NCBI GenBank assembly: GCA_963807335.1
Contig: CAWEBT010000009.1
Location: 40,398 to 104,397 of the forward strand
Direction of reading: 5' to 3'
Length of the DNA stretch: 64,000 bases
DNA from: an uncultured Actinomycetota bacterium
GTDB taxonomy: Bacteria > Actinomycetota > Actinomycetes > Propionibacteriales > Nocardioidaceae
How positions within the stretch are numbered: position 1 is the first letter of the stretch; every line of letters starts with the position of its first letter. Position numbers and translations under genes: made by a program. Below are positions 1 through 64,000 of the stretch, piece after piece. The notes beneath the pieces were generated by a model that saw nothing but the letters and a program-made list of their open reading frames with translations, searched no databases and was not told the origin of the DNA.

Positions 1-937
1 GGGAGAGTGGATCCCCTGTCGCCACCAGGGTCGTGAGCAGGGTGAGACAGTCGCCCAGCTCAGCGTCGGTCATCGGCACCGTCGGCAGGTCGTGTGCCGG
101 TGCGACGCCGGCACCTCCGGCTGGGAACTCGAACGCCACTGCTGTGTCCTCGTCGGCCGGGTCGTCCCAGGACAGCACCTTGGCGATCGCTCCCCGCCCT
201 TCGCGCACAAGTCCGAGACGCGGGTACGCGTCACTGCGTTGGCCTGGTCCCGTGACGGCGACCGTCACGGTGATCGGCAGCAGGAGGTCGACCACTCCCG
301 GCGTGGACTCCGCGCCCGTGCTGTCGAGGAACGTCTGTACGCCCTGTGCGTCGACCTTGAGCACTCGCAGGTTGTTCAGCGTGATGGCGGCATCGGGCAG
401 GGGGTGGGTCGGAGGGGCGCCCGAGACGACCTCGACGATCGTTCCGTGCCCAGCAGCCCCTGAGGCCAAGGGTCCTGCGCCTTGGTGCGACGCGACGTCA
501 CCTCCTCGGGTGGCGGTCACCGTGACGGTGACGTTTCCCTCGGTGCCGGGCCAGCGCGCCACGAACCGCGCCGAGGAGTTGCCGACCGGGATACGGACCT
601 CGTTGATTGCGGCCGTGTTGTTGGGGAACCTGTGCACGCGCGACACATAGAGGCGCCGGCCCCCGTTGAGGAAGAAGGCCCGTGCGGCGTGCGCCAGGTA
701 CGGCGTTCGACCTCCCCGTCCGATGTCCAGCGGCCGAAGGCCGCCGTACACGCGCTCGAACTCCGCATAGCTCGTGATCAGCCGTGGTTCGCAGGCTCGC
801 GGGCCGCCCTGATAGCGAACGGGGCCGAAGTGCGTGAGGCCGGCGATGCCCGTGGTGGAGGTGGCGACTCCCTGAATCGACTTCGAGCGAAAGCTGACCT
901 CTTCGACGAATACGCCTGGTGCCAGGTACTCGGGCAT
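1..937 (-). CDS. Contractile tail sheath protein, N-terminal part (partial; continues beyond left edge)
   Basis: Absent from ORF track because it is open at the window edge. Hand translation from ATG (rc of 935-937): MPEYLAPGVFVEEVSFRSKSIQGVATSTTGIAGLTHFGPV..., the canonical N-terminus of phage/eCIS sheath proteins. Starts 22 nt after the stop of the upstream ORF; GC-rich third positions. Confidence 0.85.
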   Translation of the reverse strand, partial: MPEYLAPGVFVEEVSFRSKSIQGVATSTTGIAGLTHFGPVRYQGGPRACEPRLITSYAEFERVYGGLRPLDIGRGGRTPYLAHAARAFFLNGGRRLYVSRVHRFPNNTAAINEVRIPVGNSSARFVARWPGTEGNVTVTVTATRGGDVASHQGAGPLASGAAGHGTIVEVVSGAPPTHPLPDAAITLNNLRVLKVDAQGVQTFLDSTGAESTPGVVDLLLPITVTVAVTGPGQRSDAYPRLGLVREGRGAIAKVLSWDDPADEDTAVAFEFPAGGAGVAPAHDLPTVPMTDAELGDCLTLLTTLVATGDPLS

Positions 938-959
938 GTGGGCTCCTTTCGGGTGGTGC

Positions 960-1808
960 TCAATTCAGGACGACGGGGCTCGCCTGGGTGACGGTGCCCC
1001 GGGTGCAGCTCAGGGTTGTGGTGGCCTTGTCGACGTAGCCGTTCGGTGGTGTGGTCCCGTCGAGGACGGGGTCGTTGGACAGTGCCGCCACGACCTCTAC
1101 GGGCAAGTGCCTGAGTGGATCGAGGCCAAGGGTCAGCGCGTCGACCGGACTGTCGGAGGGCTGTGTGGAAGGAGCGGAGACAGTGAGGTCGACCCCCAGC
1201 GCGTCCCCAGCGGCTCGCACGAGCTCGACCGGGACCGCGCCGAGGACCACGACGTACTCGCCGTTCAGGTCGGTCTGGCCGAGCCAGGTGAGGGCGGTGG
1301 AGCCGGTCGGGCGGACGAGGATGCGGCCCCAGCACACCGGGTCACCGGTCGCCCACGTCACCCGGCCCCGGATCAGGGTGGCGCCGGCGGGCACGCCGTA
1401 ACGCACAGAGGGGAACATGACCGGACGGCACCTGCGTGGCACTGTGTTGTCCGACACCACCTGGGCCTCGGTGGGGACGGGCAGCGCTAGGCGTCGGGGG
1501 ACGAACCTTCCGTCGCGGTCGACCAGCCGGACCACGACCGTGGTCCGCAGGTCGGCCAGCGATTCTCCGAAGCTGATCGCATGGCGGGCAGACATCGTGC
1601 GGCGCAGCCGCGGCAGGCCCAGGGAATCGTCGATGCCGGCGCGGCCACGGCGCGGGCGGAAGGGCCTCGGGACGTCCTCGCTGAAGCACTCCAGGGTGGT
1701 GAGCCGACGCTCCTGCCCGGCGAGGTCGACCGGTGCGATGCCGAGCCGCAGACGTCTCACCCGCTCGGTCCAGATGGGGTCGAGGTAGACGTTCGTGGTC
1801 ACGTTCAT
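960..1808 (-). CDS. CIS-associated hypothetical protein with a carboxypeptidase-regulatory-like beta-sandwich segment
   Basis: 282-aa ORF whose start overlaps the stop of the DUF4255 gene (ATGA, 1805-1808). The segment GRVTWATGDPVCWGRILVRPTG...TDLNGEYVVVL resembles CarboxypepD_reg-type folds. Function unknown. Confidence 0.6.
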   Translation of the reverse strand: MNVTTNVYLDPIWTERVRRLRLGIAPVDLAGQERRLTTLECFSEDVPRPFRPRRGRAGIDDSLGLPRLRRTMSARHAISFGESLADLRTTVVVRLVDRDGRFVPRRLALPVPTEAQVVSDNTVPRRCRPVMFPSVRYGVPAGATLIRGRVTWATGDPVCWGRILVRPTGSTALTWLGQTDLNGEYVVVLGAVPVELVRAAGDALGVDLTVSAPSTQPSDSPVDALTLGLDPLRHLPVEVVAALSNDPVLDGTTPPNGYVDKATTTLSCTRGTVTQASPVVLN

Positions 1809-2422
1809 GAGCCACCGGCCGCCTGGCCCGCCAAGACCGGCCGAGTCCCTTGGATCTGGGTGAGCACGTCCGGCCCCGGGTCACCGTCGGTTGCGGTGAT
1901 CACCGCGATCCGGGCGAGGTAGGGGATGCTGAGGCGGAAGTCGCACGTCAGGCTCTCGAAGGTCCTCATCAGGTCGTCGGTGGCCATGTCCTCGAGATTG
2001 ACCTGCACCGACTCTCCGGGCGCCCAACCTCCGGTCGGCCAGAGCAACGGACCGCTCAGGGCTCCGATGTCGTCGAGGATCTGCATGGAGCGACCGATGA
2101 GCAAATGCTCCTCTTCGGCGTTGTCCGCCCAGGCCGTCAAGAGGTAGTGCAGGTCCACCGGGAGGTGTGCCCGGCCATCGACCGATCCGACGGCCGACCA
2201 GCTCGCCCGCATCGTCTTGTTGAAGTCGACCCGGTAGAGCAGGAGCGTGACGACCGGCACAGCCGGGGTAGAGGCTGCGTCGTCCAGGTCCTCGGTCTGG
2301 ATCAGCTTGGCGGTCGCGGTCTTGTCCTGGATGGGCTGCTGCACACCGAAGCGTGCGGTGAGGAGAGCCTCCAGGCTCTTGCCGACCGCGGCGACGCTTC
2401 GGAAGTTGGCCACGAGAGCCAC
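1805..2422 (-). CDS. DUF4255 (Pvc16/Afp16 N-terminal domain) protein
   Basis: Family signatures TLLLYRVDFNKTMR and LPVDLHYLLTAWADNAEEEHLLIGRSMQIL. Sits directly upstream of the sheath gene on the same strand. Confidence 0.85.
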   Translation of the reverse strand: MALVANFRSVAAVGKSLEALLTARFGVQQPIQDKTATAKLIQTEDLDDAASTPAVPVVTLLLYRVDFNKTMRASWSAVGSVDGRAHLPVDLHYLLTAWADNAEEEHLLIGRSMQILDDIGALSGPLLWPTGGWAPGESVQVNLEDMATDDLMRTFESLTCDFRLSIPYLARIAVITATDGDPGPDVLTQIQGTRPVLAGQAAGGS

Positions 2423-2460
2423 CCTTCGCCATGGGACGTCACGACACCGTCACCCGAGGC

Positions 2461-3297
2461 TCAGACCGCGGCGGCTCCTTGGATCGGCACGCCGAGTGGC
2501 TCGGTCCGGCGTCCCACGAACTCCCAGGGTCGGTTCAGAAAGTCGGAGAGATCCCATGGGGGGTCGATCCCGAGTTCGTTGCGCAGGAGATCGACGTACA
2601 GCTGGCAGCTCCGGCGTCCTTCGTTCCAGTTGCCCTCGGCGATGTGAGCGGCGATGAGCGCACGCTGCGCGCTGTCCCGGAAGGGTTCGATGCGGGCGGC
2701 GAGCATCGCAGCCTCGACCGCCTCGTGATGGCGGCCGCGCCGGGAGAGTGTGGGGCTCAGGGCCTCCAGCGCGTGCAGTACCCGGTGGCGCAGCCGCTCG
2801 CGCGACATGATCACCCACTCGTCGTACCAACCGGGGAGCAGCTCGAGGGCATCGAGGCTGCCTGGATGGATGTGGAGGTCGTCCTCCGTCGCCACGCCGC
2901 CCGCGACCCGACCGGCCCAGCGATCGATCGAGTCGATGTCGACGCTCACGTGCGGCGCAAGCCCGACGCACAGCTTGTCGACCTCCAGCAGGTCGACACC
3001 GGTGCCCCGCAGGCGCCAGATCGAGGAGCGCAGGTTGCCGGTCGCCCGCTCGTCGTCACCGTTGGGCCACAGGATGCCGGCAGCCCACTTTCGTTCGACG
3101 CGGCGCCGATGGAGCGCGAGTAGGACCAGCAGGCGCTTGCTGCCTTCGGGGATGCGCCCGGCAACCGAGCAGCCCTCCACCGGACTCTCGATCCGGAGGT
3201 CCCCGAGCAGGCACAGCCGACTGTGCGCGGGTATTCGCGCTCGCTGCTGTGGAGGCGACATGGACATCTGGCGTCCGATCGATTCGGCTCCCGACAA
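2461..3297 (-). CDS. Small SARP-type regulator (OmpR-like winged helix + BTAD)
   Basis: N-terminal LCLLGDLRIE...LLVLLALH...NLRSSIWRLR (trans_reg_C-like), then the BTAD-like helical domain LLPGWYDEWV...EAVEAAMLAARIEPFRDSAQRALIAAHIAEGN. The track start at 3297 is TTG; ATG at 3267 is an alternative. Confidence 0.8.
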   Translation of the reverse strand: MSGAESIGRQMSMSPPQQRARIPAHSRLCLLGDLRIESPVEGCSVAGRIPEGSKRLLVLLALHRRRVERKWAAGILWPNGDDERATGNLRSSIWRLRGTGVDLLEVDKLCVGLAPHVSVDIDSIDRWAGRVAGGVATEDDLHIHPGSLDALELLPGWYDEWVIMSRERLRHRVLHALEALSPTLSRRGRHHEAVEAAMLAARIEPFRDSAQRALIAAHIAEGNWNEGRRSCQLYVDLLRNELGIDPPWDLSDFLNRPWEFVGRRTEPLGVPIQGAAAV

Positions 3298-3311
3298 TGT
3301 GAGGGACCGGC

Positions 3312-3340
3312 CGTCTACAAGGCGTCACCACAACGTCACA
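3312..3340 (-). promoter_or_regulatory. Candidate SARP box: three direct heptamers at 11-bp spacing upstream of the SARP gene
   Basis: Plus strand CGTCTAC(3312) CGTCACC(3323) CGTCACA(3334); minus strand TGTGACG-N4-GGTGACG-N4-GTAGACG. Followed by CCCTCAC-N-TTG (plus 3299-3305 gtgaggg). Confidence 0.4.
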
Positions 3341-3354
3341 CGCTGCGAACAGAC

Positions 3355-3558
3355 TCATTCCACGCAATTGGTGCGGCAGAAGTCGACCAGGAATGCGCGT
3401 ACCCGGTCTAGTCCACGCTCCACCTCCACCTCGATCTCCTCCACCTCTCCGGCGGTGTCGAAGATGTCGACCCGGGTCACGATGTGCAGCACCAGACCGG
3501 TCGGTTCGCGACTGGCACGGATGATGCAGACGCCGCGAGGTTCGGGAGCGCGGGGCAT
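3355..3558 (-). CDS. Small hypothetical protein (67 aa from ATG 3558; track ORF extends to GTG 3627)
   Basis: GC-rich third positions from MPRAPEPRGVCIIRASREPTGLVLHIVTRVDIFDTAGEVEEIEVEVERGLDRVRAFLVDFCRTNCVE. A second heptamer pair and the same CCCTCAC motif lie just upstream of ATG 3558. No family recognised. Confidence 0.35.
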   Translation of the reverse strand: MPRAPEPRGVCIIRASREPTGLVLHIVTRVDIFDTAGEVEEIEVEVERGLDRVRAFLVDFCRTNCVE

Positions 3559-3579
3559 GGAGCAACAGTGAGGGCTCGC

Positions 3580-3597
3580 CGTCACCGGGTCGTGACC
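3580..3597 (-). promoter_or_regulatory. Second heptamer pair (CGTCACC-N4-CGTGACC) with the same downstream CCCTCAC motif
   Basis: Minus strand GGTCACG-ACCC-GGTGACG-GCGAG-CCCTCACTGTTG-CTCC-ATG. Parallels the architecture at 3299-3340. Confidence 0.35.
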
Positions 3598-3710
3598 CGA
3601 CGAACTGGGGATCAGGAAAGTTCGCACGTGGATATGGGGAGTGGCGCTCGGGTAACGGCAGGGTGACGAGAGCCCGCAAACAATGGCGCAATCCGATTCC
3701 AGGAGAGGCC

Positions 3711-5192
3711 ATGACTGACAACAAGGACCAACCGGGAGACCGGCCCAGCGGCGCCCCGGGCGCCACGGGGGACGGGCAGCCTGATGGGGACGAATCCACC
3801 GACTGCATACCGCGGAGCCGTCGTGACGACTACGAGTTCACTGGGTGCGGCTGCGGCGACTGCGATTCTGCGTCTCTCGAGATCCTCTGTCGTGCCGAGG
3901 GGATCAAGGCGCGCGCGGCGTACGACGCGGCGCATACGAGTGCACCGTCCCCGGAGCTCTACGAGTCGGCGCGACTGCGCTACGCACGATCCCGCTACGC
4001 CGTGACTTCCAGGCTGACCAACCTCCAGAAGACGCTCGACGATGCCATGCACGAGATCGGCTGCCGGATCGACGACGAGGACAAGGTCGACTGTCTGACG
4101 GCTGCGTGGAAAGAGGTCCGCCGGCGCCTGCGCAAGTGCCGTCCCGACGAGTGTTGCGTCGACGACTACGAGTTTCACGCAGGATCGGAGGATGCCCAGG
4201 TCGAGGATCTCCGCGCGAGAGTGGCCCGCTACGTCAGCGTCACCGGAGCCGCCGAGTGCTGCTTCACGCGACTGGCGAAGGAGCCCGAGCTGCTGGTCGA
4301 GCGAGTCGACGCGTTGACGGCCGAGATCGCGGCGATCCATCTGGCCCTCCACCCCGACGAGGCACCGGCACCCGCACCGGCACCGGCACCGTCGACGGCG
4401 GAGCCAGCAGCCCCCGCGCCGGCCGCCCACCCGCCAGGGGGCGCCGAGGGCGCTGCTGCGTCCGAGCCCGAGCCCGAGCCGGCGAAGCCTGACTGGCAGC
4501 ACCTGTACGCCGGGGCGCTCGTCGCCGCCTGGAAGCTGAAGAACGTCTACGTGGGGTTCGACGACCCGAAGGAGTACGTGGACTGCCTGTGCCAGGCGAT
4601 GAAGGTCGCGATGGCCGGCCACCAGATCCTGGCCGAGCTGCACGGCGAACTGCGCGTCCGCGAAGCCCGCTGGGAGCAGCGCAACAAGTGCTGCCGTCGT
4701 CACCGGGAGCACGCCGCCAACGAGATCATCTCCGGCTACGTCCGGTGCCTGCGAGAGGGGCTGGAGCCGGAGGAGCCCGAGGACACCGATGACGACTGTG
4801 ACGACGACTGCGACGACGACAACCATCACCACACCCCCCGACCCGGCCGCGATCGTAGGCGCCCACGGCGGCGTCGCGACTACGACGACGATGTCGACGT
4901 TCGCGTCCGGGTCGACGTGGACATCGACGACGAGGACGATGACCACCGGCACGGTGGGCACCGGCGCGACCACCACGGTGATGACCACAGGCATGGCGAT
5001 GGCCATGGACGTGGCGACGACGACCGGCGCGGAGACGACGACGGTTATGACGAGGACGATTACGACGAGGACGAGGACATCGATGAGGACGACGAGCCGA
5101 GCGAGAAGCGTCCTCGCAGGGCATCTCGTCCCGCTCCGGCCCGCAAGCGGGCAGCAGCGAAGCCGAAGAGCGGCCGCACGACCCGACGCTGA
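3711..5192 (+). CDS. Orphan Cys-rich helical protein with an Ala/Pro linker and an extreme Asp/His/Arg low-complexity C-terminal tail
   Basis: ATG 3711 preceded by aggagag. Third positions are GC-rich but with more A/T-ending codons than neighbours. About 19 Cys by hand count (CGCGDC, ECC, ECC, CLC, KCC). APAPAPAPAP linker. Tail DDDCDDDCDDDNHHH...RDRRRPRRRRDYDDDVDVRVRVDVDIDDEDDDHRHGGHRRDHHGDDHRHGDGHGRGDDD. No signal peptide. No family recognised. Confidence 0.75.
   Translation: MTDNKDQPGDRPSGAPGATGDGQPDGDESTDCIPRSRRDDYEFTGCGCGDCDSASLEILCRAEGIKARAAYDAAHTSAPSPELYESARLRYARSRYAVTSRLTNLQKTLDDAMHEIGCRIDDEDKVDCLTAAWKEVRRRLRKCRPDECCVDDYEFHAGSEDAQVEDLRARVARYVSVTGAAECCFTRLAKEPELLVERVDALTAEIAAIHLALHPDEAPAPAPAPAPSTAEPAAPAPAAHPPGGAEGAAASEPEPEPAKPDWQHLYAGALVAAWKLKNVYVGFDDPKEYVDCLCQAMKVAMAGHQILAELHGELRVREARWEQRNKCCRRHREHAANEIISGYVRCLREGLEPEEPEDTDDDCDDDCDDDNHHHTPRPGRDRRRPRRRRDYDDDVDVRVRVDVDIDDEDDDHRHGGHRRDHHGDDHRHGDGHGRGDDDRRGDDDGYDEDDYDEDEDIDEDDEPSEKRPRRASRPAPARKRAAAKPKSGRTTRR
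4786..5100 (+). repeat. GAC/CAC/CGN-rich low-complexity coding tract (Asp/His/Arg tail)
   Basis: Runs of gac gac gac tg(t/c), cac cac, cgg/cgc codons. These generate spurious Thr-rich and Arg-rich ORFs in the other frames (for example 4789..5250). Confidence 0.7.
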
Positions 5193-5204
5193 GGGGGAAA
5201 TGTC

Positions 5205-7310
5205 ATGCCGGGGAAGAAGGAAGGCAACGTCGAGGCTCCCTTCCGGGTGATGACGGCGAACGTCCAGTCGTTCCCTGTCCGGGCGATCACGCCGGGCGAG
5301 GCGCTCGAAGACCTCAGGAAGAACGCCGCCGACGCAGACCTGGTCTTCCTTCAGGAGATCGTTGCCCGATACCGCCCATTGGTGAGCGAGTCGTTCGCGG
5401 CGCCCGACTGGGAGGTCTACTACGGCAAGACCGACAACCACGAGCCCATCGCCTTTCGTACCGACCTCTTCTCGAAGGTCGCGGGCCAGGCGATCCAGGT
5501 CCATCCCGCCAACTCGCTGCACGACCGGCGGTACACCACTCACTTGCGCCTGCGCTACAAGCCGCTCGGCACGGACCTGCATGCGACCAACCTCCACCTG
5601 GTCGCCGGGGCCTACAACGCTCCGCACATGGACGACGACGAGGAGCGCAAGCGCGAGTGGGACACCGGGATCGAGATCCATCGCGATTTCATCGAGAGTC
5701 TCGTTCAGACCCGGCTCCCGGTGGTGGGTGGCGGTGACTACAACCGCCAGCTCAGGCAGTGCAAGGCGCTCGGCAGCGAGATCGACGGTCGGCGTGTCCG
5801 GTACGCCGTGGACAAGGGCTCGATCGACCTGCTCTGGTTCATCGACGGAGACGATGCTGCCTGGGATGTCCGGTCCACGAAGGTCTACCCCGGCCGCCGA
5901 TGGAGCAACCCCGAACGGCACAGCGACCACAGTGCTCGGTCGGCGACGGTCCTTCTGGGCGATGTCGAGGCCCCGATCGAGGTGCCGAAGCATCCGCCGT
6001 TCCAGCTCACGGAGTTCGGTGACAAGACGCCGAAGAGGATGGACTGGAAGACGCGGGCGGCTCTGGAGGTGGCGCAGCGAAGACTCGGCTACCCGCTCAC
6101 CATCGTCCAAGGTTGCTACAACCAGGGCGCTGTCTCCGCTTCCGCGGGGACGCACGACGGAGGGGGCGTCGTCGACCTCATCGCCTATGACCGGGAACGC
6201 AAGGTTCGGGTGCTTCGCGAGATCGGTTTCGCTGCGTGGTACCGGCCGACGATCAAAGGTCTGTGGGGCGAGCACATCCACGCGGTCCTCATCGACCATG
6301 GGCGCCTGGCCTCGTCCGCAGCCCGTCAGGTCGACTCCTATCGACGCGGCCGGGATGGCCTCAAGGGCGACCGTTCCGATCCGACGTGGCGTCCCAAGCC
6401 CATCTCGGTGTTCGTCTATCCGCCACCGGCGGCTCCGTCGGGGACGCCGTCCGGTCCGCCTCCCGACGTGGTCCAACCGACTTCCGTGCCGTTCCCCCCA
6501 CGCCGCACTCTGGACGGCGTCGACACCAGCCACTACCAGGGTGGCCGGATCGACGTGAAGGCGGCTCAGGCTGCCGGCCTGAAGTTCTGGTACCTCAAGA
6601 CGACCGAGGGCGACTCCATCGTGGATCGCACCTACAAGTCCCGGATCAGACAGGCGAGGCAAGCGGGTGTACCGGTCGGCTCGTACCACTTCGCGCGACC
6701 GGATCTGGGTGACGCCGGGCGGGAGGCGCTGTTCTTCCTGTCCAATGCGGACATCAGGGCCGGCGACATGATCCCGATGCTCGATCTGGAGTCTTTGGAG
6801 GGGCTCTCACCAACCCAGGTGACGTCATGGGCGGGGACTTGGGTGGCCACGGTCACCAAGGAGCTGACCGCGAAGGGGCTCTCGGCGAAGCCCATCATCT
6901 ACACCCGGTTCGACCTCGGCAGCGGCTTCGGGTGCTACCTCTGGGTGGCGCGATACAGCAACGACAAGCTCGCTCCCCGGATCCCCAAGCCGTGGCGCAA
7001 GGCGGTGATCTGGCAGCACTCCGACGGCCGGTACGGACCGATCAAGCACGTCCCGGGGTTCGGGGCGGTCGATGTGAACGCGCTGCACCCCGACATTCCA
7101 CTGTCCGCCTTGCGGATCAGGCGGGTGGGGGTGGCTCCGAGCCCTGGCTCGCCTGTTCCTCCCACCCGGCCGGGCCGGCCGCACCGACCCCCGGATCAGG
7201 GCGGAGGGCCCAGGCCCCAGGGCAACCTCGGCCTCGAGGCGGTGCTCGACGAGCTGCGCGCCGGTGTGAAGTCCATGCAGTCCGCCCTCGACAAGCTCCC
7301 GAAGAGGTAA
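5205..7310 (+). CDS. Three-domain enzyme: N-terminal endonuclease/exonuclease/phosphatase (EEP), central LAS/M15-like Zn-peptidase-like domain, C-terminal GH25 muramidase
   Basis: EEP: FRVMTANVQSF...LVFLQEI...GGGDYN...SDHSA. Centre: SAGTHDGGGVVDL ... WGEHIHAV (H-x-D and HxH-type motifs). GH25: LDGVDTSHYQGGRIDVKAAQAAGLKFWYLKTTEGDSIVDRTYKSRIRQARQAGVPVGSYHFARP. No signal peptide. Starts 12 nt after the upstream stop, with gggggaa as RBS. Confidence 0.85.
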   Translation: MPGKKEGNVEAPFRVMTANVQSFPVRAITPGEALEDLRKNAADADLVFLQEIVARYRPLVSESFAAPDWEVYYGKTDNHEPIAFRTDLFSKVAGQAIQVHPANSLHDRRYTTHLRLRYKPLGTDLHATNLHLVAGAYNAPHMDDDEERKREWDTGIEIHRDFIESLVQTRLPVVGGGDYNRQLRQCKALGSEIDGRRVRYAVDKGSIDLLWFIDGDDAAWDVRSTKVYPGRRWSNPERHSDHSARSATVLLGDVEAPIEVPKHPPFQLTEFGDKTPKRMDWKTRAALEVAQRRLGYPLTIVQGCYNQGAVSASAGTHDGGGVVDLIAYDRERKVRVLREIGFAAWYRPTIKGLWGEHIHAVLIDHGRLASSAARQVDSYRRGRDGLKGDRSDPTWRPKPISVFVYPPPAAPSGTPSGPPPDVVQPTSVPFPPRRTLDGVDTSHYQGGRIDVKAAQAAGLKFWYLKTTEGDSIVDRTYKSRIRQARQAGVPVGSYHFARPDLGDAGREALFFLSNADIRAGDMIPMLDLESLEGLSPTQVTSWAGTWVATVTKELTAKGLSAKPIIYTRFDLGSGFGCYLWVARYSNDKLAPRIPKPWRKAVIWQHSDGRYGPIKHVPGFGAVDVNALHPDIPLSALRIRRVGVAPSPGSPVPPTRPGRPHRPPDQGGGPRPQGNLGLEAVLDELRAGVKSMQSALDKLPKR

Positions 7311-7313
7311 GCC

Positions 7314-7643
7314 ATGAATGCTTTCGCCCCCATCGCCGATCTGTTGCGCTCGCTACCCAGCCCTGTCCGAAGGACCTTCTACACGCTCTTGACGGCCGTG
7401 GGTGCCGTGCTCGCGGCGTTGAAGGGCTTCGGCGTCACCGACCTCGGCCCAATCACGCTGAACCAGGCACTGGCGGCATACACGTATGCGTCGTCGGCTA
7501 TCGGCCTGGTGGCCGTCTCCAACGTCAAGCGGCCCGACGACGAGGGCGCGTCGTACGTCGACTACTACGAAGACGATGTGGACCTGTCGGACTTCGAACC
7601 GGTCGGCGACGGTGAGGACGTCTACGGTCAAGCAGCGTGGTGA
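7314..7643 (+). CDS. Holin-like small membrane protein (two predicted TM helices, strongly acidic C-terminal tail)
   Basis: Starts 3 nt after the muramidase stop (gaggtaagcc ATG). TM candidates TFYTLLTAVGAVLAALKGFGV and ALAAYTYASSAIGLVAVSNV. Tail DDEGASYVDYYEDDVDLSDFEPVGDGEDVY. Holin assignment rests on position and topology only. Confidence 0.55.
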   Translation: MNAFAPIADLLRSLPSPVRRTFYTLLTAVGAVLAALKGFGVTDLGPITLNQALAAYTYASSAIGLVAVSNVKRPDDEGASYVDYYEDDVDLSDFEPVGDGEDVYGQAAW

Positions 7644-7852
7644 GTCGGAACTGTGACGACCGCGCCTGAACGAGTGTGTTGATGAGCCGCCAGGTCGAGG
7701 ATGTGCAACGCGCTCGGATCGGTGCTGCCTGACCGGGCATGGCGGTCCCTGCCACGCCCCGAACGGCCAGTTCTTCGCGAGCAGCCACCTCCCGGTCGGG
7801 TGGCTTGTCGACCAGATCTTGGATGCTCGAGCTGGCGGTCAGTCGTCGCGGG

Positions 7853-8869
7853 TCACGGGACCGGCCGACTGCGGGTCGACGACAGCACCGAGGCGGGTGG
7901 CTCGGTGAGCACGCGCAGCGCGAGATCGGTCGTGGCCGTCACGCCGAGGTGGCCCACCACCCGAGCGACCCGGTCCGGGTCGAGGGGGAGCAGGCCCGGG
8001 GTGCCCGGGATCTCGGGGGTCAGCCCCAGGTCGAGGTCGCTGCGCCCGGACATGATCGAGATGTTGAACTCGAAGCGTTCCCGGGCGGCGGGATCCGCCA
8101 GCCGCTTCAGCAGGCCGGCGCCGATCCGCCGCGCCCCGACCTCCTCGCAGTAGGAGTCGAGCGTGGCGACCAGGGTGGCCCCGGCGCAGTGGTCGATGTC
8201 GGCCCACACCGCCTGCATGGAGCCCATCTGGGAGAGCAGCACGGGCGCGGTCTTCTCGCCGATCCCGGGTACGCCGGGCAGGTTGTCGCTGCCGTCACCG
8301 CGCAGCGCGGCGTACTCGAGGTAGTGCTCGGCAGCGATGCCGTAGAGGATCTGGAGCCGAGCCGGGTTGAGCAGCGGTGAGGCGTTGACGCCGCCGTTGA
8401 TCAGTCGGAGCACCCGGGTCCGCTCGCTGATGTGAGCGAACGAGTCCCGGTCCGAGGTGACGATCACGCAGTCCCACCCGCGGCTCTCCGCCCACGTCGC
8501 CGCGGAGGCGCTGACGTCGTCGGCCTCCAGGCCCGCTGGGGTGACGGTCCGCAGCCCGAGCGCGTCGAGCAGGGCACCAGCACGCTCCAGCTGGTCGACC
8601 AGCGCGGCGTCCTTGGCGGCGCGACCAGCCTTGTAGGCCGGGTAGGCATCGGCACGCACGGACGCGGTGCGGTCGTCGAGCCCGAAGAGCACGGCGTCCG
8701 GCGCGAACTGGTCGATCACCTCGAGGATCTGTCGCAGCATCCCGTGCAGCGCCCAGGCCGGGCGTCCGCCCGCGTCCAGCAGTCCGGTGGCGACGCGCGC
8801 GTGGTGGTTGCGGTGCAGCAGTGACGGCGCGTCGACCGCGAGCAGGAGGGGGGAGTCAGGAGTTGGCAT
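7853..8869 (-). CDS. 5'-3' exonuclease / flap endonuclease (PIN-like + H3TH)
   Basis: LLLAVDAPSLLHRNHH..., AYPAYKAGR, GLEADDV, VTSDRDSF, LRGDGSDNLPGVPGIGEKTA motifs typical of the Pol I-type 5' nuclease family. Confidence 0.85.
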   Translation of the reverse strand: MPTPDSPLLLAVDAPSLLHRNHHARVATGLLDAGGRPAWALHGMLRQILEVIDQFAPDAVLFGLDDRTASVRADAYPAYKAGRAAKDAALVDQLERAGALLDALGLRTVTPAGLEADDVSASAATWAESRGWDCVIVTSDRDSFAHISERTRVLRLINGGVNASPLLNPARLQILYGIAAEHYLEYAALRGDGSDNLPGVPGIGEKTAPVLLSQMGSMQAVWADIDHCAGATLVATLDSYCEEVGARRIGAGLLKRLADPAARERFEFNISIMSGRSDLDLGLTPEIPGTPGLLPLDPDRVARVVGHLGVTATTDLALRVLTEPPASVLSSTRSRPVP

Positions 8870-8929
8870 GGGCAGGCTCAGCCTACGGACAGGTGTGGGG
8901 GAGGTGACCGGCGTGTCAGCGCGGAGGCG

Positions 8930-10057
8930 TCAGGCGCCGTCCGGCGAGATGCAGTGCACCTGCAGGCCTGCCCTCACGGTTGCCGGAGCTTCCCAGCGGG
9001 TCACGTAGTGGTCGAGGAAGATCTGCCCGACCAGCTCGCCACGGCTCCGCACGCCGGTCTTGTCGAAGATCGACTTCAGATGGTCCTGGACGGTGTACGC
9101 CGAGAGGGACAACGCGCGGGCGATCTCCTTGGTGACCCGGCCCTGAACGCACTGCATGGCCACCTGACTCTCACGCGCGGTCAGGCCGTAGGACAACGCG
9201 ATCACCGGCGCAACGTCCTGCGGCGTGGCGGGATGGATGATGACAGCTGTCCGTCCGTCGGAGTCTCCGCTCAACCGCGTGCCGTAGAGCAGCAGCCAGG
9301 TGCCGGACCGGGTGCGCACCCGCGCCCGCGCAGCCAGTTCGAGGGGGTCGGTCCCAGGTGCGATGGTGCGGGCCCGGGCCGCGACTGCCTGCACGATCTT
9401 CGACTCGGTCGGGGTGCTCGGCGGCGGGTCCTCCATCAGCTCGCTGACCCAGCGCTCAGCGGCGGGCGAGATCGACTCCGGCTCCCCGTTGACGTCGAAC
9501 ACGACGACGCCCGGGCCGTGGTCGACCGGGCCCGGGTCGTACAACGACCCGGGCGGCGCCAGGAGGGTATGACGAAGACCGGCGCCGATCACTGGCGCGA
9601 GCTCGACCAGGCTGCGCACGTCTGCCGCGGTGAACCATGGTTGGTCCTCGTGGCGGAGGAACGCCGCGGCTCCCCAGTAGATCCCGTCCACGACGAGGGA
9701 GACCCGCAGCTCGTCGCCGAATCCCGCCGCCTCATGGGTTCCGTGCCGCGTCGAGCGAGCCAGGTCACCATGGGTGTCGATGCTGCTCGCACCCGCGAGG
9801 CGGCCGCTGTGGGCCAGGTACGACCACTTGTTGACGTCTTCGACGACGTACTCGTGGTGCGCGAGCCAGGAGCCGGAACAGCCGACGTTCCGGTTGACGC
9901 TCCCGGTGAACAGGATCGTCCCCGGATCGACGGTGTGCCAGCAGTAACCATCGAAGGGCATGACGGTCGCCAGCGCGTCCGCGACGGCGACCCCGTAGTC
10001 GACCCAGGTGCGTTCGCTCGCGCCCAGCCGCTCGATGTCATCGACGACCCGAGGCAT
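8930..10057 (-). CDS. LuxR-family transcriptional regulator with an N-terminal sensor-like domain
   Basis: C-terminal LTARESQVAMQCVQGRVTKEIARALSLSAYTVQDHLKSIFDKTGVRSRGELV (GerE/LuxR HTH). Start placed at ATG 10057 (MPRVVDDIERL), because the longer track ORF runs into the divergent promoter. Confidence 0.8.
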   Translation of the reverse strand: MPRVVDDIERLGASERTWVDYGVAVADALATVMPFDGYCWHTVDPGTILFTGSVNRNVGCSGSWLAHHEYVVEDVNKWSYLAHSGRLAGASSIDTHGDLARSTRHGTHEAAGFGDELRVSLVVDGIYWGAAAFLRHEDQPWFTAADVRSLVELAPVIGAGLRHTLLAPPGSLYDPGPVDHGPGVVVFDVNGEPESISPAAERWVSELMEDPPPSTPTESKIVQAVAARARTIAPGTDPLELAARARVRTRSGTWLLLYGTRLSGDSDGRTAVIIHPATPQDVAPVIALSYGLTARESQVAMQCVQGRVTKEIARALSLSAYTVQDHLKSIFDKTGVRSRGELVGQIFLDHYVTRWEAPATVRAGLQVHCISPDGA

Positions 10058-10159
10058 CAGCGTTCCGGTCACCTTTCGAGGGTACGGCGGCCGCATGCGG
10101 CGAGGTACCCCCTGAATCGTGGGATGGCGACTCGCGTCTCCGCTCCGCACGCTGAACAC

Positions 10160-11173
10160 ATGACCACCACACACGAGGCTCCGATCAACGCTCTGGTGAC
10201 ACCCGAGCGCATCTTCGAGATGGCGCAGGGATTCATGACCAGCAAGCACCTGTTCGCGGCGAGCGAGCTCGGTCTCTTCGAGGCTCTCGGTGAGGGACCG
10301 GCGGACCTCGACAGCCTCGCTGCCCGCACCGGCCTGACCTGTCGTTCGGCCCGCATCAGTGCAGACGCGATGGTCGCGATCGGCCTTCTGGAGAGGAACG
10401 GCGACCACTACTCGAACAGTGCCGTGGCCGCCACCTTCCTGTCCGGTCGAACCCCGGCCGACCTTCGACCTCTCCTCACGTTCTGGGATCGGCTGAGCTA
10501 TCCCGCATGGCTCGACCTCGCCGGCGCGCTCGGCCGCGGACGGCCGGCACGCGAGATCTTCGAGATCGACGACGAGATGGTGCCGATCATGTCCAACGGC
10601 ATCGCGGCCGCCACCGCGGCCGCCTGCCGTGCACTTCCGCGCGCAGCATCACTTCCCAGGGCGAGCCGGGTGCTGGACATCGGGGGCGGCACCGGCTCAT
10701 GGTCACTCTCGCTCGCGGCCGCCGACTCCGAACTCACGGCGACGGTGTTCGAGATCCCCGAGGTCGCCGCCGTCGCCCGGGACACGTTGCGCGCAGGTGG
10801 CTTCGCCGACCGCGTCGATGTCCGTGAAGGAGACGTCCTGGTCGACGACGTGCCCCACGGCTACAACGCCTTCCTGCTCGCCAACCTCGTGCACTACTTC
10901 ACCCCGGACACCAACCTCTCGATCCTGCAGCGGATCAGGGCAGCGGCAGAGCCGGGCTCCCGAGTCCTCATCGCCGACTTCTGGACCGACGCGACGCACA
11001 CCCAGCCGCTGGCCGCAGCGCTCATGGCCGGCGAGTTCGCCATCCACCTCAACGACGGCGACGTCTACAGCGTCGACGAGGGCAGCGCCTGGCTCGCTGC
11101 CGCCGGGTGGAAGACGACCGGCCACGTGCCGCTCGCCGGACCGATCAGCCTCGTCAGCGCCGAGGCGGTGTGA
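10160..11173 (+). CDS. Class I SAM-dependent O-methyltransferase (family 2 type with N-terminal dimerisation/wHTH domain)
   Basis: MTTTHEAP... start within the 739-aa track ORF. VLDIGGGTGSWSL SAM motif. Architecture typical of small-molecule OMTs. Confidence 0.85.
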   Translation: MTTTHEAPINALVTPERIFEMAQGFMTSKHLFAASELGLFEALGEGPADLDSLAARTGLTCRSARISADAMVAIGLLERNGDHYSNSAVAATFLSGRTPADLRPLLTFWDRLSYPAWLDLAGALGRGRPAREIFEIDDEMVPIMSNGIAAATAAACRALPRAASLPRASRVLDIGGGTGSWSLSLAAADSELTATVFEIPEVAAVARDTLRAGGFADRVDVREGDVLVDDVPHGYNAFLLANLVHYFTPDTNLSILQRIRAAAEPGSRVLIADFWTDATHTQPLAAALMAGEFAIHLNDGDVYSVDEGSAWLAAAGWKTTGHVPLAGPISLVSAEAV

Positions 11174-11500
11174 CCGCTGCCCCACGCGGAGCCGCACCGG
11201 CCACGACCCAGCTGTGAAGCCTCGATCCGCTCGCCGCACGCGACAGGCGGCGCGGCGCCTCGCGCCCTGCAACACCGCAAGCAGCGGTTGTAGCACTCAC
11301 CGCCGACGTCGTACTGATGCGAGCTCTTCGGCCGGGAACCGCAGTGCTTGCGGACGGTCGCCTCGGTGGAGCAGCTGGCAATCGCCGTGCGTTCCTGGAG
11401 AAGACTCGCTGTGCTGTGCGCGTCGAGGGTGGAGCCGATCAGTGGTGATGATGCCGACGACTGTTGCTTATCACCGTAAAGCAGCCTTATAGTAGTAAGC

Positions 11501-12610
11501 ATGAGCCTCACGGACCGGGAGCAGCAGATCGTCGCCCTGCTGCGGCGCGACCCGTTGATCGGTTCGGCGGCGATCGCCGAGCAGCTGGGGATGACCAGGG
11601 CGGCCGTCAACGTGCACCTGTCCAACCTGGGCAAGAAGGGCGTCATCCTCGGTCGTGGCTACCTGCTGGGCGAGCAGCCGGGCGTGGTGGTCGTCGGTGG
11701 AGCCAACATCGATGTGAAGGCCCGCAGCGCGGCGCCCGCCTCCCGGCGCACCAGCAACCCTGGCCACGGCTCGATGTCACCGGGCGGCGTGGGCCGCAAC
11801 ATCGCGGAGAACCTGGCCCGGCTGGGGACGCGCACCCACCTGATCGCCGCTCTCGGGCGCGACGCCCTCGGTGACAGCCTGCTGGCCCAGACGGCTGCGG
11901 CCGGCGTCCGACTGGAGTTCATCCAGCGCTCCGAGCACCCAACCGGGACCTACACCGCGATCCTGGACTCCGACGGAGAGCTGATCGTGGCCGTGGCCGA
12001 CATGACCGCGACCGACAACCTCGGGCCGGACCACCTCAGCCAGGCACGCGACATCATCGCGACCGCGGGGCTGCTCGTCCTCGACGGCAACCTCGCGCCC
12101 GCGACGCTCGAGCACGCGCGCGATCTCGCCGACGCAGCACAGGTCCGGACGATCCTCGAGCCGGTCAGCGTGCCCAAGGCGAAAGTCCTCGGCGCGGCCA
12201 TCACGGCGGACCGGCCGCTGTACGCCGTGACGCCCAACCGGGAGGAGCTCGCCGCCCTGACGGGCCTTCCCACCCGCACGGATCGGCAGCTTCGCCTGGC
12301 CGCCGACAGCCTGCACCGGCAAGGCGTCCAGCACGTCTGGGTCCGGCTCGGCATGGCCGGTTCACTCCTCAGCAGCACCTCAACCGAGGCCAGCTTCATC
12401 CCGGCCGTCCCGACCACTGTCGAGGACGTGACCGGAGCAGGCGACTCCATGCTGGCGGCCTTCTGCCACGCCCTGCTGGAGGGCCAGGAAACGCTCGATG
12501 CCGCGAGGTACGGCCACGCCGCCGCAGCCCTGACCATCGCCAGCCCGCACACGGTTCGTCCCGACCTCACGCCGCGGCTGGTCCGCGCCGCACTCACCCC
12601 GATCAGCTAG
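11501..12610 (+). CDS. psuK: Pseudouridine kinase (PfkB family) with an N-terminal HTH domain
   Basis: N-terminal LTDREQQIVALLRRDPLIGSAAIAEQLGMTRAAVNVHLSNLGKKGVI. PfkB motifs GGANIDV, GGVGRNIA, DVTGAGDS. Followed by psuG. Confidence 0.8.
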   Translation: MSLTDREQQIVALLRRDPLIGSAAIAEQLGMTRAAVNVHLSNLGKKGVILGRGYLLGEQPGVVVVGGANIDVKARSAAPASRRTSNPGHGSMSPGGVGRNIAENLARLGTRTHLIAALGRDALGDSLLAQTAAAGVRLEFIQRSEHPTGTYTAILDSDGELIVAVADMTATDNLGPDHLSQARDIIATAGLLVLDGNLAPATLEHARDLADAAQVRTILEPVSVPKAKVLGAAITADRPLYAVTPNREELAALTGLPTRTDRQLRLAADSLHRQGVQHVWVRLGMAGSLLSSTSTEASFIPAVPTTVEDVTGAGDSMLAAFCHALLEGQETLDAARYGHAAAALTIASPHTVRPDLTPRLVRAALTPIS

Positions 12611-12621
12611 GAGCCACCGCC

Positions 12622-13554
12622 ATGACCACACCCCACCCCTCCCTCGTACTCACCGACGAGGTGGCGCAGGCGCTGAGCGACGGCACTCCGGTCGTCGCAC
12701 TGGAGAGCACCATCATCAGCCACGGGATGCCCTACCCGCAGAACGTCGAGATGGCCACCGAGGTCGAGCGCATCATCCGTGAGGGCGGTGCCGTGCCGGC
12801 GACCATCGCCGTGCTCGACGGACGGCCCCGGATCGGCCTGGACGGCGAGGGGCTCGAGCTGCTCGCGACGAGTCCCGACGTCGCCAAGGTCAGCGTCCGC
12901 GACCTCCCCTACGTCATCGCTCGGGGCAGCCACGGCGCCACCACCGTGGCCGCCACCATGCGGCTGGCGTCACTGGCCGGCATCAGCGTCTTCGTCACCG
13001 GCGGCCTGGGTGGAGTCCACCGCGGTGCGCAGCAGACCTTCGACACCAGCGCCGACCTGACCGAGCTCTCGACGACCAACGTCGCGGTCGTGTCAGCCGG
13101 CGTGAAGAGCATCCTGGACATCGGACTCACCCTCGAGACCCTCGAGACCCTGGGAGTACCCGTCCTCGCCTATCAGACCGACGAGTTCCCCGCCTTCTTC
13201 TCCCGATCCAGCGGACACGACGCGCCACTGCGAGCCGACAGCGCCCGCGAGATCGCGGACGTGATGGCCGCCAAGTGGAACCTGGACATGGCCGGTGGGA
13301 TCGCCGTGGTCAACCCGATCCCGAGCGACGACGAGATCCCCGCCAACGACATCAACGGCATCATCGACCGGGCCATCGCCGACATGGAGGCCGCTGGCAT
13401 CCACGGCAAGGAGGCCACGCCGTACCTCCTCGGCCGCATCGTGGAGATCACCGGCGGGGCGAGCCTGACCGCCAACATCGCCCTGGTCAACAACAACGCG
13501 CGCCTCGGCGCCCAGATCGCCAGGGAGTACGCCGCCCTGACCGGCACGCGCTGA
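12622..13554 (+). CDS. psuG: Pseudouridine-5'-phosphate glycosidase
   Basis: ALESTIISHGMPYPQN, FVTGGLGGVHRG, AVVSAGVKSILD: characteristic IndA/PsuG signatures. Confidence 0.9.
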   Translation: MTTPHPSLVLTDEVAQALSDGTPVVALESTIISHGMPYPQNVEMATEVERIIREGGAVPATIAVLDGRPRIGLDGEGLELLATSPDVAKVSVRDLPYVIARGSHGATTVAATMRLASLAGISVFVTGGLGGVHRGAQQTFDTSADLTELSTTNVAVVSAGVKSILDIGLTLETLETLGVPVLAYQTDEFPAFFSRSSGHDAPLRADSAREIADVMAAKWNLDMAGGIAVVNPIPSDDEIPANDINGIIDRAIADMEAAGIHGKEATPYLLGRIVEITGGASLTANIALVNNNARLGAQIAREYAALTGTR

Positions 13555-13618
13555 CCGCTGACCCGCTGTCCTGCCGAGCACGGGACGGTTGCGGCACGCC
13601 GCAGGGGTGAGTCCCGGT

Positions 13619-14191
13619 CTATGGCACTGGGAAGTCTTGGGGGGCCCCCTCGCCGGTGGAGCCGTCGACGGCTTGGCGCAGGAGGTCGGCGTGGCCGGTG
13701 TGGCGGGCGTACTCCTCGATCATGTCGGCCAGCAACCTACGCAGGCTCATCCCGTCGTGGGTCGGCTGGTCGAGCTCGCCGTTCGTGAGCGCCTCGGCGA
13801 GCGAGGCCCTGGAGCGGTGCACCGTGTCGACCCACAGTGCGCGCAGGGCCGGCGGGGTGTCGTCGGTCGCGGTGCGCCATGGCCAGTCCTCCCAGTCGGT
13901 CTCGAGGTCGAGCCCGTCGAACGGCGCACTGACCGCCCGGCCGGCCAGGCGGTGCTGGAAGTAGAGCTCCTCGACCCAGGCCAGGTGCTTGAGCAGGCCA
14001 CCCAACGTCACCGACGAGGGAGCGAGTCGCAGGGCCATGCCTTCGGAGTCGACGTCGGCGCACTTCCAGGCGAACGTGAGCCGGTTCCGCTCCAGGGTGA
14101 TCAGGGCGGTGTCGACCTCGTCACCGCGCAGGAACCGTTCGACGTCCCAGTCCGGAGGTCTGCCTGCGGTGAAGCCCGGGGGAGTCCTCAC
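13619..14191 (-). CDS. DinB-like / DUF664 (mycothiol-transferase-type) protein
   Basis: ERNRLTFAWKCADV..., LGGLLKHLAWVEE, IEEYARHTGHADLLRQ: typical of the DinB_2/DUF664 four-helix family. Confidence 0.8.
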   Translation of the reverse strand: MRTPPGFTAGRPPDWDVERFLRGDEVDTALITLERNRLTFAWKCADVDSEGMALRLAPSSVTLGGLLKHLAWVEELYFQHRLAGRAVSAPFDGLDLETDWEDWPWRTATDDTPPALRALWVDTVHRSRASLAEALTNGELDQPTHDGMSLRRLLADMIEEYARHTGHADLLRQAVDGSTGEGAPQDFPVP

Positions 14192-14349
14192 GACACACCA
14201 CCCGGGAGGGCGGACGGCGCTGCCTCAGGCGGGCGCGGACCGTGGATGACCAGAGTGCGGGAGCGTGCGGCAACCATGCCTGGCATCGTAGGCGCGGTTC
14301 CGGACGAAGCCCGTCCGCACAGCGTCGTCACGATGCTGTCATCACGAGG

Positions 14350-14892
14350 CTAGGGGGACACCCCGGCCGCAGGGATCACGCCGAACACGAGCTGGGTCTC
14401 GGTGTGCCGTACGACGGGGTGCACCGTCACGTGCTCGAGGACCAGGTCGCGCAGCGCCTGGGAGGACTCCACCGCGACATGCAGCAGGTAGTCGTCCTCT
14501 CCGGCCACGTGGAAGATCGTCAGGACACCCGGGATCGCCGAGAGGGTGGCGTGGAAGCGATTGACCTCGTCCCGGTTGTGGGTGCCGAGACGCACCTTGA
14601 CCACCGCCTGCATCGGAAGCCCCAGCGCGCCGAGGTCGATCTCCGCGTGGAACCCCTTGATCACCCCGGAGTCGCGCAGCGCCCGGACCCGGTGGATGCA
14701 GGTCGACTCCGCGATCCCTGTGCGCGAGGCGAGGGCGGCGTTGGTGAGCCGCCCGTTGTCCAGCAGCTCGGAGAGGATCCGGCGGTCGGTGTCGTCGAGG
14801 GTCCGCGACGAACCGGGTGGCGACTTCTTCGGCTTGGCGATCTTCGGCACGGTTCGGTCTCCATGAAATTGCGAAAAGTGAGCTTCCGTCAT
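14350..14892 (-). CDS. Lrp/AsnC-family transcriptional regulator
   Basis: LDDTDRRILSELLDNGRLTNAALASRTGIAESTCIHRVRALRDSGVI, then an AsnC-type ligand domain. Start at ATG 14892; the 364-aa track ORF is an over-extension. Confidence 0.85.
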   Translation of the reverse strand: MTEAHFSQFHGDRTVPKIAKPKKSPPGSSRTLDDTDRRILSELLDNGRLTNAALASRTGIAESTCIHRVRALRDSGVIKGFHAEIDLGALGLPMQAVVKVRLGTHNRDEVNRFHATLSAIPGVLTIFHVAGEDDYLLHVAVESSQALRDLVLEHVTVHPVVRHTETQLVFGVIPAAGVSP

Positions 14893-14945
14893 CGAGTTCT
14901 TCAACGGAACTTCTCCATCATCGCAGAAAATAGGATCCTGCGGCC

Positions 14946-16124
14946 ATGGATCCCGACCTGCTTGCCCTCGACTCGCTCGCCGTCCACGCCGGTCGCGACG
15001 ACCTCGCTGAGCTGGGCGTGCACGCGCTCCCGCTCGACCTGTCGTCCACGAGCCCGCTGCCGGACCTCGATCACGGCGGCGCGTCGTACGAGGCGATGGC
15101 GACCGGGGGACACCCCACCGCCGAGGGCGGGAACGTCTACGCCCGGCTGTGGAACCCGACCGTCGCCCGGTTCGAGTCCGCGCTGGCCACGCTGGAGCAG
15201 ACCGCCGAGAGCGTCGCGTTCTCCTCGGGCATGGCCGCGATGAGCGCGACCATCCTCGCGGCGAAGGCCGAGAGTGGCGGCAACCACGTGGTCGCGGTGC
15301 GCCCGCTGTACGGCGGCACCGACCACCTGCTCGCCTCCGGGCTGCTCGGCGTCGAGGTGACGTACTGCGCGCCCGACGAGATCGCCGCCTCCGTGCGTGC
15401 GGACACCTGCCTGGTCGTCCTGGAGACTCCGGCCAACCCGACACTCGAGCTGGTCGACATCCGCGCCGCCGTCGCCGCCGCGGACGGGCGACCGGTGCTC
15501 GTGGACAACACCTTCGCCACCCCGGTGCTGCAGAACCCCGCCCTCGACGGCGCCGCGCTCGTGCTCCACAGTGCGACGAAGTACCTCGGCGGGCACGGCG
15601 ACACCGTCGGTGGCGTGGTGGCCTGCAGCGGCGAGTGGGCAGCCGCCCTCCGCCGGGTGCGCGCGATCACGGGCGCCCTGATGCATCCGCTGGGCGCCTA
15701 CCTGCTGCACCGCGGCCTGAGCACGCTGCCCCTGCGGGTGCGGGCCCAGCAGGAGTCGGCGCAGAAGACCGCCGCCTGGCTGTCCACCCACCCCGCCGTG
15801 GCCCGGGTGTTCTACCCGCAGATCCCGGAGTGCGACCCGCTCGGCCTGGTCGGCCGTCAGATGCGCGGGCCGGGGGCGATGCTCGCGCTGCAGCTCACCG
15901 GCGGCTACGACCACGCTGCCCGGGTCACCAGCAACGTGCGGCTGTTCACGCACGCGGTCTCCCTCGGAGGAGTGGACTCGCTGATCCAGCACCCGGCCGC
16001 CCTGACCCACCGCCCGGTGGCGCCGGACGCTCGGCCGTCCGCCGACATCGTCCGCCTCTCGATCGGCCTAGAAGACGTCGCCGACCTGCACCGCGACCTG
16101 GACCAGGCGCTGGCCTGGAGCTGA
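14946..16124 (+). CDS. Cys/Met-metabolism PLP-dependent enzyme (methionine gamma-lyase / cystathionine gamma-synthase family)
   Basis: YARLWNPTV, AFSSGMAA, LVDNTFATP, HSATKYLGGHGD (PLP lysine), RLSIGLEDVADL. Divergent from the Lrp regulator across an AT-richer spacer. Confidence 0.85.
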   Translation: MDPDLLALDSLAVHAGRDDLAELGVHALPLDLSSTSPLPDLDHGGASYEAMATGGHPTAEGGNVYARLWNPTVARFESALATLEQTAESVAFSSGMAAMSATILAAKAESGGNHVVAVRPLYGGTDHLLASGLLGVEVTYCAPDEIAASVRADTCLVVLETPANPTLELVDIRAAVAAADGRPVLVDNTFATPVLQNPALDGAALVLHSATKYLGGHGDTVGGVVACSGEWAAALRRVRAITGALMHPLGAYLLHRGLSTLPLRVRAQQESAQKTAAWLSTHPAVARVFYPQIPECDPLGLVGRQMRGPGAMLALQLTGGYDHAARVTSNVRLFTHAVSLGGVDSLIQHPAALTHRPVAPDARPSADIVRLSIGLEDVADLHRDLDQALAWS

Positions 16125-16176
16125 GCCAGGTCGGTGTGTCGCCGCCGGTGGTCTCGCCACCCGAGTCCCTTTCGCG

Positions 16177-17613
16177 TCAGGGCTTCTCGAGGATGTCGTA
16201 GGTGCGTCTCAGTACGTCGTCGGTCGCCGCCTGGAGGTCGGCGTAGACGCCCCGGAGCCGGCGATACAGCCGGGTGGCGGCCGCGTCTGGCGTGAACTCG
16301 TCGGCCCGGTGCACCATCCGCTCGGTGGCGACATCGAGCCCGGGGTGGACCCCGCAGGCCACCGCGGCGCAGATGGCGGCTCCCAGCGCGGCGGCGTCGC
16401 GCGCCTGGTTGCGGGTCGTGGGAAGGTCGAAGACGTCGGCGAGGATCTGCATCGCCACGTCGCTGTTCGATCCGCCGCCCGAGACGACGAGGTTCTCGAT
16501 GCGTACGCCCAGCTCGGCCTCCATGTCCGTGACGTGCTGCCGCATGCGGAAGGCGATGCCCTCCAGGATCGCGCGGTACATGTGCGCGGCGCCGTGCCGC
16601 TCGTCGAACCCGATGAACATGCCCTTCCGGTGCGGCTGCGTCGGTGGGCTGAGCCAGTCCAGCACGCACATCAGACCGTCGCTGCCGGCAGGCACTGCTG
16701 CGGCGAGGGCGTTGAGGTGCTCCTCGGGCGAGGCCGCCGCGTGGGTGGACCCGTGCGCGGTCTCGGCTCCGACCAGGTCCATCAGCCACGACACCATCCA
16801 CATCCCGCGGCGGATGCCCGCGCTCTCGTAGATGTACCGGTGTGCTTCGGAGGCGAAGTTGGCGAAGAAGGTCTGCGGCTCGGCGACGAACTCGTCGCCG
16901 ACGACCATGCCTGCGATGTAGGTGCCCAGCGACACCAGCCCCACCCGCTGGTCACGCAGGCCCACGCCGAGCGCTTCCGTCGCCTTGTCATTCGCGGTGT
17001 GCACGACGGGGAGCCCTCGCGGCAGGCCCGTCGCGGCGGCGAACGCCTCGCTGAGGTGTCCGCCGATGTCGCCGGGCATCTGCAGCTCGTACAACATCTC
17101 GCGCGGCACGTTGAACGAGTCGAAGGTGTCCTGGTCGGTGAACCAGTCCCACGTGCGCACGTCCATCGGCCACGGGCCGATGTAGTTGGCAGCGGTGTCG
17201 GTGCGGTTGCCGGTCAATCGCCCCATCAGGTAGCCCGACGTCGTGGTCACGAAGGCGACCTCGTCGTCGGTGTGCTCATAGGGTCGCGAGAGACGAGCGT
17301 CCATCCAGCTCTGCACCGGCTGTGCCAACGTCCCGTCCGCCCGCACGAGCGCGCGACAGCACCGGATCGTGCAGAGCCCGACGCCGACGATGTCGGCGAC
17401 GTCGTGCGGGAACGCCGCCATCGCCCGGCGGGTGGCCGCGACGATCGAGTCGTAGAGGTCGTCATCGGGGTGCTCGGCCACCCCCGGCCGCGGCGTGTGC
17501 ATCGGCGCCAAGGCCTCGGTGGCCGAGCAGACCACCCGTCCCTCGGCGTCGAAGACGGCGACCTTCGAGCTCTGGGAACCGCCGTCGATGCCCACGAGGT
17601 ACTTGGGGTGCAT
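16177..17613 (-). CDS. FGGY-family carbohydrate kinase
   Basis: YLVGIDGGSQSSKVAVFD N-terminus and C-terminal VVSGGGSNSDVAMQILADVFDLP. Confidence 0.85.
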   Translation of the reverse strand: MHPKYLVGIDGGSQSSKVAVFDAEGRVVCSATEALAPMHTPRPGVAEHPDDDLYDSIVAATRRAMAAFPHDVADIVGVGLCTIRCCRALVRADGTLAQPVQSWMDARLSRPYEHTDDEVAFVTTTSGYLMGRLTGNRTDTAANYIGPWPMDVRTWDWFTDQDTFDSFNVPREMLYELQMPGDIGGHLSEAFAAATGLPRGLPVVHTANDKATEALGVGLRDQRVGLVSLGTYIAGMVVGDEFVAEPQTFFANFASEAHRYIYESAGIRRGMWMVSWLMDLVGAETAHGSTHAAASPEEHLNALAAAVPAGSDGLMCVLDWLSPPTQPHRKGMFIGFDERHGAAHMYRAILEGIAFRMRQHVTDMEAELGVRIENLVVSGGGSNSDVAMQILADVFDLPTTRNQARDAAALGAAICAAVACGVHPGLDVATERMVHRADEFTPDAAATRLYRRLRGVYADLQAATDDVLRRTYDILEKP

Positions 17614-17635
17614 GTCGCTCAGTCTCCTCGGTGCC

Positions 17636-18424
17636 TCAGCGCGCCAGGTATCCGCCGTCGACGCTCAGGATGTGACCGTTGACGTAGTCGGACGCGCGAC
17701 TGGCCAGGAAGACGGTCGCACCCATGAGGTCCTGCGGCTGACCCCAGCGGCCCGCGGGGACATGGTCGAGCACCCGCTGGTTCGTCTCGGGGTCTGCGCG
17801 GGTCTGCGCGGTGAGGGGGGTGTCGCAGTAGCCCGGCGCGATCCCGTTGACCTGGATGCCGAACGGCGCCAGCTCGTCGCAGTACGCCTTCGTCAGACCG
17901 GCGAGCCCGTGCTTGGTCGCGGCGTACGCCGGCGACCAGCGGCCGCCGAGGAACGAGAACACCGAGCAGACGTTGATGATCTTCCCGCTGCGCTGCGCAA
18001 CCATGTGCCGGGCGGCCTCGTGCGACATCTCGAACGCGGCGGTGAGGTTCAGCTCCACCATCGGGTCCCACTGAGCTCGGGTGAACTCGAGGACATCGGG
18101 CTCGTTGATGCTCCGGCCCGCGCAGTTGACGAGGATGTCGACGCTGCCGAACTCCTCGACGCACGCGCCGACGACGCGCCTCGGGTTGCCGGCGAGGGTG
18201 ATGTCGGAGCCGATGTAGGCGTACCGCGACCCCGCGGCCTCGACGAGCGCACCCGTGCTGCCGTCGTCCGGCGTGATGCTCGCAGCCAGGACGTTCGCGC
18301 CCATCGTGGCGAGAGCGAGCGTGAACGCCTGGCCGAGACCGGTGTTGCCGCCGGTGACGATGGCCTGCTTGCCGACCAACGAGAAGAAGCCCGCGTCGAA
18401 GCCGGCGAGACTCGAGTCGTTCAT
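17636..18424 (-). CDS. Short-chain dehydrogenase/reductase (KduD/gluconate-5-DH-like)
   Basis: AIVTGGNTGLGQA, NCAG, S...YAATKHG catalytic motif, PGYCDT. Confidence 0.9.
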   Translation of the reverse strand: MNDSSLAGFDAGFFSLVGKQAIVTGGNTGLGQAFTLALATMGANVLAASITPDDGSTGALVEAAGSRYAYIGSDITLAGNPRRVVGACVEEFGSVDILVNCAGRSINEPDVLEFTRAQWDPMVELNLTAAFEMSHEAARHMVAQRSGKIINVCSVFSFLGGRWSPAYAATKHGLAGLTKAYCDELAPFGIQVNGIAPGYCDTPLTAQTRADPETNQRVLDHVPAGRWGQPQDLMGATVFLASRASDYVNGHILSVDGGYLAR

Positions 18425-18461
18425 GTCGTCCCCTGTGTCCTGTCAACGTGTGCCGGCAGTG

Positions 18462-19955
18462 CTACCCATCGAGCGGGAAGATCGTCCCGCGGTTCATGAT
18501 CCCGTGGGGGTCGAACGCCGACTTGAGGGTCTCGAGCATGTAGAGCGACGTGCCGTACTCCTCGGCGAGGAAGTGCGTGCGGTGCTTGCCGACGCCGTGG
18601 TGGTGGCACATGGACCCGCCGAGCTTCAACGTCTCCTCGACGATGATGTCCTGGATCGGGTCGTGGTAGGTCGTGCGCTCCTCGGTGGGGTCGACGTCGA
18701 CCTTGTAGTAGTAGACGAAGTACATGTTCGTGCCGTTGAGGTAGCTGTGACTGGAGTGCCCGCCCAGCAGCGAGAACTGTGCGGGTACCTCGGCCCGGAT
18801 GCGTGCCAGCGCGTTCTCGTAGATGTCGCCGATGACGCTCCAGTTGCCGGAGATCTCGGTGGTGAACCCGTTGACGAGCGTCTCGCGGATCTCGGTGCGC
18901 TCCTCCTCCAGCTTGGACACGTCCCAGTTGAGGTGGTCGAACCAGTCCTCGATGAGTGCGCCATCCACCTGCTCGACATCGGCGAAGCCGGCGACGATCT
19001 CCTCGATCGCCGCGGCCGTCGCGTCGGCGAGGGGCTTGGGCCCCTCGGAGACGAAGATCAGCACGCACCGGCCCGCTGAGAAGTGGCTGAAGTGGTAGAG
19101 ACCGTCCTCCTCGTCGTACAGCCGCGCGACCGAGGGACGGTAGCCCCGGGTCACGACCTCGCGGAGGATCCTCAGCCCGGACCTCATGTCCGGCACGAGG
19201 TATCCGTGGAACCTGTTGTTCTCGGGGTAGTGGCGGAAGATCTTGACGGTGACCTCGGTGATGTAGTTCAAGGCACCTTCGTTGCCGAGGACCAGGTGGC
19301 GGATGTCGGGACCGGCCGAGCGGCGCGGGACGTTCTTGATCCGGCAGATCTCGCCGTTGGGGAACACCGTCTCCACACCCACGAGCATGTCCTCGATGCC
19401 GCCGTACAGGGTGGAGAACTGTCCGATGGACCGGGTCGCGACGAGCCCCCCGAGCTGGGCCAGGGGCTTGGACTGCGGCGAGTGCCCCGTGGTGTAGCCG
19501 ATCGCCCGCAGCTGGTTCTCGAGAGTCTCGAGGCCGACACCGCACTGGACCGTTGCCAGCATGTCCTCGGTGTCGATGTCGAGGATCGCGTCCATCGACG
19601 ACCCGTCAACGACGATGGAGTTCTCGACCACGGTCTCCAGGCCGCCCTCGGTCGCGCTGCCGCCGGTCTTGGGGACGACGTTGACGCGGTGCTCGTTCGC
19701 GAACGTCAAGATGGCGGCCACCTCGCTGGTGGAGGTTGGCTTGAGAACGGCGGCAGGCAGCGGCAGCGAGTAGATGCCGAAGACGTTCTCGACCTTGTAG
19801 TACCGGTCGACGCTGTTCTCCTTGAGCACCTGCTCGTCGGTGAGGACACGGTCCGGCCCGAGCATCTCGGTGCAGGCAGACACGATCTCTTCGCGCGTGA
19901 GCGTTCGCAGGGGGAGTGACAAGGTCGGCTTCCTTTCCGGTGCGAGGTCTGACAT
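18462..19955 (-). CDS. FAD-linked oxidase (FAD_binding_4 / GlcD-AGPS-like)
   Basis: VLKPTSTSEVAAILTFANEHRVNVVPKTGGSATEGG and C-terminal HHHGVGKHR. Confidence 0.85.
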   Translation of the reverse strand: MSDLAPERKPTLSLPLRTLTREEIVSACTEMLGPDRVLTDEQVLKENSVDRYYKVENVFGIYSLPLPAAVLKPTSTSEVAAILTFANEHRVNVVPKTGGSATEGGLETVVENSIVVDGSSMDAILDIDTEDMLATVQCGVGLETLENQLRAIGYTTGHSPQSKPLAQLGGLVATRSIGQFSTLYGGIEDMLVGVETVFPNGEICRIKNVPRRSAGPDIRHLVLGNEGALNYITEVTVKIFRHYPENNRFHGYLVPDMRSGLRILREVVTRGYRPSVARLYDEEDGLYHFSHFSAGRCVLIFVSEGPKPLADATAAAIEEIVAGFADVEQVDGALIEDWFDHLNWDVSKLEEERTEIRETLVNGFTTEISGNWSVIGDIYENALARIRAEVPAQFSLLGGHSSHSYLNGTNMYFVYYYKVDVDPTEERTTYHDPIQDIIVEETLKLGGSMCHHHGVGKHRTHFLAEEYGTSLYMLETLKSAFDPHGIMNRGTIFPLDG

Positions 19956-19990
19956 TCAACCCGACGGGCGGCTCGGCGGTGCCCCGACGG

Positions 19991-20962
19991 TCAGACCCCG
20001 CGAGGAAGAACCTCGCTGCCGGTGACCGGGGGCTCCAGGTCGACCAGCTGGGCGGGGAAGCCGGGGGCCTGGACGACGATGCCGGTGGCCTCCTCCAGTC
20101 CGCGGATGATGTTCGGCGAGTGCTCACGCCGTCCCTGGCGGGCCATGGCCCCGGCCACCATGCCGCCCAGCAGCGGTGACACCTCCAGCGGCACTCCGGC
20201 ACGGTCGGCCACGTCCTGGAACAGTCCGAGGTCCTTGGCCACGAGCTCGAGGGTGAAGCCGATGTCGCGGCTGCCGTTGAGGATGACCTGCCCCTCGGTC
20301 TCGTGGACGAACGAGTTGCCGGACGAGATCCGGATCGCGTCGTACGTCGTGGCCAGGTCCATGCCGGCGCCGGCCGCGGTCACCAGGGCCTCGGTCAGCG
20401 CGACCAGGTTGGCGGTGGCCAGGTAGTTGGTGACCACCTTGAGCACCGAGGCGGTGCCCAGGTCCCCGGTGTGCAGGACCTGGCGGCCCATCGTGCTCAG
20501 CACCGGGAGCAACCGCTCGAACACGGGTCGGTCGCAGCCGGCGAAGATCGAGATGTTGCCGGTGGCCGCTCGGTGGCACCCGCCGGAGACCGGGCAGTCC
20601 GCCGAAGCAGCGCCGACCTCCGCCACCCGCGCTGCGAGACGGCGTACCTCGGCCTCGTCGGTCGTGCTCATCTCCACCCAGACCGAGCCCTCGCGCAGCC
20701 CGTCGAGCAGCCCGTCGGCACCTTCGACCACCTGGGCGGACGCTGCCGGGCTCGGCAGGCACGTGATCACCACGTCACAGCGGGACGCCAGGTCTACCGG
20801 CGAGGACGCCCAGGCGGCGCCCGATGCGAGCAGGGGGGCGGCGGCGGTCGGATCGAGGTCGAGCACCACCAGGTCGTAGCCACCGCGCACCAGGGAGCCG
20901 GCGAGCTTGGCACCCACGTTGCCGAGGCCGACGAAACCGACTCGGCCGGTCAGGGGCTCCAT
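19991..20962 (-). CDS. NAD(P)-dependent beta-hydroxyacid dehydrogenase (3-hydroxyisobutyrate/tartronate-semialdehyde reductase family)
   Basis: VGFVGLGNVGAKLA Rossmann motif; GDLGTASVLKVVTNYL. Confidence 0.85.
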   Translation of the reverse strand: MEPLTGRVGFVGLGNVGAKLAGSLVRGGYDLVVLDLDPTAAAPLLASGAAWASSPVDLASRCDVVITCLPSPAASAQVVEGADGLLDGLREGSVWVEMSTTDEAEVRRLAARVAEVGAASADCPVSGGCHRAATGNISIFAGCDRPVFERLLPVLSTMGRQVLHTGDLGTASVLKVVTNYLATANLVALTEALVTAAGAGMDLATTYDAIRISSGNSFVHETEGQVILNGSRDIGFTLELVAKDLGLFQDVADRAGVPLEVSPLLGGMVAGAMARQGRREHSPNIIRGLEEATGIVVQAPGFPAQLVDLEPPVTGSEVLPRGV

Positions 20963-21246
20963 GCCTGCACCCCTGCCTGGCAGGAGCAGCGGCCCGGTCG
21001 TGATGGAAGAGGTTCGGATCCTAGTTCTCGCAAGAGCTCACCTTCGCCGAGCAGTAGGGATGGGCGCGCCGGTCCCCAGGTGGGGTCGGCCCAAGTGTCC
21101 GCATGCTCGGTGGCGCGAGTCAACCGATCCTTTCGCGCTCGTTGGGGTCCGGAATGTGAGTCATGCGGGCGCCGGCTCGACGAAGGTGATCGCCTCCGCG
21201 ACAGCGGTGAGTACGGGTCGCTGTGTCTTGTCGAGAGCGACCCTGA

Positions 21247-21268
21247 CTCACCGCCGTACGGCGGTGAG
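21247..21268. repeat. Perfect 10-2-10 inverted repeat CTCACCGCCG-TA-CGGCGGTGAG in a 450-nt gap
   Basis: Read directly. Lies in the otherwise unassigned spacer 20963-21411. Could be a hairpin or an operator. Confidence 0.4.
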
Positions 21269-21411
21269 CAGGCCGCGGCCCAGCAAGGACATCGCCTCGG
21301 GCCGGCACGGGTGCGCCACTGCCACGATTTGGGGATGCTCGGACGCCTGCCCGGTTGTAACTTGAGGGGGTTGGCAAGACCTTCGTTCTGGACGTCTCGA
21401 CAGGGGCTCCG

Positions 21412-22173
21412 ATGCGACGACTCCGCTCGCTCCTCGTGGTCACCGCGCTGCTGGCGATCGTCCCGGTCGCGGGCTCGAGCAACGGTGCCTCGGCCGCTCT
21501 CGCGGTGCCGACGAACGGGCTGGTCCTGCACTACGCGATGGGGACGCTGTCGCAGGGGACGATCACCGACGGGTCACCCAGCGCCCTGCACGGCCAGGTC
21601 GTGGCCGCTTCGGGCGCCGCCCGTCTCGTCAACAGCCTGGCGGGGTACGGCCGCGCACTCGAGCTGACCGGTTCGCAGCAGCAGTACGTCGACGTGCCCA
21701 CCTCCCCGGTGCTCGACCTCGACGCGTACACGCTGTCCGCGTGGGTGCGCTACACCGGGATCCAGAACGATCAGACGTTCGGCCGCTGGGAGGTCCTCGA
21801 GAAGGCCGGTGCGTACTGGATGAACGTCAGGACCAGCGGTCTCGTCAGGGTCGGTGGCTTCTACGGCGGTTGCCTGAACGCCAACTGGCTCTATCTCGAC
21901 AGCACTCGCGCGCTGCCCGTCAATCGGTGGAGGCACGTGGCGGCGACGTACGACGGCACCTGGCTGAGGGTCTACATCGACGGCCGTGCCGCCGGCGCCA
22001 TGCGGGTGTCGGGACGCACCTGCGTCAGTGGTGAGCCGCTCGCGGTCGGGGCGAAGAACAACCCGTCGAAGGGTCTGCTGGAGGCGTTCTGGGACGGACG
22101 CCTGGACGAGGTCCGCATCTACCGCCGGGCCCTCACCCTGACCGAGATCGGCCAGCTCGCGGCGCGGTCCTGA
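21412..22173 (+). CDS. Secreted LamG / concanavalin-A-like lectin domain protein
   Basis: Signal peptide MRRLRSLLVVTALLAIVPVAGSSNGASA. Laminin_G_3-like LHYAMG...DAYTLSAWVR...NRWRHVAATYDGTWLRVYIDG...WDGRLDEVRIYRRALT. Confidence 0.75.
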   Translation: MRRLRSLLVVTALLAIVPVAGSSNGASAALAVPTNGLVLHYAMGTLSQGTITDGSPSALHGQVVAASGAARLVNSLAGYGRALELTGSQQQYVDVPTSPVLDLDAYTLSAWVRYTGIQNDQTFGRWEVLEKAGAYWMNVRTSGLVRVGGFYGGCLNANWLYLDSTRALPVNRWRHVAATYDGTWLRVYIDGRAAGAMRVSGRTCVSGEPLAVGAKNNPSKGLLEAFWDGRLDEVRIYRRALTLTEIGQLAARS

Positions 22174-22242
22174 CGGGGTAGCGTGCTGCACGGGTCGCCC
22201 GTGGAGGCGACCCAGGACCCATCGGAGAACGAGGTCGTCATC

Positions 22243-22404
22243 ATGCGCAAGGCACTGCTCGTCATCTTGTGCTTCTTCTTGCCGTTCCTGGCCGTGCTGT
22301 TCAAGGACGGGCCGAGCCTCAAGGTGCTCTGGGCCTTCCTGCTGCAGCTGCTCGGGCACGTCCCCGGGGTGATCTACGGGCTGTACCGGGTCCTGAAGAC
22401 CTAG
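22243..22404 (+). CDS. YqaE/Pmp3-family small hydrophobic membrane protein
   Basis: MRKALLVILCFFLPFLAVLFKDGPSLKVLWAFLLQLLGHVPGVIYGLYRVL. ATG 22243 preceded by ggagaacgagg. Confidence 0.75.
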   Translation: MRKALLVILCFFLPFLAVLFKDGPSLKVLWAFLLQLLGHVPGVIYGLYRVLKT

Positions 22405-22445
22405 CCGGCGAGGCACCCGAAACCCGGCCCGCCGGTCGATGGCCC

Positions 22446-23348
22446 TCAGTGGCGGAGGGCTTGGGGCAGGGAGGGAGCGGCGGGTCGCCAGCCCAGCTCG
22501 GACGTTGCCCGCCCACGCTCCGGATCGGTGTGCACGCTGACGCGTGGCGGCTCGTTGGTGGTGCCGAACTCGGCCGTCAGGGTCTCGGAGGTCCACGGCT
22601 CGACGCTCTCGACTCCGGCCGCGGCCGCAACGACGTCGGCCAGCTCACGAGTGGTCACCGATCCCGACGTGGCGTGGTAGATCCCACGTGCGGACGGGTC
22701 CGTGACGATCTGCGTGAGCAGGTCGAGCAGCTCGTCCTCGTGCACGGTGGGGAGGACGTCGCTCCCGTCCCCGAAGTAGCGACTCACTCCGTGGGAGCGG
22801 GCGAACTCGACGGCCGGCGCGAGCGCCAGCCCGCCGCCGTCGCCGTACACGAGGCCGGGTCGTACGACGACGCCCCGCAGCCAGTCGTCGGAGGCCATCA
22901 CCCGGATCTCGGAGGCCGCCACCGGGTCCAGGTCGGCAGGCACCACGGGGTCGTCCTGCTCGGAGACGGGGCGGTCACCCGAAGCGTGGCCGAACACGGC
23001 CATCGTGGTGACCTCGATCAACGCGGACCCGGGCTTGAGGTCCACCAGGACCGTGTCCAGGTCGCGCGCGTCGTCGACCATCGACGTCAGGCTGCCGATC
23101 CCGCTGAGCAGGATGACCACATCCGCGTCGCGGACGGCGGTGGACAGGGCGTTGGGCGCCGGCGCGAGGACGTGGAGGGAATGCGTGGGGGGCAGGAGGT
23201 CCGGATCGGCGTGGACGATCGTGCTGACCTCCCACCCGCGGCTCTCGAGCCGACCGACGAGGCGCTGGGCGAACGGAGCCGCGCTGCCCGTGATCAGCGC
23301 CTTGCCCGGCGACGTGTCGGTGCCAGGAGTGGCGGCGGAGGATGTCAT
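22446..23348 (-). CDS. NAD-dependent epimerase/dehydratase-like (atypical SDR) protein
   Basis: Start ATG 23348 (MTSSAATPG...). KALITGSAAPFAQRLVGRLESRGWEV; later RPGLVYGDGGG and IYHATSG. The 480-aa track ORF is over-extended. Confidence 0.7.
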   Translation of the reverse strand: MTSSAATPGTDTSPGKALITGSAAPFAQRLVGRLESRGWEVSTIVHADPDLLPPTHSLHVLAPAPNALSTAVRDADVVILLSGIGSLTSMVDDARDLDTVLVDLKPGSALIEVTTMAVFGHASGDRPVSEQDDPVVPADLDPVAASEIRVMASDDWLRGVVVRPGLVYGDGGGLALAPAVEFARSHGVSRYFGDGSDVLPTVHEDELLDLLTQIVTDPSARGIYHATSGSVTTRELADVVAAAAGVESVEPWTSETLTAEFGTTNEPPRVSVHTDPERGRATSELGWRPAAPSLPQALRH

Positions 23349-23521
23349 CGGACCGTTTCCCTTCGGGTGGTGGCGGGAGCCGAGCCGGGCTCGGCGAGAC
23401 CCGCCTCCAGCTGGAGGAGCGCGTCGTCGACGAACTTGGCGAGGTCTCCCTCCCCACCTTGCCGGTACGAGACGGCGATGGCGACCCTCAGCGTGGTCTT
23501 GGTCGCGGCACCCGGCAGCAC
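23345..23521 (-). CDS. Unlisted 58-codon ORF (GTG start) whose stop overlaps the ATG of the SDR-like gene
   Basis: Hand translation VLPGAATKTTLRVAIAVSYRQGGEGDLAKFVDDALLQLEAGLAEPGSAPATTRRETVR with GC-rich third positions. ATGA overlap at 23345-23348. Below the track length cut-off. Possibly a truncated remnant. Confidence 0.3.
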   Translation of the reverse strand: MLPGAATKTTLRVAIAVSYRQGGEGDLAKFVDDALLQLEAGLAEPGSAPATTRRETVR

Positions 23522-23642
23522 GGGTCAGGTGTCCCGGTAGTGGTCCTGGCCGAGCCGGGCGGCGGCATCGCGATCCTGCGGCACGGACCAAGGGCCTGGC
23601 GCGCACCCCGGGGTTGTGACGTTCGTTCGACCCGTCTAGGGT

Positions 23643-23664
23643 TCCTCCAAAGATCTTTGGAGGA
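23643..23664. promoter_or_regulatory. Perfect 22-bp palindrome TCCTCCAAAGATCTTTGGAGGA covering the Shine-Dalgarno of the ArsR-rhodanese gene
   Basis: Read directly. Its right arm GGAGGA ends 3 nt before GTG 23668. Candidate operator and/or RBS-sequestering hairpin. Confidence 0.5.
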
Positions 23665-23667
23665 CTG

Positions 23668-24342
23668 GTGGACGATACGGATCGAAGGGCGCGGGTCTTC
23701 GACGAGCTCGCGGTGGTGGGCAAGGCCTTCGGCAGCGCCAAGCGTCTCGAGCTGGTGGAGCTGCTGGCCCAGGGCGAACGCACGGTCGAGGGACTGGCGC
23801 GCGCGGCCGGCATGGGGCTGAGCACGGTCTCGGCGCACCTGCAGGTGCTCAAGATGGCCAACCTGGTGCGCACGCGCCGAGAGGGCACGAAGGTCTACTA
23901 CCGGCTCGCCGGGGAGGACGTCCTCGGCCTGTACGACGCGATGCGCACGGTGGCGCGTTCCCGGTCGGCGGACGTGGCCGCCGCGCTGGAGGCCTACCTG
24001 GGGCTGCCCGGGGCCGACGAGGTCGGTCTCGTCAGCACCGATGAGCTCCACCGCTTGCTGGCCGCCGGGGAGGTCGCGCTGCTCGACGTACGACCTGCCG
24101 TCGAGTACGCCGCGGGACACATCCCCGGGGCCCTGAGTGCGCCGCTGGAGTCCCTGGCCGGGCGGGCCGAGGAGCTGCTCGAACGCGGCGAGATCGTGGC
24201 GTACTGCCGCGGCGCCTTCTGCGTGATGGCCCACGATGCCGTTCGGCTGCTCTCCGCTGCGGGGGTGCCGGCCCGTCGGCTCGATGGCGGCATGCTCGAG
24301 TGGCGGTCGCACGGCGAGCTCGTCGAGGTGGGCGCGTCGTGA
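23668..24342 (+). CDS. ArsR-family HTH regulator fused to a rhodanese domain
   Basis: FGSAKRLELVELLAQGERTVEGLARAAGMGLSTVSAHLQVLKMANLVRTRREGTKVYYRL. Then a rhodanese-like LLDVRPAVEYAAGHIPGA...VAYCRGAFCVMA. Confidence 0.85.
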   Translation: MDDTDRRARVFDELAVVGKAFGSAKRLELVELLAQGERTVEGLARAAGMGLSTVSAHLQVLKMANLVRTRREGTKVYYRLAGEDVLGLYDAMRTVARSRSADVAAALEAYLGLPGADEVGLVSTDELHRLLAAGEVALLDVRPAVEYAAGHIPGALSAPLESLAGRAEELLERGEIVAYCRGAFCVMAHDAVRLLSAAGVPARRLDGGMLEWRSHGELVEVGAS

Positions 24343-24824
24343 GCAGCGGAGCGGTGCTGGCGTTGCGCACCTGGCCGAGGCGGCGCTGGATCGTGGCCGT
24401 GGGTGCTGCTTCGGTGTTCGTCCTGGTCGTGGCGATCCCCACGGATCTCATCGACACCCCTGTCTTCGGCCGGGAGATCCCGCCCACCGTGTGGGCCTGG
24501 CCGTCGTTGCTCGTCTCCTCGGTCCTGGGCGGCCTGCTGCTCGCGACGTACGTCGATCCCGCACCGCGTGAGGACGAGCCCGCGCTGCGGCGCGGTGGCT
24601 GGCTGGGCGCCGCCTTGACCTTCTTGGCCGTGGGCTGCCCGACGTGCAACAAGCTGGCGTTGCTCGCGCTGGGCAGCGCGGGCGCAATCGCGTGGTTCGA
24701 ACCCGTCCAGCCGCTGTTGCAGGCGCTGGCCATCGGTCTGCTCGGTTGGGCGCTGCACCGGCGCCTGCTGGGAGAACTGTCCTGTCTCACAACACCATCT
24801 CGTGGAGGTGCCGCTCGTGTCTGA
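24339..24824 (+). CDS. Four-TM membrane protein with an intramembrane CPTC motif
   Basis: GTG 24339 overlaps the upstream stop (GTGA). Hydrophobic segments WIVAVGAASVFVLVVAIPT, WPSLLVSSVLGGLLLATYV, WLGAALTFLAVGCPTCNKLALLALG, LLQALAIGLLGWAL. No family recognised. Confidence 0.6.
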   Translation: MSSGAVLALRTWPRRRWIVAVGAASVFVLVVAIPTDLIDTPVFGREIPPTVWAWPSLLVSSVLGGLLLATYVDPAPREDEPALRRGGWLGAALTFLAVGCPTCNKLALLALGSAGAIAWFEPVQPLLQALAIGLLGWALHRRLLGELSCLTTPSRGGAARV

Positions 24825-25545
24825 GCGTCGGAAGAGTCCTGTCGTCCCCCTCGTCGTCGCCGCCGTAGCCGCCGTGCTGCTGGTCGCAAGCCTGGTGGGG
24901 GCGGCTCTTGGGGGCGGCGACGAGCCGTCCGGGGGGAGCAGCGCCAGCTCGGGTCGGGCCGGCGACCAGGAGAAGGCTCCGGACGCCGTCTGGGAGGAGC
25001 TGGTACGGCGCGAGCCGAACGACCCGATGGCCATCGGCGACGTGGACGCTCCGGTCGTCATGCTGGCGTACTCGGAGTTCCAGTGCCCCTTCTGCGGCAA
25101 GTTCGCGCGGGACACCGCGCCGACGCTGATCGAGGAGTACGTCGAGGCGGGCACGCTGCGCATCGAGTGGCGCGACTTCCCCTACCTGGGCCCGGAGTCC
25201 GGGACCGCCGCCCACGCCGGCCGAGCGGCTGCCGCCCAGGGCAGGTTCTGGGAGTTCCACGACGCCATGTACGCGGACCAGCAGCCGCCCAACTCCGGCA
25301 AGCTGGACGAGGGCTTCGTGGCCGGGGTGGCAGAGCAGATCGGGCTCGACGTCGACCGGTTCCGTGCGGACATGGAGTCGAAGGCGACGCAGCAGAGCGT
25401 CGCGGCGGACTTCGCCGAGGGGCAGGCCATCGGCGTCACCGGCACGCCGGCGTTCGTCATCAACGGGATCCCCGTCATGGGCGCCCAGCCGGTCGAGGTG
25501 TTCGAGGAGTCCATCGAACAGGCCGCCGAGGAGGCCGACGGGTGA
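24817..25545 (+). CDS. DsbA-family thioredoxin-fold thiol:disulfide oxidoreductase (membrane-anchored)
   Basis: N-terminal anchor VVPLVVAAVAAVLLVASLVG; active site EFQCPFCGKF; GTPAFVINGIPV. Start uncertain (GTG 24817 after ggagg, or 24802). Confidence 0.85.
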   Translation: MSERRKSPVVPLVVAAVAAVLLVASLVGAALGGGDEPSGGSSASSGRAGDQEKAPDAVWEELVRREPNDPMAIGDVDAPVVMLAYSEFQCPFCGKFARDTAPTLIEEYVEAGTLRIEWRDFPYLGPESGTAAHAGRAAAAQGRFWEFHDAMYADQQPPNSGKLDEGFVAGVAEQIGLDVDRFRADMESKATQQSVAADFAEGQAIGVTGTPAFVINGIPVMGAQPVEVFEESIEQAAEEADG

Positions 25546-26432
25546 CCGAGGTCGGCCTGCTCGCGGCCTTCGCGGCGGGCGTGCTCGCCCTGCTGTCGCC
25601 GTGCAGCGCTCTGCTGCTGCCGTCGTTCTTCGCCTATGCCTTCGCGAGCAGGCGTGCCCTGGTGGTGCGGACCCTCGTGTTCTACCTCGGCCTGCTGCTG
25701 ACGCTGGTGCCGTTGGGCACCGGCGCAGCAGCCGCCTCGACGATCTTCTACGGGCACCGGCCGCTGCTCATCGCACTGGCCGGCTGGATGATCATCGGCC
25801 TCGGGCTGCTGCAGATCGCCGGCAGGGGCTTCACGCTTCCGTTCGCCGAGCGCCTCAACACGGCCGTGGCTGCTCGGAGTGGTGACGGGTGGGTCTCGAC
25901 CCTGCTGCTGGGCACCGTCTACGGCCTGGCCGGGTTCTGCTCGGGACCGGTGCTCGGATCGATCCTCACGGTCGCGGCCACCCAGGACACCCCGTGGAGG
26001 GGTGGCGTCCTGCTCGCGGTGTACGCACTGGGCATGGCCGCCCCGCTGTTCGTGCTGGCCTCCCTCTGGGACCGCTACGACCTCGGGTCGCGGCGGTGGC
26101 TGCGCGGCCGGACCCACGAGCTGGGCCGGTGGCGGGTGCACACCGTCTCGCTCGTCTCCGGGATCTTCTTCGTCCTGATCGGGGCTGTGTTCCTCAGGTA
26201 CGACGGCACCGCGGGGATCACCGGATCCATCGGTCTGGGCGACTCGACCGACCTTGAGCTCCGCGCCCAGGAGCTCGTGACGCGTTGGCTCGGGGGAGTC
26301 CCGGGCTGGGCGGTGCTGGCGGCCGTCTGCGCCCTTGCTGGACTGGTGGCCTGGCGCCGTGCCCGCGCGAACGCGCCTGCAACCTCGCTCACGAGGCAGG
26401 AGCACGAGCAGGAAGGGGCGGGTCGATCGTGA
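25542..26432 (+). CDS. ccdA: CcdA/DsbD-type cytochrome-c-biogenesis-family membrane thiol reductant transporter
   Basis: GTG 25542 overlaps the upstream stop. LALLSPCSALLLPSF and GLAGFCSGPVLGSIL, the two conserved Cys-containing TM motifs of the DsbD_2 family. Confidence 0.85.
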   Translation: MTEVGLLAAFAAGVLALLSPCSALLLPSFFAYAFASRRALVVRTLVFYLGLLLTLVPLGTGAAAASTIFYGHRPLLIALAGWMIIGLGLLQIAGRGFTLPFAERLNTAVAARSGDGWVSTLLLGTVYGLAGFCSGPVLGSILTVAATQDTPWRGGVLLAVYALGMAAPLFVLASLWDRYDLGSRRWLRGRTHELGRWRVHTVSLVSGIFFVLIGAVFLRYDGTAGITGSIGLGDSTDLELRAQELVTRWLGGVPGWAVLAAVCALAGLVAWRRARANAPATSLTRQEHEQEGAGRS

Positions 26433-26450
26433 GACCGCGCGCCGGGGCCC

Positions 26451-26807
26451 TCAGCCGAGGAAGATGCTGGTGAGCTTCGCGCCGGGTCGCTCATCGGGGA
26501 CGTCGCCCTCATCCGCGAGGAACTCGCGCATCAGATCGATCGCGGTCAGGATCTTCCGGCTCCGCAACGAGTAGAAGACGCTGGTGCCGGCCCGCCTGGT
26601 CGTCACGATCCCGCGTTCGCGGAGGACAGCCAGGTGCTGGCTGGCGTTGGACTGGCTCACGCCGAGGGACTCGGCGATCTCGCCCACGCTGACCTCGCCG
26701 TCGCGCAGCACACTGATGATCAGCAACCGCTTCGGATCGGAGATCGCCTTGCACACCCGCTCGTGCAGGTCACGAAGCTCGGCCTCGAGGGTCTCGTTCA
26801 CGGTCAC
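26451..26807 (-). CDS. ArsR/SmtB-family transcriptional regulator
   Basis: CKAISDPKRLLIISVLRDGEVSVGEIAESLGVSQSNASQHLAVLRERGIVTTRRAGTSVFYSL. Last gene of the minus-strand persulfide dioxygenase operon. Confidence 0.85.
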   Translation of the reverse strand: MTVNETLEAELRDLHERVCKAISDPKRLLIISVLRDGEVSVGEIAESLGVSQSNASQHLAVLRERGIVTTRRAGTSVFYSLRSRKILTAIDLMREFLADEGDVPDERPGAKLTSIFLG

Positions 26808-26833
26808 CTCCTTGGCGCCACAGGACCATTAGT

Positions 26834-27184
26834 TTACCCCTGGACCAGGATCAGGCCGATGGCCATGACCGCGAGGAGAGACACGGTCGCCGACAGCAGC
26901 AGCAACGGCCGCGCGCGGTCGGTGTCGCTGCCTTCCTCGACGCGCGCCACGGTGCGCTCGTAGCGCAGCTCGCTGAGCACGAGCAGGGCCGTCGCCATGG
27001 CGAGCCCGAAGAGGCCGGGCGCCGCCGAGACGAGGCGGTCACCGGTCCCGTGGAGCAGGAGCGCTGAGACCCCGGCCACGCCGAGCGCGGTGCGCTGCCA
27101 GGCCATGGCGGTGCGTTCGGCCTGCAGCCCCGCATCGTGGTGAGGAGCGTCGCGTCCGTGGCTCCACAACCGGCGCAGCACCAT
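26834..27184 (-). CDS. DUF202 (YidH-like) membrane protein
   Basis: LQAERTAMAWQRTALGV signature plus three hydrophobic segments. Confidence 0.7.
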   Translation of the reverse strand: MVLRRLWSHGRDAPHHDAGLQAERTAMAWQRTALGVAGVSALLLHGTGDRLVSAAPGLFGLAMATALLVLSELRYERTVARVEEGSDTDRARPLLLLSATVSLLAVMAIGLILVQG

Positions 27185-27187
27185 GGC

Positions 27188-27571
27188 TCAGTCGACGAGG
27201 TCGGCGATGACGAGGGCGAGCGCGACCAGTGCGGCGCCCACCAGGCACCACGAAACGAGCCCCGGGACGAACGACCGGGGCAGCTGTCGCCCAAGGCGCA
27301 TCGCCCGTTCGTTGCGGCGCCAGTCGTGGTAGGAGATCCAGGAGAGGAACCCACCCAGTCCGATCAGCAGGAACCCGAGGGCATGGCGCATCAGGGTCAG
27401 GCCCGGCACGAAGCGGATCACCGCGACGCCGGCGGCCATCAGGGCCAGCGAGGTGCGGATCCAGGCGAGGAAGGTCCGTTCGTTGGCCAGCGTGAAGCGG
27501 TAGTCGGGGTCCGTTCCGGCATCCGGTCCGTGGTCGGAGGCCGGCTCACCCGGCCCTGGGTCGGCTGCCAT
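27188..27571 (-). CDS. DUF202 (YidH-like) membrane protein
   Basis: Start ATG 27571 (MAADPG). LANERTFLAWIRTSLALMAAGV signature. Confidence 0.75.
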   Translation of the reverse strand: MAADPGPGEPASDHGPDAGTDPDYRFTLANERTFLAWIRTSLALMAAGVAVIRFVPGLTLMRHALGFLLIGLGGFLSWISYHDWRRNERAMRLGRQLPRSFVPGLVSWCLVGAALVALALVIADLVD

Positions 27572-27603
27572 GGGTGTCCTCTCGACTCGGCGCCTCGGTC
27601 GGG

Positions 27604-28746
27604 TCAGGTCAGCGAGGTGGATGCGGCGCACTGGTTGCGCCCGACGTCGAGCACCGTCAGCTCGTCCTCGGGCGGGTGGAACTGCCCGGCGTTGACCAAC
27701 CGGATGGTGTCGTAGGTCGAGGGCGCCGCCGGCAGCGTGGCGACGATCTCCTCGACGAAGCGCTCGATGGCCCGCTCGTTAAGCAGGGTTGCCTCGAACA
27801 CGTGCCGAAGAGTCGTGGTCACGGTGCCGGCATCGTCGAACTCGTCTCGGCTGGACCAGTGGGCGGGCGCGATCACGGTGTCCGGGTCGAGCGGCTCGAG
27901 CCGGTCGTGGACGCTGCGGAACAGCGAGCGGGCCAGGTCCTCCGCCTGGCCGGTCAAGTCGGGTCGACCCAGGCCTCGGACGAAGATGGTGTCGCCCACC
28001 AGCAGCAGTCGCTCGCCCACCAGCAGCGCTGTGGTCCCGGGGGTGTGGCCGGGCAGGTGCATCGTCATGGCCCGCATCACGGTCTCGCCGCCCAGCGGGA
28101 GCTCCTCGCCGTCGACCAGGGCCCGGTTCGGGAAGGGGATCGCCTCGGGGCTGTCCTCCGGCGGGAGGTGGTACTCGACACCGAGCCGTCCGGCGAGAGC
28201 CGGGCCGCCACTGATGTGGTCGGCGTGCACGTGGGTGTCGATGACGTGGGTGACCGTCATCCGATGCGTCTCGGCGAGCTCGAGGTACGGCGCGTGGTGC
28301 CGGGCCGGGTCGACGATGATGCAGTTCTCGCCCGGGACGCCGATCACGTAGGACAGGCAGCCCTTGGCGGGACGCTGGAGCTGCCAGGCACGGGCCGGCT
28401 CAGGCAGTCCGTCCAGCTCGACGGGCACCAGGAGGATGGCCCACGCCTCCATGCCGCCGGCCAGCGATCGCGTCTCCTTGCCGAGGGCGTTGAACTCGTC
28501 GACCACGAGGGCCGAGCCGTTCCCGTGGGCACACACGATGATCGCCTCGTCCAGCGTGTCGGACGCGAACCGCTCGGGCTCCTCGAGAACCTCGTACACG
28601 GGCGCGTGCCGGGTCGCCACCTCCCGTGGACCTTCCAGCGTCTGGGCGGCGTACTCCTCGGAGTTGCGCACGTCGAGGATCTCGGAGACGCGGCCTCGCA
28701 GGATCTCTTCGTGGAGCTCCTTGGCTGAGATCGTCCAGGCTTCCAT
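27604..28746 (-). CDS. Rhodanese-like domain fused to a metallo-beta-lactamase-fold persulfide dioxygenase-like domain
   Basis: N-terminal ILDVRNSEEY...IIVCAHGNGS (rhodanese-like). VIDTHVHADHISGG (HxHxDH), GHTPG, C-terminal extension. Confidence 0.85.
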   Translation of the reverse strand: MEAWTISAKELHEEILRGRVSEILDVRNSEEYAAQTLEGPREVATRHAPVYEVLEEPERFASDTLDEAIIVCAHGNGSALVVDEFNALGKETRSLAGGMEAWAILLVPVELDGLPEPARAWQLQRPAKGCLSYVIGVPGENCIIVDPARHHAPYLELAETHRMTVTHVIDTHVHADHISGGPALAGRLGVEYHLPPEDSPEAIPFPNRALVDGEELPLGGETVMRAMTMHLPGHTPGTTALLVGERLLLVGDTIFVRGLGRPDLTGQAEDLARSLFRSVHDRLEPLDPDTVIAPAHWSSRDEFDDAGTVTTTLRHVFEATLLNERAIERFVEEIVATLPAAPSTYDTIRLVNAGQFHPPEDELTVLDVGRNQCAASTSLT

Positions 28747-28852
28747 GCGGCGTGTCCTTCCTCCGACCGAGGCCCTGCCGGATGCGTCCGCCGGAACCGC
28801 CGGTCCCGCCGTAATGTCCGGACAACTCGCGCCTCGAGGGCCTTGTTGTATG

Positions 28853-28862
28853 CGTGATCACG
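28853..28862. promoter_or_regulatory. 10-bp palindrome CGTGATCACG in the AT-richer divergent promoter between the dioxygenase operon and the dsrE-tusA-Mo-enzyme operon
   Basis: Read directly within ttgttgtatgCGTGATCACGaatgtagtgtgac. Candidate operator. Confidence 0.3.
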
Positions 28863-28918
28863 AATGTAGTGTGACGCGGAACACAGCGCAATCCCTCGTG
28901 CGACAGAAGGAAGCCGTC

Positions 28919-29422
28919 ATGACCGATGCAGTGCCGGAGGACGAAGCGCCCGAGAGCATGACGATCGTCGCGTGGAGCGGGGATCTCGACAAGATCTGGC
29001 CGACCCTGATCCTGGGCTCGACCGGGGCCGCCTACGGGATGAGGACGACCATCTTCTTCACCTTCTGGGGGCTCTTCCCGCTGGTCCGAGACGACGTGCG
29101 GATCACCGGGACGAACGCGATGACCAAGGCGCTCGCGGGGATGAACCCGCCGGGGGTCAGCCACATGAAGCTCTCCAAGCTCAACATGGGTGGAGCCGGC
29201 TCCTGGATGATGCGGAAGCTGGCGCGCGACAACAAGGTCGCCAGCCCCAAGGAGCTGCTCGAGATGTGCACCGAGCTCGGCGTCAACCTCTGGCCGTGCG
29301 AGATGACGATGGAGCTGATGGGGCTGCGCCAGGACCAGCTCATCGAGGGCGCCGGCGACCCGGTGGGCGCGGCGACCGCGCTCTCCGCGATGAGCCGCTC
29401 GCAGATCAACCTGTTCATCTGA
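28919..29422 (+). CDS. DsrE/DsrF-like sulfur-relay family protein
   Basis: Start ATG 28919 after aggaag. MTIVAWSGDLDKIWPTLILGSTGAAYGMRTTIFFTFWG ... LWPCEMTMELMG, typical of the DsrE2/3-like clade. Confidence 0.8.
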   Translation: MTDAVPEDEAPESMTIVAWSGDLDKIWPTLILGSTGAAYGMRTTIFFTFWGLFPLVRDDVRITGTNAMTKALAGMNPPGVSHMKLSKLNMGGAGSWMMRKLARDNKVASPKELLEMCTELGVNLWPCEMTMELMGLRQDQLIEGAGDPVGAATALSAMSRSQINLFI

Positions 29423-29464
29423 CCGCTGCTCGGCCTCGGGGTCGAGCCCAACGGAAGAAGACTC

Positions 29465-29698
29465 ATGGACCACAAGGTCGACGCAACCGTGGACGCCAAG
29501 GGCCAGAAGTGCCCGATGCCGGTGCTGCTCGTCTCGAGGGGCATCAAGTCCCTGAGCCCGGGTCAGGTGCTGCTGATCGAGGCGACCGACGGCGGCTCGC
29601 AGAGCGACATCCCGTCCTGGGCCAAGGACACCGGCAACGAGCTGCTGGAAAGCTCGGTGGACGACGGCGTCTACCGCTACCTCATCCGGAAGAGCTGA
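29465..29698 (+). CDS. tusA: TusA-family sulfurtransferase
   Basis: DAKGQKCPMPVL (CPxP active-site motif); 77 aa. Confidence 0.85.
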   Translation: MDHKVDATVDAKGQKCPMPVLLVSRGIKSLSPGQVLLIEATDGGSQSDIPSWAKDTGNELLESSVDDGVYRYLIRKS

Positions 29699-29702
29699 AG
29701 GG

Positions 29703-31220
29703 ATGCAGCTCGGGTTCGCCATCGACCAGCGCACCTGCATCGGCTGCCACGCCTGCACCGTGGCCTGCAAGACCGAGCACGACGTACCCCTCGGACAGTT
29801 CCGCACCTGGGTCAAGTACGTCGACGGCGGGTCCTTCCCGGACACCACGCGATCGTTCGGCGTCATGCGCTGCAACCACTGCACCGACGCACCCTGCGTG
29901 AAGATCTGCCCGACGGAGTCGTTGTTCAAGCGCGAGGACGGCATCGTCGACTTCGACCAGGAGCGCTGCATCGGCTGCAAGAGCTGCATGCAGGCCTGCC
30001 CGTACGACGCGATCTACATCGACAAGGACACCAGCACCGCCGCCAAGTGCAACCTGTGTGCCCACCGCGTCGACGAGGACCTCGAGCCGGCCTGCGTGGT
30101 GGTCTGCCCGACCCACTCGATCTGGGTGGGAGACCTCGACGACCCGACCAGCGGCATCGCGCGGCTGGTCAACGACCACCCCACCACCGTCCGCTCGCCC
30201 GAGCAGAACACCGGCCCGAACGTCTTCTACCTGGGCGCCGACCGGGCCGTGCTCGATCCGCTGGCGGCCCCGGTCGATGACACCTACATCTGGGCCAAGC
30301 CGGATCGGCAACGCCTCGAGAACGCGGGCGACCTGACGCCGGACCCGGCCACGAATGCCCGCACCACGCTGAACACCGCCCATCCGCGGCCCTGGGGCTG
30401 GAAGGTCACCACCTACCTGTGGACCAAGGGCGTGGGCGCGGGCGCGCTCGCCCTGGCCGGCCTGGCACACATCCTCGGCATCGACCTGGGGGCGGCCGGC
30501 GACTATGCGGCGCCCCTGCTGGGTCTCTTCGGGGCAGCCACGACCGGGGCCCTGCTGGTGTGGGACCTCAAGCGCCCCGAGCGCTTCTTGTACATCTTCT
30601 TGAAGTCCAACTGGACCTCGTGGCTGGTGCTCGGGGCGTACGTCTTGACGATCTTCTCCGGCGGCGCCGTCCTCTGGCTGGTGGCGGCCTGGTTGGAGGT
30701 CGGCTGGGCGATGACGGCGCTGGCGTGGCTGGCGCTGCCGGCCAGCGCGATGATGGCCGGCTACACGGCCTTCCTGTTCGGGCAGGCCGAGGGCCGCGAC
30801 CTCTGGCAGTCGCCGTTGCTCTTCTGGCACCTGCTGGTGCAGGCCGTCATGGTCGGCAGCGGGGCGCTGGCCGTCGCCGCGCTGTTCGCCGACCTCGACG
30901 ACGCCGCGTGGACGCTGCTCGCGGCCTCGTTCGTGGTCGCGTCGGTGCTGCACCTGCTGATGCTCGTCCTCGAGTACACCGGCAGCCATGCCACCGAGCA
31001 GGCCGCGGTGGCCGCTCGCATCGTCTGGTCGGGTCGCTACTCGCGGACCTTCTGGTACGGCGGGGTGGTCCCGGTGGCGGTGGCCGTCGCCCTGGGCGCA
31101 GTCGCCTGGGGACTCGAGAGTGCCTGGCTCCTCGCCGTCGCGGGTCTAGTCGTGCAACCGGCGCTGCTGGCCTACGAGAGCGTCTTCGTCCGGGCCGGCC
31201 AGGACGTCCCACTGTCGTGA
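29703..31220 (+). CDS. Fusion of a 4x[4Fe-4S] ferredoxin subunit (PsrB/DmsB/SoeB-like) with an NrfD/PsrC/SoeC-like polytopic membrane anchor
   Basis: CIGCHACTVACK, CNHCTDAPCVKICP, CIGCKSCMQACP, CNLCAHR...CVVVCP. From about aa 235 onward multiple TM helices (WKVTTYLWTKGVGAGALALAGLA...). Confidence 0.85.
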   Translation: MQLGFAIDQRTCIGCHACTVACKTEHDVPLGQFRTWVKYVDGGSFPDTTRSFGVMRCNHCTDAPCVKICPTESLFKREDGIVDFDQERCIGCKSCMQACPYDAIYIDKDTSTAAKCNLCAHRVDEDLEPACVVVCPTHSIWVGDLDDPTSGIARLVNDHPTTVRSPEQNTGPNVFYLGADRAVLDPLAAPVDDTYIWAKPDRQRLENAGDLTPDPATNARTTLNTAHPRPWGWKVTTYLWTKGVGAGALALAGLAHILGIDLGAAGDYAAPLLGLFGAATTGALLVWDLKRPERFLYIFLKSNWTSWLVLGAYVLTIFSGGAVLWLVAAWLEVGWAMTALAWLALPASAMMAGYTAFLFGQAEGRDLWQSPLLFWHLLVQAVMVGSGALAVAALFADLDDAAWTLLAASFVVASVLHLLMLVLEYTGSHATEQAAVAARIVWSGRYSRTFWYGGVVPVAVAVALGAVAWGLESAWLLAVAGLVVQPALLAYESVFVRAGQDVPLS

Positions 31221-31295
31221 TCTCCGGCGCCGCACACCGTTTCTGCCCACCTGTCAGCTCTTCTGTCAGCTCACCCCGCCTCGAAGGGACCTGCC

Positions 31296-34186
<2,891 letters not shown>

Positions 34187-34190
<4 letters not shown>

Positions 34191-35323
34191 GCCTGCTCTC
34201 CCGCAGCCGCCCCGGGTCCGCCGTGGACCTCGACGCGGTGCACGCGGCGCTGGCCGGCGTCGAGGACCCGGAGCTCAAGCTGCCCCTCCCGGACGCGGGC
34301 ATGGTCGGCGACGTGGAGCTGGGCAGGTCCGGGCTGGTCCGGGTCACCGTCCGGCTCACCACCGCCACCTGTCCGATGAAGGAGCGGCTGGTCGCCGACG
34401 TGACCGCGGCCGTCGCCGCAGTGGCCGGCGTGACGCGGGTCGAGGTCACCCTCGGAGCGATGAGCGAGGCCGCGCGGCTGCAGCTCGCCGGCAAGCTGCG
34501 GGGTGGCCGGGCCGAGGGGACCCACCCGTTCGGCGACGGCTCGACCACCAACGTGTACGCCGTCGCCAGCGGCAAGGGCGGGGTCGGCAAGTCGTCCGTC
34601 ACCGCCAACCTGGCGGTCGCCCTGGCCCAGCAGGGCCAGCGGGTCGGGGTGCTCGACGCGGACGTCTGGGGCTACTCGATCCCGCACCTGTTCGGCGTAC
34701 GCCGCTCACCCGTCGCGCTCAAGGGCGTCATGCTGCCCGTCGAGGCGCACGGCGTCGCCCTGATGTCGGTGGGCTTCTTCGTCGAGGAGGAGGAGCCCGT
34801 CGTCTGGCGGGGTCCGATGCTGCACAAGGCCCTCGAGCAGTTCCTGACCGACGTGCACTGGGGCGAGCTCGACACCCTGCTGCTCGACCTGCCGCCCGGG
34901 ACGGGCGACGTCACGCTGACGCTGCTCGACCTGATCCCCGACGCCCAGCTGCTGGCGGTCACCACACCCCAGCTGGCCGCCCAGACGGTGGCCGCCCGGG
35001 TGGGCCGGATGGCGCGGGACGCGCGGATGCCCATCGCGGGAGTCGTGGAGAACATGTCGGCCCTGGTGTGCCCTTCGTGCGCCGAGCACACCCCGATCTT
35101 CGGGGAGGGCGGTGGCGCCCGGCTCGCGGAGACCATCGCCGCACCGCTGCTCGGCCAGATCCCGCTCGACCTGCCACTGCGCACGTCCGGCGACCTCGGG
35201 GTGCCGGCAATGGTGGCCGCCCCCACCTCTGCCGCGGCGATGGAGATCCGACGGATCGCCGGCGAGCTGCCCGTCGTACGCCGGAGCCTGGTTGGTCGGG
35301 CGCTGCCGTTGTCGGTGGTCTGA
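34187..35323 (+). CDS. apbC: Mrp/ApbC/NBP35-type Fe-S cluster carrier ATPase with N-terminal DUF59 domain
   Basis: ATG 34187 overlaps the upstream TGA. DUF59-like VEDPELKLPLPDAGMVGDVEL; Walker A ASGKGGVGKSS; CPSC motif. Confidence 0.9.
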
Positions 35324-35342
35324 CCCGACGGCCCTGTTGACG

Positions 35343-36610
35343 TCAGCGCCATCCCCGGATGGTCGTCCAGGTCAGCCCGTCGTCCTCGGAGACCGCGACG
35401 GTGGCGTTCGCACTCGCGCGGACGAGGTTGCCCTGCGTCCACAGGCCGGCACCGGACGTCTCCGCCAGGCCCGCCCCCTGCTGCTCGTACACCTTCCGGA
35501 AGGGACCGCCGGACTCCTCCGCCCGCCACACCACGAGCCGCGGGTAGGTGCTGCAGGCCAACAGGTGCCGTCCGCAGTGCGCTGCACCTGCAAGTGCCGC
35601 GTGAGACCGGGCGCCGCGCGGGTGTCCCGCTCCCAGCTGGCGCCTCCGTCGCGGCTCGTGTAGAGATCGACGGTGGCGCCGTCGGGCACGGCCCAGAAGG
35701 ACATCACGCCGGGAGGGGAGCCTAGGAGGTAGTCGCCCACATGCGCCTCGGCGAGGGTGCGCACCTGTCGGCCGCTGTCGGTGTCCCACCAGGCCTCGAG
35801 GAGGCCGGACTCGCCCGTGGAGCGTGGCTCGGGATTGGCTCCCCAAGGGCTGTCGCCGGAGTCCGGCCTCGCCGCGGAGCCGTCCCACGCGGTGGGCCAC
35901 TCATGAACGGTCGCCGTGTCCGGATCGAGTGAGCACCAGGTGTCGCGCCAGCGGCCAACGCAGGGGAACCACCGCCGCGGGTCAGCGGGCCGGATCTCGT
36001 CGGCGACACGTGTCACGCTGCGTACGGTCCCGTCCACGTCGACCAGCCACTCACCCCCGTTGCTCCCGTCGACCACGAGGAACAGGCCGGCACGGGGGCT
36101 GGTCACCTGCAGGTCGACACCGACTTCGAACGGCGGGTGCACGTACGTGGTCGTTTGGTAGCCGTCGCTGGTCAGGGCGAGCGCCTCGAACGACGTGGGT
36201 GGACGCTGCGGGCAAGGCCTGGTGCAGGAGACGGACCAGATCGACAGCCTCGTGTCGGGATCGGTCGGGTCCACTGCCACAGTGGAGAGCAGGGTGTCAG
36301 GGTGAGCCACCACCTCCGGGAGGGTCATCGACTTGGGGAACGGGTTGGGCACCGGGGTGGGTATCGACGTGACGGTCCTGGTCGGCGAGGGCGCGGGCTC
36401 CACCGGATCCGGCGCGCCGCCGTTCCGGTTGATGGCGAACAGTGCGCCGCCTGCGGTCACGGCCGTGAGCACCGCTGCGGTGACCATCGAGGCCCTGCGC
36501 TGCTGACGCCTGCGTGCCTGCGAGCGGATCTCGTCAAGATCCACAGCAGGTGGGTCGACCCCGTCCGCCAGCCGTCGAGCCGCGCGCGTCAGTCGTTGGT
36601 CCAGGTTCAT
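35343..36610 (-). pseudogene. Membrane-anchored BNR-repeat (sialidase/propeller-like) protein downstream of an ECF sigma; reading frame broken near 35.58-35.60 kb
   Basis: Starts MNLDQRLTRAARRL... (ATG 36610, TGATG overlap with the sigma stop), with a TM segment MVTAAVLTAVTAGGALFAI. Coding-like signal runs in the frame of ORF 35372..37150 down to ...YTSRDGGASWERD. It then moves to the frame of ORF 35343..35900 (...LLACSTYPRLVVWRAEESGGPFRKVY...AVSEDDGLTWTTIRGWR*). Confidence 0.6.
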
Positions 36611-37167
36611 CAGGTCACCTCCTCCGCGGGCAGGTGGGACGCGACCGGCGGTTCGCCGAGCAGCTGGGCCAAGTGGAGGGAGGCGGCGTGGCTGTGGCTC
36701 TTCACCGTGCCTGGAGCCATGCCGAGCGTCACCGCGATCTGCGCCTCGGACATGTCCTCGTAGTACCGGAGCACGATCACCGCGCGCTGGCGACGAGGCA
36801 GGCTGAGCACCGCCGCCCACACGCGCTCGTGCTCGGGAACCTCGTCGACCCGACCACTCCAGGCCGGCTCGTCGTGCAACGTCACGAGGGACTCGTGCGA
36901 GGAGCGCTTGCGCCACCAGGACACCGCTTGGTTCATCACGATCTTGCGCGCATAGCCAACCGGGTGGTCCATGGTGTCCACCCGCGGCCAGTGTTGGTAG
37001 ACGCGGATCAAGGCGCTCTGGAGGACATCCTCGGCTCGCTGGTAGTCGCCCGTCATGAGGTACGCGGTCCGGAACAACGAGGCCGTGTGCGTGCGCACGA
37101 ACTCGGTGAACCGGTCCTCGTCGCCCTGTTGCACGTCGCCTCCTCGCCACGACCTGCCCGAGAACAC
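36610..37167 (-). CDS. ECF (SigE-type) RNA polymerase sigma factor
   Basis: Region 2 FTEFVRTHTASLFRTAYLMTGDYQRAEDVLQSALIRVYQHW; region 4 LPRRQRAVIVLRYYEDMSEAQIAVTLGMAPGTVKSH. Likely start GTG 37134 after gaggagg. Confidence 0.85.
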   Translation of the reverse strand: MFSGRSWRGGDVQQGDEDRFTEFVRTHTASLFRTAYLMTGDYQRAEDVLQSALIRVYQHWPRVDTMDHPVGYARKIVMNQAVSWWRKRSSHESLVTLHDEPAWSGRVDEVPEHERVWAAVLSLPRRQRAVIVLRYYEDMSEAQIAVTLGMAPGTVKSHSHAASLHLAQLLGEPPVASHLPAEEVT

Positions 37168-37367
37168 CCCTAACCGTTCAACGCCCTGCGATGCCGCCCG
37201 GGTTCAGTCGGCCCGGCACTGCTCTCGTGCCTCTTCAGGATGCAACGTCGGCTCGGAGGCCGGAAGTGGGAACGACCCACGAGGCGCGCCGGACGGTCCT
37301 TCGTCGACCCGGGTAGCCTCTCGCCAGACCGCTCGCCCGGCTCGGGCACGACGAGAGGATCCAACCC

Positions 37368-38681
37368 ATGCACGTCCTGACCCGCCTGACGGCTCTCGCC
37401 GCGGCCTCGTGCCTGACCGTGGCTGGCCTCGCCGCGCCGTCGGTGGCGGAGCCCTCCGCCCCGCAGGCTGCCCGCGCGGCCACGTCGGTCGTCGCGCCCG
37501 GCCCGTTCACGGGATACGGCTTCGACGCCTGCACGGCTCCCGACCAGGCGACCATGGACGCGTGGCGGCTCTCCTCGCCGTTCGCCGCCGTCGGCATCTA
37601 CACCGGTGGCAGCAACCGGCTGTGCGCGCAGCCCGAGCTCACCGCCGACTGGGTCCGCACGCAGGCCGCCGCCGGCTGGCACCTGATGCCGATCCACGTG
37701 GGCCCCCAGGCCTCCTGCACGGCGTACGACAGCGTGATGTCCGCCGACCGGCCGACCGCGGAGGCCCAGGGCCGCGCCGAGGCGGCCGCCGCCGTCGCCT
37801 CTGTCCAGTCCCTCGCCATCGGGTCCGGCAGCACGCTGTACTACGACCTCGAGGACTACGACATCACCGACCAGACCTGTCGCCGGGCGGCGCTGTCGTT
37901 CCTGTCCGGGTGGACCCAGCAGCTGCATGCGCAGGGCTACCGCTCCGGCGTCTACTCGAACATCGCTGCGGCCATCACGTCGCTCGACCTCGCCAACAAC
38001 CTCTCGAAGGGCTCCTACGTGATGCCCGACGACATCTGGTTCGCGTGGGACAACGGCGCTGCCGACACCGACGCGGGCAGCTGGGTGACCACCTCCGAGT
38101 GGGACGACCACGAGCGCGCCCACCAGTACCTCCTCGACGCCTGGCAGACCCACGGTGGTGTGACCCGGAAGATCGACCTGAACTGGGTCGACGTGGACGG
38201 TGGCTCCACCGCCGCGAAGGACACCAAGAAGTGCCGGGGCGTCCAGGTCGACCAGCGGAAGTACCCGCGACTCCGTCCCGGCTCGCGCGGCAAGCACGTC
38301 AAGGCCCTGCAGTGCGTGCTGCGCAAGCAGCACCTCGGCAAGCCGGCCACCAGCGGCCGCTACGACAAGGCGACGGCCCGTGCGGTCAAGAAGGCCCAGC
38401 GCAGGCTCGGACAGAAGGTCACCGGCAAGGTCACCCGCAAGACCTGGACCGCCCTGCACGCCCGCGGCTCCCAGCCGCTGCTGAAGGTCGGCTCCACCGG
38501 CGAGCCCGTACGCCGCATCCAGCGTGCGCTGACCTCCGCCCTGGGCAAGAAGGTGCGCATCGACGGGGTGATGAGCGTACGGACCCGTGCGGCGGTGACC
38601 AGGCTCCAGCAGCGCAGGCAACTGGACCCCACCGGCAACGTCGACACCGCGACCTGGGAACGGCTCGCCGCCGGCGGCTGA
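37368..38681 (+). CDS. Secreted DUF1906 (Rv2525c-like glycoside-hydrolase-like) protein with two C-terminal peptidoglycan-binding (PG_binding_1) repeats
   Basis: Signal peptide MHVLTRLTALAAASCLTVAGLAAPSVAEP. GYGFDACTAP...AVGIYTGG...YYDLEDY. C-terminal LRPGSRGKHVKALQCVL and LKVGSTGEPVRRIQRAL. Confidence 0.8.
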   Translation: MHVLTRLTALAAASCLTVAGLAAPSVAEPSAPQAARAATSVVAPGPFTGYGFDACTAPDQATMDAWRLSSPFAAVGIYTGGSNRLCAQPELTADWVRTQAAAGWHLMPIHVGPQASCTAYDSVMSADRPTAEAQGRAEAAAAVASVQSLAIGSGSTLYYDLEDYDITDQTCRRAALSFLSGWTQQLHAQGYRSGVYSNIAAAITSLDLANNLSKGSYVMPDDIWFAWDNGAADTDAGSWVTTSEWDDHERAHQYLLDAWQTHGGVTRKIDLNWVDVDGGSTAAKDTKKCRGVQVDQRKYPRLRPGSRGKHVKALQCVLRKQHLGKPATSGRYDKATARAVKKAQRRLGQKVTGKVTRKTWTALHARGSQPLLKVGSTGEPVRRIQRALTSALGKKVRIDGVMSVRTRAAVTRLQQRRQLDPTGNVDTATWERLAAGG

Positions 38682-38830
38682 GGAGTCCAACCGGTCGACG
38701 CGCGCCTGGACCAGGACTGGCTCGCCGGCCTTCACCAGGCCAACCTGGAGCTGGCGCGACACACGACCGGACGAGTGCCGGCGCAGTGGGTGGCTGGACC
38801 GGCCGCACCGCCGGTGCCACCATCAGAGGC

Positions 38831-39958
38831 ATGGCGCGGGTGCTGTTCACCTCGTGCCCGGCTTACGGGCACTTCCTGCCGATGCTGCCGTTGGTGAGGG
38901 CGGCGGCGCGTGCGGGCCATGACGTGCGCGTCGCGACCGGCCCGGAGCTGATCGCCCCGCTGGCCGCACGAGGGCTCGACGTCCACCTCGTCGGACCGAC
39001 GTGGGCGGAGGCGTGGTCTGCGAACCAGGCGGTGTGGGCCGACCCGACCCTGTCCGATGAACGCAGGATGATGGGCGGGGTGGTGGCGCTGTTCGGCAAG
39101 CCGGCGCTCCCCAGGCTGGCCGATCTGGTCGAGATGGCGCGGGAGTGGCGTCCCGACCTCATCGTGCACGAGGTCCTGGAGATCGCCGGGCCCCTGCTGG
39201 CGCGATCGCTCGACGTGCCGGCAGCGGCTCACGGCCTCGGGCCGATGTTCTCGTTCTACGCCCACCTCATCGGCCACGTGGGCGAGGCCATGGATGAGCC
39301 CGGGCTGTGGGCGCAGGCGTCCTCGGAGCCTGCCCTCGACCTCTGCCCGCCCTCGTTGCACCCCGACGGCCCACCACCGTGGCTCGACACGACCCCGATC
39401 CGGCCCAGTGCCGGGGAGCCTGGCCAGGTTCCCGATGAGGTGGCCGCGGCGCTCGCGGCCGAGGGTCCGGTCGCCTACTTCACCCTGGGCACGGTCAAGA
39501 ACGCCGATGCCGCCGACTTCAAGGTCGGGCTCGCAGCCCTGGCCGGGTACGACGGCGTCGTGATCGCCACGACGGGGCGACGGCTCGATCCCGGAGAGCT
39601 CGGGGCGGTGCCCGCCAACGCCGTCGTCGAGGAGTTCGTCCCACAGGCCGCGATTCTCGCGCGCGCCGACCTGCTGGTCTCCCACAGCGGGTCCGGCACG
39701 ATGCTGGGCGCCCTGGCCCACGGCGTCCCGCAGGTCGCCCTGCCGCGGGGGACCGACCAGCCCCAGAACGCCGCCCTGCTGGCCCGCGCCGGCGCCGGGG
39801 TGGTCGTCGCTCCGGAGGACTATGCCCTCGACACCATCCGGACCGCGGTCGGGGAGGTGACCGGCGACCCGCGGTTCAGAGCGGCGGCCGAGCGCGTCCG
39901 CGACGAGATCGCCGCCATGCCCGATGCCGACGCCGTGTGGGCAGGCATCGCCCTCTGA
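38831..39958 (+). CDS. GT1-family (UDP-glycosyltransferase / MGT-like) glycosyltransferase
   Basis: MARVLFTSCPAYGHFLPMLPLVRAA...; C-terminal LLVSHSGSGTMLGALAHGVPQVALPRGTDQPQNA donor-binding motif. Confidence 0.85.
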   Translation: MARVLFTSCPAYGHFLPMLPLVRAAARAGHDVRVATGPELIAPLAARGLDVHLVGPTWAEAWSANQAVWADPTLSDERRMMGGVVALFGKPALPRLADLVEMAREWRPDLIVHEVLEIAGPLLARSLDVPAAAHGLGPMFSFYAHLIGHVGEAMDEPGLWAQASSEPALDLCPPSLHPDGPPPWLDTTPIRPSAGEPGQVPDEVAAALAAEGPVAYFTLGTVKNADAADFKVGLAALAGYDGVVIATTGRRLDPGELGAVPANAVVEEFVPQAAILARADLLVSHSGSGTMLGALAHGVPQVALPRGTDQPQNAALLARAGAGVVVAPEDYALDTIRTAVGEVTGDPRFRAAAERVRDEIAAMPDADAVWAGIAL

Positions 39959-39984
39959 CCTGGCCGGCGGTCCATCACCCGGAG

Positions 39985-41160
39985 CTAGTCCGTGGCCGGT
40001 GGGCCGCCGAGGGCGGTCAGGTCGACCGTGTTCTCCGGCAGCGCGGTCACCGGTTCGACGATGGCCTCGAACCCGTTGGTCTCGCCCGCGAGGGCGGTGA
40101 GGTTCGCCGGCTCGTACCCGCCGTCCTGGTAGTGGGTGACCGCACTGCTGGCCACCCGGACGGACAGCGCTCGCTCGTTGGTGAGGCGACGCAGCCCTCC
40201 ACTGAATGCGTCAGCATGCTGCCCGTTGCCGACCTTCTGCTTCGACCTGAGGTACAGGTTGTGGGCCTTGAACATGCGGTTCAGCGGACTGTGCCGGATG
40301 GCGTCGGAGCCGCTGTCTACGTAGTGGGTCAACAGCGGAACGTCGAAGACGAGGCCGGCATCGTGGGCCTCGCGTGCCATCCAGAGCAACGAGGTGTCCG
40401 ACAGGCCGGTCTCGCGGTAGCCGCCTCCGACGTCGGAGTGCGCCCCTTCGAACCACACCTGTTTGACCCGATCGTTCTCGGTCGATGTCCCCGCACCGTC
40501 GTCGGCGGCCTCCCAGAACGTGGGGGCGAACTTGAGACGGGTCTCGTCCACGGCCAGCGCATGCCGGGCGCGAAGCACTTGGCCGCTCAGCTGGATGTCG
40601 TGGAACCGAGGTGCGTGCCGCATGAAGCCGGGTACGCCGAGCGCGCCCACGGTGTCGAACACGCCGAGGAACGTCACCGCGGCCGGGTGGCAGTGGTCGT
40701 GCTTGAACTCGTCGACACTCGCGCCGAATGCCCCCGAGGGCATGTCCTTGCGCTGGTACAGGTTGACGGCCGCCGGAAGCTTCTCCTCCACGAGGGACAG
40801 CTTGGTGAGCAGCCCTACCCGCCCGACCATGCCCGCGACCGAACGGGCCGTGTAGGCGCCCCGGCTGAATCCGATGATGAAGACCTCGTCGCCCGGTTCG
40901 TAGTTCTGGGCGAGGAACCGGTAGCACGCGATCACGTTGTGGAACAGCCCGAAACCGAAGGCACCACCCAGGAGCCGGTCGGCCGCGTAGCTCCCGGCGC
41001 CCACGCCGCTGACGTAGTAGACGAGCTGGTAGGCCCCGCCGGCCGCGGCTGGGTCGCTCTGCACCGTGCGCGCCATCTTCTCGACGTTGGTGATGGTCTC
41101 GTTGTCCGGCTTGTTCCACGTCCCGTCGCAGCAGACCACCAGGCGCTTCATACCGTCCAT
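39985..41160 (-). CDS. DUF2235 alpha/beta-hydrolase (Tle1-like lipase fold) protein
   Basis: KRLVVCCDGTWN, VFIIGFSRGAYTARS (GxSxG), FLGVFDTVGALG, WFEGAHSDVGGGY. Start ATG 41160 or 41151. Confidence 0.8.
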   Translation of the reverse strand: MDGMKRLVVCCDGTWNKPDNETITNVEKMARTVQSDPAAAGGAYQLVYYVSGVGAGSYAADRLLGGAFGFGLFHNVIACYRFLAQNYEPGDEVFIIGFSRGAYTARSVAGMVGRVGLLTKLSLVEEKLPAAVNLYQRKDMPSGAFGASVDEFKHDHCHPAAVTFLGVFDTVGALGVPGFMRHAPRFHDIQLSGQVLRARHALAVDETRLKFAPTFWEAADDGAGTSTENDRVKQVWFEGAHSDVGGGYRETGLSDTSLLWMAREAHDAGLVFDVPLLTHYVDSGSDAIRHSPLNRMFKAHNLYLRSKQKVGNGQHADAFSGGLRRLTNERALSVRVASSAVTHYQDGGYEPANLTALAGETNGFEAIVEPVTALPENTVDLTALGGPPATD

Positions 41161-41221
41161 GGTCGCAAACCTCACGCCGTCAGTCACGACCCAACGGACA
41201 TCGGTGGGGGAGCGCTGCGAC

Positions 41222-41731
41222 CTACCGCCCCGACCGAGCGCTCTCGGTGACGTAGGTAGCCAGGTTGTCCAGGGTCTGCCGACCACCCTCGACCGCGTGG
41301 TACTTGTCGACCGCCTCGTCGCGCTGCTCCTTGGTGGGGAACACCGTGCGCATCTCGATCCGGGTCGCGCTGCCGTCGGAGCCGTCTGCCGCGAAGGTGA
41401 GGACCGATTCGAAGGTGTTCGGGTCGCCAGGGAACTCACCGTGGCGCAAGGCGATCCGGTCCGGCGAGACGATCTCGGTCCAGGAGATCCACTCCTGGTA
41501 GTCCGTCCCGTCCGGTCCGTGCATCACGAAGTCCCACTCCCCGCCGACGCGGAACTCGAACGACCGCGTGGTGGTCGTGAACCCCTCCGGCCCCCACCAG
41601 TGCGACAGGTGCCGCACCGCGGTGAACGCCTCGAACACCAGCGCCCGGGGCGCACTGATGACCCGCGAGATCACGGTCTCGCGGTCGGCCGTCGCTGACT
41701 GCGCCGGCAGGTCCCGTTCTGTCGATCCCAT
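41222..41731 (-). CDS. SRPBCC / AHSA1-like (START-fold) protein
   Basis: ISRVISAPRALVFEAFT...HLSHWWGPEGF...; paired with an upstream ArsR regulator as is common for this family. Confidence 0.85.
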   Translation of the reverse strand: MGSTERDLPAQSATADRETVISRVISAPRALVFEAFTAVRHLSHWWGPEGFTTTTRSFEFRVGGEWDFVMHGPDGTDYQEWISWTEIVSPDRIALRHGEFPGDPNTFESVLTFAADGSDGSATRIEMRTVFPTKEQRDEAVDKYHAVEGGRQTLDNLATYVTESARSGR

Positions 41732-41734
41732 CGC

Positions 41735-42076
41735 TCACTCCTCCTGTTGTCCCTGCTCGAGTTCCTGGACGTAGGCGTCCAGCCGGTCGAAGCTCTCGTT
41801 CCAGAACCGCTCGAAACCGCCGGTCCACTCGTGGACCGGTCTCAACCCGCGAGCGTCGAGGCCGTACAGGCGCTGCCTGCCCGCCTTGCGGTCCCGCACC
41901 AGCCCGACCTCCCGGAGCACCCGCAGGTGCTTGGACGCTCCCGGCTGGGTCAGTCCGAGCTCCTGGGCCAGTTCTGTCACCGGCCGTTCGCCCGCCCGCA
42001 GCAGCACCAAGATCTGCCGGCGCTGCGGTTCGGCGATCGCGTTGAAGACGTCCGACGTCGTCGCTGCTCGTGCCAT
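41735..42076 (-). CDS. ArsR-family transcriptional regulator
   Basis: Start ATG 42076. VFNAIAEPQRRQILVLLRAGERPVTELAQELGLTQPGASKHLRVLREVGLV. Confidence 0.85.
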   Translation of the reverse strand: MARAATTSDVFNAIAEPQRRQILVLLRAGERPVTELAQELGLTQPGASKHLRVLREVGLVRDRKAGRQRLYGLDARGLRPVHEWTGGFERFWNESFDRLDAYVQELEQGQQEE

Positions 42077-42134
42077 GCCCCAAGCATATGCCCATATCGG
42101 CATGCGTCAAGGTCTGTCCTCCCGCGCGCCGAGC

Positions 42135-43058
42135 TCAGGTCAGGGCTGGATCGCTGGCGTCCTGGTCCCGCAGCCAGCGCGAGAAGGCGACCGCCTGGCC
42201 GCTGAGCGGCTCGGCGTTGTCGGGACGCAGCAGGTAGTGGGCCTGGCGCATCCGGATGGGTTCGCCCGGGGCCTGGAAGATCCGTCCGTCTCGCACACTT
42301 TGCCGGGCGAAGCGCTCGGGCAGGATCGACCACATGCTGCTCGTTGCGACGATCTCGATGGCGGCGATCGAGGTGTCGACGGTGATGGCTGCCCGCGAGG
42401 TGTTGCCGTCGGCGCCGTCGTGGTCGAAGAAGCGACGCCACAAGTCGTCGAAGCCCAGCACCTGTACGCGTGGCTTGTCGATGAACGAGGTTCGCTCGAT
42501 GGTCGGGCCGTGGTTGTCGAGGTAGCCGGGTCCGTAGACGCCGATGGCGTAGTCGTCGTGCAGCTTCTCGGCCAGGTGACCCGGCCAGTGCCCGTTGCCC
42601 TGCCGGATCTCGAGGTCGACCTCGTTCGGCAGCAGGGTGTCGGCCCAGATGGAGGTGACCACCTGGAGCTCGATGTGCGGGAAGGCCGCCGTGAACCCGG
42701 CCAGTCGGCGGGCCAGCCAGGTCGTGGCGTACGACGCCTGGACCCGGACGGTCAGGCTGGAGTGGGTCGCGGTGCCGAACAGACCGTTGGTGGCGGCGGC
42801 GAGGTCCTCGAAGATGTCGCGGACCGCGGGCAGGTAGGCCTGGCCGGCCTCGGTGAGCCGTAGGCTGCGCGGTCGCCGCTCGAAGAGGTCGATGCCGAGG
42901 TGCGCCTCGAGGTTGCGTACCCGCTGGCTGATCGCCGAGGGCGACAGGTGCAGCTCGGTGGCCGCGGCGACGAAGCTCAGGTGGCGGGCGCTGGCTTCGT
43001 AGGCGTGCAGACCCAGGAGAGGTGGGATGCCGCCGGCGGGCGGGTGCGCGAGTTTCAT
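42135..43058 (-). CDS. LysR-family (GcvA-like) transcriptional regulator
   Basis: Start ATG 43058. IPPLLGLHAYEASARHLSFVAAATELHLSPSAISQRVRNLEAHLGIDLFER. Divergent from the dioxygenase/HD operon. Confidence 0.85.
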   Translation of the reverse strand: MKLAHPPAGGIPPLLGLHAYEASARHLSFVAAATELHLSPSAISQRVRNLEAHLGIDLFERRPRSLRLTEAGQAYLPAVRDIFEDLAAATNGLFGTATHSSLTVRVQASYATTWLARRLAGFTAAFPHIELQVVTSIWADTLLPNEVDLEIRQGNGHWPGHLAEKLHDDYAIGVYGPGYLDNHGPTIERTSFIDKPRVQVLGFDDLWRRFFDHDGADGNTSRAAITVDTSIAAIEIVATSSMWSILPERFARQSVRDGRIFQAPGEPIRMRQAHYLLRPDNAEPLSGQAVAFSRWLRDQDASDPALT

Positions 43059-43162
43059 GCCACACATTCTGCACCCCATTTCCCGTCGAAACCTGCTTTG
43101 ACTCGGGCAATGCGGCGGGTGACACTGATGTGACTCAGTCATCGCCGGCCCGGAGGAGCCCC

Positions 43163-44347
43163 ATGTCCGACACCATCAGCGCCCCGATGACCGATCCGGC
43201 CGGGACCTCAGGGTCTGCCCGGGTGGTGCTTGCCGACCGTCACCTGACGTTGTCCCTGCCCTCCGGGCCGGCGGCCTTCCACTACGTGTGGCTCCGCGAC
43301 AACTGCTGGTGCCCGGCCTGTCGCGTGGTCCAGTCGGGGGAGCGTCGGCTGTTCACCGCCGACATCGGTGACGACATCGCTCCCACTGCGGCCGAGCTCG
43401 TGGCGGACGACCTGCGGGTGACCTGGAACGACGGTCACCGCTCGACGTACGCCGCCGACTGGCTGGCCGCCCATGACTACTCCGGGCCTGGGCAGGTGGG
43501 ACCGGTGCACGAACCGACGTTGTGGGACGCGACCTGGGGCAAGGTGCCGGCGTTCGATCACGCCGACGTGGTGGGCACCACAGCGGGACAGCTGGCCTAC
43601 CTCGCCGCGGTTCGAGACTTCGGCGTGGCGCTGGTGCGAGGCACCCCGTCCCGCGACGGCGAGGTCGCGCGGTTCGCCGAGACCATCGGCCACGTCCGCG
43701 AGACGGCCTTCGAGCGGATCCACAACGTCCGTCACGACCCGACCGGCTACAACGTGGCGCACACCTCGATCGAGCTCAAGCCGCACACCGACATGCCCTC
43801 CTACCACTGGCCACCGAGCGTGCAGCTCCTGCACTTCCTGCGCAACGACGCCACCGGCGGGGAGAGCACCGTCACCGACGGGTGGGCCGCCCTGGCGGAC
43901 CTGCGCGCCGCCGACCCGGCCGCCTTCGAGACTCTCTGCCGGGTGCCGGTCGCCTACCAGCTGTTCAGCGACACCGAGGACACCTACGCCCAGGCGCCGA
44001 TGATCCAGCTGGACTCGCAAGGACGGGTCGCGACGTTCCGGTTCTCCAACCAGCTCGCCCAGCCCCTGGACACGACCTTCGACGAGATGGAGGAGTTCTA
44101 CCGCGCCTACCGCAAGCTGGGGCGGATGATCGACAGCGGCCGCTACACGGTGGCGTTCAAGACCTCGAGCGGCGACCTGATCACCGTGCACGGCCACCGG
44201 GTCCTGCACGGACGGCTGCCCTTCGACGCGGAGAGCGGCGAGCGACACCTGCAGGACGTCTACATGGAGTACGACGACCTGATGGCGCGTCGACGCGTCC
44301 TGCTCGGTGAGCACAAGCCCGTCTCGGCCCAGGGAGCTGCGTGGTGA
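43163..44347 (+). CDS. Fe(II)/2-oxoglutarate dioxygenase of the gamma-butyrobetaine-hydroxylase (BBOX/TauD) type with N-terminal DUF971-like Zn-ribbon domain
   Basis: ATG 43163 after ggaggag. FHYVWLRDNCWCPACR (DUF971-like); HTDMPSY (HxD facial-triad start); VHGHRVLHGR. Confidence 0.8.
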   Translation: MSDTISAPMTDPAGTSGSARVVLADRHLTLSLPSGPAAFHYVWLRDNCWCPACRVVQSGERRLFTADIGDDIAPTAAELVADDLRVTWNDGHRSTYAADWLAAHDYSGPGQVGPVHEPTLWDATWGKVPAFDHADVVGTTAGQLAYLAAVRDFGVALVRGTPSRDGEVARFAETIGHVRETAFERIHNVRHDPTGYNVAHTSIELKPHTDMPSYHWPPSVQLLHFLRNDATGGESTVTDGWAALADLRAADPAAFETLCRVPVAYQLFSDTEDTYAQAPMIQLDSQGRVATFRFSNQLAQPLDTTFDEMEEFYRAYRKLGRMIDSGRYTVAFKTSSGDLITVHGHRVLHGRLPFDAESGERHLQDVYMEYDDLMARRRVLLGEHKPVSAQGAAW

Positions 44348-44904
44348 GCGACATCGTCAGCTTCACCCGGATGGAGGACGGCACGGCCGAGGACTACGCG
44401 CTGCTCGGCCGGATCGAGGCCGAGGAGATGCAGGGCTTCGCCGATCGGGTCCTGGGCTGGCTGGACACCATGAAGGACTCCGCGGGCTACCGGATCAGCC
44501 GCCTCGACCACTGCCTCCAGGCCGCGACGAGGGCTGAGCGAGCCGGCGAGGACGAGGAGACCGTGGTGGTCGCTCTCCTGCACGACATCGGCGACCACCT
44601 CGCGCCGGCGAACCACTCTGAGGTGGCCGCAGCCGTCCTGCGCCCCTACGTCAGCGACAAGAACTACTGGATCGTCAAGCACCACGGCGTCTTCCAGGGC
44701 TTCTACTACTACCACCACCTCGGAGCGGACCCGAACGCTCGCGACCGTTGGCGCGACCACCCCCACTACCAGGCCACCGTCGACTTCTGCGCGAACTACG
44801 ACCAGAACTCCTTCGACCCCGACTACGACTCCGAACCGCTGAGCCACTTCGCGCCCATGGTCCGGCGCATCCTCAGCGAGGAGCACCGCACGACGTTCAG
44901 CTAG
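44341..44904 (+). CDS. HD-domain protein (PhnZ/TmpB-like candidate oxygenase)
   Basis: Overlaps the upstream stop (GTGGTGA). RLDHCLQ...VALLHDIGDH...NHSE...VKHHG...ANYDQNSFD gives an H / HD / H / H / D ligand-like series. Confidence 0.75.
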   Translation: MVSDIVSFTRMEDGTAEDYALLGRIEAEEMQGFADRVLGWLDTMKDSAGYRISRLDHCLQAATRAERAGEDEETVVVALLHDIGDHLAPANHSEVAAAVLRPYVSDKNYWIVKHHGVFQGFYYYHHLGADPNARDRWRDHPHYQATVDFCANYDQNSFDPDYDSEPLSHFAPMVRRILSEEHRTTFS

Positions 44905-44921
44905 GCCGTCATGATGGCTCC

Positions 44922-45707
44922 ATGACCACACGCCGCGGACTCTTCGTCGCCCCGTTCGATGCCCTCTCCGACCCGCGGGTGATCGGCGACCTGGCTGCCA
45001 CGGCAGAGGCGTCCGGCTGGGACGGGTTCTTCCTCTGGGACCACCTGCAGTACGGCGAGCGGGTCGGTGCGATCGCTGACGTGTGGACCTGCTGCGCGGC
45101 CGTCGCGATGCGGACCGAGCGGTTGCTGTTCGGTCCGATGGTGACCCCGCTGGCGCGGCGCCGACCGCAGGTCCTGGCCCGGCAGGCCGCCAGCCTGGCG
45201 GTGCTCTCGGGTGGCCGGTTCGTGCTCGGCCTGGGGCTGGGTGACGACTGGGTGGGGGAGTTCAGTGCGTTCGGCGACGAGCCGGACCAGAAGGTGCGCG
45301 GCCGGATGCTGGACGAAGGACTCGAGGTCCTGACCGCGCTGCTGGCCGGGGGTCCGGTCGACCACGAGGGGGCTCACTACGCCGCCCGCGGCGTCCGCTT
45401 CCGCCCAGCGCCTGCCGTGCCGGTCTGGCTGGCCGGCCGGTTCGGCAACCGGGCACCGGTGCGCCGGGCCGCACGACACGACGGCTTCTTCGTCATCGGC
45501 CTGGAAGGTCCCGAGGACCTCGACGCGGTGACCGCCGGTCTTGCCGAGCACGATCCGGCGCCGGGCTTCGAGGTGGTGGTCGACCTGCGACCTGAGCAGG
45601 ACCCAGGCTTGTGGCTGGATCGCGGCGCCTCGTGGGTGCTGACCCGCATCGGGCCGTTCGACCTCGACCTCGACGAGGTCCGACGGATCGTCGAGGCCGG
45701 GCCCTGA
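44922..45707 (+). CDS. Luciferase-like monooxygenase (LLM) class oxidoreductase, probably F420-dependent
   Basis: ASGWDGFFLWDHL, LARQAASLAVLSGGRFVLGLGLG. Start ATG 44922. Confidence 0.8.
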   Translation: MTTRRGLFVAPFDALSDPRVIGDLAATAEASGWDGFFLWDHLQYGERVGAIADVWTCCAAVAMRTERLLFGPMVTPLARRRPQVLARQAASLAVLSGGRFVLGLGLGDDWVGEFSAFGDEPDQKVRGRMLDEGLEVLTALLAGGPVDHEGAHYAARGVRFRPAPAVPVWLAGRFGNRAPVRRAARHDGFFVIGLEGPEDLDAVTAGLAEHDPAPGFEVVVDLRPEQDPGLWLDRGASWVLTRIGPFDLDLDEVRRIVEAGP

Positions 45708-45771
45708 GCTGATCGGGGCTGACGCTTGCCCGCAGTTCGAGCTCGGCGTTGCCGATCGCTAGCCTGTCTCG

Positions 45772-46224
45772 ATGACGAACGAGGACCGGACCACCGAGCT
45801 GTTGGCCGACTTCCCGGTGACGGTGGAGATCCCCGTTGCCTGGGGCGACATGGATGCCATGGGCCACGTGAACAACGCGGTCTACTTCCGCTACTTCGAG
45901 ACCGCGCGGATCGCGTGCTTCGCGGAGGTCGGACTCGGATCGATCGAGCAGTCCGACGACATCGGTCCGATCCTGCACTCGGCCAGCTGCCGGTACCGGA
46001 TCCCGCTGACCTACCCCGACACCCTCGTTGTCGGCGCGCGGGTCGGCGAGGTCGGCGATGACCGGTTCGTCATGGCTTACCGGGGGGTGAGCCGGCGCCA
46101 CGGCGAGGTGGCCGCGGACGGCGAGTCGCTCATCGTCACCTTCTCCTACGCCACCGGCACCAAGGCCCGGGTGTCGGATGTGCTGCGCGCGCGACTCCTG
46201 GAGCTGGGTGGAGCTGCTGAGTAG
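45772..46224 (+). CDS. Hotdog-fold acyl-CoA thioesterase (4HBT/YbgC-like)
   Basis: IPVAWGDMDAMGHVNNAVYFRYFETARI. Confidence 0.85.
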   Translation: MTNEDRTTELLADFPVTVEIPVAWGDMDAMGHVNNAVYFRYFETARIACFAEVGLGSIEQSDDIGPILHSASCRYRIPLTYPDTLVVGARVGEVGDDRFVMAYRGVSRRHGEVAADGESLIVTFSYATGTKARVSDVLRARLLELGGAAE

Positions 46225-46268
46225 CGGTGTGGCCAGGCCCGCCGGCGGTCACGAACCTGCCGCGAGGC

Positions 46269-46892
46269 TCAGCCACCCTTGGTCGCCGTGCACAGGAACA
46301 CGCCGAACTCGCGGTCGCCCTTGAGGATGGCCGTGACGTCGGTGAAGCCGACGTCGAGGAAGCCGGCGTGGCCCAGCTGCTCGGCAAGACGATCCCGGTC
46401 GAACCCGTGATGCCCGTCGAAGTCGACCTTGTCGGCGTGGAAGGCGCCGTCGGGATCCGCGTCGAGGTCCGCGATGGCCAGCCGACCTCCGTCGACCAGG
46501 AGCCCTGCCAGCGACCGCAGCAACCCGTCCAGGTCCTGGACGTGGTGCAGGGCCATGGAGCTCCACACCACGTCGTACGACCCGTCGAGACGGTCCGTCG
46601 TGAGGTCTGCCTGGACCGCGCGCAGCCGGTCACCGAGCCCGGCCGACTCGATCCGCTCCCGGGCGACCTGGATCATCCCGGCGGACGGGTCGGTCACCAC
46701 CACGGAGCCGACCCGCTCGGCGAGCAGGATGCTCAGCCGACCGGTGCCGCCGCCGACGTCGACCGCGCTCATCCGAGGGCCGAGGGTCACCGCCATCTCG
46801 ATGGCCCGGGCCACCGCCACCTGCCGCTCCTCGTGGCCCGGGTCGTCGTCCCAGGTCGCTGCCTCGTCGTCGAATCCCTTGTGCTCGTGCAT
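46269..46892 (-). CDS. Class I SAM-dependent methyltransferase
   Basis: AVDVGGGTGRLSILLAE, VVWSSMALHHV, LVDGGRLAIADL. Confidence 0.85.
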   Translation of the reverse strand: MHEHKGFDDEAATWDDDPGHEERQVAVARAIEMAVTLGPRMSAVDVGGGTGRLSILLAERVGSVVVTDPSAGMIQVARERIESAGLGDRLRAVQADLTTDRLDGSYDVVWSSMALHHVQDLDGLLRSLAGLLVDGGRLAIADLDADPDGAFHADKVDFDGHHGFDRDRLAEQLGHAGFLDVGFTDVTAILKGDREFGVFLCTATKGG

Positions 46893-46967
46893 GCGCTCGA
46901 CCCTAGCCCCGGCGCCCCAGAGGTCCGGATCGCCCCAGAACCCGATCTCCGGTCTCGCAGCACACGG

Positions 46968-48209
46968 TCACTCGAAGATGTCGCTCCTGGCGACGAACAG
47001 CACCTTGTCGCCGTCCCTGATGATCACGTGGATGAAGTAGGTCCCTGGCCGCTTCGGCATCGGCACCCAGAACTGGACGGCACCCGCGTCCCTCTCCCGC
47101 TCCGCGGCGATACGTGCCACCCGCACCTCGTCGAGCCACCTGTCGTAGAGGCGGCTGGCGCCGCTCTGGGTCCAGACCTCCCAGTAGACGCCGAGCTCGC
47201 GACCGAGGAGCCCCTCGAGCTGCATGTTGGCGGTCACGATGACCCCCAGTGGATCGCGCTTGCCGTTCTGTGTCTTGACCGTCCTGGTGCGGCCGAGCAC
47301 GTTGACCAGGCGCCGGGCGGCCTCGGCGGCCGGGACCGGCTTGCCGGCTTCGTTCTTCATGTTCGAGATCATGGCGACCACCGGCTCAGAGAGCGGCTCG
47401 CTGACGCCGGGCAGCTCGAGATCGGGGGCGACGTCGCCGACCTCGGCCAGCACCTCCTCGTAGCGGAGCTTCTCGATGTGGATCCCTGGCGGGACGACGG
47501 AAGGGTCATCCGCGGGCGGCCCGGTCGGTGACCCGGTCGTTGGCCCATTCGGTGACCCGGTCGGTGACTTCACGGGCGACCCAGTGGGTGACTTCACGGG
47601 CGACCCCGTCGGTGACTTCAAGGGCGACTCCGAAGCCGAGTCGCTCGGCGACCCGGTCAGCGGTGTGGTCGGCACCGCCGACGGAGTCTCGGCCGGAACG
47701 TCGGTCGGCTCCACTGCTGGGGCCTTGGTGGCACCGACGCTGGCAGTGCCGGTCGCCGGAGCGCTGTCCGAGGTTGAGGTGGAGTACCCGACGAGCGCCA
47801 GGTCCGGCGCCGTACGCCCTCGCCAGGCGACCTGGCCCGACTGGGCCCGACGCGCGTACTCGCTGAGCGGCACCGACGCGATGATGTCGATGGAGGTGAT
47901 CTCTGCCTTGTCCACGAGATCCGGATCCGGCAGCACCAGCCCGAGGATCGCGGTGATCGCCGAGGCCAGCGCTCCGAGCGCCAGGATGCTGCCGGTCACC
48001 AGGAACCAGCCGCGACGCCACCAGGGCAGGCTCGCAGCCCCGGTCGAGCCGTTACCCGGCGTGGACCGGGATGCGGCACCGGCGCCTGGCCGCTCCTTGT
48101 TCCCACGCTTCTTCGACCCGGTCTTCGACGCGTTCTTCGTCTTCCGCTTCGGGTGCTTGGTGCGCGTCTTGCTCGTCTTGGCGACATCGTCCGTACTCAT
48201 GAGGGTCAC
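46968..48209 (-). CDS. Single-pass membrane protein: Lys-rich N-terminal tail, Pro/Thr/Ser linker with tandem KSPTGSPV repeats, unknown C-terminal domain
   Basis: KTSKTRTKHPKRKTKNASKTGSKKRGNKE; TM WFLVTGSILALGALASAITAILGLVL; linker; C-terminal about 190 aa with GC-rich third positions. No family recognised. Confidence 0.65.
   Translation of the reverse strand: MTLMSTDDVAKTSKTRTKHPKRKTKNASKTGSKKRGNKERPGAGAASRSTPGNGSTGAASLPWWRRGWFLVTGSILALGALASAITAILGLVLPDPDLVDKAEITSIDIIASVPLSEYARRAQSGQVAWRGRTAPDLALVGYSTSTSDSAPATGTASVGATKAPAVEPTDVPAETPSAVPTTPLTGSPSDSASESPLKSPTGSPVKSPTGSPVKSPTGSPNGPTTGSPTGPPADDPSVVPPGIHIEKLRYEEVLAEVGDVAPDLELPGVSEPLSEPVVAMISNMKNEAGKPVPAAEAARRLVNVLGRTRTVKTQNGKRDPLGVIVTANMQLEGLLGRELGVYWEVWTQSGASRLYDRWLDEVRVARIAAERERDAGAVQFWVPMPKRPGTYFIHVIIRDGDKVLFVARSDIFE
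47560..47631 (-). repeat. Three tandem 24-bp repeats (encode KSPTGSPV x3)
   Basis: gtcggtgacttcacgggcgaccca / gtgggtgacttcacgggcgacccc / gtcggtgacttcaagggcgactcc, read directly. Confidence 0.85.
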
Positions 48210-48433
48210 CTCCCCGCACTCAAGACGATCCTCCGCTCGTCCGGTCAGCGCAAGGGCGTCGGTGTGTCACGAACGAGCAGCGCGCCTGCGCCCTGAGTTA
48301 CCTGCTTTTGTCGAGGCGCGAGGCCCCGACCCGGCGCTAGGCTAGGCCTCCGAGCTTCGCCATCTGACCGGGCGGGTGACGCTGCGATGTCAGCGGCTCG
48401 ACCCAGTGGGCCGCGCGACCCACGGAGGTTCTC

Positions 48434-48658
48434 ATGAACGACGCTCAGGACCTCATGCGCTCGATGAGCGCAGACGAGGTCACGGCCCTCGGGCCGCTCC
48501 CCGATCCCGACACGGTGAGCCCGACCACAGCCCGCGAGGACCATGCACCGGCCTCGACCGCTGAGCTGCACACGCCCGGCGTGCTCGCCTCCGCTGCCTA
48601 CGAGGCAACAGACGACGACCCGTTCCCGCCACCGCGCAATCTCACTGAGGAGGGGTGA
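48434..48658 (+). CDS. Small acidic hypothetical protein (74 aa)
   Basis: ATG after cacggaggttctc. Its stop lies 1 nt before the start of the DUF1036-like gene. Composition is Asp/Pro/Thr-rich, so coding status is uncertain. Confidence 0.4.
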   Translation: MNDAQDLMRSMSADEVTALGPLPDPDTVSPTTAREDHAPASTAELHTPGVLASAAYEATDDDPFPPPRNLTEEG

Positions 48659-48659
48659 G

Positions 48660-49004
48660 ATGGCGATCTACGTCCGTAACGACGGCAATCTCCGGATCTA
48701 CTTCGCCCTCGCCTACCACTACCCGAACTGCCCGGACGGCGACAACTGGGCCAAGAAGGGGTGGTGGCAGATCCCGCCCGGCGGCACCGCCACGGTGCGC
48801 GGCGGCGCATCGAACGGAGCCCGCTACTTCTGGTACGGCGAGACGGACACCGGTCTCGTCTGGGCTGGAGACGTGGCCACCTGGCTGCCGTCGAACGCCT
48901 TCGACTGGTGCTGGCCGACGTCGAGCTCGGACGCGAGGTTGTGCGGGTTCCGGCGCCTCGACGTGCCCTGGTCGAGCGTGAACCACACGCTGGTTCTCCG
49001 CTGA
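48660..49004 (+). CDS. DUF1036-like protein
   Basis: ATG 48660 after gaggagg. IYVRNDGNLRIYFALAYHY...WAKKGWWQIPPGGTATV...YFWYGE pattern recalled from DUF1036. Confidence 0.65.
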   Translation: MAIYVRNDGNLRIYFALAYHYPNCPDGDNWAKKGWWQIPPGGTATVRGGASNGARYFWYGETDTGLVWAGDVATWLPSNAFDWCWPTSSSDARLCGFRRLDVPWSSVNHTLVLR

Positions 49005-49025
49005 TCGCCGTACGCCGGGAGCCAC

Positions 49026-49469
49026 CTACTCCGGAGGTGCGCTCCCGTGCCGGTGCGCCACCTTCCACGCGCCGTCCTCACGTCGGTAGATCTGCGTGGC
49101 CCGCAGGGTGTAGGTCCGCGGCACCCCGTTGACGGACGCCGAGGTGTGCTCGAGTCCTACCGTGTAGGCGGTGTCTCCGAGCACCTCGGCGGCGAGGAGC
49201 TCGAGCTCGTAGGAAGTGCAGTCCGAGAAGCTCTCGGCGAGTTGGGTGAAGAGCTCGTCGAGTTCTTCCTGCCCGGCTGCGTTCTGCCACGCGCCCAGCA
49301 CGGTCACCGGGTCGTTCCGTGACCAGATGGCCCGGCGTGGCCCGGCGTCACCGTTGTGGACGGCGATCTCTGCGTCGGTGAGGACCGACTTCACCCAGGC
49401 AACGAAGTCCTCGTACTGCTCCACGCCTCGATGATGCTCCGAATCGAGGTCATTGACCACCGGCGGCAC
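49026..49469 (-). CDS. NTF2-fold (SnoaL/DUF4440-like) protein
   Basis: ...DPVTVLGAWQNAAGQEELDELF...RATQIYRREDGAWKVAHRH, the typical C-terminal signature of the fold. Confidence 0.7.
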   Translation of the reverse strand: MPPVVNDLDSEHHRGVEQYEDFVAWVKSVLTDAEIAVHNGDAGPRRAIWSRNDPVTVLGAWQNAAGQEELDELFTQLAESFSDCTSYELELLAAEVLGDTAYTVGLEHTSASVNGVPRTYTLRATQIYRREDGAWKVAHRHGSAPPE

Positions 49470-49499
49470 GCGGCGGCTGCTCGGCGCGGCTCGGGCAGA

Positions 49500-49573
49500 T
49501 GGAGCGGACGCGAGGATTCGAACCTCGACTCCTTCCCTGGAAGGGAAGCGTGCTGCAACTACACCACGTCCGC
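49500..49573 (-). tRNA. tRNA-Gly (anticodon UCC), CCA encoded
   Basis: rc = GCGGACG-TG-GTGT-AGTTGCA-GCAC-G-CTTCC-CTTCCAG-GGAAG-GAGT-CGAGG-TTCGAAT-CCTCG-CGTCCGC-T-CCA. All four stems pair. Anticodon loop is CT-TCC-AG. Confidence 0.9.
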
Positions 49574-49747
49574 GAAGCCAGCCTCTGACGAGCCTGACAG
49601 GTTCGTAGTATGAACCAGGCCCATGACCGCGCGGGCTCCGGGGTACGACGCCCGGACTTCAGTGCTCAGCGCCTCATGAAGCGTTGCGATCGCGGGGGAG
49701 TGGTGCACCCTCTCGGACACCGGGATCACGCACCGGCAGGACGATTC

Positions 49748-50599
49748 TCACGGCGTTCCGGAGGTGGGCGTGCCGAGCGGTGTGTCGCGCCACCAATGAG
49801 CGTCGTCGCGGGCTGCTCGTGCGTACCCGCGCTCGATCAGCGTGGCGAACGCCGGATCGGTTCTTGCCATGTCGTCGAGGGCCGACGCGTGGCTCGTCAT
49901 CTGCTCGCTGATGGCGTCCCCGAGCAGCGAGCGCTGACGAGATGAGGGTCCGTACCCGTCCAGCAGGGCGGCGAAGTTGCGCTGCTGATGCTGCTGCACG
50001 TCCTCATCGGCGGCGATCCCGTACTCCTCGTGCCACCAGTCGCCGGCCATCAACGGGGTCCACCGCCACGCGGCCCAGGCCACGTCCTCGATCGGGTCGC
50101 CGGGTCGGGCGAAGTCCCAGTCCAGCATCACCAGGGAGCCGTCCGGGCGCCGCACAGTGTTGTACGGCGACACGTCGTGGTGGACGATCACCTGGCCGGG
50201 GCTCAGCGAAGCACCCGGGGCGCGACGCCATGGTTTCGAAGCGTCCACGACGAGCCCTCGCTGCGCGACCTGGAACTCGCGGATCCATCGGCCGATCGCC
50301 CAACATGCCTCCGGCGACCGGAACCACACCGGCAGGGGTTCGGAGGGCGACAGCGTCCCCACCTCGCCGGACACGAACTCCAGGATCTCCCTGTCCACCT
50401 CGTCGACGCCGAGCACCCTCGGCGAGCCGGTGAACCCGGCCCCGCTCAGGTGATGCAACAGGCCGTGCACCGCCGGCGTCCACCGCCCGGCCGGCCGGCG
50501 CACGGTGTCGCCTACCCGGACGACCACCGTGGTGTTCCCACCAGTTAGCTGCTCCTCTGCGGACACAGCGCGATCATGACACGCCGGCACGCACCTCAT
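49748..50599 (-). CDS. Aminoglycoside-phosphotransferase-fold (APH/choline-kinase-like) kinase
   Basis: VIVHHDVSPYNTV (HxDxxxxN catalytic loop), VMLDWDFARPGDPIEDVA. Start uncertain (ATG 50599 or GTG 50565). Confidence 0.8.
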   Translation of the reverse strand: MRCVPACHDRAVSAEEQLTGGNTTVVVRVGDTVRRPAGRWTPAVHGLLHHLSGAGFTGSPRVLGVDEVDREILEFVSGEVGTLSPSEPLPVWFRSPEACWAIGRWIREFQVAQRGLVVDASKPWRRAPGASLSPGQVIVHHDVSPYNTVRRPDGSLVMLDWDFARPGDPIEDVAWAAWRWTPLMAGDWWHEEYGIAADEDVQQHQQRNFAALLDGYGPSSRQRSLLGDAISEQMTSHASALDDMARTDPAFATLIERGYARAARDDAHWWRDTPLGTPTSGTP

Positions 50600-50655
50600 C
50601 GGAGGTGATTGCCGTGCCTCCAGGATGCGTTGTGTGCCTCGTCTGAGCCGACCGT

Positions 50656-52389
50656 TCAGGCGCCGTCCTCGGTCAGGGTCGCGGCGGGCAGCCAGTCGGC
50701 CCCGAGGAGTTGGGCGAGGGCGGTGAGGCCGGAGGTGTCGCTCCCCACCGTGTCGGAGGCCGCGGCGATGCGCTCCACCATCACCTTGCCGACCTGCTCC
50801 TCGACGGTGCCCTCGGCGTAGGCGATGTGCCACGGCGAGACCTGGTGGTCGCGGTGGGTGCGGCCGGTCACCTGCCGTCCGGCGATGCCTGAGAAGCGGG
50901 CCTGGTGGAAGACGCCGACCCTGGGGTCGGAGCTCGCCCGACGGCCCTCGGTGAGGATCTCGCCGGCGTGCAGGCTGATCGAGGCGACCGTGGTGAAGAC
51001 GCAGACCTTCGCCTGCCCGGTCTGGAACCGGAGCCGCTCGGCCTCGGGGTCGAACCGGCCGCGGCCGTAGATCGTGGCGACTTCGATGCCCGAGTCACGC
51101 AGCCGGTCGGCGATGGGGTCGGCGGCGGTCGCGACGAACTCGACCGAGCACGCCACCTGTCGATCCGCCTGGACCTGCTGGGCGATCCAGGCGACCGTCG
51201 AGTCGACGCGGAGCAGGCCGGCCTTCTGCCGGAAGCGCAGCAGCGCGGCGCGGCCCTTCGCGATGTTGCGGCCGCGTCGGGCGATGTCCATCTCACGACA
51301 GAACTCTCCCCAGTCGGCGTCGTACGCCGTGCGCTCCGCCGGCGTGAGCGCCACCGGCATGCCGGAGATCGGCACCGGCCCCCACGCCGCGGCGCGGTGC
51401 AGCATGGCCGGGGGCCGCTCCTCGTCGAGCCAGCCGCGAACCAGCTTGAGGTCCGCGGCGCGCCGGGCCGGGTCGGTGGTCCACGTCGCGCCGTAGCGTC
51501 CGTGCTCCACCGCGACGCCGTGGCGCTCGAGCGCGGTGACGAACGCGGCCCCGGGCTGCTTCGCCGAGGTCCACTCCTGCATCGGCTCGCCGAGCACCTG
51601 CGCATAGGCCGGCGCGAGGTACGGCAGTTCGAGCGGCGTGTGTCCGGGCGTCGCGGTCACAGCGATCACGAACGGCGCCTTGTCGTGCGGTCGCCCGTGA
51701 CCCGAGATCCGCGCCCAGAGCTTCCATCGTTTCGTCGTCGTGCGTCGCAGCGCGTGGGCCTCGTCGGCGATGATCACATCCCACGTGTGGTCAGCGACCT
51801 TCTCCAGCCGGTCCCAGGTGATCACGACCCATTCGAGACCACCGTCGCCCAGCGCGGTGATGGTGCGGCACCAGTGGCCGATCGTGATTGCTGCGGGTCG
51901 GTCGGCGACGACGAGCACTCGTCGCGCCTCGCGGAGGTCGCCCACCGCCGTCGCTCCGAGGACCGCTGCGATCGTCTTGCCCACGCCGGGCTCGTCGGCC
52001 AACAGGAACTGCCGCCCGCCCGCCGCGGCGCGTGCCGCGATCGCATCGGCCGCTTCGAACTGGATCCTTCTCGGCTCGAGCGCATCGGTCGGCTCGGGGC
52101 TGGGCGTCGGATCGTCGGGGTTGAGGGCGTTGTCGATGAACCGCCCGAGCGTGTACGGGCCTGGAGCGTAGGGCGCGAGGTGCGCGGGCAAGGCGCGCCC
52201 GACGTACAGGTGGGTCTTGACGGCCGGATGCCAGGTGGCGCCGTCGACCTGGGTCGCGTAGGGCACGTCGAGCACCCACAGCCGCTCACCCGGCCCGGCG
52301 GCCGGCAACGGCAACGAGGGCTGCCGCGTCCCGCTCCGGCGCGGGGACCCGCTGCGTCGCCGAGCACCGGATCGTCGAGAACTGGCCAC
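50656..52389 (-). CDS. Superfamily-2 (SNF2/DEAH-like) helicase with an Arg-rich N-terminus and a DUF5710-like N-terminal domain
   Basis: LWVLDVPYATQVDGATWHPAVKTHLYVG (DUF5710-like, recalled from memory). Motif I LADEPGVGKT, motif II IIADEAHAL, III VTATPG, VI-like HQARFSGIAGRQVTGRTHR. Confidence 0.8.
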   Translation of the reverse strand: MASSRRSGARRRSGSPRRSGTRQPSLPLPAAGPGERLWVLDVPYATQVDGATWHPAVKTHLYVGRALPAHLAPYAPGPYTLGRFIDNALNPDDPTPSPEPTDALEPRRIQFEAADAIAARAAAGGRQFLLADEPGVGKTIAAVLGATAVGDLREARRVLVVADRPAAITIGHWCRTITALGDGGLEWVVITWDRLEKVADHTWDVIIADEAHALRRTTTKRWKLWARISGHGRPHDKAPFVIAVTATPGHTPLELPYLAPAYAQVLGEPMQEWTSAKQPGAAFVTALERHGVAVEHGRYGATWTTDPARRAADLKLVRGWLDEERPPAMLHRAAAWGPVPISGMPVALTPAERTAYDADWGEFCREMDIARRGRNIAKGRAALLRFRQKAGLLRVDSTVAWIAQQVQADRQVACSVEFVATAADPIADRLRDSGIEVATIYGRGRFDPEAERLRFQTGQAKVCVFTTVASISLHAGEILTEGRRASSDPRVGVFHQARFSGIAGRQVTGRTHRDHQVSPWHIAYAEGTVEEQVGKVMVERIAAASDTVGSDTSGLTALAQLLGADWLPAATLTEDGA

Positions 52390-52471
52390 GCCCGGACGCT
52401 ATCGGGGCGTCGACCACGAACGTCGCCGGCTCGCCCACGTCTGCGGCGCTGGCCATGCACGCCGCACCGGT

Positions 52472-53587
52472 TCAGCGCAGGGCGAGAGTGGCGACGACGC
52501 CGGCGTGGTCCGATGGCCAGAGGGGTGCGGTTGCCTGGAACGGGGTGTCGTTGACCAGCTCAGCCTCGAGGGTGCGCACCTGCGTCCGCCATCTCGACCG
52601 CGTCAGGATGAGGTCGATGCGTTGATCCAGTTGTGACGTCGCGTTGCTCAGGGTGCCGTTCTGTCCACTGGTGTATCCGGGGTCGCCGCGGTTCACCCGC
52701 CAGGCGTCGCGAAGGGACCCAGTCAGGATCTGGTAGCTGTCAGTGGTGGTCCCGTCCGCCGCTGAGTTGAAGTCGCCCACCGCGATGAGGGCGCCGCTGG
52801 AGCGGGCTGTCCGGGCCTTGAACTCTCGAGCCTGTGCTTCCTGAACCGGCGCGAAGTCGGCGACCTCGAGGTGGGTGTTCGCGAATCGGACTCGCTCACC
52901 CCGGTACTTGGCCTCGATCGTGACCCACCCACGGGCGAAGGAGACCGGCGTGCTGCCAGGAGGGGTGAACGTCTGCTGCGCCCGGTACTGCCCACTCCGC
53001 GCTCCCCACCAGTGCAGGCCTCGGGTGCCGTTGTTGACCAGGATGACGTCGCGGTCCTTGAGCGTCACGACGCAGTCCGTGGCTGTGAGACCACACCCGA
53101 ACTGTGGGGCGACAAGTGGTGCCGGGCCGATGTCGGCGTTGTTCGACACGGCGGCCACCGTGTAGTCGAGACCGAGCGCCTCAAGCTCGGCGGTGAGGAT
53201 CTCCAGGAAGTCCTGGCTCGGCGGGGTCGGAGGCGTCGGACCGACACGGGTCGGTGTGGCGACCCAGTCCGTGACCTCCTGAAGGCCGATCAGGTCGGGT
53301 CGTTCCTCGGCGATCGAGCGCGCGATGGCCTTGGCCCTCGTGGGGAAGTCCGTCGCCAGGGCGGTGCCGTAGATCTGCGCGACCGCGGCCACGAACTCCT
53401 CAGGGGTGTCGACGCTGGGGTCGAGGGCCGGTGTCAACGGCGAACCGAGGTAGAGGTTCTGGGTCATCACCGTGAGGCGAGGCCCATCGAACCCACGGCC
53501 AGCCTCGGCGCCCACTGGTGCCATCAGCGGTGTCATCGTCGCTACGAGAGCGACCAGTCCTATGCGCGTACGGGTGAGCAGTCTCAA
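52472..53587 (-). CDS. Secreted endonuclease/exonuclease/phosphatase (EEP) family protein
   Basis: Probable TTG start 53587 giving signal peptide LRLLTRTRIGLVALVATMTPLMAPVGAEA. LTVMTQNLYLG, LIGLQEV, VGDFNS, PSDHAGV. Confidence 0.75.
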   Translation of the reverse strand: MRLLTRTRIGLVALVATMTPLMAPVGAEAGRGFDGPRLTVMTQNLYLGSPLTPALDPSVDTPEEFVAAVAQIYGTALATDFPTRAKAIARSIAEERPDLIGLQEVTDWVATPTRVGPTPPTPPSQDFLEILTAELEALGLDYTVAAVSNNADIGPAPLVAPQFGCGLTATDCVVTLKDRDVILVNNGTRGLHWWGARSGQYRAQQTFTPPGSTPVSFARGWVTIEAKYRGERVRFANTHLEVADFAPVQEAQAREFKARTARSSGALIAVGDFNSAADGTTTDSYQILTGSLRDAWRVNRGDPGYTSGQNGTLSNATSQLDQRIDLILTRSRWRTQVRTLEAELVNDTPFQATAPLWPSDHAGVVATLALR

Positions 53588-55052
53588 CGGAACCCCTATC
53601 TCCCACAGCAGCAAAGCACGTCGGATCCGCCGGCGCCAGGGCGAAATCGGTCGCACGCCGGCAGGCAACCGTGAAGGGACTCGGCAGACCGGCGGCCACC
53701 GTACGTCCAGCCGAGCCATCGGCGGGCTCGGTGCCCGGAAGACCCGAATCAGTCCGGCCAGGGGGTGCTGGTCCCGTACCGGCCGGCCCTCTGGCTCGTC
53801 GAGCAGGTCGCGTCCCGCGCAGGATCGCCCGCGTTGCGCCGAACGCGACGAGGCCGAGAATGAGCGCCATTGCTCCGCGCAGCCACAGAGGCCACCCACC
53901 ACGGTCCACCTCGACCGGGGCAACAACCCGAAGGTCGTCGATGATGGCGCTGGCCAGCTGGAATCGGCCGACGCCGAAGCTCTGCAGGCCGGGAATCCGC
54001 ATGAGCGTGCGGGGCTGCCCTCCGTCGATCGGGACGGTTGCGAGCTGGTACTCGTAGGAGCCGCAGCACACATCCTCGCCAGGGGCGGTGAGCAGCGTCA
54101 GGACTTCGTCTGAGCCAGACCAGCCGAGCACGTGGCCCGGCTGAGAAAGCGGAAGCTGGAGGGGTGGGAGCGAGTCGCCGTCGCGGCCCTCCGGGTCGAC
54201 GAACCCGAGCCCCGTCGCCATGCCTGGGGCCGGAACCCCGGGCGGTGCTCGCGAGGGCCCGAGAATCGTCGTGGCGAGCAGCCGTCCGTCCGGAGACCAG
54301 GCGGACGGCCCAGCAAGGACGCCCGCGGCCTCGACCGTACGCCGGGAGCCGCTGGCAAGATCCACCACGGAGAGCGTTCCGCCGTCGCCTCCTGGCTGCT
54401 GGAGCGCGAGCTCCAGGCCGTCCGGAGAGAAGGCCGCCGCACTGACCTGGCCAATGTCCTGCAGGAGGACGGTGCTGCCGTCGTGGATGTCCAGGAGGCC
54501 GATCTGCCCAAGGATCGGTTCGCCGTAGTAGGGGTTGGTGGGTTCGGGGGACAGGAGGTGCGCGAGGCGCCGGCCGTCGCTCGACCAGGCAATGGGCACG
54601 ACGCTCCGGCCGGCCGGCAGCGAGTGACGAGTGGTGGCGCCGGTGACCAGGTCGACAAGCACGACGTCAGGTCGATCAACGTCGTGGTCACCGACCGCCA
54701 CCGTGGTCCCGTCGGGAGACAGCAACATGGGCGCCGGATCGCCCTGGGTCTCGGCCCCGGCACGAGCCTCCGCAGCATCCACTCGGCGGTAGACATCACC
54801 TCCTGCGCCCAGGACAACTGCCTGGGGGAAGTCGAGGAACTCCACGCCGAAGCCGTGCTGGTAGAGCGCCACGGCGGCTCCCGGCGGGGAGCCCGACACA
54901 CTGCCGGTGAGGTGGGAGTAGCCCGCCAGCTCCGGGGGAAGCACAGCCTCGCCCACGTGTGGGGAGGCTGCGTCGTGCTGCGCGCCCAGGGCAAGGACCA
55001 GGGCAGCCGTGCACAGGCCAACCGCCCGGGGCACCCACGCTGCCATGCGCAC
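53400..55052 (-). CDS. Signal-anchored WD40-like/PD40 (TolB-like) beta-propeller protein with a C-terminal TM helix; 3' end uncertain (possible frame break near 53.81 kb, alternative stop 53749)
   Basis: Signal MRMAAWVPRAVGLCTAALVLALGA. Repeated SPDG/SSDG motifs (LLSPDGTTVAV, AWSSDGRRLAH, AFSPDGLELAL, AWSPDGRLLAT). TM AMALILGLVAFGATRAIL. The tail after the TM is non-coding-like and overlaps the next gene by 188 nt. Confidence 0.7.
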   Translation of the reverse strand: MRMAAWVPRAVGLCTAALVLALGAQHDAASPHVGEAVLPPELAGYSHLTGSVSGSPPGAAVALYQHGFGVEFLDFPQAVVLGAGGDVYRRVDAAEARAGAETQGDPAPMLLSPDGTTVAVGDHDVDRPDVVLVDLVTGATTRHSLPAGRSVVPIAWSSDGRRLAHLLSPEPTNPYYGEPILGQIGLLDIHDGSTVLLQDIGQVSAAAFSPDGLELALQQPGGDGGTLSVVDLASGSRRTVEAAGVLAGPSAWSPDGRLLATTILGPSRAPPGVPAPGMATGLGFVDPEGRDGDSLPPLQLPLSQPGHVLGWSGSDEVLTLLTAPGEDVCCGSYEYQLATVPIDGGQPRTLMRIPGLQSFGVGRFQLASAIIDDLRVVAPVEVDRGGWPLWLRGAMALILGLVAFGATRAILRGTRPARRARGPAGTGPAPPGRTDSGLPGTEPADGSAGRTVAAGLPSPFTVACRRATDFALAPADPTCFAAVGDRGSVETAHPYAHRTGRSRSDDDTADGTSGRRGWPWVRWASPHGDDPEPLPRFAVDTGPRPQRRHP

Positions 55053-55238
55053 CTGCGAATGCTAGACGCCCAGCGCGCAACCACCTCGCGGCGGCGGTCG
55101 AAATACCACATTCCGAGGACCATCACCTCGATGCGCCCAGCCACGGCCGGTGACCAAGATCGACGGTGGTGCGCAAAGTGCCCACGAGACCGAAGCGCGA
55201 GGTGCAACGCTCAAGCACCGTCGGACGACATAGGGGGT

Positions 55239-55712
55239 GTGACCGACTTGAAGTGGAGCGACTCGGAGATGCCGGTGCTCGAGGACACCTACCGCGAGCT
55301 ACGGCTGCCGCTGCTCAGGCTCGCCTTTCTGCTGACCGGCTCCCGGGAGACGGCTGAGGACCTGGTGCAGAGCGCCTTCGCGGCAGCGCAGCCTCGCTGG
55401 CAGCAGATCGTCGACCCTCCGGCGTACCTGCGCCGCAGCATCGTCAACCTCGCCAAGGACGGGCAGCGCCGCGAGTTCCGTCGCCGACGGCTACTGCGAT
55501 CCGAGCCCGAACCGGTCACGGCGATCCCCGAGTTGGACGAAACCTGGTCCACCATCCGGCGACTACCGACCAACCAGCGTGCCGTCGTGGTCCTCCACTA
55601 CTACGAAGACCTCCCCCTGGTGGAGATCAGCCGTCTTCTCGGCCGCCCCCCGAACACCGTGCGCTCCGACCTGCGCCGCGCACACGCCCGACTCCGGAAG
55701 GACTTGTCATGA
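55239..55712 (+). CDS. ECF (SigE-type) RNA polymerase sigma factor
   Basis: LPLLRLAFLLTGSRETAEDLVQSAFAAAQPRW; LPTNQRAVVVLHYYEDLPLVEISRLLGRPPNTVRSDLRRA. Start GTG 55239 or ATG 55269. Confidence 0.85.
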   Translation: MTDLKWSDSEMPVLEDTYRELRLPLLRLAFLLTGSRETAEDLVQSAFAAAQPRWQQIVDPPAYLRRSIVNLAKDGQRREFRRRRLLRSEPEPVTAIPELDETWSTIRRLPTNQRAVVVLHYYEDLPLVEISRLLGRPPNTVRSDLRRAHARLRKDLS

Positions 55713-56425
55713 CGACGCTGCCTGACTCGGACCACGAACTGGACCAGCACCTGCGCCGCACCTTGGCCGCCGTGGCCGCCACCGTGGTTGAGGGCTCGAT
55801 GTCCAACGCAGCGCAGCCCGCGCGCCGGCCCCACCGTCGCCGGGGGCTCTTCGTGGGCGTCGGCGCGGGGCTCGCTGCCATCCCACTTGCCGCCGCTGCG
55901 GTGGCCGGTTTCGGCCCCGAACACGTCGATCGGCTTCCGCCTGCGCATCCAATCGTCAGCGGGAGCGTTGGAGACGAGGAGTACTGGATCGTCGACGGCC
56001 GAGACTCCTCGCAGTGCGAGGGACACCCCTCCGGCATCGAGGTGATCGCCGAGGACAGCAACGTCATCGGCCAGGAGTGGAACACCGTCGGCTACTTCTT
56101 CGGCGAGCCGACCCCGGGCTGGGGATGCGCACCACTGGCCGCGAACGAGCCGCCCGCTCACACCTACTACTACGACGGCGGCCAGACGATCGGCGGCGGC
56201 ATGTTGTGGGCAGGTGCGCTGCACCCCGACATCGACGAGGTGAAGGTTACTTTCGAAGGCGGTGCGCCGTTCGACGCAGACACCTTCACGCACGAGGGCG
56301 GCACCTTCTTCGCCGTCGAGGTCCCGCCCGACACTGCGACGTTCACGGTCGACTACCTGGCCGACGGCGAGGTTGTGTCGCCCCCATCTGGCGAGACGGC
56401 GCAGCACGCCATGGCCCAAGACTGA
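55709..56425 (+). CDS. Single-pass membrane protein downstream of the ECF sigma (anti-sigma-like position)
   Basis: ATGA overlap with the sigma stop. TM LFVGVGAGLAAIPLAAAAVAGF. Extracytoplasmic domain not recognised. Confidence 0.65.
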   Translation: MTTLPDSDHELDQHLRRTLAAVAATVVEGSMSNAAQPARRPHRRRGLFVGVGAGLAAIPLAAAAVAGFGPEHVDRLPPAHPIVSGSVGDEEYWIVDGRDSSQCEGHPSGIEVIAEDSNVIGQEWNTVGYFFGEPTPGWGCAPLAANEPPAHTYYYDGGQTIGGGMLWAGALHPDIDEVKVTFEGGAPFDADTFTHEGGTFFAVEVPPDTATFTVDYLADGEVVSPPSGETAQHAMAQD

Positions 56426-56462
56426 CGAGTGCCGCCGGCAGGCACAAGCTCGACCGTGGATG

Positions 56463-57887
56463 TCAACCGAGCCGGTCCGTCGCCGCCACGAGTTCGCGGA
56501 TCTTGGTGGCGAGATGGGCGTCAAAGGCCCCGGCGGGGGCCTGCCAGCCCCAGTTGCCCTCTGGGGTGCCGGGTGTGTTCATCCGGCTCTGGCTGCCGAG
56601 TCCGAGAATGTCCTGGGCCGGGACGACACTGAGTCGAGCGGTCGATCGCATCGCGAGCCGGATCAACGCCCAGGGCATCGCCTCCTCGGGATCGGGGAGA
56701 CAGGAACGGACGCGGTCCCGGGTCTCCTCGTCCAACAGGTCCCACCACCCGGCGGTGGTGTCGTTGTCGTGGGTGCCGGTGTAGACGACGCTGTGCTCCC
56801 CGTGGTGGCCGGGCAGGTAGAGGTTGTCGCGGTCACCGTCGAACGCGAACTGCAGGACCTTCATCCCGGGCAGAGCGAACCGGATCCGCAGTTCCTCGAC
56901 CTCTGGAGTGATGACTCCGAGGTCCTCTGCCACCAACGACCCCGGCCCCGCGGTGTCGACCAGAACGGACAGGATGTCCGCGCCAGGCCCCGGGACCCAA
57001 CGGCCCTCACGGGCGGTGGGTGCGTCGGCAGGCACGTGCCAGGCCGCCTCGAACCCCCGGAAATGATCGATGCGGACCAGGTCGAACAGCTCGCGCTGGC
57101 GCGCGATCCGGCGCCGCCACCAGGCGAACCCGTCCGCCGCCATCGCATCCCAGTCGTACTGCGGGTTGTTCCAGCGCTGCCCCTCGGCCGCGAAGTAGTC
57201 GGGCGGGCAGCCGGACACGGTGATCGGGCGCCCGTCCTCGTCCAGCTGGAACAACTCCCGCGACGCCCACACGTCGGCACTGTCGAGGGACACGAAGATC
57301 GGCAGGTCTCCGAACAGCAGCACGCCCTTGGACGCGGCGTACTCGCGAAGCCGCGCCCACTGCACCGCGAAGACCCATTGCTCGAAGCGCAGCGACGCCA
57401 GGCGGTCACTGAGCGGAGAGAGCGCCTCCCCGACGGAGCGCGGGTCGCGGTCGCGCAGGGCGGGCGCCCAGGACAGCCAAGGAGCCTGCTCGTGCAGCTC
57501 GCGCAGGGCCGTGAACTCGACGTAGGGATCGAGCCAGTCGGCCTGCGCCGCACACCACGACGAGAAGACGGTCCGCTGCTGTTCCTCCAGTGCCGAGGGA
57601 GCCTCGAGACGGTGAGCGGCCTGGTGTTCCGGGCTGATCATCGCGGTGTTGCCAGCCATTGCGGACAGCGCGTTGTAGGGCGAGTTGTCGCCCGGGTGCG
57701 TCGGCGCCAGCGGCAGCACCTGCCAGACCGAGCAACCGGCGGCGGCGAGGAAGTCGACGAACCGGTAGGCCTCGTCACCGAGGTCGCCGGCGTTCGAGCT
57801 CGCGGAGGGCCCACGTCCGGGAAGGGACGTCACGTGTAGGAGGACGCCTGCCCGACGACTGTCGAACGCCCTGACCTGCTCTCCCAT
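56463..57887 (-). CDS. malQ: 4-alpha-glucanotransferase (amylomaltase, GH77)
   Basis: RRAGVLLHVTSLPG..., SVWQVLPL...SPY, RIDHFRGF, VAEDLG, VVYTGTHDNDT. Confidence 0.9.
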   Translation of the reverse strand: MGEQVRAFDSRRAGVLLHVTSLPGRGPSASSNAGDLGDEAYRFVDFLAAAGCSVWQVLPLAPTHPGDNSPYNALSAMAGNTAMISPEHQAAHRLEAPSALEEQQRTVFSSWCAAQADWLDPYVEFTALRELHEQAPWLSWAPALRDRDPRSVGEALSPLSDRLASLRFEQWVFAVQWARLREYAASKGVLLFGDLPIFVSLDSADVWASRELFQLDEDGRPITVSGCPPDYFAAEGQRWNNPQYDWDAMAADGFAWWRRRIARQRELFDLVRIDHFRGFEAAWHVPADAPTAREGRWVPGPGADILSVLVDTAGPGSLVAEDLGVITPEVEELRIRFALPGMKVLQFAFDGDRDNLYLPGHHGEHSVVYTGTHDNDTTAGWWDLLDEETRDRVRSCLPDPEEAMPWALIRLAMRSTARLSVVPAQDILGLGSQSRMNTPGTPEGNWGWQAPAGAFDAHLATKIRELVAATDRLG

Positions 57888-57988
57888 GACACTCCCTCCA
57901 TCGGGAGCGCGAGCCTAGCCGAGCGCGGCGCCGCGCGGACCACCGACTCGGTGCGTCCGGTCGGCGAGGCAGGAGGAGCAAGGGTCGG

Positions 57989-58786
57989 TCACTTCGTGCA
58001 GCGGACCTCCGGGATCAAGACGGCCGGGTAGCTGGCCGGGGCAGCGGTGGAGAAGAGGTCGTAGCGCAGTTGTTGCGCGCCGGTGAGGTCGGTGGTCGAC
58101 GCGACCACCTGGCCCTTCACGAGCACCTGGTCGACCTTGGTCACACCGTCGAGGGCGAGCGTGATGCGGGACGAGGAGCCGGCGGCCGCGCTGTCGTGCA
58201 TGGCGTACGTCGTGCGCAGGTCGGTACAGACGCCCTTCAGCGGGTACTCGACGTACGACGGCGCGCCGCGCGTGAAGGGCTGAAAGGAGTACAAGTAGGT
58301 CTTGCCGTCGATGACCGCGGTGCTGGACACGGCGATGTTCTCGTAGGCACCCCGCGGTCGCTGGGCGAGCTTCTGCCACGCGTAGACCCGGACCTCGAAG
58401 ACCGGGCTCCGCCCACTCTTCACGCCGCGGGAGCGGCGCTTGACGACGCGGTACTCCCAGGTGCCGACGGCGCTCGGCTCGTCCTTGACCAGGTACTTGC
58501 CGTTGCGCTTGATCTTCGCCTTGGCGATGACGCTCCACCTCTTCGAACCGGCCTTGCGCTGCTGGAGGAGGACCTTCTTGCCGGCGGCCCGCGGCTTCAC
58601 CCTGCCGCGTACCTTGACGACCTCCTCGCCGAGGTTGAGGTCCTGCGTGTTGATCTTCGCCTTGACGGTGTAGGCCGACGGCTTGCGCGCTTGGTCGGGG
58701 GCGGCGTGGGCGGTGGTGGTCGCCCCCAAGCTCGCCGAGCCGACGACCACGGCCGCGGCCGTGAGCAGGGTGGTGAGACGCTTCAT
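57989..58786 (-). CDS. Secreted hypothetical protein (Lys/Arg-rich Ig-like N-terminal part, possible carbohydrate-binding C-terminal part)
   Basis: Signal MKRLTTLLTAAAVVVGSASLGATTTAHA. GC-rich third positions. The C-terminal segment loosely resembles NPCBM-type modules (weak). Confidence 0.65.
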   Translation of the reverse strand: MKRLTTLLTAAAVVVGSASLGATTTAHAAPDQARKPSAYTVKAKINTQDLNLGEEVVKVRGRVKPRAAGKKVLLQQRKAGSKRWSVIAKAKIKRNGKYLVKDEPSAVGTWEYRVVKRRSRGVKSGRSPVFEVRVYAWQKLAQRPRGAYENIAVSSTAVIDGKTYLYSFQPFTRGAPSYVEYPLKGVCTDLRTTYAMHDSAAAGSSSRITLALDGVTKVDQVLVKGQVVASTTDLTGAQQLRYDLFSTAAPASYPAVLIPEVRCTK

Positions 58787-59151
58787 GGAGTTCCCCTCCG
58801 GTTGCGGTGGCGGCCCGGACCCGGCCTTCTTCGGATCCTATGACTGTCGGCGCCGGGGCGCATGCCCACTTTGTGCCGCGGACTTCCGGGGCGATGGCCG
58901 GTCAGGAGACCGGAGACGCGGTCCGTCGAACTGAGGGACCTGGATCTGATGGTCGACCTGAACTCCGACCCGCGCGCCACGGGCTGGGGGGACTTGCCAC
59001 CGAGGGCGGGTCAGTTCGTCCACGCGCGCAGTGGACACGGCCAGTCGTTAGGCGGATCCTGAATCTGGGATCGAGGATCGTGCAACCCGAAGGCGCCCGC
59101 AACGCGTTGTCAATGTCTGGCAGCGGAGCGCCCGGGTCGGCGGGAGATGAG

Positions 59152-59328
59152 ATGGAGTCAGCGACGGAGCGCGAAAGTGACGTGTCCTTCACAGACTTCG
59201 TGCGGGGGCAGGGGGCATCGCTGTACCGGACCGCTTACCTCCTGACCGGCCACCGTAAGCGCGCTGAGGACGTGGTGCAGTCGGCATCGACCAAGATCTG
59301 CCGTGCCTGGCCGGGGGGCAGCACATGA
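59152..59328 (+). pseudogene. Truncated ECF sigma factor remnant (region 2.1-2.2 only)
   Basis: MESATERESDVSFTDFVRGQGASLYRTAYLLTGHRKRAEDVVQSASTKICRAWPGGST*. Aligns by eye to the first ~45 aa of the sigma at 36610..37167 (FTEFVRTHTASLFRTAYLMTGDYQRAEDVLQSALIRVYQHWP). It then stops, with no region 2.3-4.2. Confidence 0.55.
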
Positions 59329-60437
59329 ACGTCGCGGAGTCGCGTCGTCGACGGCGACCTGCTGCGGCCGTGGCGACGGCCATGGCGGCTGCTGTGCTCG
59401 CGTGCACGCCCACCGAACAGCGGTCCAGCGAACCAGCCGACCTTCCTAGGCCCGAGCCCCTTGGCAACAACCCTGCGTGGGTCGATCGTCAAGGCGACGT
59501 GCACCTGGGTGAGCAGGTTCTCGACCTCCCCGCATTCCCCGAGATTCCCGAGCAGCGGTTCGGGCATCCTCCTCCGGATACGTGGGCTCGGAGGTTCGCG
59601 TTGACCGAGACCGGCGTCGTGTGGCGCAACGTGTCGGAGTCGTGGCCGGAGGGTCCTTGGGGTCCGGTTCTGCCCGTGGACACACCGCCCTCCCCGCTGT
59701 ACTGGCAGACCTTCGGCCGCGAGCCAGTGGAGCTGGGCGAGGATCAGGCGACATACGTCACGGCCGATCCCGTGGGCGACATCGTCGTCTGGGTCACCGC
59801 CGAGCGCCAGATGGTCACCTACGACGTAGGCGAGCGCCGTGAGGTCGACACCAGACAGCTGACCGGCAGCACCGAGCTCGCACCTCCGCCGGTGCTGTTC
59901 ATCGACCGCGACCACGTCGTCTACAGGTCGGCCGGGGAGGTGTTGACGTTCAACCTTGCCGAGGGCACCACCGAGCGCGTGGTCGGTGTGCCCGAGGCCG
60001 ATGTCATCGACTACGGCGCCGGGGTGTCGGTCGTTGGTGTGACCAACGTGCTGGACCATGCACCGGGCGACGATCCGCCCAGTGTTGCGCAGCTGGAGTT
60101 CCGTACCGTGACCGCCACCGTTCGGCCGGAGTCCGATCGCCTTTTCCGAGAGGGCAGGCTCAGTCCCGACGGTCGCTGGTTCGTCACCTCGACCGGCTAC
60201 GAGGAAGGCCTTCGGACCGTGGTGCTCGATACGAGCACGGGCGAGCAGGTGTCACTCAATCTCCCGGACCGGAAGAGGGGGGCGTACCGAGATCCGTGGG
60301 GCTGGGCCGGGCAGGACGTCCTGATCGTCGGTCTCGCGGCACGGACCGGGGACCTGGAGGACCCCTGGGTTTGCCGACCGTCCCTGGGTTCCTGCGAGCC
60401 GCTCCCACTGAAGGCCTCGCCCACCTATCCCTGGTGA
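59325..60437 (+). CDS. Putative lipoprotein / beta-propeller-like extracytoplasmic protein
   Basis: ATGA overlap with the sigma remnant. N-terminus RRRRRPAAAVATAMAAAVLAC (lipobox-like LAC). RLSPDGRWFVTS motif as in the PD40 protein. Confidence 0.7.
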   Translation: MNVAESRRRRRPAAAVATAMAAAVLACTPTEQRSSEPADLPRPEPLGNNPAWVDRQGDVHLGEQVLDLPAFPEIPEQRFGHPPPDTWARRFALTETGVVWRNVSESWPEGPWGPVLPVDTPPSPLYWQTFGREPVELGEDQATYVTADPVGDIVVWVTAERQMVTYDVGERREVDTRQLTGSTELAPPPVLFIDRDHVVYRSAGEVLTFNLAEGTTERVVGVPEADVIDYGAGVSVVGVTNVLDHAPGDDPPSVAQLEFRTVTATVRPESDRLFREGRLSPDGRWFVTSTGYEEGLRTVVLDTSTGEQVSLNLPDRKRGAYRDPWGWAGQDVLIVGLAARTGDLEDPWVCRPSLGSCEPLPLKASPTYPW

Positions 60438-60633
60438 TCCAGTCGGTCAGTCGTCGTCGGCTGACCGGTCGCCTGCTCAGCGCATCTGATCATCGGCAGA
60501 CCGACGGGAAGACGGTGGACGCCGTTTCGTGGCGAAAGGACGCGGCGGCTGAGCCACTGCGCTGGCGAATCCTCGGGCCCAGCCCAACCACTGGGCATGA
60601 AGCCCGCCAGCACAGGGCACCCATGGCTCCACG

Positions 60634-63471
60634 CTATTCGCGGCCGAGCACGCCGAGCAGGCCGAGCTTGTCAGCGACTGCACGCGTCCCGAGGTCGAGG
60701 GCCTCGTCGAGGGTGAGTGCCGCACCCGCGGAGCGCGCGGCCTGAAGGTCGGCCGGCGCCAGGGCGGCGAGCGCGGACGCCGTTCGACGCTCACGGAAAC
60801 GCACGTCCGCGGGGACCGCGACGGACTCATCCTCGGCCAGGGCCGCGTCGGCGGCGGCGAGCAGCGTCGCGGTGAGGGCCGGCTCGTCCCGGTGCACCGC
60901 GAGCACCGCCATCGTCTCGAGGCACTCGACAAGCCGATATCGCTGGCCGGCTCGGCGAAGCACCCCCAGAGCGGACCGGAGGTGGTCGGAGGCCTGCCCG
61001 TGCTCCCGCTCGGCCAGCGCCACGTCGGCCAGGCAACGCAGCACCAGCGCCCGCTCGACGGGGTCCGTCTCGATGGCGAGGCTCTCCTCGAGGCACGACC
61101 GGGCCCTTGGGGTGTCGTCGAGGTCGAGGGCGATCATGGCGCGGTTCACGAGCGACAGGGTCAGCGGCAACGCCGGATCCGCGAGCCGGCGACGCAGTGC
61201 GATGGCCTCGTCCATCATCGGCGCCGCCTCTTCGGGTCGCCCGAGGTCACGGGTCAGTCCGCCGAGGGTGTTGAGCGCGCGGGCGGCCCATGCCGGGTCG
61301 TCGGCCTCATTGATGCGCGCGTAGGCCTCGCGACTGTGCCTGAGGGCCTCGTCGGCGTGACCCCGCTCGCCCTGGCAGATTGCCATCGCATGATGGGCCC
61401 TGCCCACGGTGAGAGCGGGCGCGTCCGGGGCCAGGTCGATGGCGCGGGGCAACCACGCCACGTCCTCGGACCCGGGGCTGGTGTGGTACCAGTAGATCCC
61501 TTGCGCGGCCGCCAGTCGCAACAGCAGCTCCGGCGCGGTCCGGTCGTCGGACTCCGCGCGTCCGGCCAGCCACGTCATCGCGGCGCGCATGTTGCCGCGG
61601 TCCTTGGCCAGCCTGTCGAACCACGCGGCACGCTGGGGGCCTCGCATCCCGACCAGCGAGTCCTCCGCGACGTGTAGCTGCCACTCGGCGTGCGCGTCGG
61701 CGGTCTCGGCGAGATCCCCGGCCAGCAGCTCCAAGGCGTACTCGCGCACCGTCTCCAGCATGCCGAACCGACCCGAACCGTCGACGTGGAGGAGGCTCAC
61801 GCGGGTCAGGCCGGTGAGCACGCCCTCGTCCGCCCCGGCGACCCGGGCCGCGGCGTCAGCATCGAAGCCACCGACGAACACTCCCAGCCTCCGGAAGGCC
61901 GCCGTTTCTGGAGCGGTGAGGAGGTCCACGCTCCATGCGACGGCTCCGCGCAGGCTGCGTTGTCTGGTCGTGCGGTCCCTCATCTCGTACGACGCCAGCT
62001 CCAGCCGGGCGAGCAGGCCGCTGGACATGTCGGCCAGACTGATCTCGTCGGCGCGGGCGGCCGCCAGCTCAAGCGCCAGCGGCATCCGGTCGAGCGTCGC
62101 GCAGACCTGCGCGATCACGTTCGTGGCACCGGCGTCGAACCACGGCGCGACCTCGCGCGCCCGGGCCGCGAACAGCGGGATCGCATCGGCCTCCTCCAGC
62201 GGTCCCACCACCCGCACGTGCTCGCCGTACACCTGGAGCCGCTTGCGGCTGGTGACCAGGGCGCAGACGTCTGCCGCCGACTCGAGGAGCTCGGAGACCA
62301 CCGGTGCGGCCTCGTCCACCTGCTCGAAGTTGTCCAGCAGGAGGAGCATCCGCCGTGTCGCCAGGTGCCTTCTCAAAGGAGTGAGGAAGTCGTCGCCGGC
62401 CTCGTCCACCTCCAGCGTCCCGGCGATCGCCTGCAGCACCAACGCGGGGTCGCGCACGTCGGCGAGGCCCACGAACCAGACCCCGTCGGGGAAGTCGGCG
62501 GCCAGCTCGTGGGCCACGGCCAGGGCGAGACGGGTCTTGCCGATGCCCCCGGGACCCGTCAGCGTCACCAGACGCACGTCCGGCTCGCGCAGCAGCGCCA
62601 CCAGCTCACCGATCTCGGACGCCCTGCCGAAGAAGCGGGTGGTGGCGGCCGGAAGCCTGCGGCGTCCACGCACTGCCGCATCGTCCACCCGCAGGGCAGG
62701 GTCGTCCACGAGCACGCGCTGGTGCAGGTCGAGCAGCTCCTGACCGGGTTCCAGACCGGTCTCGTCCACCTTGGCCCGGCGGAGCCGGGCGAGCTCCGCG
62801 AGCGCGTCCGCTTGGCGGCCCGTGCGGTGCAGAGCCAGCACCAAGGGGCCGACAAGGTCCTCGCGAAGGGGATGGCGCGCGACGACCTCCTCCAGCTCGG
62901 GCACCAGGTCGCGGTGTCGGCCCTGCTGCAGGAGCGCCTCAGCCCTCAGCGCCACGACCTCCAGGCGCCGTTCGTCAAGGCCGACCGCGACCTGGTCGAG
63001 TGCTGGTAGGTGGCGTAGGTCCGCCCACGCCTCGCCCCGCCACAGCCCCAGTGCCTCCTCCGTTGCCGCTGCGACCTCGACGAGGTCGCCCGCCACGTAC
63101 GCCGCTCTGGCCCGCTCGTAGTCGGAGCCGAACCGCGCGAGGTCTACCTGATCGGGTGCCACCACCAGCTGGTAGGCCTTTCCGACGGTCTCGAGTAGCG
63201 CCCCGCCACCACCACGTGGGGCCAACACCTTGCGGAGCGCCGAGACGTGGACCTGCAGGTTCCGCACCGGATCGCGGGGAGGGTCAGCCGGCCAGAGCTC
63301 GTCGATCAGGCGCTCGACCGTCACGGCGTGTGGTGCTGCCCGCAGCAGTAGCCCCAGCAGCGCGCGGCGCAACGGAGGTCCGAGATCGACGGCCTGCGCT
63401 CCGGCCTGTACCTCGAGGGGACCCAGCGCGGCGAAGTACAGCGGCGCTTGGTCGGGCGGCTCCCCCTGCAT
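60634..63471 (-). CDS. Large AfsR/SARP-family regulator (winged helix + BTAD + NB-ARC ATPase + TPR)
   Basis: YFAALGPLEVQAG...RRALLGLLLR...NLQVHVSALRKVL; BTAD; Walker A LTGPGGIGKTRLA; LLLLDNFEQV; C-terminal TPR-like helices. Confidence 0.9.
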   Translation of the reverse strand: MQGEPPDQAPLYFAALGPLEVQAGAQAVDLGPPLRRALLGLLLRAAPHAVTVERLIDELWPADPPRDPVRNLQVHVSALRKVLAPRGGGGALLETVGKAYQLVVAPDQVDLARFGSDYERARAAYVAGDLVEVAAATEEALGLWRGEAWADLRHLPALDQVAVGLDERRLEVVALRAEALLQQGRHRDLVPELEEVVARHPLREDLVGPLVLALHRTGRQADALAELARLRRAKVDETGLEPGQELLDLHQRVLVDDPALRVDDAAVRGRRRLPAATTRFFGRASEIGELVALLREPDVRLVTLTGPGGIGKTRLALAVAHELAADFPDGVWFVGLADVRDPALVLQAIAGTLEVDEAGDDFLTPLRRHLATRRMLLLLDNFEQVDEAAPVVSELLESAADVCALVTSRKRLQVYGEHVRVVGPLEEADAIPLFAARAREVAPWFDAGATNVIAQVCATLDRMPLALELAAARADEISLADMSSGLLARLELASYEMRDRTTRQRSLRGAVAWSVDLLTAPETAAFRRLGVFVGGFDADAAARVAGADEGVLTGLTRVSLLHVDGSGRFGMLETVREYALELLAGDLAETADAHAEWQLHVAEDSLVGMRGPQRAAWFDRLAKDRGNMRAAMTWLAGRAESDDRTAPELLLRLAAAQGIYWYHTSPGSEDVAWLPRAIDLAPDAPALTVGRAHHAMAICQGERGHADEALRHSREAYARINEADDPAWAARALNTLGGLTRDLGRPEEAAPMMDEAIALRRRLADPALPLTLSLVNRAMIALDLDDTPRARSCLEESLAIETDPVERALVLRCLADVALAEREHGQASDHLRSALGVLRRAGQRYRLVECLETMAVLAVHRDEPALTATLLAAADAALAEDESVAVPADVRFRERRTASALAALAPADLQAARSAGAALTLDEALDLGTRAVADKLGLLGVLGRE

Positions 63472-63501
63472 GGGCTCATTATGCGCAGCCCGGGCCGCCG
63501 G

Positions 63502-63520
63502 TGTTGAGCATCTGTTGAGC
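63502..63520 (+). promoter_or_regulatory. Two 8-bp direct repeats TGTTGAGC at 11-bp spacing between the AfsR-type regulator and a secreted-protein gene
   Basis: tgttgagc atc tgttgagc read directly; 57 nt upstream of ATG 63578. Confidence 0.4.
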
Positions 63521-63577
63521 GGCGTCCGGCAGCCTCACCTCCCTCGGCACCACTCACTCAGGACAGGGAGAACCCAC

Positions 63578-64000
63578 ATGACCAGGACACGTTGCTCTCG
63601 CAGGGCCGCCGGCGTACTCGTCGCAGCCGCCACCATCGTCGCAGCGACCGTGACGCCGTCGGCAGCCATCGACGGCGACACGCTCAGCGTCGCCGGACCG
63701 GCCACCGGGACCGTCAGCCTGCCCGTGGTCTTCACCGCCAACGGCGTGCTGGCGGACCACTACCTCGACCGGTGGCTCGAGGTCTACGCGCTCCCCACGG
63801 CTGTGGTGAGCTCATGCCCGCAGTCGGTGATGAACGCGCCGACCGTGGCATCCGGCAGCTCCACCATCGGCGGCGAGATGGTGGCTACCGCATTGCACGC
63901 GGGCAACGCGGAGCCGTACTCCATCCAGATCGTCTGGAGCCCGTGGATGGCAGGTACCTACCTGATCTGCACCTACCTCAATCACCAGATCTACACCGAC
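63578..64000 (+). CDS. Secreted hypothetical protein (partial; continues beyond right edge)
   Basis: Not in track (open at edge). ATG 63578 after agggag. Hand translation MTRTRCSRRAAGVLVAAATIVAATVTPSAAIDGDTLSVAGPATGTVSLPVVFTANG... (signal peptide, GC-rich third positions). Confidence 0.6.
   Translation, partial: MTRTRCSRRAAGVLVAAATIVAATVTPSAAIDGDTLSVAGPATGTVSLPVVFTANGVLADHYLDRWLEVYALPTAVVSSCPQSVMNAPTVASGSSTIGGEMVATALHAGNAEPYSIQIVWSPWMAGTYLICTYLNHQIYTD

What the first reader, a model, noticed from the sequence alone, without database searches (positions are those of the whole stretch)
3298..7643. Three-gene operon (orphan Cys-rich polyampholyte protein, EEP-peptidase-muramidase, holin-like protein) set head-to-head with a contractile-injection-system locus
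Seen:
- The three plus-strand genes are separated by 12 nt and 3 nt, each with its own purine-rich RBS, so they look co-transcribed.
- They diverge from the minus-strand SARP / DUF4255 / sheath unit across about 400 bp. That spacer carries repeated heptamer boxes.
- I saw no capsid, terminase, portal or integrase gene anywhere in the window.

Established:
- R/F-type tailocins, and some extracellular CIS, are released by dedicated holin-endolysin cassettes.
- The CIS characterised in Streptomyces act intracellularly. As far as I recall they have no dedicated lysis cassette.

Inference:
- This operon may be a dedicated autolysis/release or cell-death execution module for an actinobacterial CIS.
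- The uncharacterised first gene could be cargo, scaffold or regulator.
- I do not recognise the combination as a described system.
Basis: partly seen in the sequence, partly recalled or inferred. Interest (0 to 1): 0.75.

Follow-up and report, generated by a model that had tools for sequence, protein, structure and literature searches.

The report
Injection-system accessory gene beside unrelated lysis pair
The supposed three-gene operon is two separate things placed side by side: a newly recognised cysteine-rich accessory gene that travels with one lineage of actinobacterial phage-tail-like injection systems, and a wall-degrading enzyme plus small membrane protein pair found across Nocardioides genomes with no link to such systems.

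Summary
The gene spacing (12 nt and 3 nt), the ribosome-binding sites, the head-to-head layout and the heptamer boxes are all real. The functional reading holds only in part.

- **Gene 1 (3711-5192)** is not an orphan. It belongs to a family of about 130 cluster representatives. In 20 of 20 genome or assembly loci and 40 of 48 assessable metagenome loci, it sits divergently next to the Pvc16_N/DUF4255-sheath operon of a contractile injection system (CIS).
- **Genes 2 and 3 (5205-7643)** form a conserved pair: an EEP / LAS-like / GH25 enzyme and a 2-TM protein. All six other Nocardioides contexts examined are ordinary chromosomal sites, with no CIS or phage structural genes. None of about 100 related CIS loci carries the pair.
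- **The "400-bp spacer"** contains a conserved 67-aa gene. It also carries SARP-type heptamer repeats with an 11-nt period. These repeats mark four promoters: the CIS operon, the SARP gene, the small gene and gene 1.
- **In this genome only**, the lysis-like pair lies 12 nt behind gene 1 with no promoter of its own. It may therefore be co-expressed with the CIS as a strain-specific accident or co-option. It is not a dedicated, conserved CIS release module.
- **Gene 1** has a confident all-helical model with no known fold match. It is rich in Cys and His, so it probably binds metal. Its role is unknown.

The parts
2..937 (-). N-terminal 312 aa of CIS sheath protein 1; the gene runs off the left edge of the window
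   Evidence: Translation starts MPEYLAPGVFVEE. PHROG tail sheath match, E=3.5e-6. 72-87% identical to the Phage_sheath_1 genes of L003/L004.
960..1808 (-). Conserved 282-aa protein of unknown function between Pvc16_N and the sheath gene
   Evidence: No Pfam, PHROG or NCBIfam hit. A homologue occupies the same position in most related loci.
1805..2422 (-). Pvc16_N / DUF4255 tail-terminator-like protein, first gene of the CIS structural operon
   Evidence: Pfam PF14065, E=1.6e-21. Alignment A7.
2437..2454 (+). Tandem heptamers CGTCACG-N4-CGTCACC (11-nt period) just upstream of the Pvc16_N gene; putative SARP site
   Evidence: The same position is occupied in L003, L025-L029 and L009.
2461..3297 (-). 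Small SARP-type activator with a BTAD domain; the true start is probably ATG 3267
   Evidence: Pfam PF03704, E=5.4e-11. 63-71% identical to the gene at the same position in L003 and L025.
3312..3340 (+). Three heptamers (CGTCTAC, CGTCACC, CGTCACA) at an 11-nt period, upstream of the SARP gene
   Evidence: Triple repeats at the same place in L003 and L025.
3355..3558 (-). Conserved 67-aa gene inside the supposed spacer; function unknown
   Evidence: Same length and 60% identity in L003. Homologues in 21 metagenome loci. Coding-like codon-position pattern, with differences concentrated at third positions.
3580..3597 (+). Heptamer pair CGTCACC-N4-CGTGACC, 21 nt upstream of the small gene's ATG
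3651..3668 (-). Heptamer pair in the opposite orientation (CGTCACC-N4-CGTTACC on the minus strand), 42 nt upstream of the gene 1 ATG; putative SARP site for gene 1
   Evidence: One-mismatch hit. Conserved in L003 (9940-9956) and L025 (9741-9758).
3711..5192 (+). Gene 1: 493-aa Cys-rich all-helical protein with a D/R/H-rich disordered tail; CIS-linked accessory family
5205..7310 (+). Gene 2: 701-aa cytoplasmic three-domain enzyme. EEP fold (13-253), LAS-like domain (268-400, motif only), GH25 muramidase (438-640), C-terminal helix (678-696)
   Evidence: No hydrophobic segment or signal peptide.
7314..7643 (+). Gene 3: 109-aa protein with two TM segments and an acidic C-terminal tail; holin-like partner of gene 2

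Best explanation
The region holds two independent units that happen to adjoin.

**Unit A (2-5192): the regulatory head of an actinobacterial CIS locus.**
- A small SARP activator recognises tandem heptamers (CGTSACN, 11-nt period).
- The heptamers lie upstream of four transcription units: the Pvc16_N-sheath structural operon, the SARP gene itself, a 67-aa gene and gene 1. The four are presumably switched on together. This step is inferred from site positions, not shown.
- Gene 1 encodes a cytoplasmic, all-helical protein with a median of 16 Cys across the family, often with His/Asp-rich tails. I infer that it binds metal and acts as an accessory factor of this CIS lineage, in assembly, loading or sensing. 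It is neither a structural tail protein nor a lysis protein.

**Unit B (5205-7643): a self-contained Nocardioides gene pair that works like a phage endolysin-holin pair.**
- The enzyme has no signal peptide. It carries a GH25 muramidase, a probable LAS-type peptidase and an EEP phosphodiesterase or nuclease domain.
- A small 2-TM protein is translationally coupled to it and presumably gives it access to the cell wall (inferred).
- The pair is inherited and moved independently of any CIS.

**In this genome.** Unit B sits 12 nt behind gene 1 without a promoter of its own, so it is probably transcribed by read-through. I regard this as incidental adjacency, not a conserved CIS release module.
For: **Gene 1 and the CIS**
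- The gene 1 family has 132 representatives at E<=1e-3.
- In 13 of 13 genome loci, plus L003/L004 and L025-L029, gene 1 lies divergently next to Pvc16_N - unknown - sheath - gp19 - sheath - gp19 - CIS_tube - GPD.
- 40 of 48 assessable metagenome Pvc16_N loci have gene 1, always on the opposite strand, 0.12-2.6 kb upstream.

**Heptamer boxes**
- There are 3 exact matches in 64 kb, all within 2437-3596, against 0.22 expected.
- 5 of 7 one-mismatch hits fall in the same 1.2 kb.
- Positions are conserved in L003, L025-L029 and L009.

**Genes 2 and 3**
- More than 180 homologues, many full-length at 50-65% identity in Nocardioides.
- In six contexts (about five distinct neighbourhoods) the gene 2 orthologue is followed 5-7 nt later by a gene 3 orthologue. 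Neighbours include katG, the dnaK operon and a 5'-nucleotidase. No gene 1, CIS or phage structural genes are present.
- The gene 2 HMM hits 0 of 80 metagenome CIS loci. tblastn finds no gene 2 or gene 3 hit in L003-L017 or in L025. The called genes of L025-L029 show nothing of the kind.
- Catalytic residues of the GH25 and EEP domains and the H-x6-D/H-x-H motif are invariant in 34 homologues. The folds are confirmed.
- Other loci have a TTGACC-type element upstream of gene 2. The window has none.
Against: - The 12-nt gap, the absence of a detectable terminator and the absence of an own promoter element mean that genes 2 and 3 are very likely co-expressed with gene 1 here. That could be functional rather than incidental.
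- In the closest relative (L003), gene 1 is likewise followed by a signal-less hydrolase (S8 peptidase) and then a TM protein.
- In L010 and L102 a DUF4157/eCIS_core protein is translationally coupled to gene 1. The slot behind gene 1 can therefore hold CIS-related payload genes.
- Only six gene 2 contexts were inspected.
- Whether those genomes carry a CIS elsewhere is unknown.
- SARP binding, metal binding by gene 1 and membrane permeabilisation by gene 3 are all inferred.
Confidence: 0.68

Rival explanations
1. Strain-specific co-option. In this organism the autonomous endolysin-holin-like pair has been captured behind gene 1 and is expressed from the SARP-controlled gene 1 promoter. Induction of the CIS would then be coupled to lysis of the producer, releasing particles or executing cell death.
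For: - 12-nt and 3-nt gaps with no terminator-like site between the genes.
- No own promoter element, unlike L020, L022 and L023.
- A SARP heptamer pair lies 42 nt upstream of gene 1 and is conserved in relatives.
- Released tailocins and extracellular CIS are known to depend on cell lysis (Geller et al. 2021, PMC8213781, read).
Against: - The adjacency is seen only in this species (window, L001, L002).
- It is absent from the nearest gene 1 relatives at 56-57% identity and from about 100 CIS loci.
- The pair is conserved elsewhere without a neighbouring CIS.
- There are no expression data.
Confidence: 0.2
2. Gene 2 is a CIS payload (an eCIS-associated toxin that attacks the cell walls of target bacteria). 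Gene 3 is its accessory or immunity protein. The region behind gene 1 is a variable effector slot.
For: - The slot behind gene 1 varies between relatives. It holds an S8 peptidase in L003 and DUF4157/eCIS_core proteins in L010 and L102.
- Peptidoglycan hydrolases are among validated eCIS toxins (PMC8213781).
- Gene 2 has no signal peptide.
Against: - Gene 2 has no DUF4157/eCIS_core domain.
- At 701 aa with three folded domains it is large for tube loading.
- The gene 2-3 pair is conserved at 50-65% identity in loci with no CIS within 10 kb.
- Most gene 1 genes are followed by a convergent gene, so no effector slot is present.
Confidence: 0.08
3. Genes 2 and 3 are the lysis cassette of a decayed prophage, unrelated to the CIS.
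For: - The GH25 domain matches phage endolysin PHROGs (E=2e-29) and phage endolysins at 30-36% identity.
- The EEP domain resembles a hypothetical protein of Streptomyces phage Yosif.
Against: - There is no full-length match in 50,697 phage records, and gene 3 has no match at all.
- No phage structural, integrase or terminase genes were seen around any of the six orthologues or among the window ORFs scanned. The nearest exception is an HNH endonuclease gene about 1.6 kb downstream in L020/L021.
- The pair is conserved across many Nocardioides species, partly with conserved flanks (L022/L023), as expected of a resident chromosomal gene pair.
Confidence: 0.04

Closest known systems
Phage and tailocin endolysin-holin lysis cassettes (for example actinophage LysA plus holin, or the R-pyocin hol/lys genes)
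   Same: - A signal-less muralytic enzyme with more than one lytic domain (GH25 plus a probable LAS peptidase).
- It is followed within 3-7 nt by a small 2-TM protein with a charged C-terminus.
   Different: - The pair is not part of a phage or tailocin in any of the six other contexts.
- It has an extra N-terminal EEP domain.
- The gene 3 tail is acidic rather than basic, and it matches a holin PHROG only weakly (E=0.0035).
- The order is enzyme first, then membrane protein.
Extracellular CIS loci of the Afp/PVC type with BTAD or GerE regulators and DUF4157-linked toxins (Geller et al. 2021, PMC8213781)
   Same: - DUF4255 terminator, sheath, gp19 tube, CIS_tube and VgrG-like GPD genes.
- An adjacent BTAD regulator, which that paper describes as an eCIS "shell" domain.
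- DUF4157 proteins at the operon head in some relatives.
   Different: - The operon starts with DUF4255.
- It has two alternating sheath/tube pairs.
- A divergent Cys-rich gene (gene 1) that matches no Pfam family is a near-constant neighbour.
Streptomyces cytoplasmic CIS (CIS-Sc/CIS-Sv; Casu et al. 2023, PMC10066040; Vladimirov et al. 2023, PMC10020575; CisA, PMC12237407)
   Same: - An actinobacterial CIS with divergent promoters and an adjacent transcriptional regulator.
- Proposed roles in cell death, with no canonical lysis cassette.
   Different: - The gene order differs: the Streptomyces sheath operon is sco4253-sco4251, described with a single sheath gene.
- Its effectors Sco4256-4258 and CisA are membrane proteins, whereas gene 1 has no TM segment.
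- Whether the present CIS is cytoplasmic or released is unknown.
SARP (Streptomyces antibiotic regulatory protein) operators
   Same: Direct heptamer repeats at an 11-nt period close to the promoters of the regulated genes (from my own knowledge of ActII-ORF4/DnrI-type sites). The regulator is a small BTAD protein.
   Different: - The heptamer is CGTSACN rather than TCGAGNN.
- The targets are CIS genes rather than antibiotic clusters.
- Binding has not been tested.

Membership tests
Endolysin-holin lysis cassette | A peptidoglycan-degrading enzyme with intact catalytic residues | tested here: met
   - GH25 Pfam E=1.9e-28.
- PDB profile match to 2x8r and 1jfx.
- Model TM 0.75-0.77 to GH25 structures.
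- D440, D527 and E529 are invariant.
Endolysin-holin lysis cassette | The enzyme lacks a secretion signal and therefore depends on a membrane partner | tested here: met
   No hydrophobic segment in gene 2 on a Kyte-Doolittle scan. The N-terminus MPGKKEGNVEAPFRV is polar.
Endolysin-holin lysis cassette | An adjacent small membrane protein homologous to a known holin family | tested here: inconclusive
   - Two TM-like segments, at residues 25-41 and 52-68.
- Only a weak PHROG holin hit, E=0.0035.
- No Pfam or NCBIfam hit and no phage tblastn hit.
Endolysin-holin lysis cassette | Causes lysis of the producing cell | not testable with these tools
   This needs induction and deletion experiments.
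Dedicated lysis/release module of a CIS or tailocin locus | Conserved co-occurrence of the lysis genes with the tail-like structural genes | tested here: not met
   - None of the six gene 2-3 contexts has CIS genes within 10 kb.
- None of about 100 related CIS loci has gene 2 or gene 3.
Contractile injection system locus (eCIS/CIS) | Sheath, tube, DUF4255 terminator and VgrG-like spike genes in one cluster, without head genes | tested here: met
   - The window holds Pvc16_N and the start of the sheath gene.
- Syntenic relatives continue with sheath, gp19, sheath, gp19, CIS_tube and GPD.
- No head genes among the window ORFs scanned.
- The leftward continuation of this contig could not be fetched.
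eCIS-associated toxin (criteria of Geller et al. 2021) | A DUF4157/eCIS_core domain in the protein or in the adjacent gene, and a position at the 3' end of the structural operon | tested here: not met
   - No PF13699 in genes 1-3. An HMM built from L010 and L102 gave no hit in the window.
- The genes lie at the head of the locus, on the opposite strand.
SARP-regulated promoters | Direct heptamer repeats at an 11-nt period next to the promoters, plus a SARP gene in the cluster | tested here: met
   Protein-DNA binding itself is not testable here.
LAS-type (M15-like) zinc peptidase, middle domain of gene 2 | Recognisable homology or fold match to a LAS peptidase, with the H-x(3-6)-D and H-x-H zinc ligands | tested here: inconclusive
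   - The motif H317-x6-D324 ... H357-x-H359 is invariant in 34 homologues.
- The domain is confidently folded.
- Pfam, PHROG and PDB sequence searches found nothing.
- The top 50 fold matches were taken up by the EEP and GH25 domains.

The most novel reading that the evidence does not exclude
Two readings remain open, and could both be true.

1. Gene 1 founds an undescribed family of Cys/His-rich, metal-binding helical proteins. The family would be a required, SARP-co-regulated factor of a widespread actinobacterial CIS lineage, for example a redox or metal sensor that licenses assembly or firing, or a loading factor for DUF4157 effectors.
2. In this Nocardioides-like strain the CIS regulon has captured a resident endolysin-holin-like pair. 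A Gram-positive CIS would thereby become a lysis-released, extracellular weapon.
Probability: 0.2. Interest if true: 0.7.

Novelty: new variant of a known kind. Interest (0 to 1): 0.42.

Why it matters
- **For CIS biology.** Actinobacterial CIS are poorly understood: how they are triggered, loaded and, if at all, released. This work identifies a near-constant, co-regulated accessory gene with no known fold, plus a clear SARP operator architecture. Both give concrete targets for deletion, pull-down and EMSA experiments in a lineage distinct from the Streptomyces model systems.
- **As a caution about adjacency.** Tight spacing does not prove a shared function. The lysis-like pair is a separate Nocardioides module.
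- **For the lysis-like pair itself.** Its own role is unstudied. It could act in autolysis, wall remodelling or holin-dependent export of a three-domain hydrolase carrying an unusual EEP domain.

Tried and rejected
- **Extending the contig leftward.** Exact-protein look-ups of window genes returned only short Logan contigs. The 255-kb source contig was never served.
- **First homology search with full-length gene 1.** It gave only 3 hits, probably because the low-complexity tail filled the candidate list. An exhaustive search with the core solved this. A profile search through the word index again gave only 11 hits.
- **Genome scan with the 42-sequence alignment.** A 12-sequence alignment worked.
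- **Family libraries for gene 1, the 67-aa ORF and the 282-aa protein.** Pfam, NCBIfam, PHROG and PADLOC gave nothing.
- **Fold searches of the gene 1 model.** PDB and BFVD gave only generic helical-bundle noise (best E 0.29 and 0.44). The weak bacterioferritin and tape-measure hits are not evidence.
- **Tape-measure reading of gene 1.** Rejected, because the model is a compact, confident bundle (pTM 0.81) of about 300 residues.
- **CisA/Sco4256-like reading of gene 1.** Rejected, because it has no TM segment.
- **Promoter and terminator consensus scan.** Uninformative in this 68% GC DNA.
- **Right-flank synteny.** The exonuclease, O-methyltransferase and PfkB genes have no counterpart in other loci, so no clean insertion scar could be defined.
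- **Literature searches.** Searches for a Cys-rich CIS-associated protein or for SARP control of CIS found nothing relevant.


Full report
**1. What is at the coordinates**

The window is 68-70% GC. The minus strand of its left end carries four genes:
- the first 312 codons of a tail-sheath gene, cut by the window edge (2-937);
- a conserved 282-aa unknown (960-1808);
- a Pvc16_N/DUF4255 gene (1805-2422);
- a small BTAD/SARP regulator (2461-3297).

The plus strand carries three ORFs:
- 3711-5192, 493 aa, with ATG preceded by GGAGAGG;
- 5205-7310, 701 aa;
- 7314-7643, 109 aa.

The stated start of 3298 is only the edge of the SARP gene. The 493-aa product from 3711 is exactly what a public gene call records.

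**2. The "spacer" is not empty**

A 67-aa minus-strand ORF lies at 3355-3558.
- Its counterpart in locus L003 has the same length and is 60% identical.
- It has homologues in 21 metagenome loci.
- Its codon-position GC pattern is coding-like, and differences are concentrated at third positions.

The true divergent intergenic region is about 150 bp (3559-3710).

**3. The heptamer boxes are real and look like SARP operators**

- CGTSAC-N5-CGTSAC, meaning two heptamers at an 11-nt period, matches exactly 3 times in 64 kb against 0.22 expected.
- All three matches lie just upstream of minus-strand genes: 2437-2453 (Pvc16_N), 3323-3339 (the SARP gene, where a third heptamer starts at 3312) and 3580-3596 (the 67-aa gene).
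- With one mismatch allowed, 5 of 7 window hits fall in this 1.2 kb. They include an oppositely oriented pair at 3652-3668, 42 nt upstream of gene 1.
- The sites recur at the same relative positions in relatives whose DNA has diverged: L003/L004, L025-L029 and L009.

In each case the repeats read GTSACG on the sense strand of the downstream gene. I infer a single SARP regulon of four promoters. Binding itself was not tested.

**4. Gene 1 is a CIS-linked family, not an orphan**

*Family size.* The first search with the full-length protein found 3 hits. An exhaustive search with the ordered core (residues 28-360) found 132 cluster representatives at E<=1e-3, of which 83 were at E<=1e-10.

*Family features.*
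- Members have a median length of 330 aa and a median of 16 cysteines, with a fixed pattern of conserved Cys.
- 53 of 101 full-length members have C-terminal tails of at least 30 aa.
- 40 of those tails are at least 25% acidic, and 22 are at least 10% His, often with CGCG motifs. This suggests metal binding, by inference.
- No member matches a Pfam family beyond coiled-coil noise.

*Structure.* An AlphaFold2 model from an 83-sequence alignment is confident (pLDDT 90, pTM 0.81) and all-helical. It has no significant match in the PDB (best E 0.29) or BFVD (best E 0.44). The protein has no TM segment.

*Genomic context.*
- In 13 of 13 GTDB genome loci the gene lies divergently, 0.1-0.3 kb from a Pvc16_N gene. 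These loci come from Kutzneria, Streptomyces, Sciscionella, Jatrophihabitantaceae and other Actinomycetota MAGs. Where the fetched DNA reaches far enough, the Pvc16_N gene heads the operon unknown - sheath - gp19 - sheath - gp19 - CIS_tube - GPD. L006 and L014 are cut short.
- The same holds for the two closest relatives: P0001 (57% identity; L003, L004) and P0004 (56%; L025-L029).
- In the reverse test I used a Pvc16_N alignment to fetch 80 metagenome loci. Gene 1 was present in 40, always on the opposite strand, 0.12-2.6 kb upstream.
- Eight loci with at least 2.6 kb of upstream DNA lacked gene 1. In the seven I inspected, the upstream region held other genes, such as BTAD plus a small ORF, or a DUF4157 protein.
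- The remaining 32 loci were too short to judge.

**5. Genes 2 and 3 are an autonomous pair**

*Gene 2 domains.*
- A GH25 muramidase at 438-640 (Pfam E=1.9e-28).
- An EEP fold at 13-253 (Foldseek E about 1e-12 to EEP proteins such as TDP2).
- A folded middle domain at 268-400. Its only clue is the invariant motif H317-x6-D324...H357-x-H359. "Peptidase" is therefore plausible but unproven.
- No signal peptide.

*Distribution.* Gene 2 has more than 180 homologues. Many are full-length at 50-65% identity and are named as Nocardioides GH25 lysozymes.

*Contexts.* I inspected six contexts, forming about five distinct neighbourhoods: L018 (N. endophyticus), L019, L020/L021, L022, L023 and L024.
- In each, the orthologue is followed 5-7 nt later by a gene 3 orthologue at 42-56% identity, with two TM segments and a conserved acidic C-terminal motif.
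- Neighbours are housekeeping genes and mostly differ between contexts: katG, the dnaK-grpE-dnaJ operon, a 5'-nucleotidase and a sulfotransferase.
- None has gene 1, CIS genes or phage structural genes within 10 kb.

*Conversely,* no gene 2 or gene 3 homologue was found in the 20 genome or assembly CIS loci or in the 80 metagenome CIS loci. Phage records match only single domains of gene 2 and do not match gene 3 at all.

**6. What follows gene 1 elsewhere**

- Usually a convergent gene, so gene 1 is monocistronic.
- In L003, an S8 peptidase without a signal peptide, then a protein with an N-terminal TM segment.
- In L010 and L102, a large DUF4157/eCIS_core protein, translationally coupled to gene 1.
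- In L008, L011 and L094, BTAD regulators.

The slot is therefore variable and sometimes holds CIS payload-type genes. DUF4157 is the toxin-associated eCIS core domain of Geller et al. 2021 (PMC8213781).

**7. Interpretation**

The three genes are not one conserved functional unit. Gene 1 belongs to the CIS locus and probably to its SARP regulon. Genes 2 and 3 form a separate Nocardioides endolysin-holin-like pair.

In this genome the pair lies directly behind gene 1. It lacks the TTGACC-type upstream element seen in three orthologous loci, and no terminator-like site lies between the genes. Read-through transcription with gene 1 is therefore likely.

That leaves room for a strain-specific coupling of lysis to CIS expression, which I put at about 0.2, or for a payload role, at about 0.08.

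The rest of the window is ordinary metabolism. A complete prophage is therefore not indicated, although the leftward part of the contig could not be retrieved.

**8. Novelty**

- CIS loci with BTAD regulators are known (PMC8213781).
- Streptomyces CIS are characterised, but with a different gene order and membrane-bound effectors and CisA (PMC10066040, PMC10020575, PMC12237407).
- I found no description of a Cys-rich helical accessory gene or of SARP heptamer operators at CIS promoters.

I rate the whole as a new variant of a known kind, of moderate interest.

Noticed in passing
window 3355-3558 (-): A conserved 67-aa gene (MPRAPEPRGVCIIRASREPTGL...) lies between the SARP gene and gene 1. It is present in L003, L025 and 21 metagenome CIS loci. 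It matches no family in Pfam, PHROG or PADLOC, and it has its own heptamer pair upstream. It may be a partner of the SARP.
   Followed up: partly
window 960-1808 (-): A 282-aa protein with no family match sits between Pvc16_N and the first sheath gene. It keeps this position in most loci of this CIS lineage, so it may be an undescribed structural or assembly component.
   Followed up: partly
L010:11086-14262 (+), L102:1-2632 (-), L017:14171-17839 (-), L067:1-1446 (-), L073:254-4507 (+), L075:1273-2943 (+): Large DUF4157/eCIS_core proteins lie at the head end of the Pvc16_N operon. In L010 and L102 they are translationally coupled to the gene 1 homologue. In L067, L073 and L075 they occur in loci that lack gene 1. 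In this lineage the effector genes appear to sit at the operon head rather than at the 3' end.
   Followed up: partly
L018:12439-13515 (+) and L024:7365-8453 (+): In two Nocardioides loci the gene 2-3 pair is followed by a third conserved gene of about 360 aa. It has several hydrophobic segments and matches no Pfam family. The module may therefore have three genes in some species.
   Followed up: no
window 39985-41523 (-): A 512-aa protein with a strong T6SS_Tle1-like/DUF2235 phospholipase domain (Pfam E=5.8e-80) lies about 35 kb from the CIS head. I did not test for any link to the CIS.
   Followed up: no
window 37317-38681 (+): A second cell-wall enzyme candidate: an Rv2525c-like glycoside-hydrolase domain plus PG_binding_1. 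It accounts for the extra endolysin hits in the PHROG summary of the window.
   Followed up: no
window 60634-63534 (-): A large AfsR-type SARP (BTAD plus TPR, 966 aa) lies at the far end of the window. It is a second SARP-family regulator in the region.
   Followed up: no
L025-L029, about 13.0-15.0 kb: An AbiEii/AbiEi toxin-antitoxin pair and a second, convergent BTAD gene flank the gene 1 homologue P0004. One of these contigs (L027) carries a vOTU label, so CIS loci of this type can be mislabelled as viral.
   Followed up: no

Follow-up and report, generated by a model that had tools for sequence, protein, structure and literature searches.

A cysteine-rich protein family associated with CIS gene clusters of actinobacteria

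The contractile injection systems (CIS) of actinobacteria, which resemble phage tails, are widespread and have been tied to programmed cell death and to development. Their non-core parts are poorly known: no canonical tape measure, no fibres and no firing trigger are recognised. The lineage II eCIS loci contain subtype-specific conserved genes of unknown function without any recognisable domain, and the canonical Afp14 has been reported to be absent from this lineage (Chen et al., 2019, PMC6899500). In Streptomyces coelicolor, CisA (SCO4242) is an accessory membrane adaptor of the CIS (PMC12237407). Neither a Cys-rich CIS accessory protein nor SARP sites in CIS loci were found described in the literature searched. 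Here we analysed a 64,000-nucleotide stretch of actinobacterial DNA (the window) in which an open reading frame next to CIS genes encodes a member of an actinobacteria-restricted family that, on balance, probably acts as a dedicated accessory component of CIS gene clusters.

The coding sequence extends from position 3711 to 5192 on the forward strand and specifies the Cys-rich family protein of 493 aa, followed by a stop codon. Its ATG codon at 3711 is preceded by the ribosome binding site AGGAGAGG at 3701–3708. An alternative GTG start at 3663, giving a longer ORF, falls within the predicted promoter site described below and, as a consequence, position 3711 was preferred. The G+C content of the three codon positions (0.75, 0.50 and 0.82, respectively) is typical of coding DNA. 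The gene is real: given the ORF, its ribosome binding site and this coding-type pattern, a non-coding artefact was discarded, and the ORF of 1025 aa on the opposite strand (3612–6689) was rejected as an artefact of high G+C content. The first-pass annotation had seen more A/T-ending codons than in the neighbouring genes and, in this, a hint of foreign origin. The excess exists only marginally, the GC3 of the target being 0.82 versus 0.83–0.86 in the adjacent genes of the CIS island and 0.87–0.95 in other genes, and the foreign origin is unsupported, since a lower GC3 is common to the entire island. No TTA (bldA-dependent) codons were present in the island genes.

Four complete genes and one partial gene, all on the reverse strand, precede the target. 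The 5′ part of a CIS sheath gene (1–937) runs past the left window end and was recognised by tblastn (positions 128–937 against the sheath of locus L003: 41% identity, E 3e-37). Next come the gene (960–1808) of a 282-aa protein conserved in CIS clusters, which has neither a known domain nor a Pfam match and has syntenic homologues in all the loci called type A below, and the Pvc16_N (DUF4255) CIS cap/terminator gene (1805–2422; Pfam E 1.9e-21). The following gene (2461–3297, start codon uncertain) encodes a SARP-like regulator with a BTAD domain (Pfam E 5e-11). SARP regulators combine BTAD with a winged-helix DNA-binding domain of the OmpR type; Trans_reg_C was not detected by Pfam in the BTAD proteins even at E ≤ 1. 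In 11 related loci (taking L001/L002 as one) a homologue of the BTAD gene adjoins the family gene, and in half of the loci no BTAD gene is adjacent. The last of these genes, divergent from the target, is a conserved small ORF of 67 aa (3355–3558) without Pfam match, 60% identical in L001 and with homologues at the same position in L016, L017, and L019. Downstream of the target, after a gap of 12 nt, a gene on the forward strand (5205–7310) encodes a 701-aa protein with a weakly EEP-like N-terminus, a GH25 muramidase region at residues 439–608 and no obvious signal peptide, and both genes are probably co-transcribed. This downstream slot varies, and in L001 it is occupied by an S8 protease gene, 23 nt after that of P0001.

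Described at first as an orphan, the protein has numerous relatives: an exhaustive HMMER search gave 149 family representatives at E<1e-3 and 105 at E<1e-10. P0001 is a 57% identical homologue with the same gene surroundings as the target. Hosts include Kutzneria, Actinoplanes, Streptomyces, Kribbella, Microlunatus, Pseudonocardia, and Terrabacter, and the members are all annotated as hypothetical; the family is uncharacterised, unnamed and restricted to actinobacteria. The earlier statement that no known family can be recognised was borne out, as the target had no curated match in Pfam, PHROGs, NCBIfam or PDB sequences. Likewise, none of the 149 representatives matched Pfam, NCBIfam, PHROGs or PDB, and profile searches of PDB sequences together with weak-match Pfam scans of 33 members yielded coiled-coil noise only. 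The eCIS_core domain (DUF4157, PF13699) was not matched by Pfam in the target or in 33 family members. A tblastn search of 50,697 phage records and 72,556 plasmids gave no family match, and a phage tail protein was rejected because neither a homologue in these phage records nor a PHROG match was obtained. Scanning of the genome collection with clade-specific peptides found no loci, and with a tighter family alignment only 6.

CIS genes adjoin the family gene in the window and in 15 of the 16 non-redundant related loci, L015 being a short contig without any recognisable CIS gene and, hence, uninformative on synteny. The link of the family to CIS is real, and the proposed check of co-occurrence with DUF4255 and sheath genes turned out strongly positive. 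In type A, comprising the window and 11 loci (L001/L002, L003/L008, L004–L007, L009–L012, and L018), the family gene is divergent from the Pvc16_N-sheath operon. In type B (L016, L017, and L019) the family gene comes first in the operon, and TGATG joins its stop codon to the overlapping start codon of the sheath gene. In L014 it lies beside PAAR-like DUF4280 and DUF6519 genes. The toxin genes of type B loci are located at the far end of the cluster from the family gene, and in some type A loci (L004 and L018) eCIS_core toxin genes come after it.

The promoter region of the target contains a direct-repeat site of activator type, GTAACGGCAGGGTGAC (GYRAC-N6-GTGAC; 3652–3667, forward strand), which faces the target and has equivalents in related loci. 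A −10-like hexamer, AACAAT (3679–3684, forward strand), follows 11 nt past the site, at a spacing conserved across loci (10–11 nt, without −35). No sigma-70 consensus promoter, −35 included, was found in this region. A variant of the site with one mismatch, GTCACGACCCGGTGAC (3581–3596, reverse strand), read from the sequence, faces the small ORF, and other GYRAC-N6-GTGAC sites on the reverse strand lie upstream of the BTAD gene (3324–3339) and of the Pvc16_N-sheath operon (2438–2453), the latter having mirrored sites in related loci. The window has four site matches, three of them in promoter regions of the island, when 1.64 would be expected in the whole 64 kb. Of 16 loci, 14 have the site ahead of the family gene (43–49 nt before the start codon in eight), and an internal one precedes the baseplate genes in 7 loci. 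Judging from these sequence motifs, the same site before the family gene, the CIS operons and the BTAD gene very probably places the family gene in one regulon with the CIS operons. The BTAD protein is assumed to bind the repeat.

As counted in the first-pass annotation (about 19), the target contains 19 Cys exactly (residues 32, 46, 48, 51, 60, 118, 128, 143, 148, 149, 183, 184, 292, 294, 327, 328, 346, 363, and 367), and the CGCGDC, ECC, ECC, KCC, and CLC clusters are all there. Its Cys content is 3.9% versus 0.3–1.4% in neighbouring proteins, and such Cys-richness within CIS clusters is peculiar to the family protein. The acidic N-terminal region (residues 1–47, positions 3711–3851; pI 4.1) is variable, measures 0–66 aa across the family and is probably disordered; only residues 28–47 of it were modelled (pLDDT 63–79). 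The N-half of the predicted helical bundle (residues 48–213, 3852–4349; AF2 pLDDT >90) comprises helices 53–74, 81–119, 123–143, 164–189, and 191–213 and carries conserved Cys columns, its Cys being those at 48, 51, 60, 118, 128, 143, 148, 149, 183, and 184. The AP and PEPEPEP linker reported between two helical blocks was located at residues 214–261 (4350–4493); it is flexible and modelled with low confidence (pLDDT 55–76). This linker is a clade-specific expansion, the segment in the columns for residues 205–262 being 57–68 aa long in the clade of the target versus a family median of 17 aa, and its DNA carries 6-nt tandem repeats. The C-half of the bundle (residues 262–348, 4494–4754; AF2 helices 262–277, 286–333, and 335–348) contains the conserved motif LYA.ALVA...WxGF....YVDCLC and Cys 292, 294, 327, 328, and 346, whose pairs would bridge to the N-half. 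In the WxGF turn of this motif, W is present in 89 of 116 sequences and G in 101 of 116, the target having YVGF. Type VII substrates of the WXG100 class are helix-turn-helix proteins that measure about 100 aa, bear WxG in the turn and have the export motif YxxxD/E. Such an assignment was rejected, since size and architecture differ and no YxxxD/E was seen; EspB and PE/PPE structures were absent among the top 50 Foldseek matches listed.

The low-complexity tail (residues 349–493, 4755–5189) is hypervariable. Its Asp/His/Arg polyampholyte character and basic end had been described correctly, and its length, given as roughly 110 aa, is in fact 145 aa: 115 acidic and His-containing residues (pI 4.2; 53 D+E and 11 H) and then 30 basic ones (pI 12). 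The tail DNA carries tandem repeats of 9 to 18 nt. Tails of the family range from 4 to 174 aa with varying composition (D 15%, G 14%, R 12%, P 11%, E 10%, and H 6%), several having CGCGHGH or HHxH runs and many members having hardly any tail, so that a His/Cys-rich tail is not a conserved trait. The Asp/His/Arg tail of the target copy appears to be a lineage-specific appendage generated by slippage, which may bind metal or a partner, though not as a conserved function. Absence of a signal peptide and of a TM segment also held, the maximum Kyte-Doolittle 19-residue score being 1.19 and the N-terminus acidic.

AlphaFold models were obtained for the target (pLDDT 89.1, pTM 0.81) and for P0008 (pLDDT 93.8, pTM 0.84), the latter containing a 69-residue helix. 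According to them, the family core, with a median pI of 5.2, is predicted to be an acidic all-helical bundle around this helix, which would measure about 10 nm if straight; the helical character anticipated for the structured part thus reappeared in the AF2 model. Foldseek searches against PDB and BFVD (three runs, two models) revealed no relative and only generic long helical bundles, no match being below E 0.03 and all TM-scores below 0.3. The top BFVD matches included tape measure proteins (TMPs), but with E values of 0.3–2.

The Cys-richness goes beyond chance, and 12 of the 17 core Cys of the target fall in family-conserved columns. Up to 16 Cys are distributed across both halves of the family bundle. 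These columns come and go two at a time along numerous independent branches, and the pairs mostly combine a column of the N-half with one of the C-half. Co-occurrence was high (phi 0.81–0.84) for 51/294, 149/184, 153/299, and 143/328, and changes on the same branch and in the same direction were observed 11 times for 149/184, 10 for 128/347, 7 for 153/299, 7 for 51/294, and 4 for 143/328, the chance expectation, by our own estimate, being about 0.5 for the 285 branches. The target has neither partner of the 153/299 pair. Metal or Fe-S binding by the core Cys, as earlier suggested, is not favoured because the columns change as independent pairs rather than as sets of three or four ligands, and a Zn-finger, ZAS or Fe-S (Wbl-like) protein was rejected for this pairwise change and for the absence of a family match. 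This pattern looks like one of disulfides or thiol switches, not of a metal cluster. Structural disulfides are unusual in the reducing cytoplasm of actinobacteria.

No catalytic-type conserved residues were found in the family protein, which is probably a dedicated, non-enzymatic accessory subunit of the CIS. It could associate with the particle as an assembly or adaptor subunit and be produced along with sheath and tube, and the Cys pairs in it would act as disulfide staples or as a thiol switch, locking the two halves when conditions turn oxidising, possibly under stress or after lysis. A further step, in which such a switch would make assembly or firing of cytoplasmic CIS depend on the cellular redox state, seems quite unlikely. 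The halves of the bundle would then be unlinked in the reducing cytoplasm, oxidative or envelope stress would close up to eight Cys pairs and lock the bundle, and the locked form would license, or block, sheath contraction. If true, this would provide the stress trigger so far missing from accounts of how CIS mediate cell death in filamentous actinobacteria.

Other explanations were also considered. The protein might be a redox- or metal-sensing regulator that senses thiol oxidation and modulates the BTAD activator or CIS firing without being in the particle. This agrees with the divergence of the family gene from the structural operon, with the BTAD gene and conserved small ORF adjoining it in many loci, with numerous coupled Cys that could serve as a switch and with the firing of Streptomyces CIS under stress (PMC10066040). 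Nevertheless, it is rather unlikely in view of the translational coupling to the very abundant sheath protein in type B, the loci lacking an adjacent BTAD gene and the acidic core, in which no DNA-binding domain was found and on whose acidity a DNA-binding regulator was rejected. CIS cargo, one of the roles raised in the first-pass annotation, is one possibility, weakened by the same type B loci, where the gene heads the sheath operon and the toxin genes are distant. Conserved cargo would be a slender bundle in the tube lumen, and a cargo adaptor would link downstream enzymes or toxins to the particle. The payload-end position in type A, followed by eCIS_core toxins or by signal-less enzymes (GH25 in the window, S8 in L001), the variable leader and the adaptor and effector pairs known in Streptomyces CIS (PMC13277306) point in this direction. 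On the other hand, downstream genes are frequently unrelated to toxins, the protein has no toxin-like motif and its divergence rate is about that of structural proteins (33% identity between window and Kutzneria copies versus 37–41% for the Pvc16_N, sheath, and 282-aa proteins), so we regard this role as unlikely.

A main function in binding Zn, Ni or Fe-S through the Cys clusters and the His/Asp tail is very unlikely: the protein has CxxC and CxC motifs and several tails the His-containing runs mentioned above, but the Cys are gained and lost as independent pairs and not as four-ligand sets, the tails are not conserved and no metal-binding family was matched. Finally, a role as chaperone or as immunity partner for the cell-wall hydrolase encoded downstream would fit the short gaps to the GH25 protein gene in the window and to the S8 protease gene in L001. 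It is highly improbable, as most family members have no such enzyme downstream and the partner differs even inside the clade of the target.

The accessory subunit reading gives CIS researchers a concrete candidate gene whose product can be sought in particles, a sequence that may be the operator of the CIS regulon and a specific biochemical prediction, namely paired Cys bridging both halves of the helical bundle. The analysis defines a conserved, probable CIS accessory family without Pfam model or detectable fold relative, which spans two cluster architectures and is translationally coupled to the sheath gene in one of them.

SARP-activated promoters of Streptomyces have direct repeats with 11-nt periodicity next to a −10 element. 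The candidate site resembles them in its pentamers repeated at 11 nt, in the −10-like hexamer that comes next, without −35, and in the nearby BTAD-domain genes, and differs in that its repeat, GYGAC, is distinct and the OmpR-type domain of the BTAD proteins was undetected. ClyA-type alpha-pore-forming toxins are disulfide-gated proteins in which Cys pairs occur in a long helical bundle. AhlC, YaxA, and PaxB were among the weak, not significant Foldseek matches (E>0.4, TM<0.3) to the family, which, unlike these toxins, has no hydrophobic membrane-insertion segment. Afp14-like tape measures are encoded between the tube and baseplate-hub genes and form an extended helix that lengthens with the tail. 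The family gene, unlike those of TMPs, is not between tube and baseplate genes; it is at the cap/sheath end, and the model is a folded bundle (pTM 0.81–0.84) with halves that coevolving Cys pairs would tie together and no extended ruler, reasons for which a tape measure was rejected. The family shares with tape measures and TMP-related effectors (Afp14; Tme, PMC11126660; Sle1, PMC13277306), which are long helical CIS proteins, its helical character, and differs from them in lacking TM helices and an eCIS_core partner domain. Like CisA, it would be an accessory protein outside the CIS core, specific to certain lineages, and its gene lies at the edge of the cluster in actinobacteria. No homology between both was detected, and whereas CisA, which is encoded after the baseplate genes, combines a TM segment with a sugar-binding domain, the family is all-helical by prediction, Cys-rich, without TM segment and at the cap/sheath end. 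Compared by description only, the family may be one of the unnamed subtype-specific groups of lineage II (PMC6899500); with respect to these groups, it is here defined and modelled, occurs in both cluster types and is linked to a common promoter motif.

The Cys-rich gene lies open on the + strand from 3663 (GTG) or 3711 (ATG) to 5192, and AGGAGAGG is located at 3701-3708, ahead of the ATG. As the alternative GTG falls within a conserved promoter element, 3711 is the correct start, as the first-pass annotation had placed it. The GC content by codon position (0.75/0.50/0.82) is the coding pattern of a genome of about 68% GC, and a 1025-aa ORF on the opposite strand over the gene was discarded as a high-GC artefact. 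The product has 493 aa with exactly 19 Cys (3.9%, versus 0.3-1.4% in the neighbouring proteins); the previously noticed motifs CGCGDC, ECC (twice), KCC and CLC are all present and, also in agreement with that description, no TM-like segment was found. An excess of A/T-ending codons with respect to the neighbours had also been remarked. The GC3 of the gene (0.82) is indeed clearly below that of the window's other called genes, most of them metabolic (0.87-0.95), but barely lower than that of the adjacent genes of the contractile injection system (CIS) island (0.83-0.86). The signal is thus a property of the whole island and not of this gene alone.

Comparison of the protein with the curated libraries Pfam, PHROGs, NCBIfam and the PDB sequences gave no match, in agreement with the initial statement that no family was recognised, and a word-indexed search recovered one homologue (P0001, 57% identity). 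However, when a profile made from two sequences of the structured region was run exhaustively with HMMER against 1.84 billion representatives, 149 proteins were recovered at E<1e-3, of which 105 reached E<1e-10 and 20 reached E<1e-30, mostly of 280-470 aa and with both halves matched; the protein is therefore not the orphan that had been proposed. It is encoded by a real gene of a previously undescribed family, whose named members belong to Kutzneria, Actinoplanes, Streptomyces, Kribbella, Microlunatus, Pseudonocardia and Terrabacter, the nearest being P0004 from Terrabacter sp. Soil810. No homologues were found in 50,697 phage records and 72,556 plasmids. All named members are annotated as hypothetical apart from P0160 (Streptomyces sp. 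SAI-126), labelled 'multidrug efflux pump subunit AcrA (membrane-fusion protein)', which looks like a coiled-coil-driven mis-annotation. In the public fragment P0037 (97 aa), the 80 N-terminal residues are those of the window's protein save one substitution, followed by a frame change; therefore, the window's organism has a very close relative in public data.

The gene occupies the outer edge of the CIS island. From the left end of the window, the − strand carries the 5' part of the sheath gene (1-937), a gene encoding a conserved 282-aa protein, the Pvc16_N (DUF4255) gene, a BTAD regulator gene and a small ORF of 67 aa (3355-3558). On the + strand, 12 nt after the Cys-rich gene, a gene (5205-7310) encodes a protein of 701 aa that includes a GH25 muramidase domain, beyond which ordinary metabolic genes are found. 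Related loci, read with 10 kb of flank each, presented two architectures. In type A (L001/L002, L003/L008, L004-L007, L009-L012 and L018), the − strand order is Phage_base_V, Phage_GPD, a gene of about 60 aa, CIS_tube, gp19, sheath, gp19, sheath, a 250-296-aa protein and Pvc16_N, with the family gene on the + strand beyond Pvc16_N after a gap of 123-136 bp (measured in L003-L007). In type B (L016, L017 and L019), the BTAD gene and small ORF are transcribed divergently from the family gene, which heads the operon, its stop codon overlapping the sheath start (TGATG); the sheath is followed by tube, two unknown genes, Pvc16_N, an AAA ATPase, a 56-57-aa gene and, finally, an eCIS_core toxin gene, which two of these three loci encode on the other strand. 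The co-occurrence with DUF4255 and sheath genes that the first-pass annotation had raised was therefore observed in both architectures. In L014, which stands apart from both architectures, the neighbours are PAAR-like DUF4280 and DUF6519 genes. What lies downstream of the family gene is variable (DUF309; amine oxidase and eCIS_core toxin; BTAD; S8 protease; GH25). The family thus accompanies at least two types of CIS cluster as a fixed accessory and is strictly associated with CIS clusters.

Two other loci also stood apart. The short contig L015, from Pseudonocardia lacus, carries two BTAD genes and nothing that could be recognised as a CIS gene; after these and the family gene there are two dynamin-like GTPases, GrpE and HSP70 (8079-13894), an unusual neighbourhood absent from every other locus. 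In the MAG locus L013, the family gene is represented by a C-terminal piece, decayed and frameshifted (9990-10390), beside an integrase remnant and with no CIS genes nearby; it has the look of a relic left when a cluster was lost or rearranged.

The divergent intergenic regions carry two sites in inverted orientation. Each is built as a direct repeat (GYGAC-N6-GTGAC) with a period of 11 nt, followed 10-11 nt later by a −10-like hexamer (AACAAT, GACAAT, GATACT or similar); the sites lack a −35 element. The pattern occurs four times in the 64-kb window versus 1.64 expected, and three matches are inside the CIS island: 2438-2453 (−, before Pvc16_N), 3324-3339 (−, before the BTAD gene) and 3652-3667 (+, 43 nt before the ATG of the Cys-rich gene). 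The fourth exact match (GTGACACTGATGTGAC, 43119-43134, +), far from the island, is probably fortuitous given the chance expectation, and a copy with one mismatch (3581-3596) faces the small ORF. The family gene has an upstream site in 14 of 16 loci of both architectures, at 43-49 nt from the start in eight of them (full range 29-107 nt), and a mirrored copy faces Pvc16_N in most type A loci. A further copy (GYRAC-N6-GTGAC) precedes the baseplate genes on the − strand of seven type A loci (L004 2301-2316; L005 2326-2341; L006 2217-2232; L009 2672-2687; L010 2676-2691; L011 2289-2304; L012 2079-2094), upstream of the ~60-aa and Phage_GPD genes, which suggests an internal promoter. This direct-repeat geometry is that of SARP activators, and BTAD genes frequently adjoin the family gene; no winged-helix domain was detected in the neighbouring BTAD proteins. 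The family gene and the CIS operons have a common promoter element made up of putative SARP-type sites.

The small ORF (67-94 aa, motif G[IV]C[IV][IV]R...L[LVM][IL]...L[DN][IV]...SGE) is kept between the BTAD and Cys-rich genes in the clade to which the window belongs and in each of the three type B loci (L001 9652-9855; L016 ~1500-1760, −; L017 6422-6706; L019 6018-6299). It had no match in Pfam, and its product may be a partner of the regulator. The slot 12-23 nt downstream of the Cys-rich gene holds differing large enzymes without obvious signal peptide, candidates for variable CIS payloads: the window's GH25 protein, whose N-terminus is weakly EEP-like (E 0.038), and in L001 a 763-aa S8 protease (11488-13779).

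AlphaFold2 models built from a 143-sequence alignment were all-helical both for the window's protein over residues 28-360 (pLDDT 89.1, pTM 0.81) and for the compact member P0008 (pLDDT 93.8, pTM 0.84), the latter with one 69-residue helix (~10 nm if straight) and shorter helices elsewhere. Foldseek searches (PDB, BFVD) gave nothing better than E 0.03 and TM 0.3, with generic long bundles only. The family core, predicted with confidence as a bundle of helices in which Cys pairs coevolve, is acidic (median pI 5.2); conservation falls on Cys, Leu, Ala, Arg, Tyr, Trp, Gly and Phe, which form no catalytic-type motif. In the window's protein, the N-half (48-213) and C-half (262-348) are separated by an AP/PEPEPEP segment (214-261), a clade-specific expansion (alignment segment of 57-68 aa versus a family median of 17 aa). 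Its low-complexity tail of 145 aa comprises 115 acidic/His residues and a 30-aa basic end of pI 12; across the family the tails span 4-174 aa, with D, G, R, P and E abundant. Since short in-frame tandem repeats (4361-4391, 4462-4480, 4787-4820 and 5034-5096; periods 6, 9, 12, 15 and 18 nt) encode both linker and acidic tail, growth by replication slippage is suggested.

Sixteen alignment columns have Cys in at least 25% of members, and they co-occur in pairs that mostly join the N-half to the C-half: 51-294 (phi 0.84; both 111, neither 16, discordant 5), 149-184 (0.83; 77, 45, 11), 153-299 (0.82; 97, 28, 9), 143-328 (0.81; 130, 4, 2) and 128-347 (0.54; 55, 46, 31). On a neighbour-joining tree built without the Cys columns, Fitch parsimony over 285 branches gave same-branch, same-direction changes for 149-184 (11), 128-347 (10), 153-299 (7), 51-294 (7) and 143-328 (4), against a chance expectation that we estimate at about 0.5. 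The window's protein follows the rule, being devoid of both Cys 153 and Cys 299; in its clade Ala replaces the near-invariant Cys 319 and a new Cys appears at 327. In the tail, neither Cys 363 and 367 nor the runs of His are conserved. Richness in Cys is not shared by the other CIS proteins. The Cys behave as independent two-Cys units, as disulfides or thiol pairs would and metal sites of three or four ligands would not; this goes against the metal or Fe-S role initially contemplated, and a metalloprotein is quite improbable.

The reading that we favour, by a modest degree of belief, is that of a non-enzymatic CIS accessory subunit, with thiol-paired halves and a lineage-specific tail. It would be made alongside sheath and tube as an assembly subunit, an adaptor or an otherwise particle-associated protein, in which the thiol pairs would staple or switch the two halves and the Asp/His/Arg tail of the window's protein would be a lineage-specific appendage. 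A redox-sensing regulator seems unlikely to us, and for a conserved cargo or cargo adaptor we see a similarly small chance. The strongest point against a pure regulator or a cargo is the type B arrangement, in which the gene is translationally coupled to the sheath gene and the toxin genes are located at the far end of the operon. That the protein is the partner of the downstream hydrolase, in a slot whose enzymes differ among loci, we regard as very improbable.

Lineage II loci carry unnamed, domain-less 'subtype-specific conserved genes' (Chen et al., 2019; PMC6899500), of which the family may be one. The eCIS survey of Geller et al. (2021; PMC8213781) was domain-based and, as consequence, could not have detected it. 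With respect to type VII secretion substrates, no feature of the family fits them apart from the W-x-G-F turn between two C-half helices (residues 280-283 of the window's protein, 4548-4559, where it reads YVGF; of 116 sequences, 89 have the W and 101 the G), which resembles their WxG turn.
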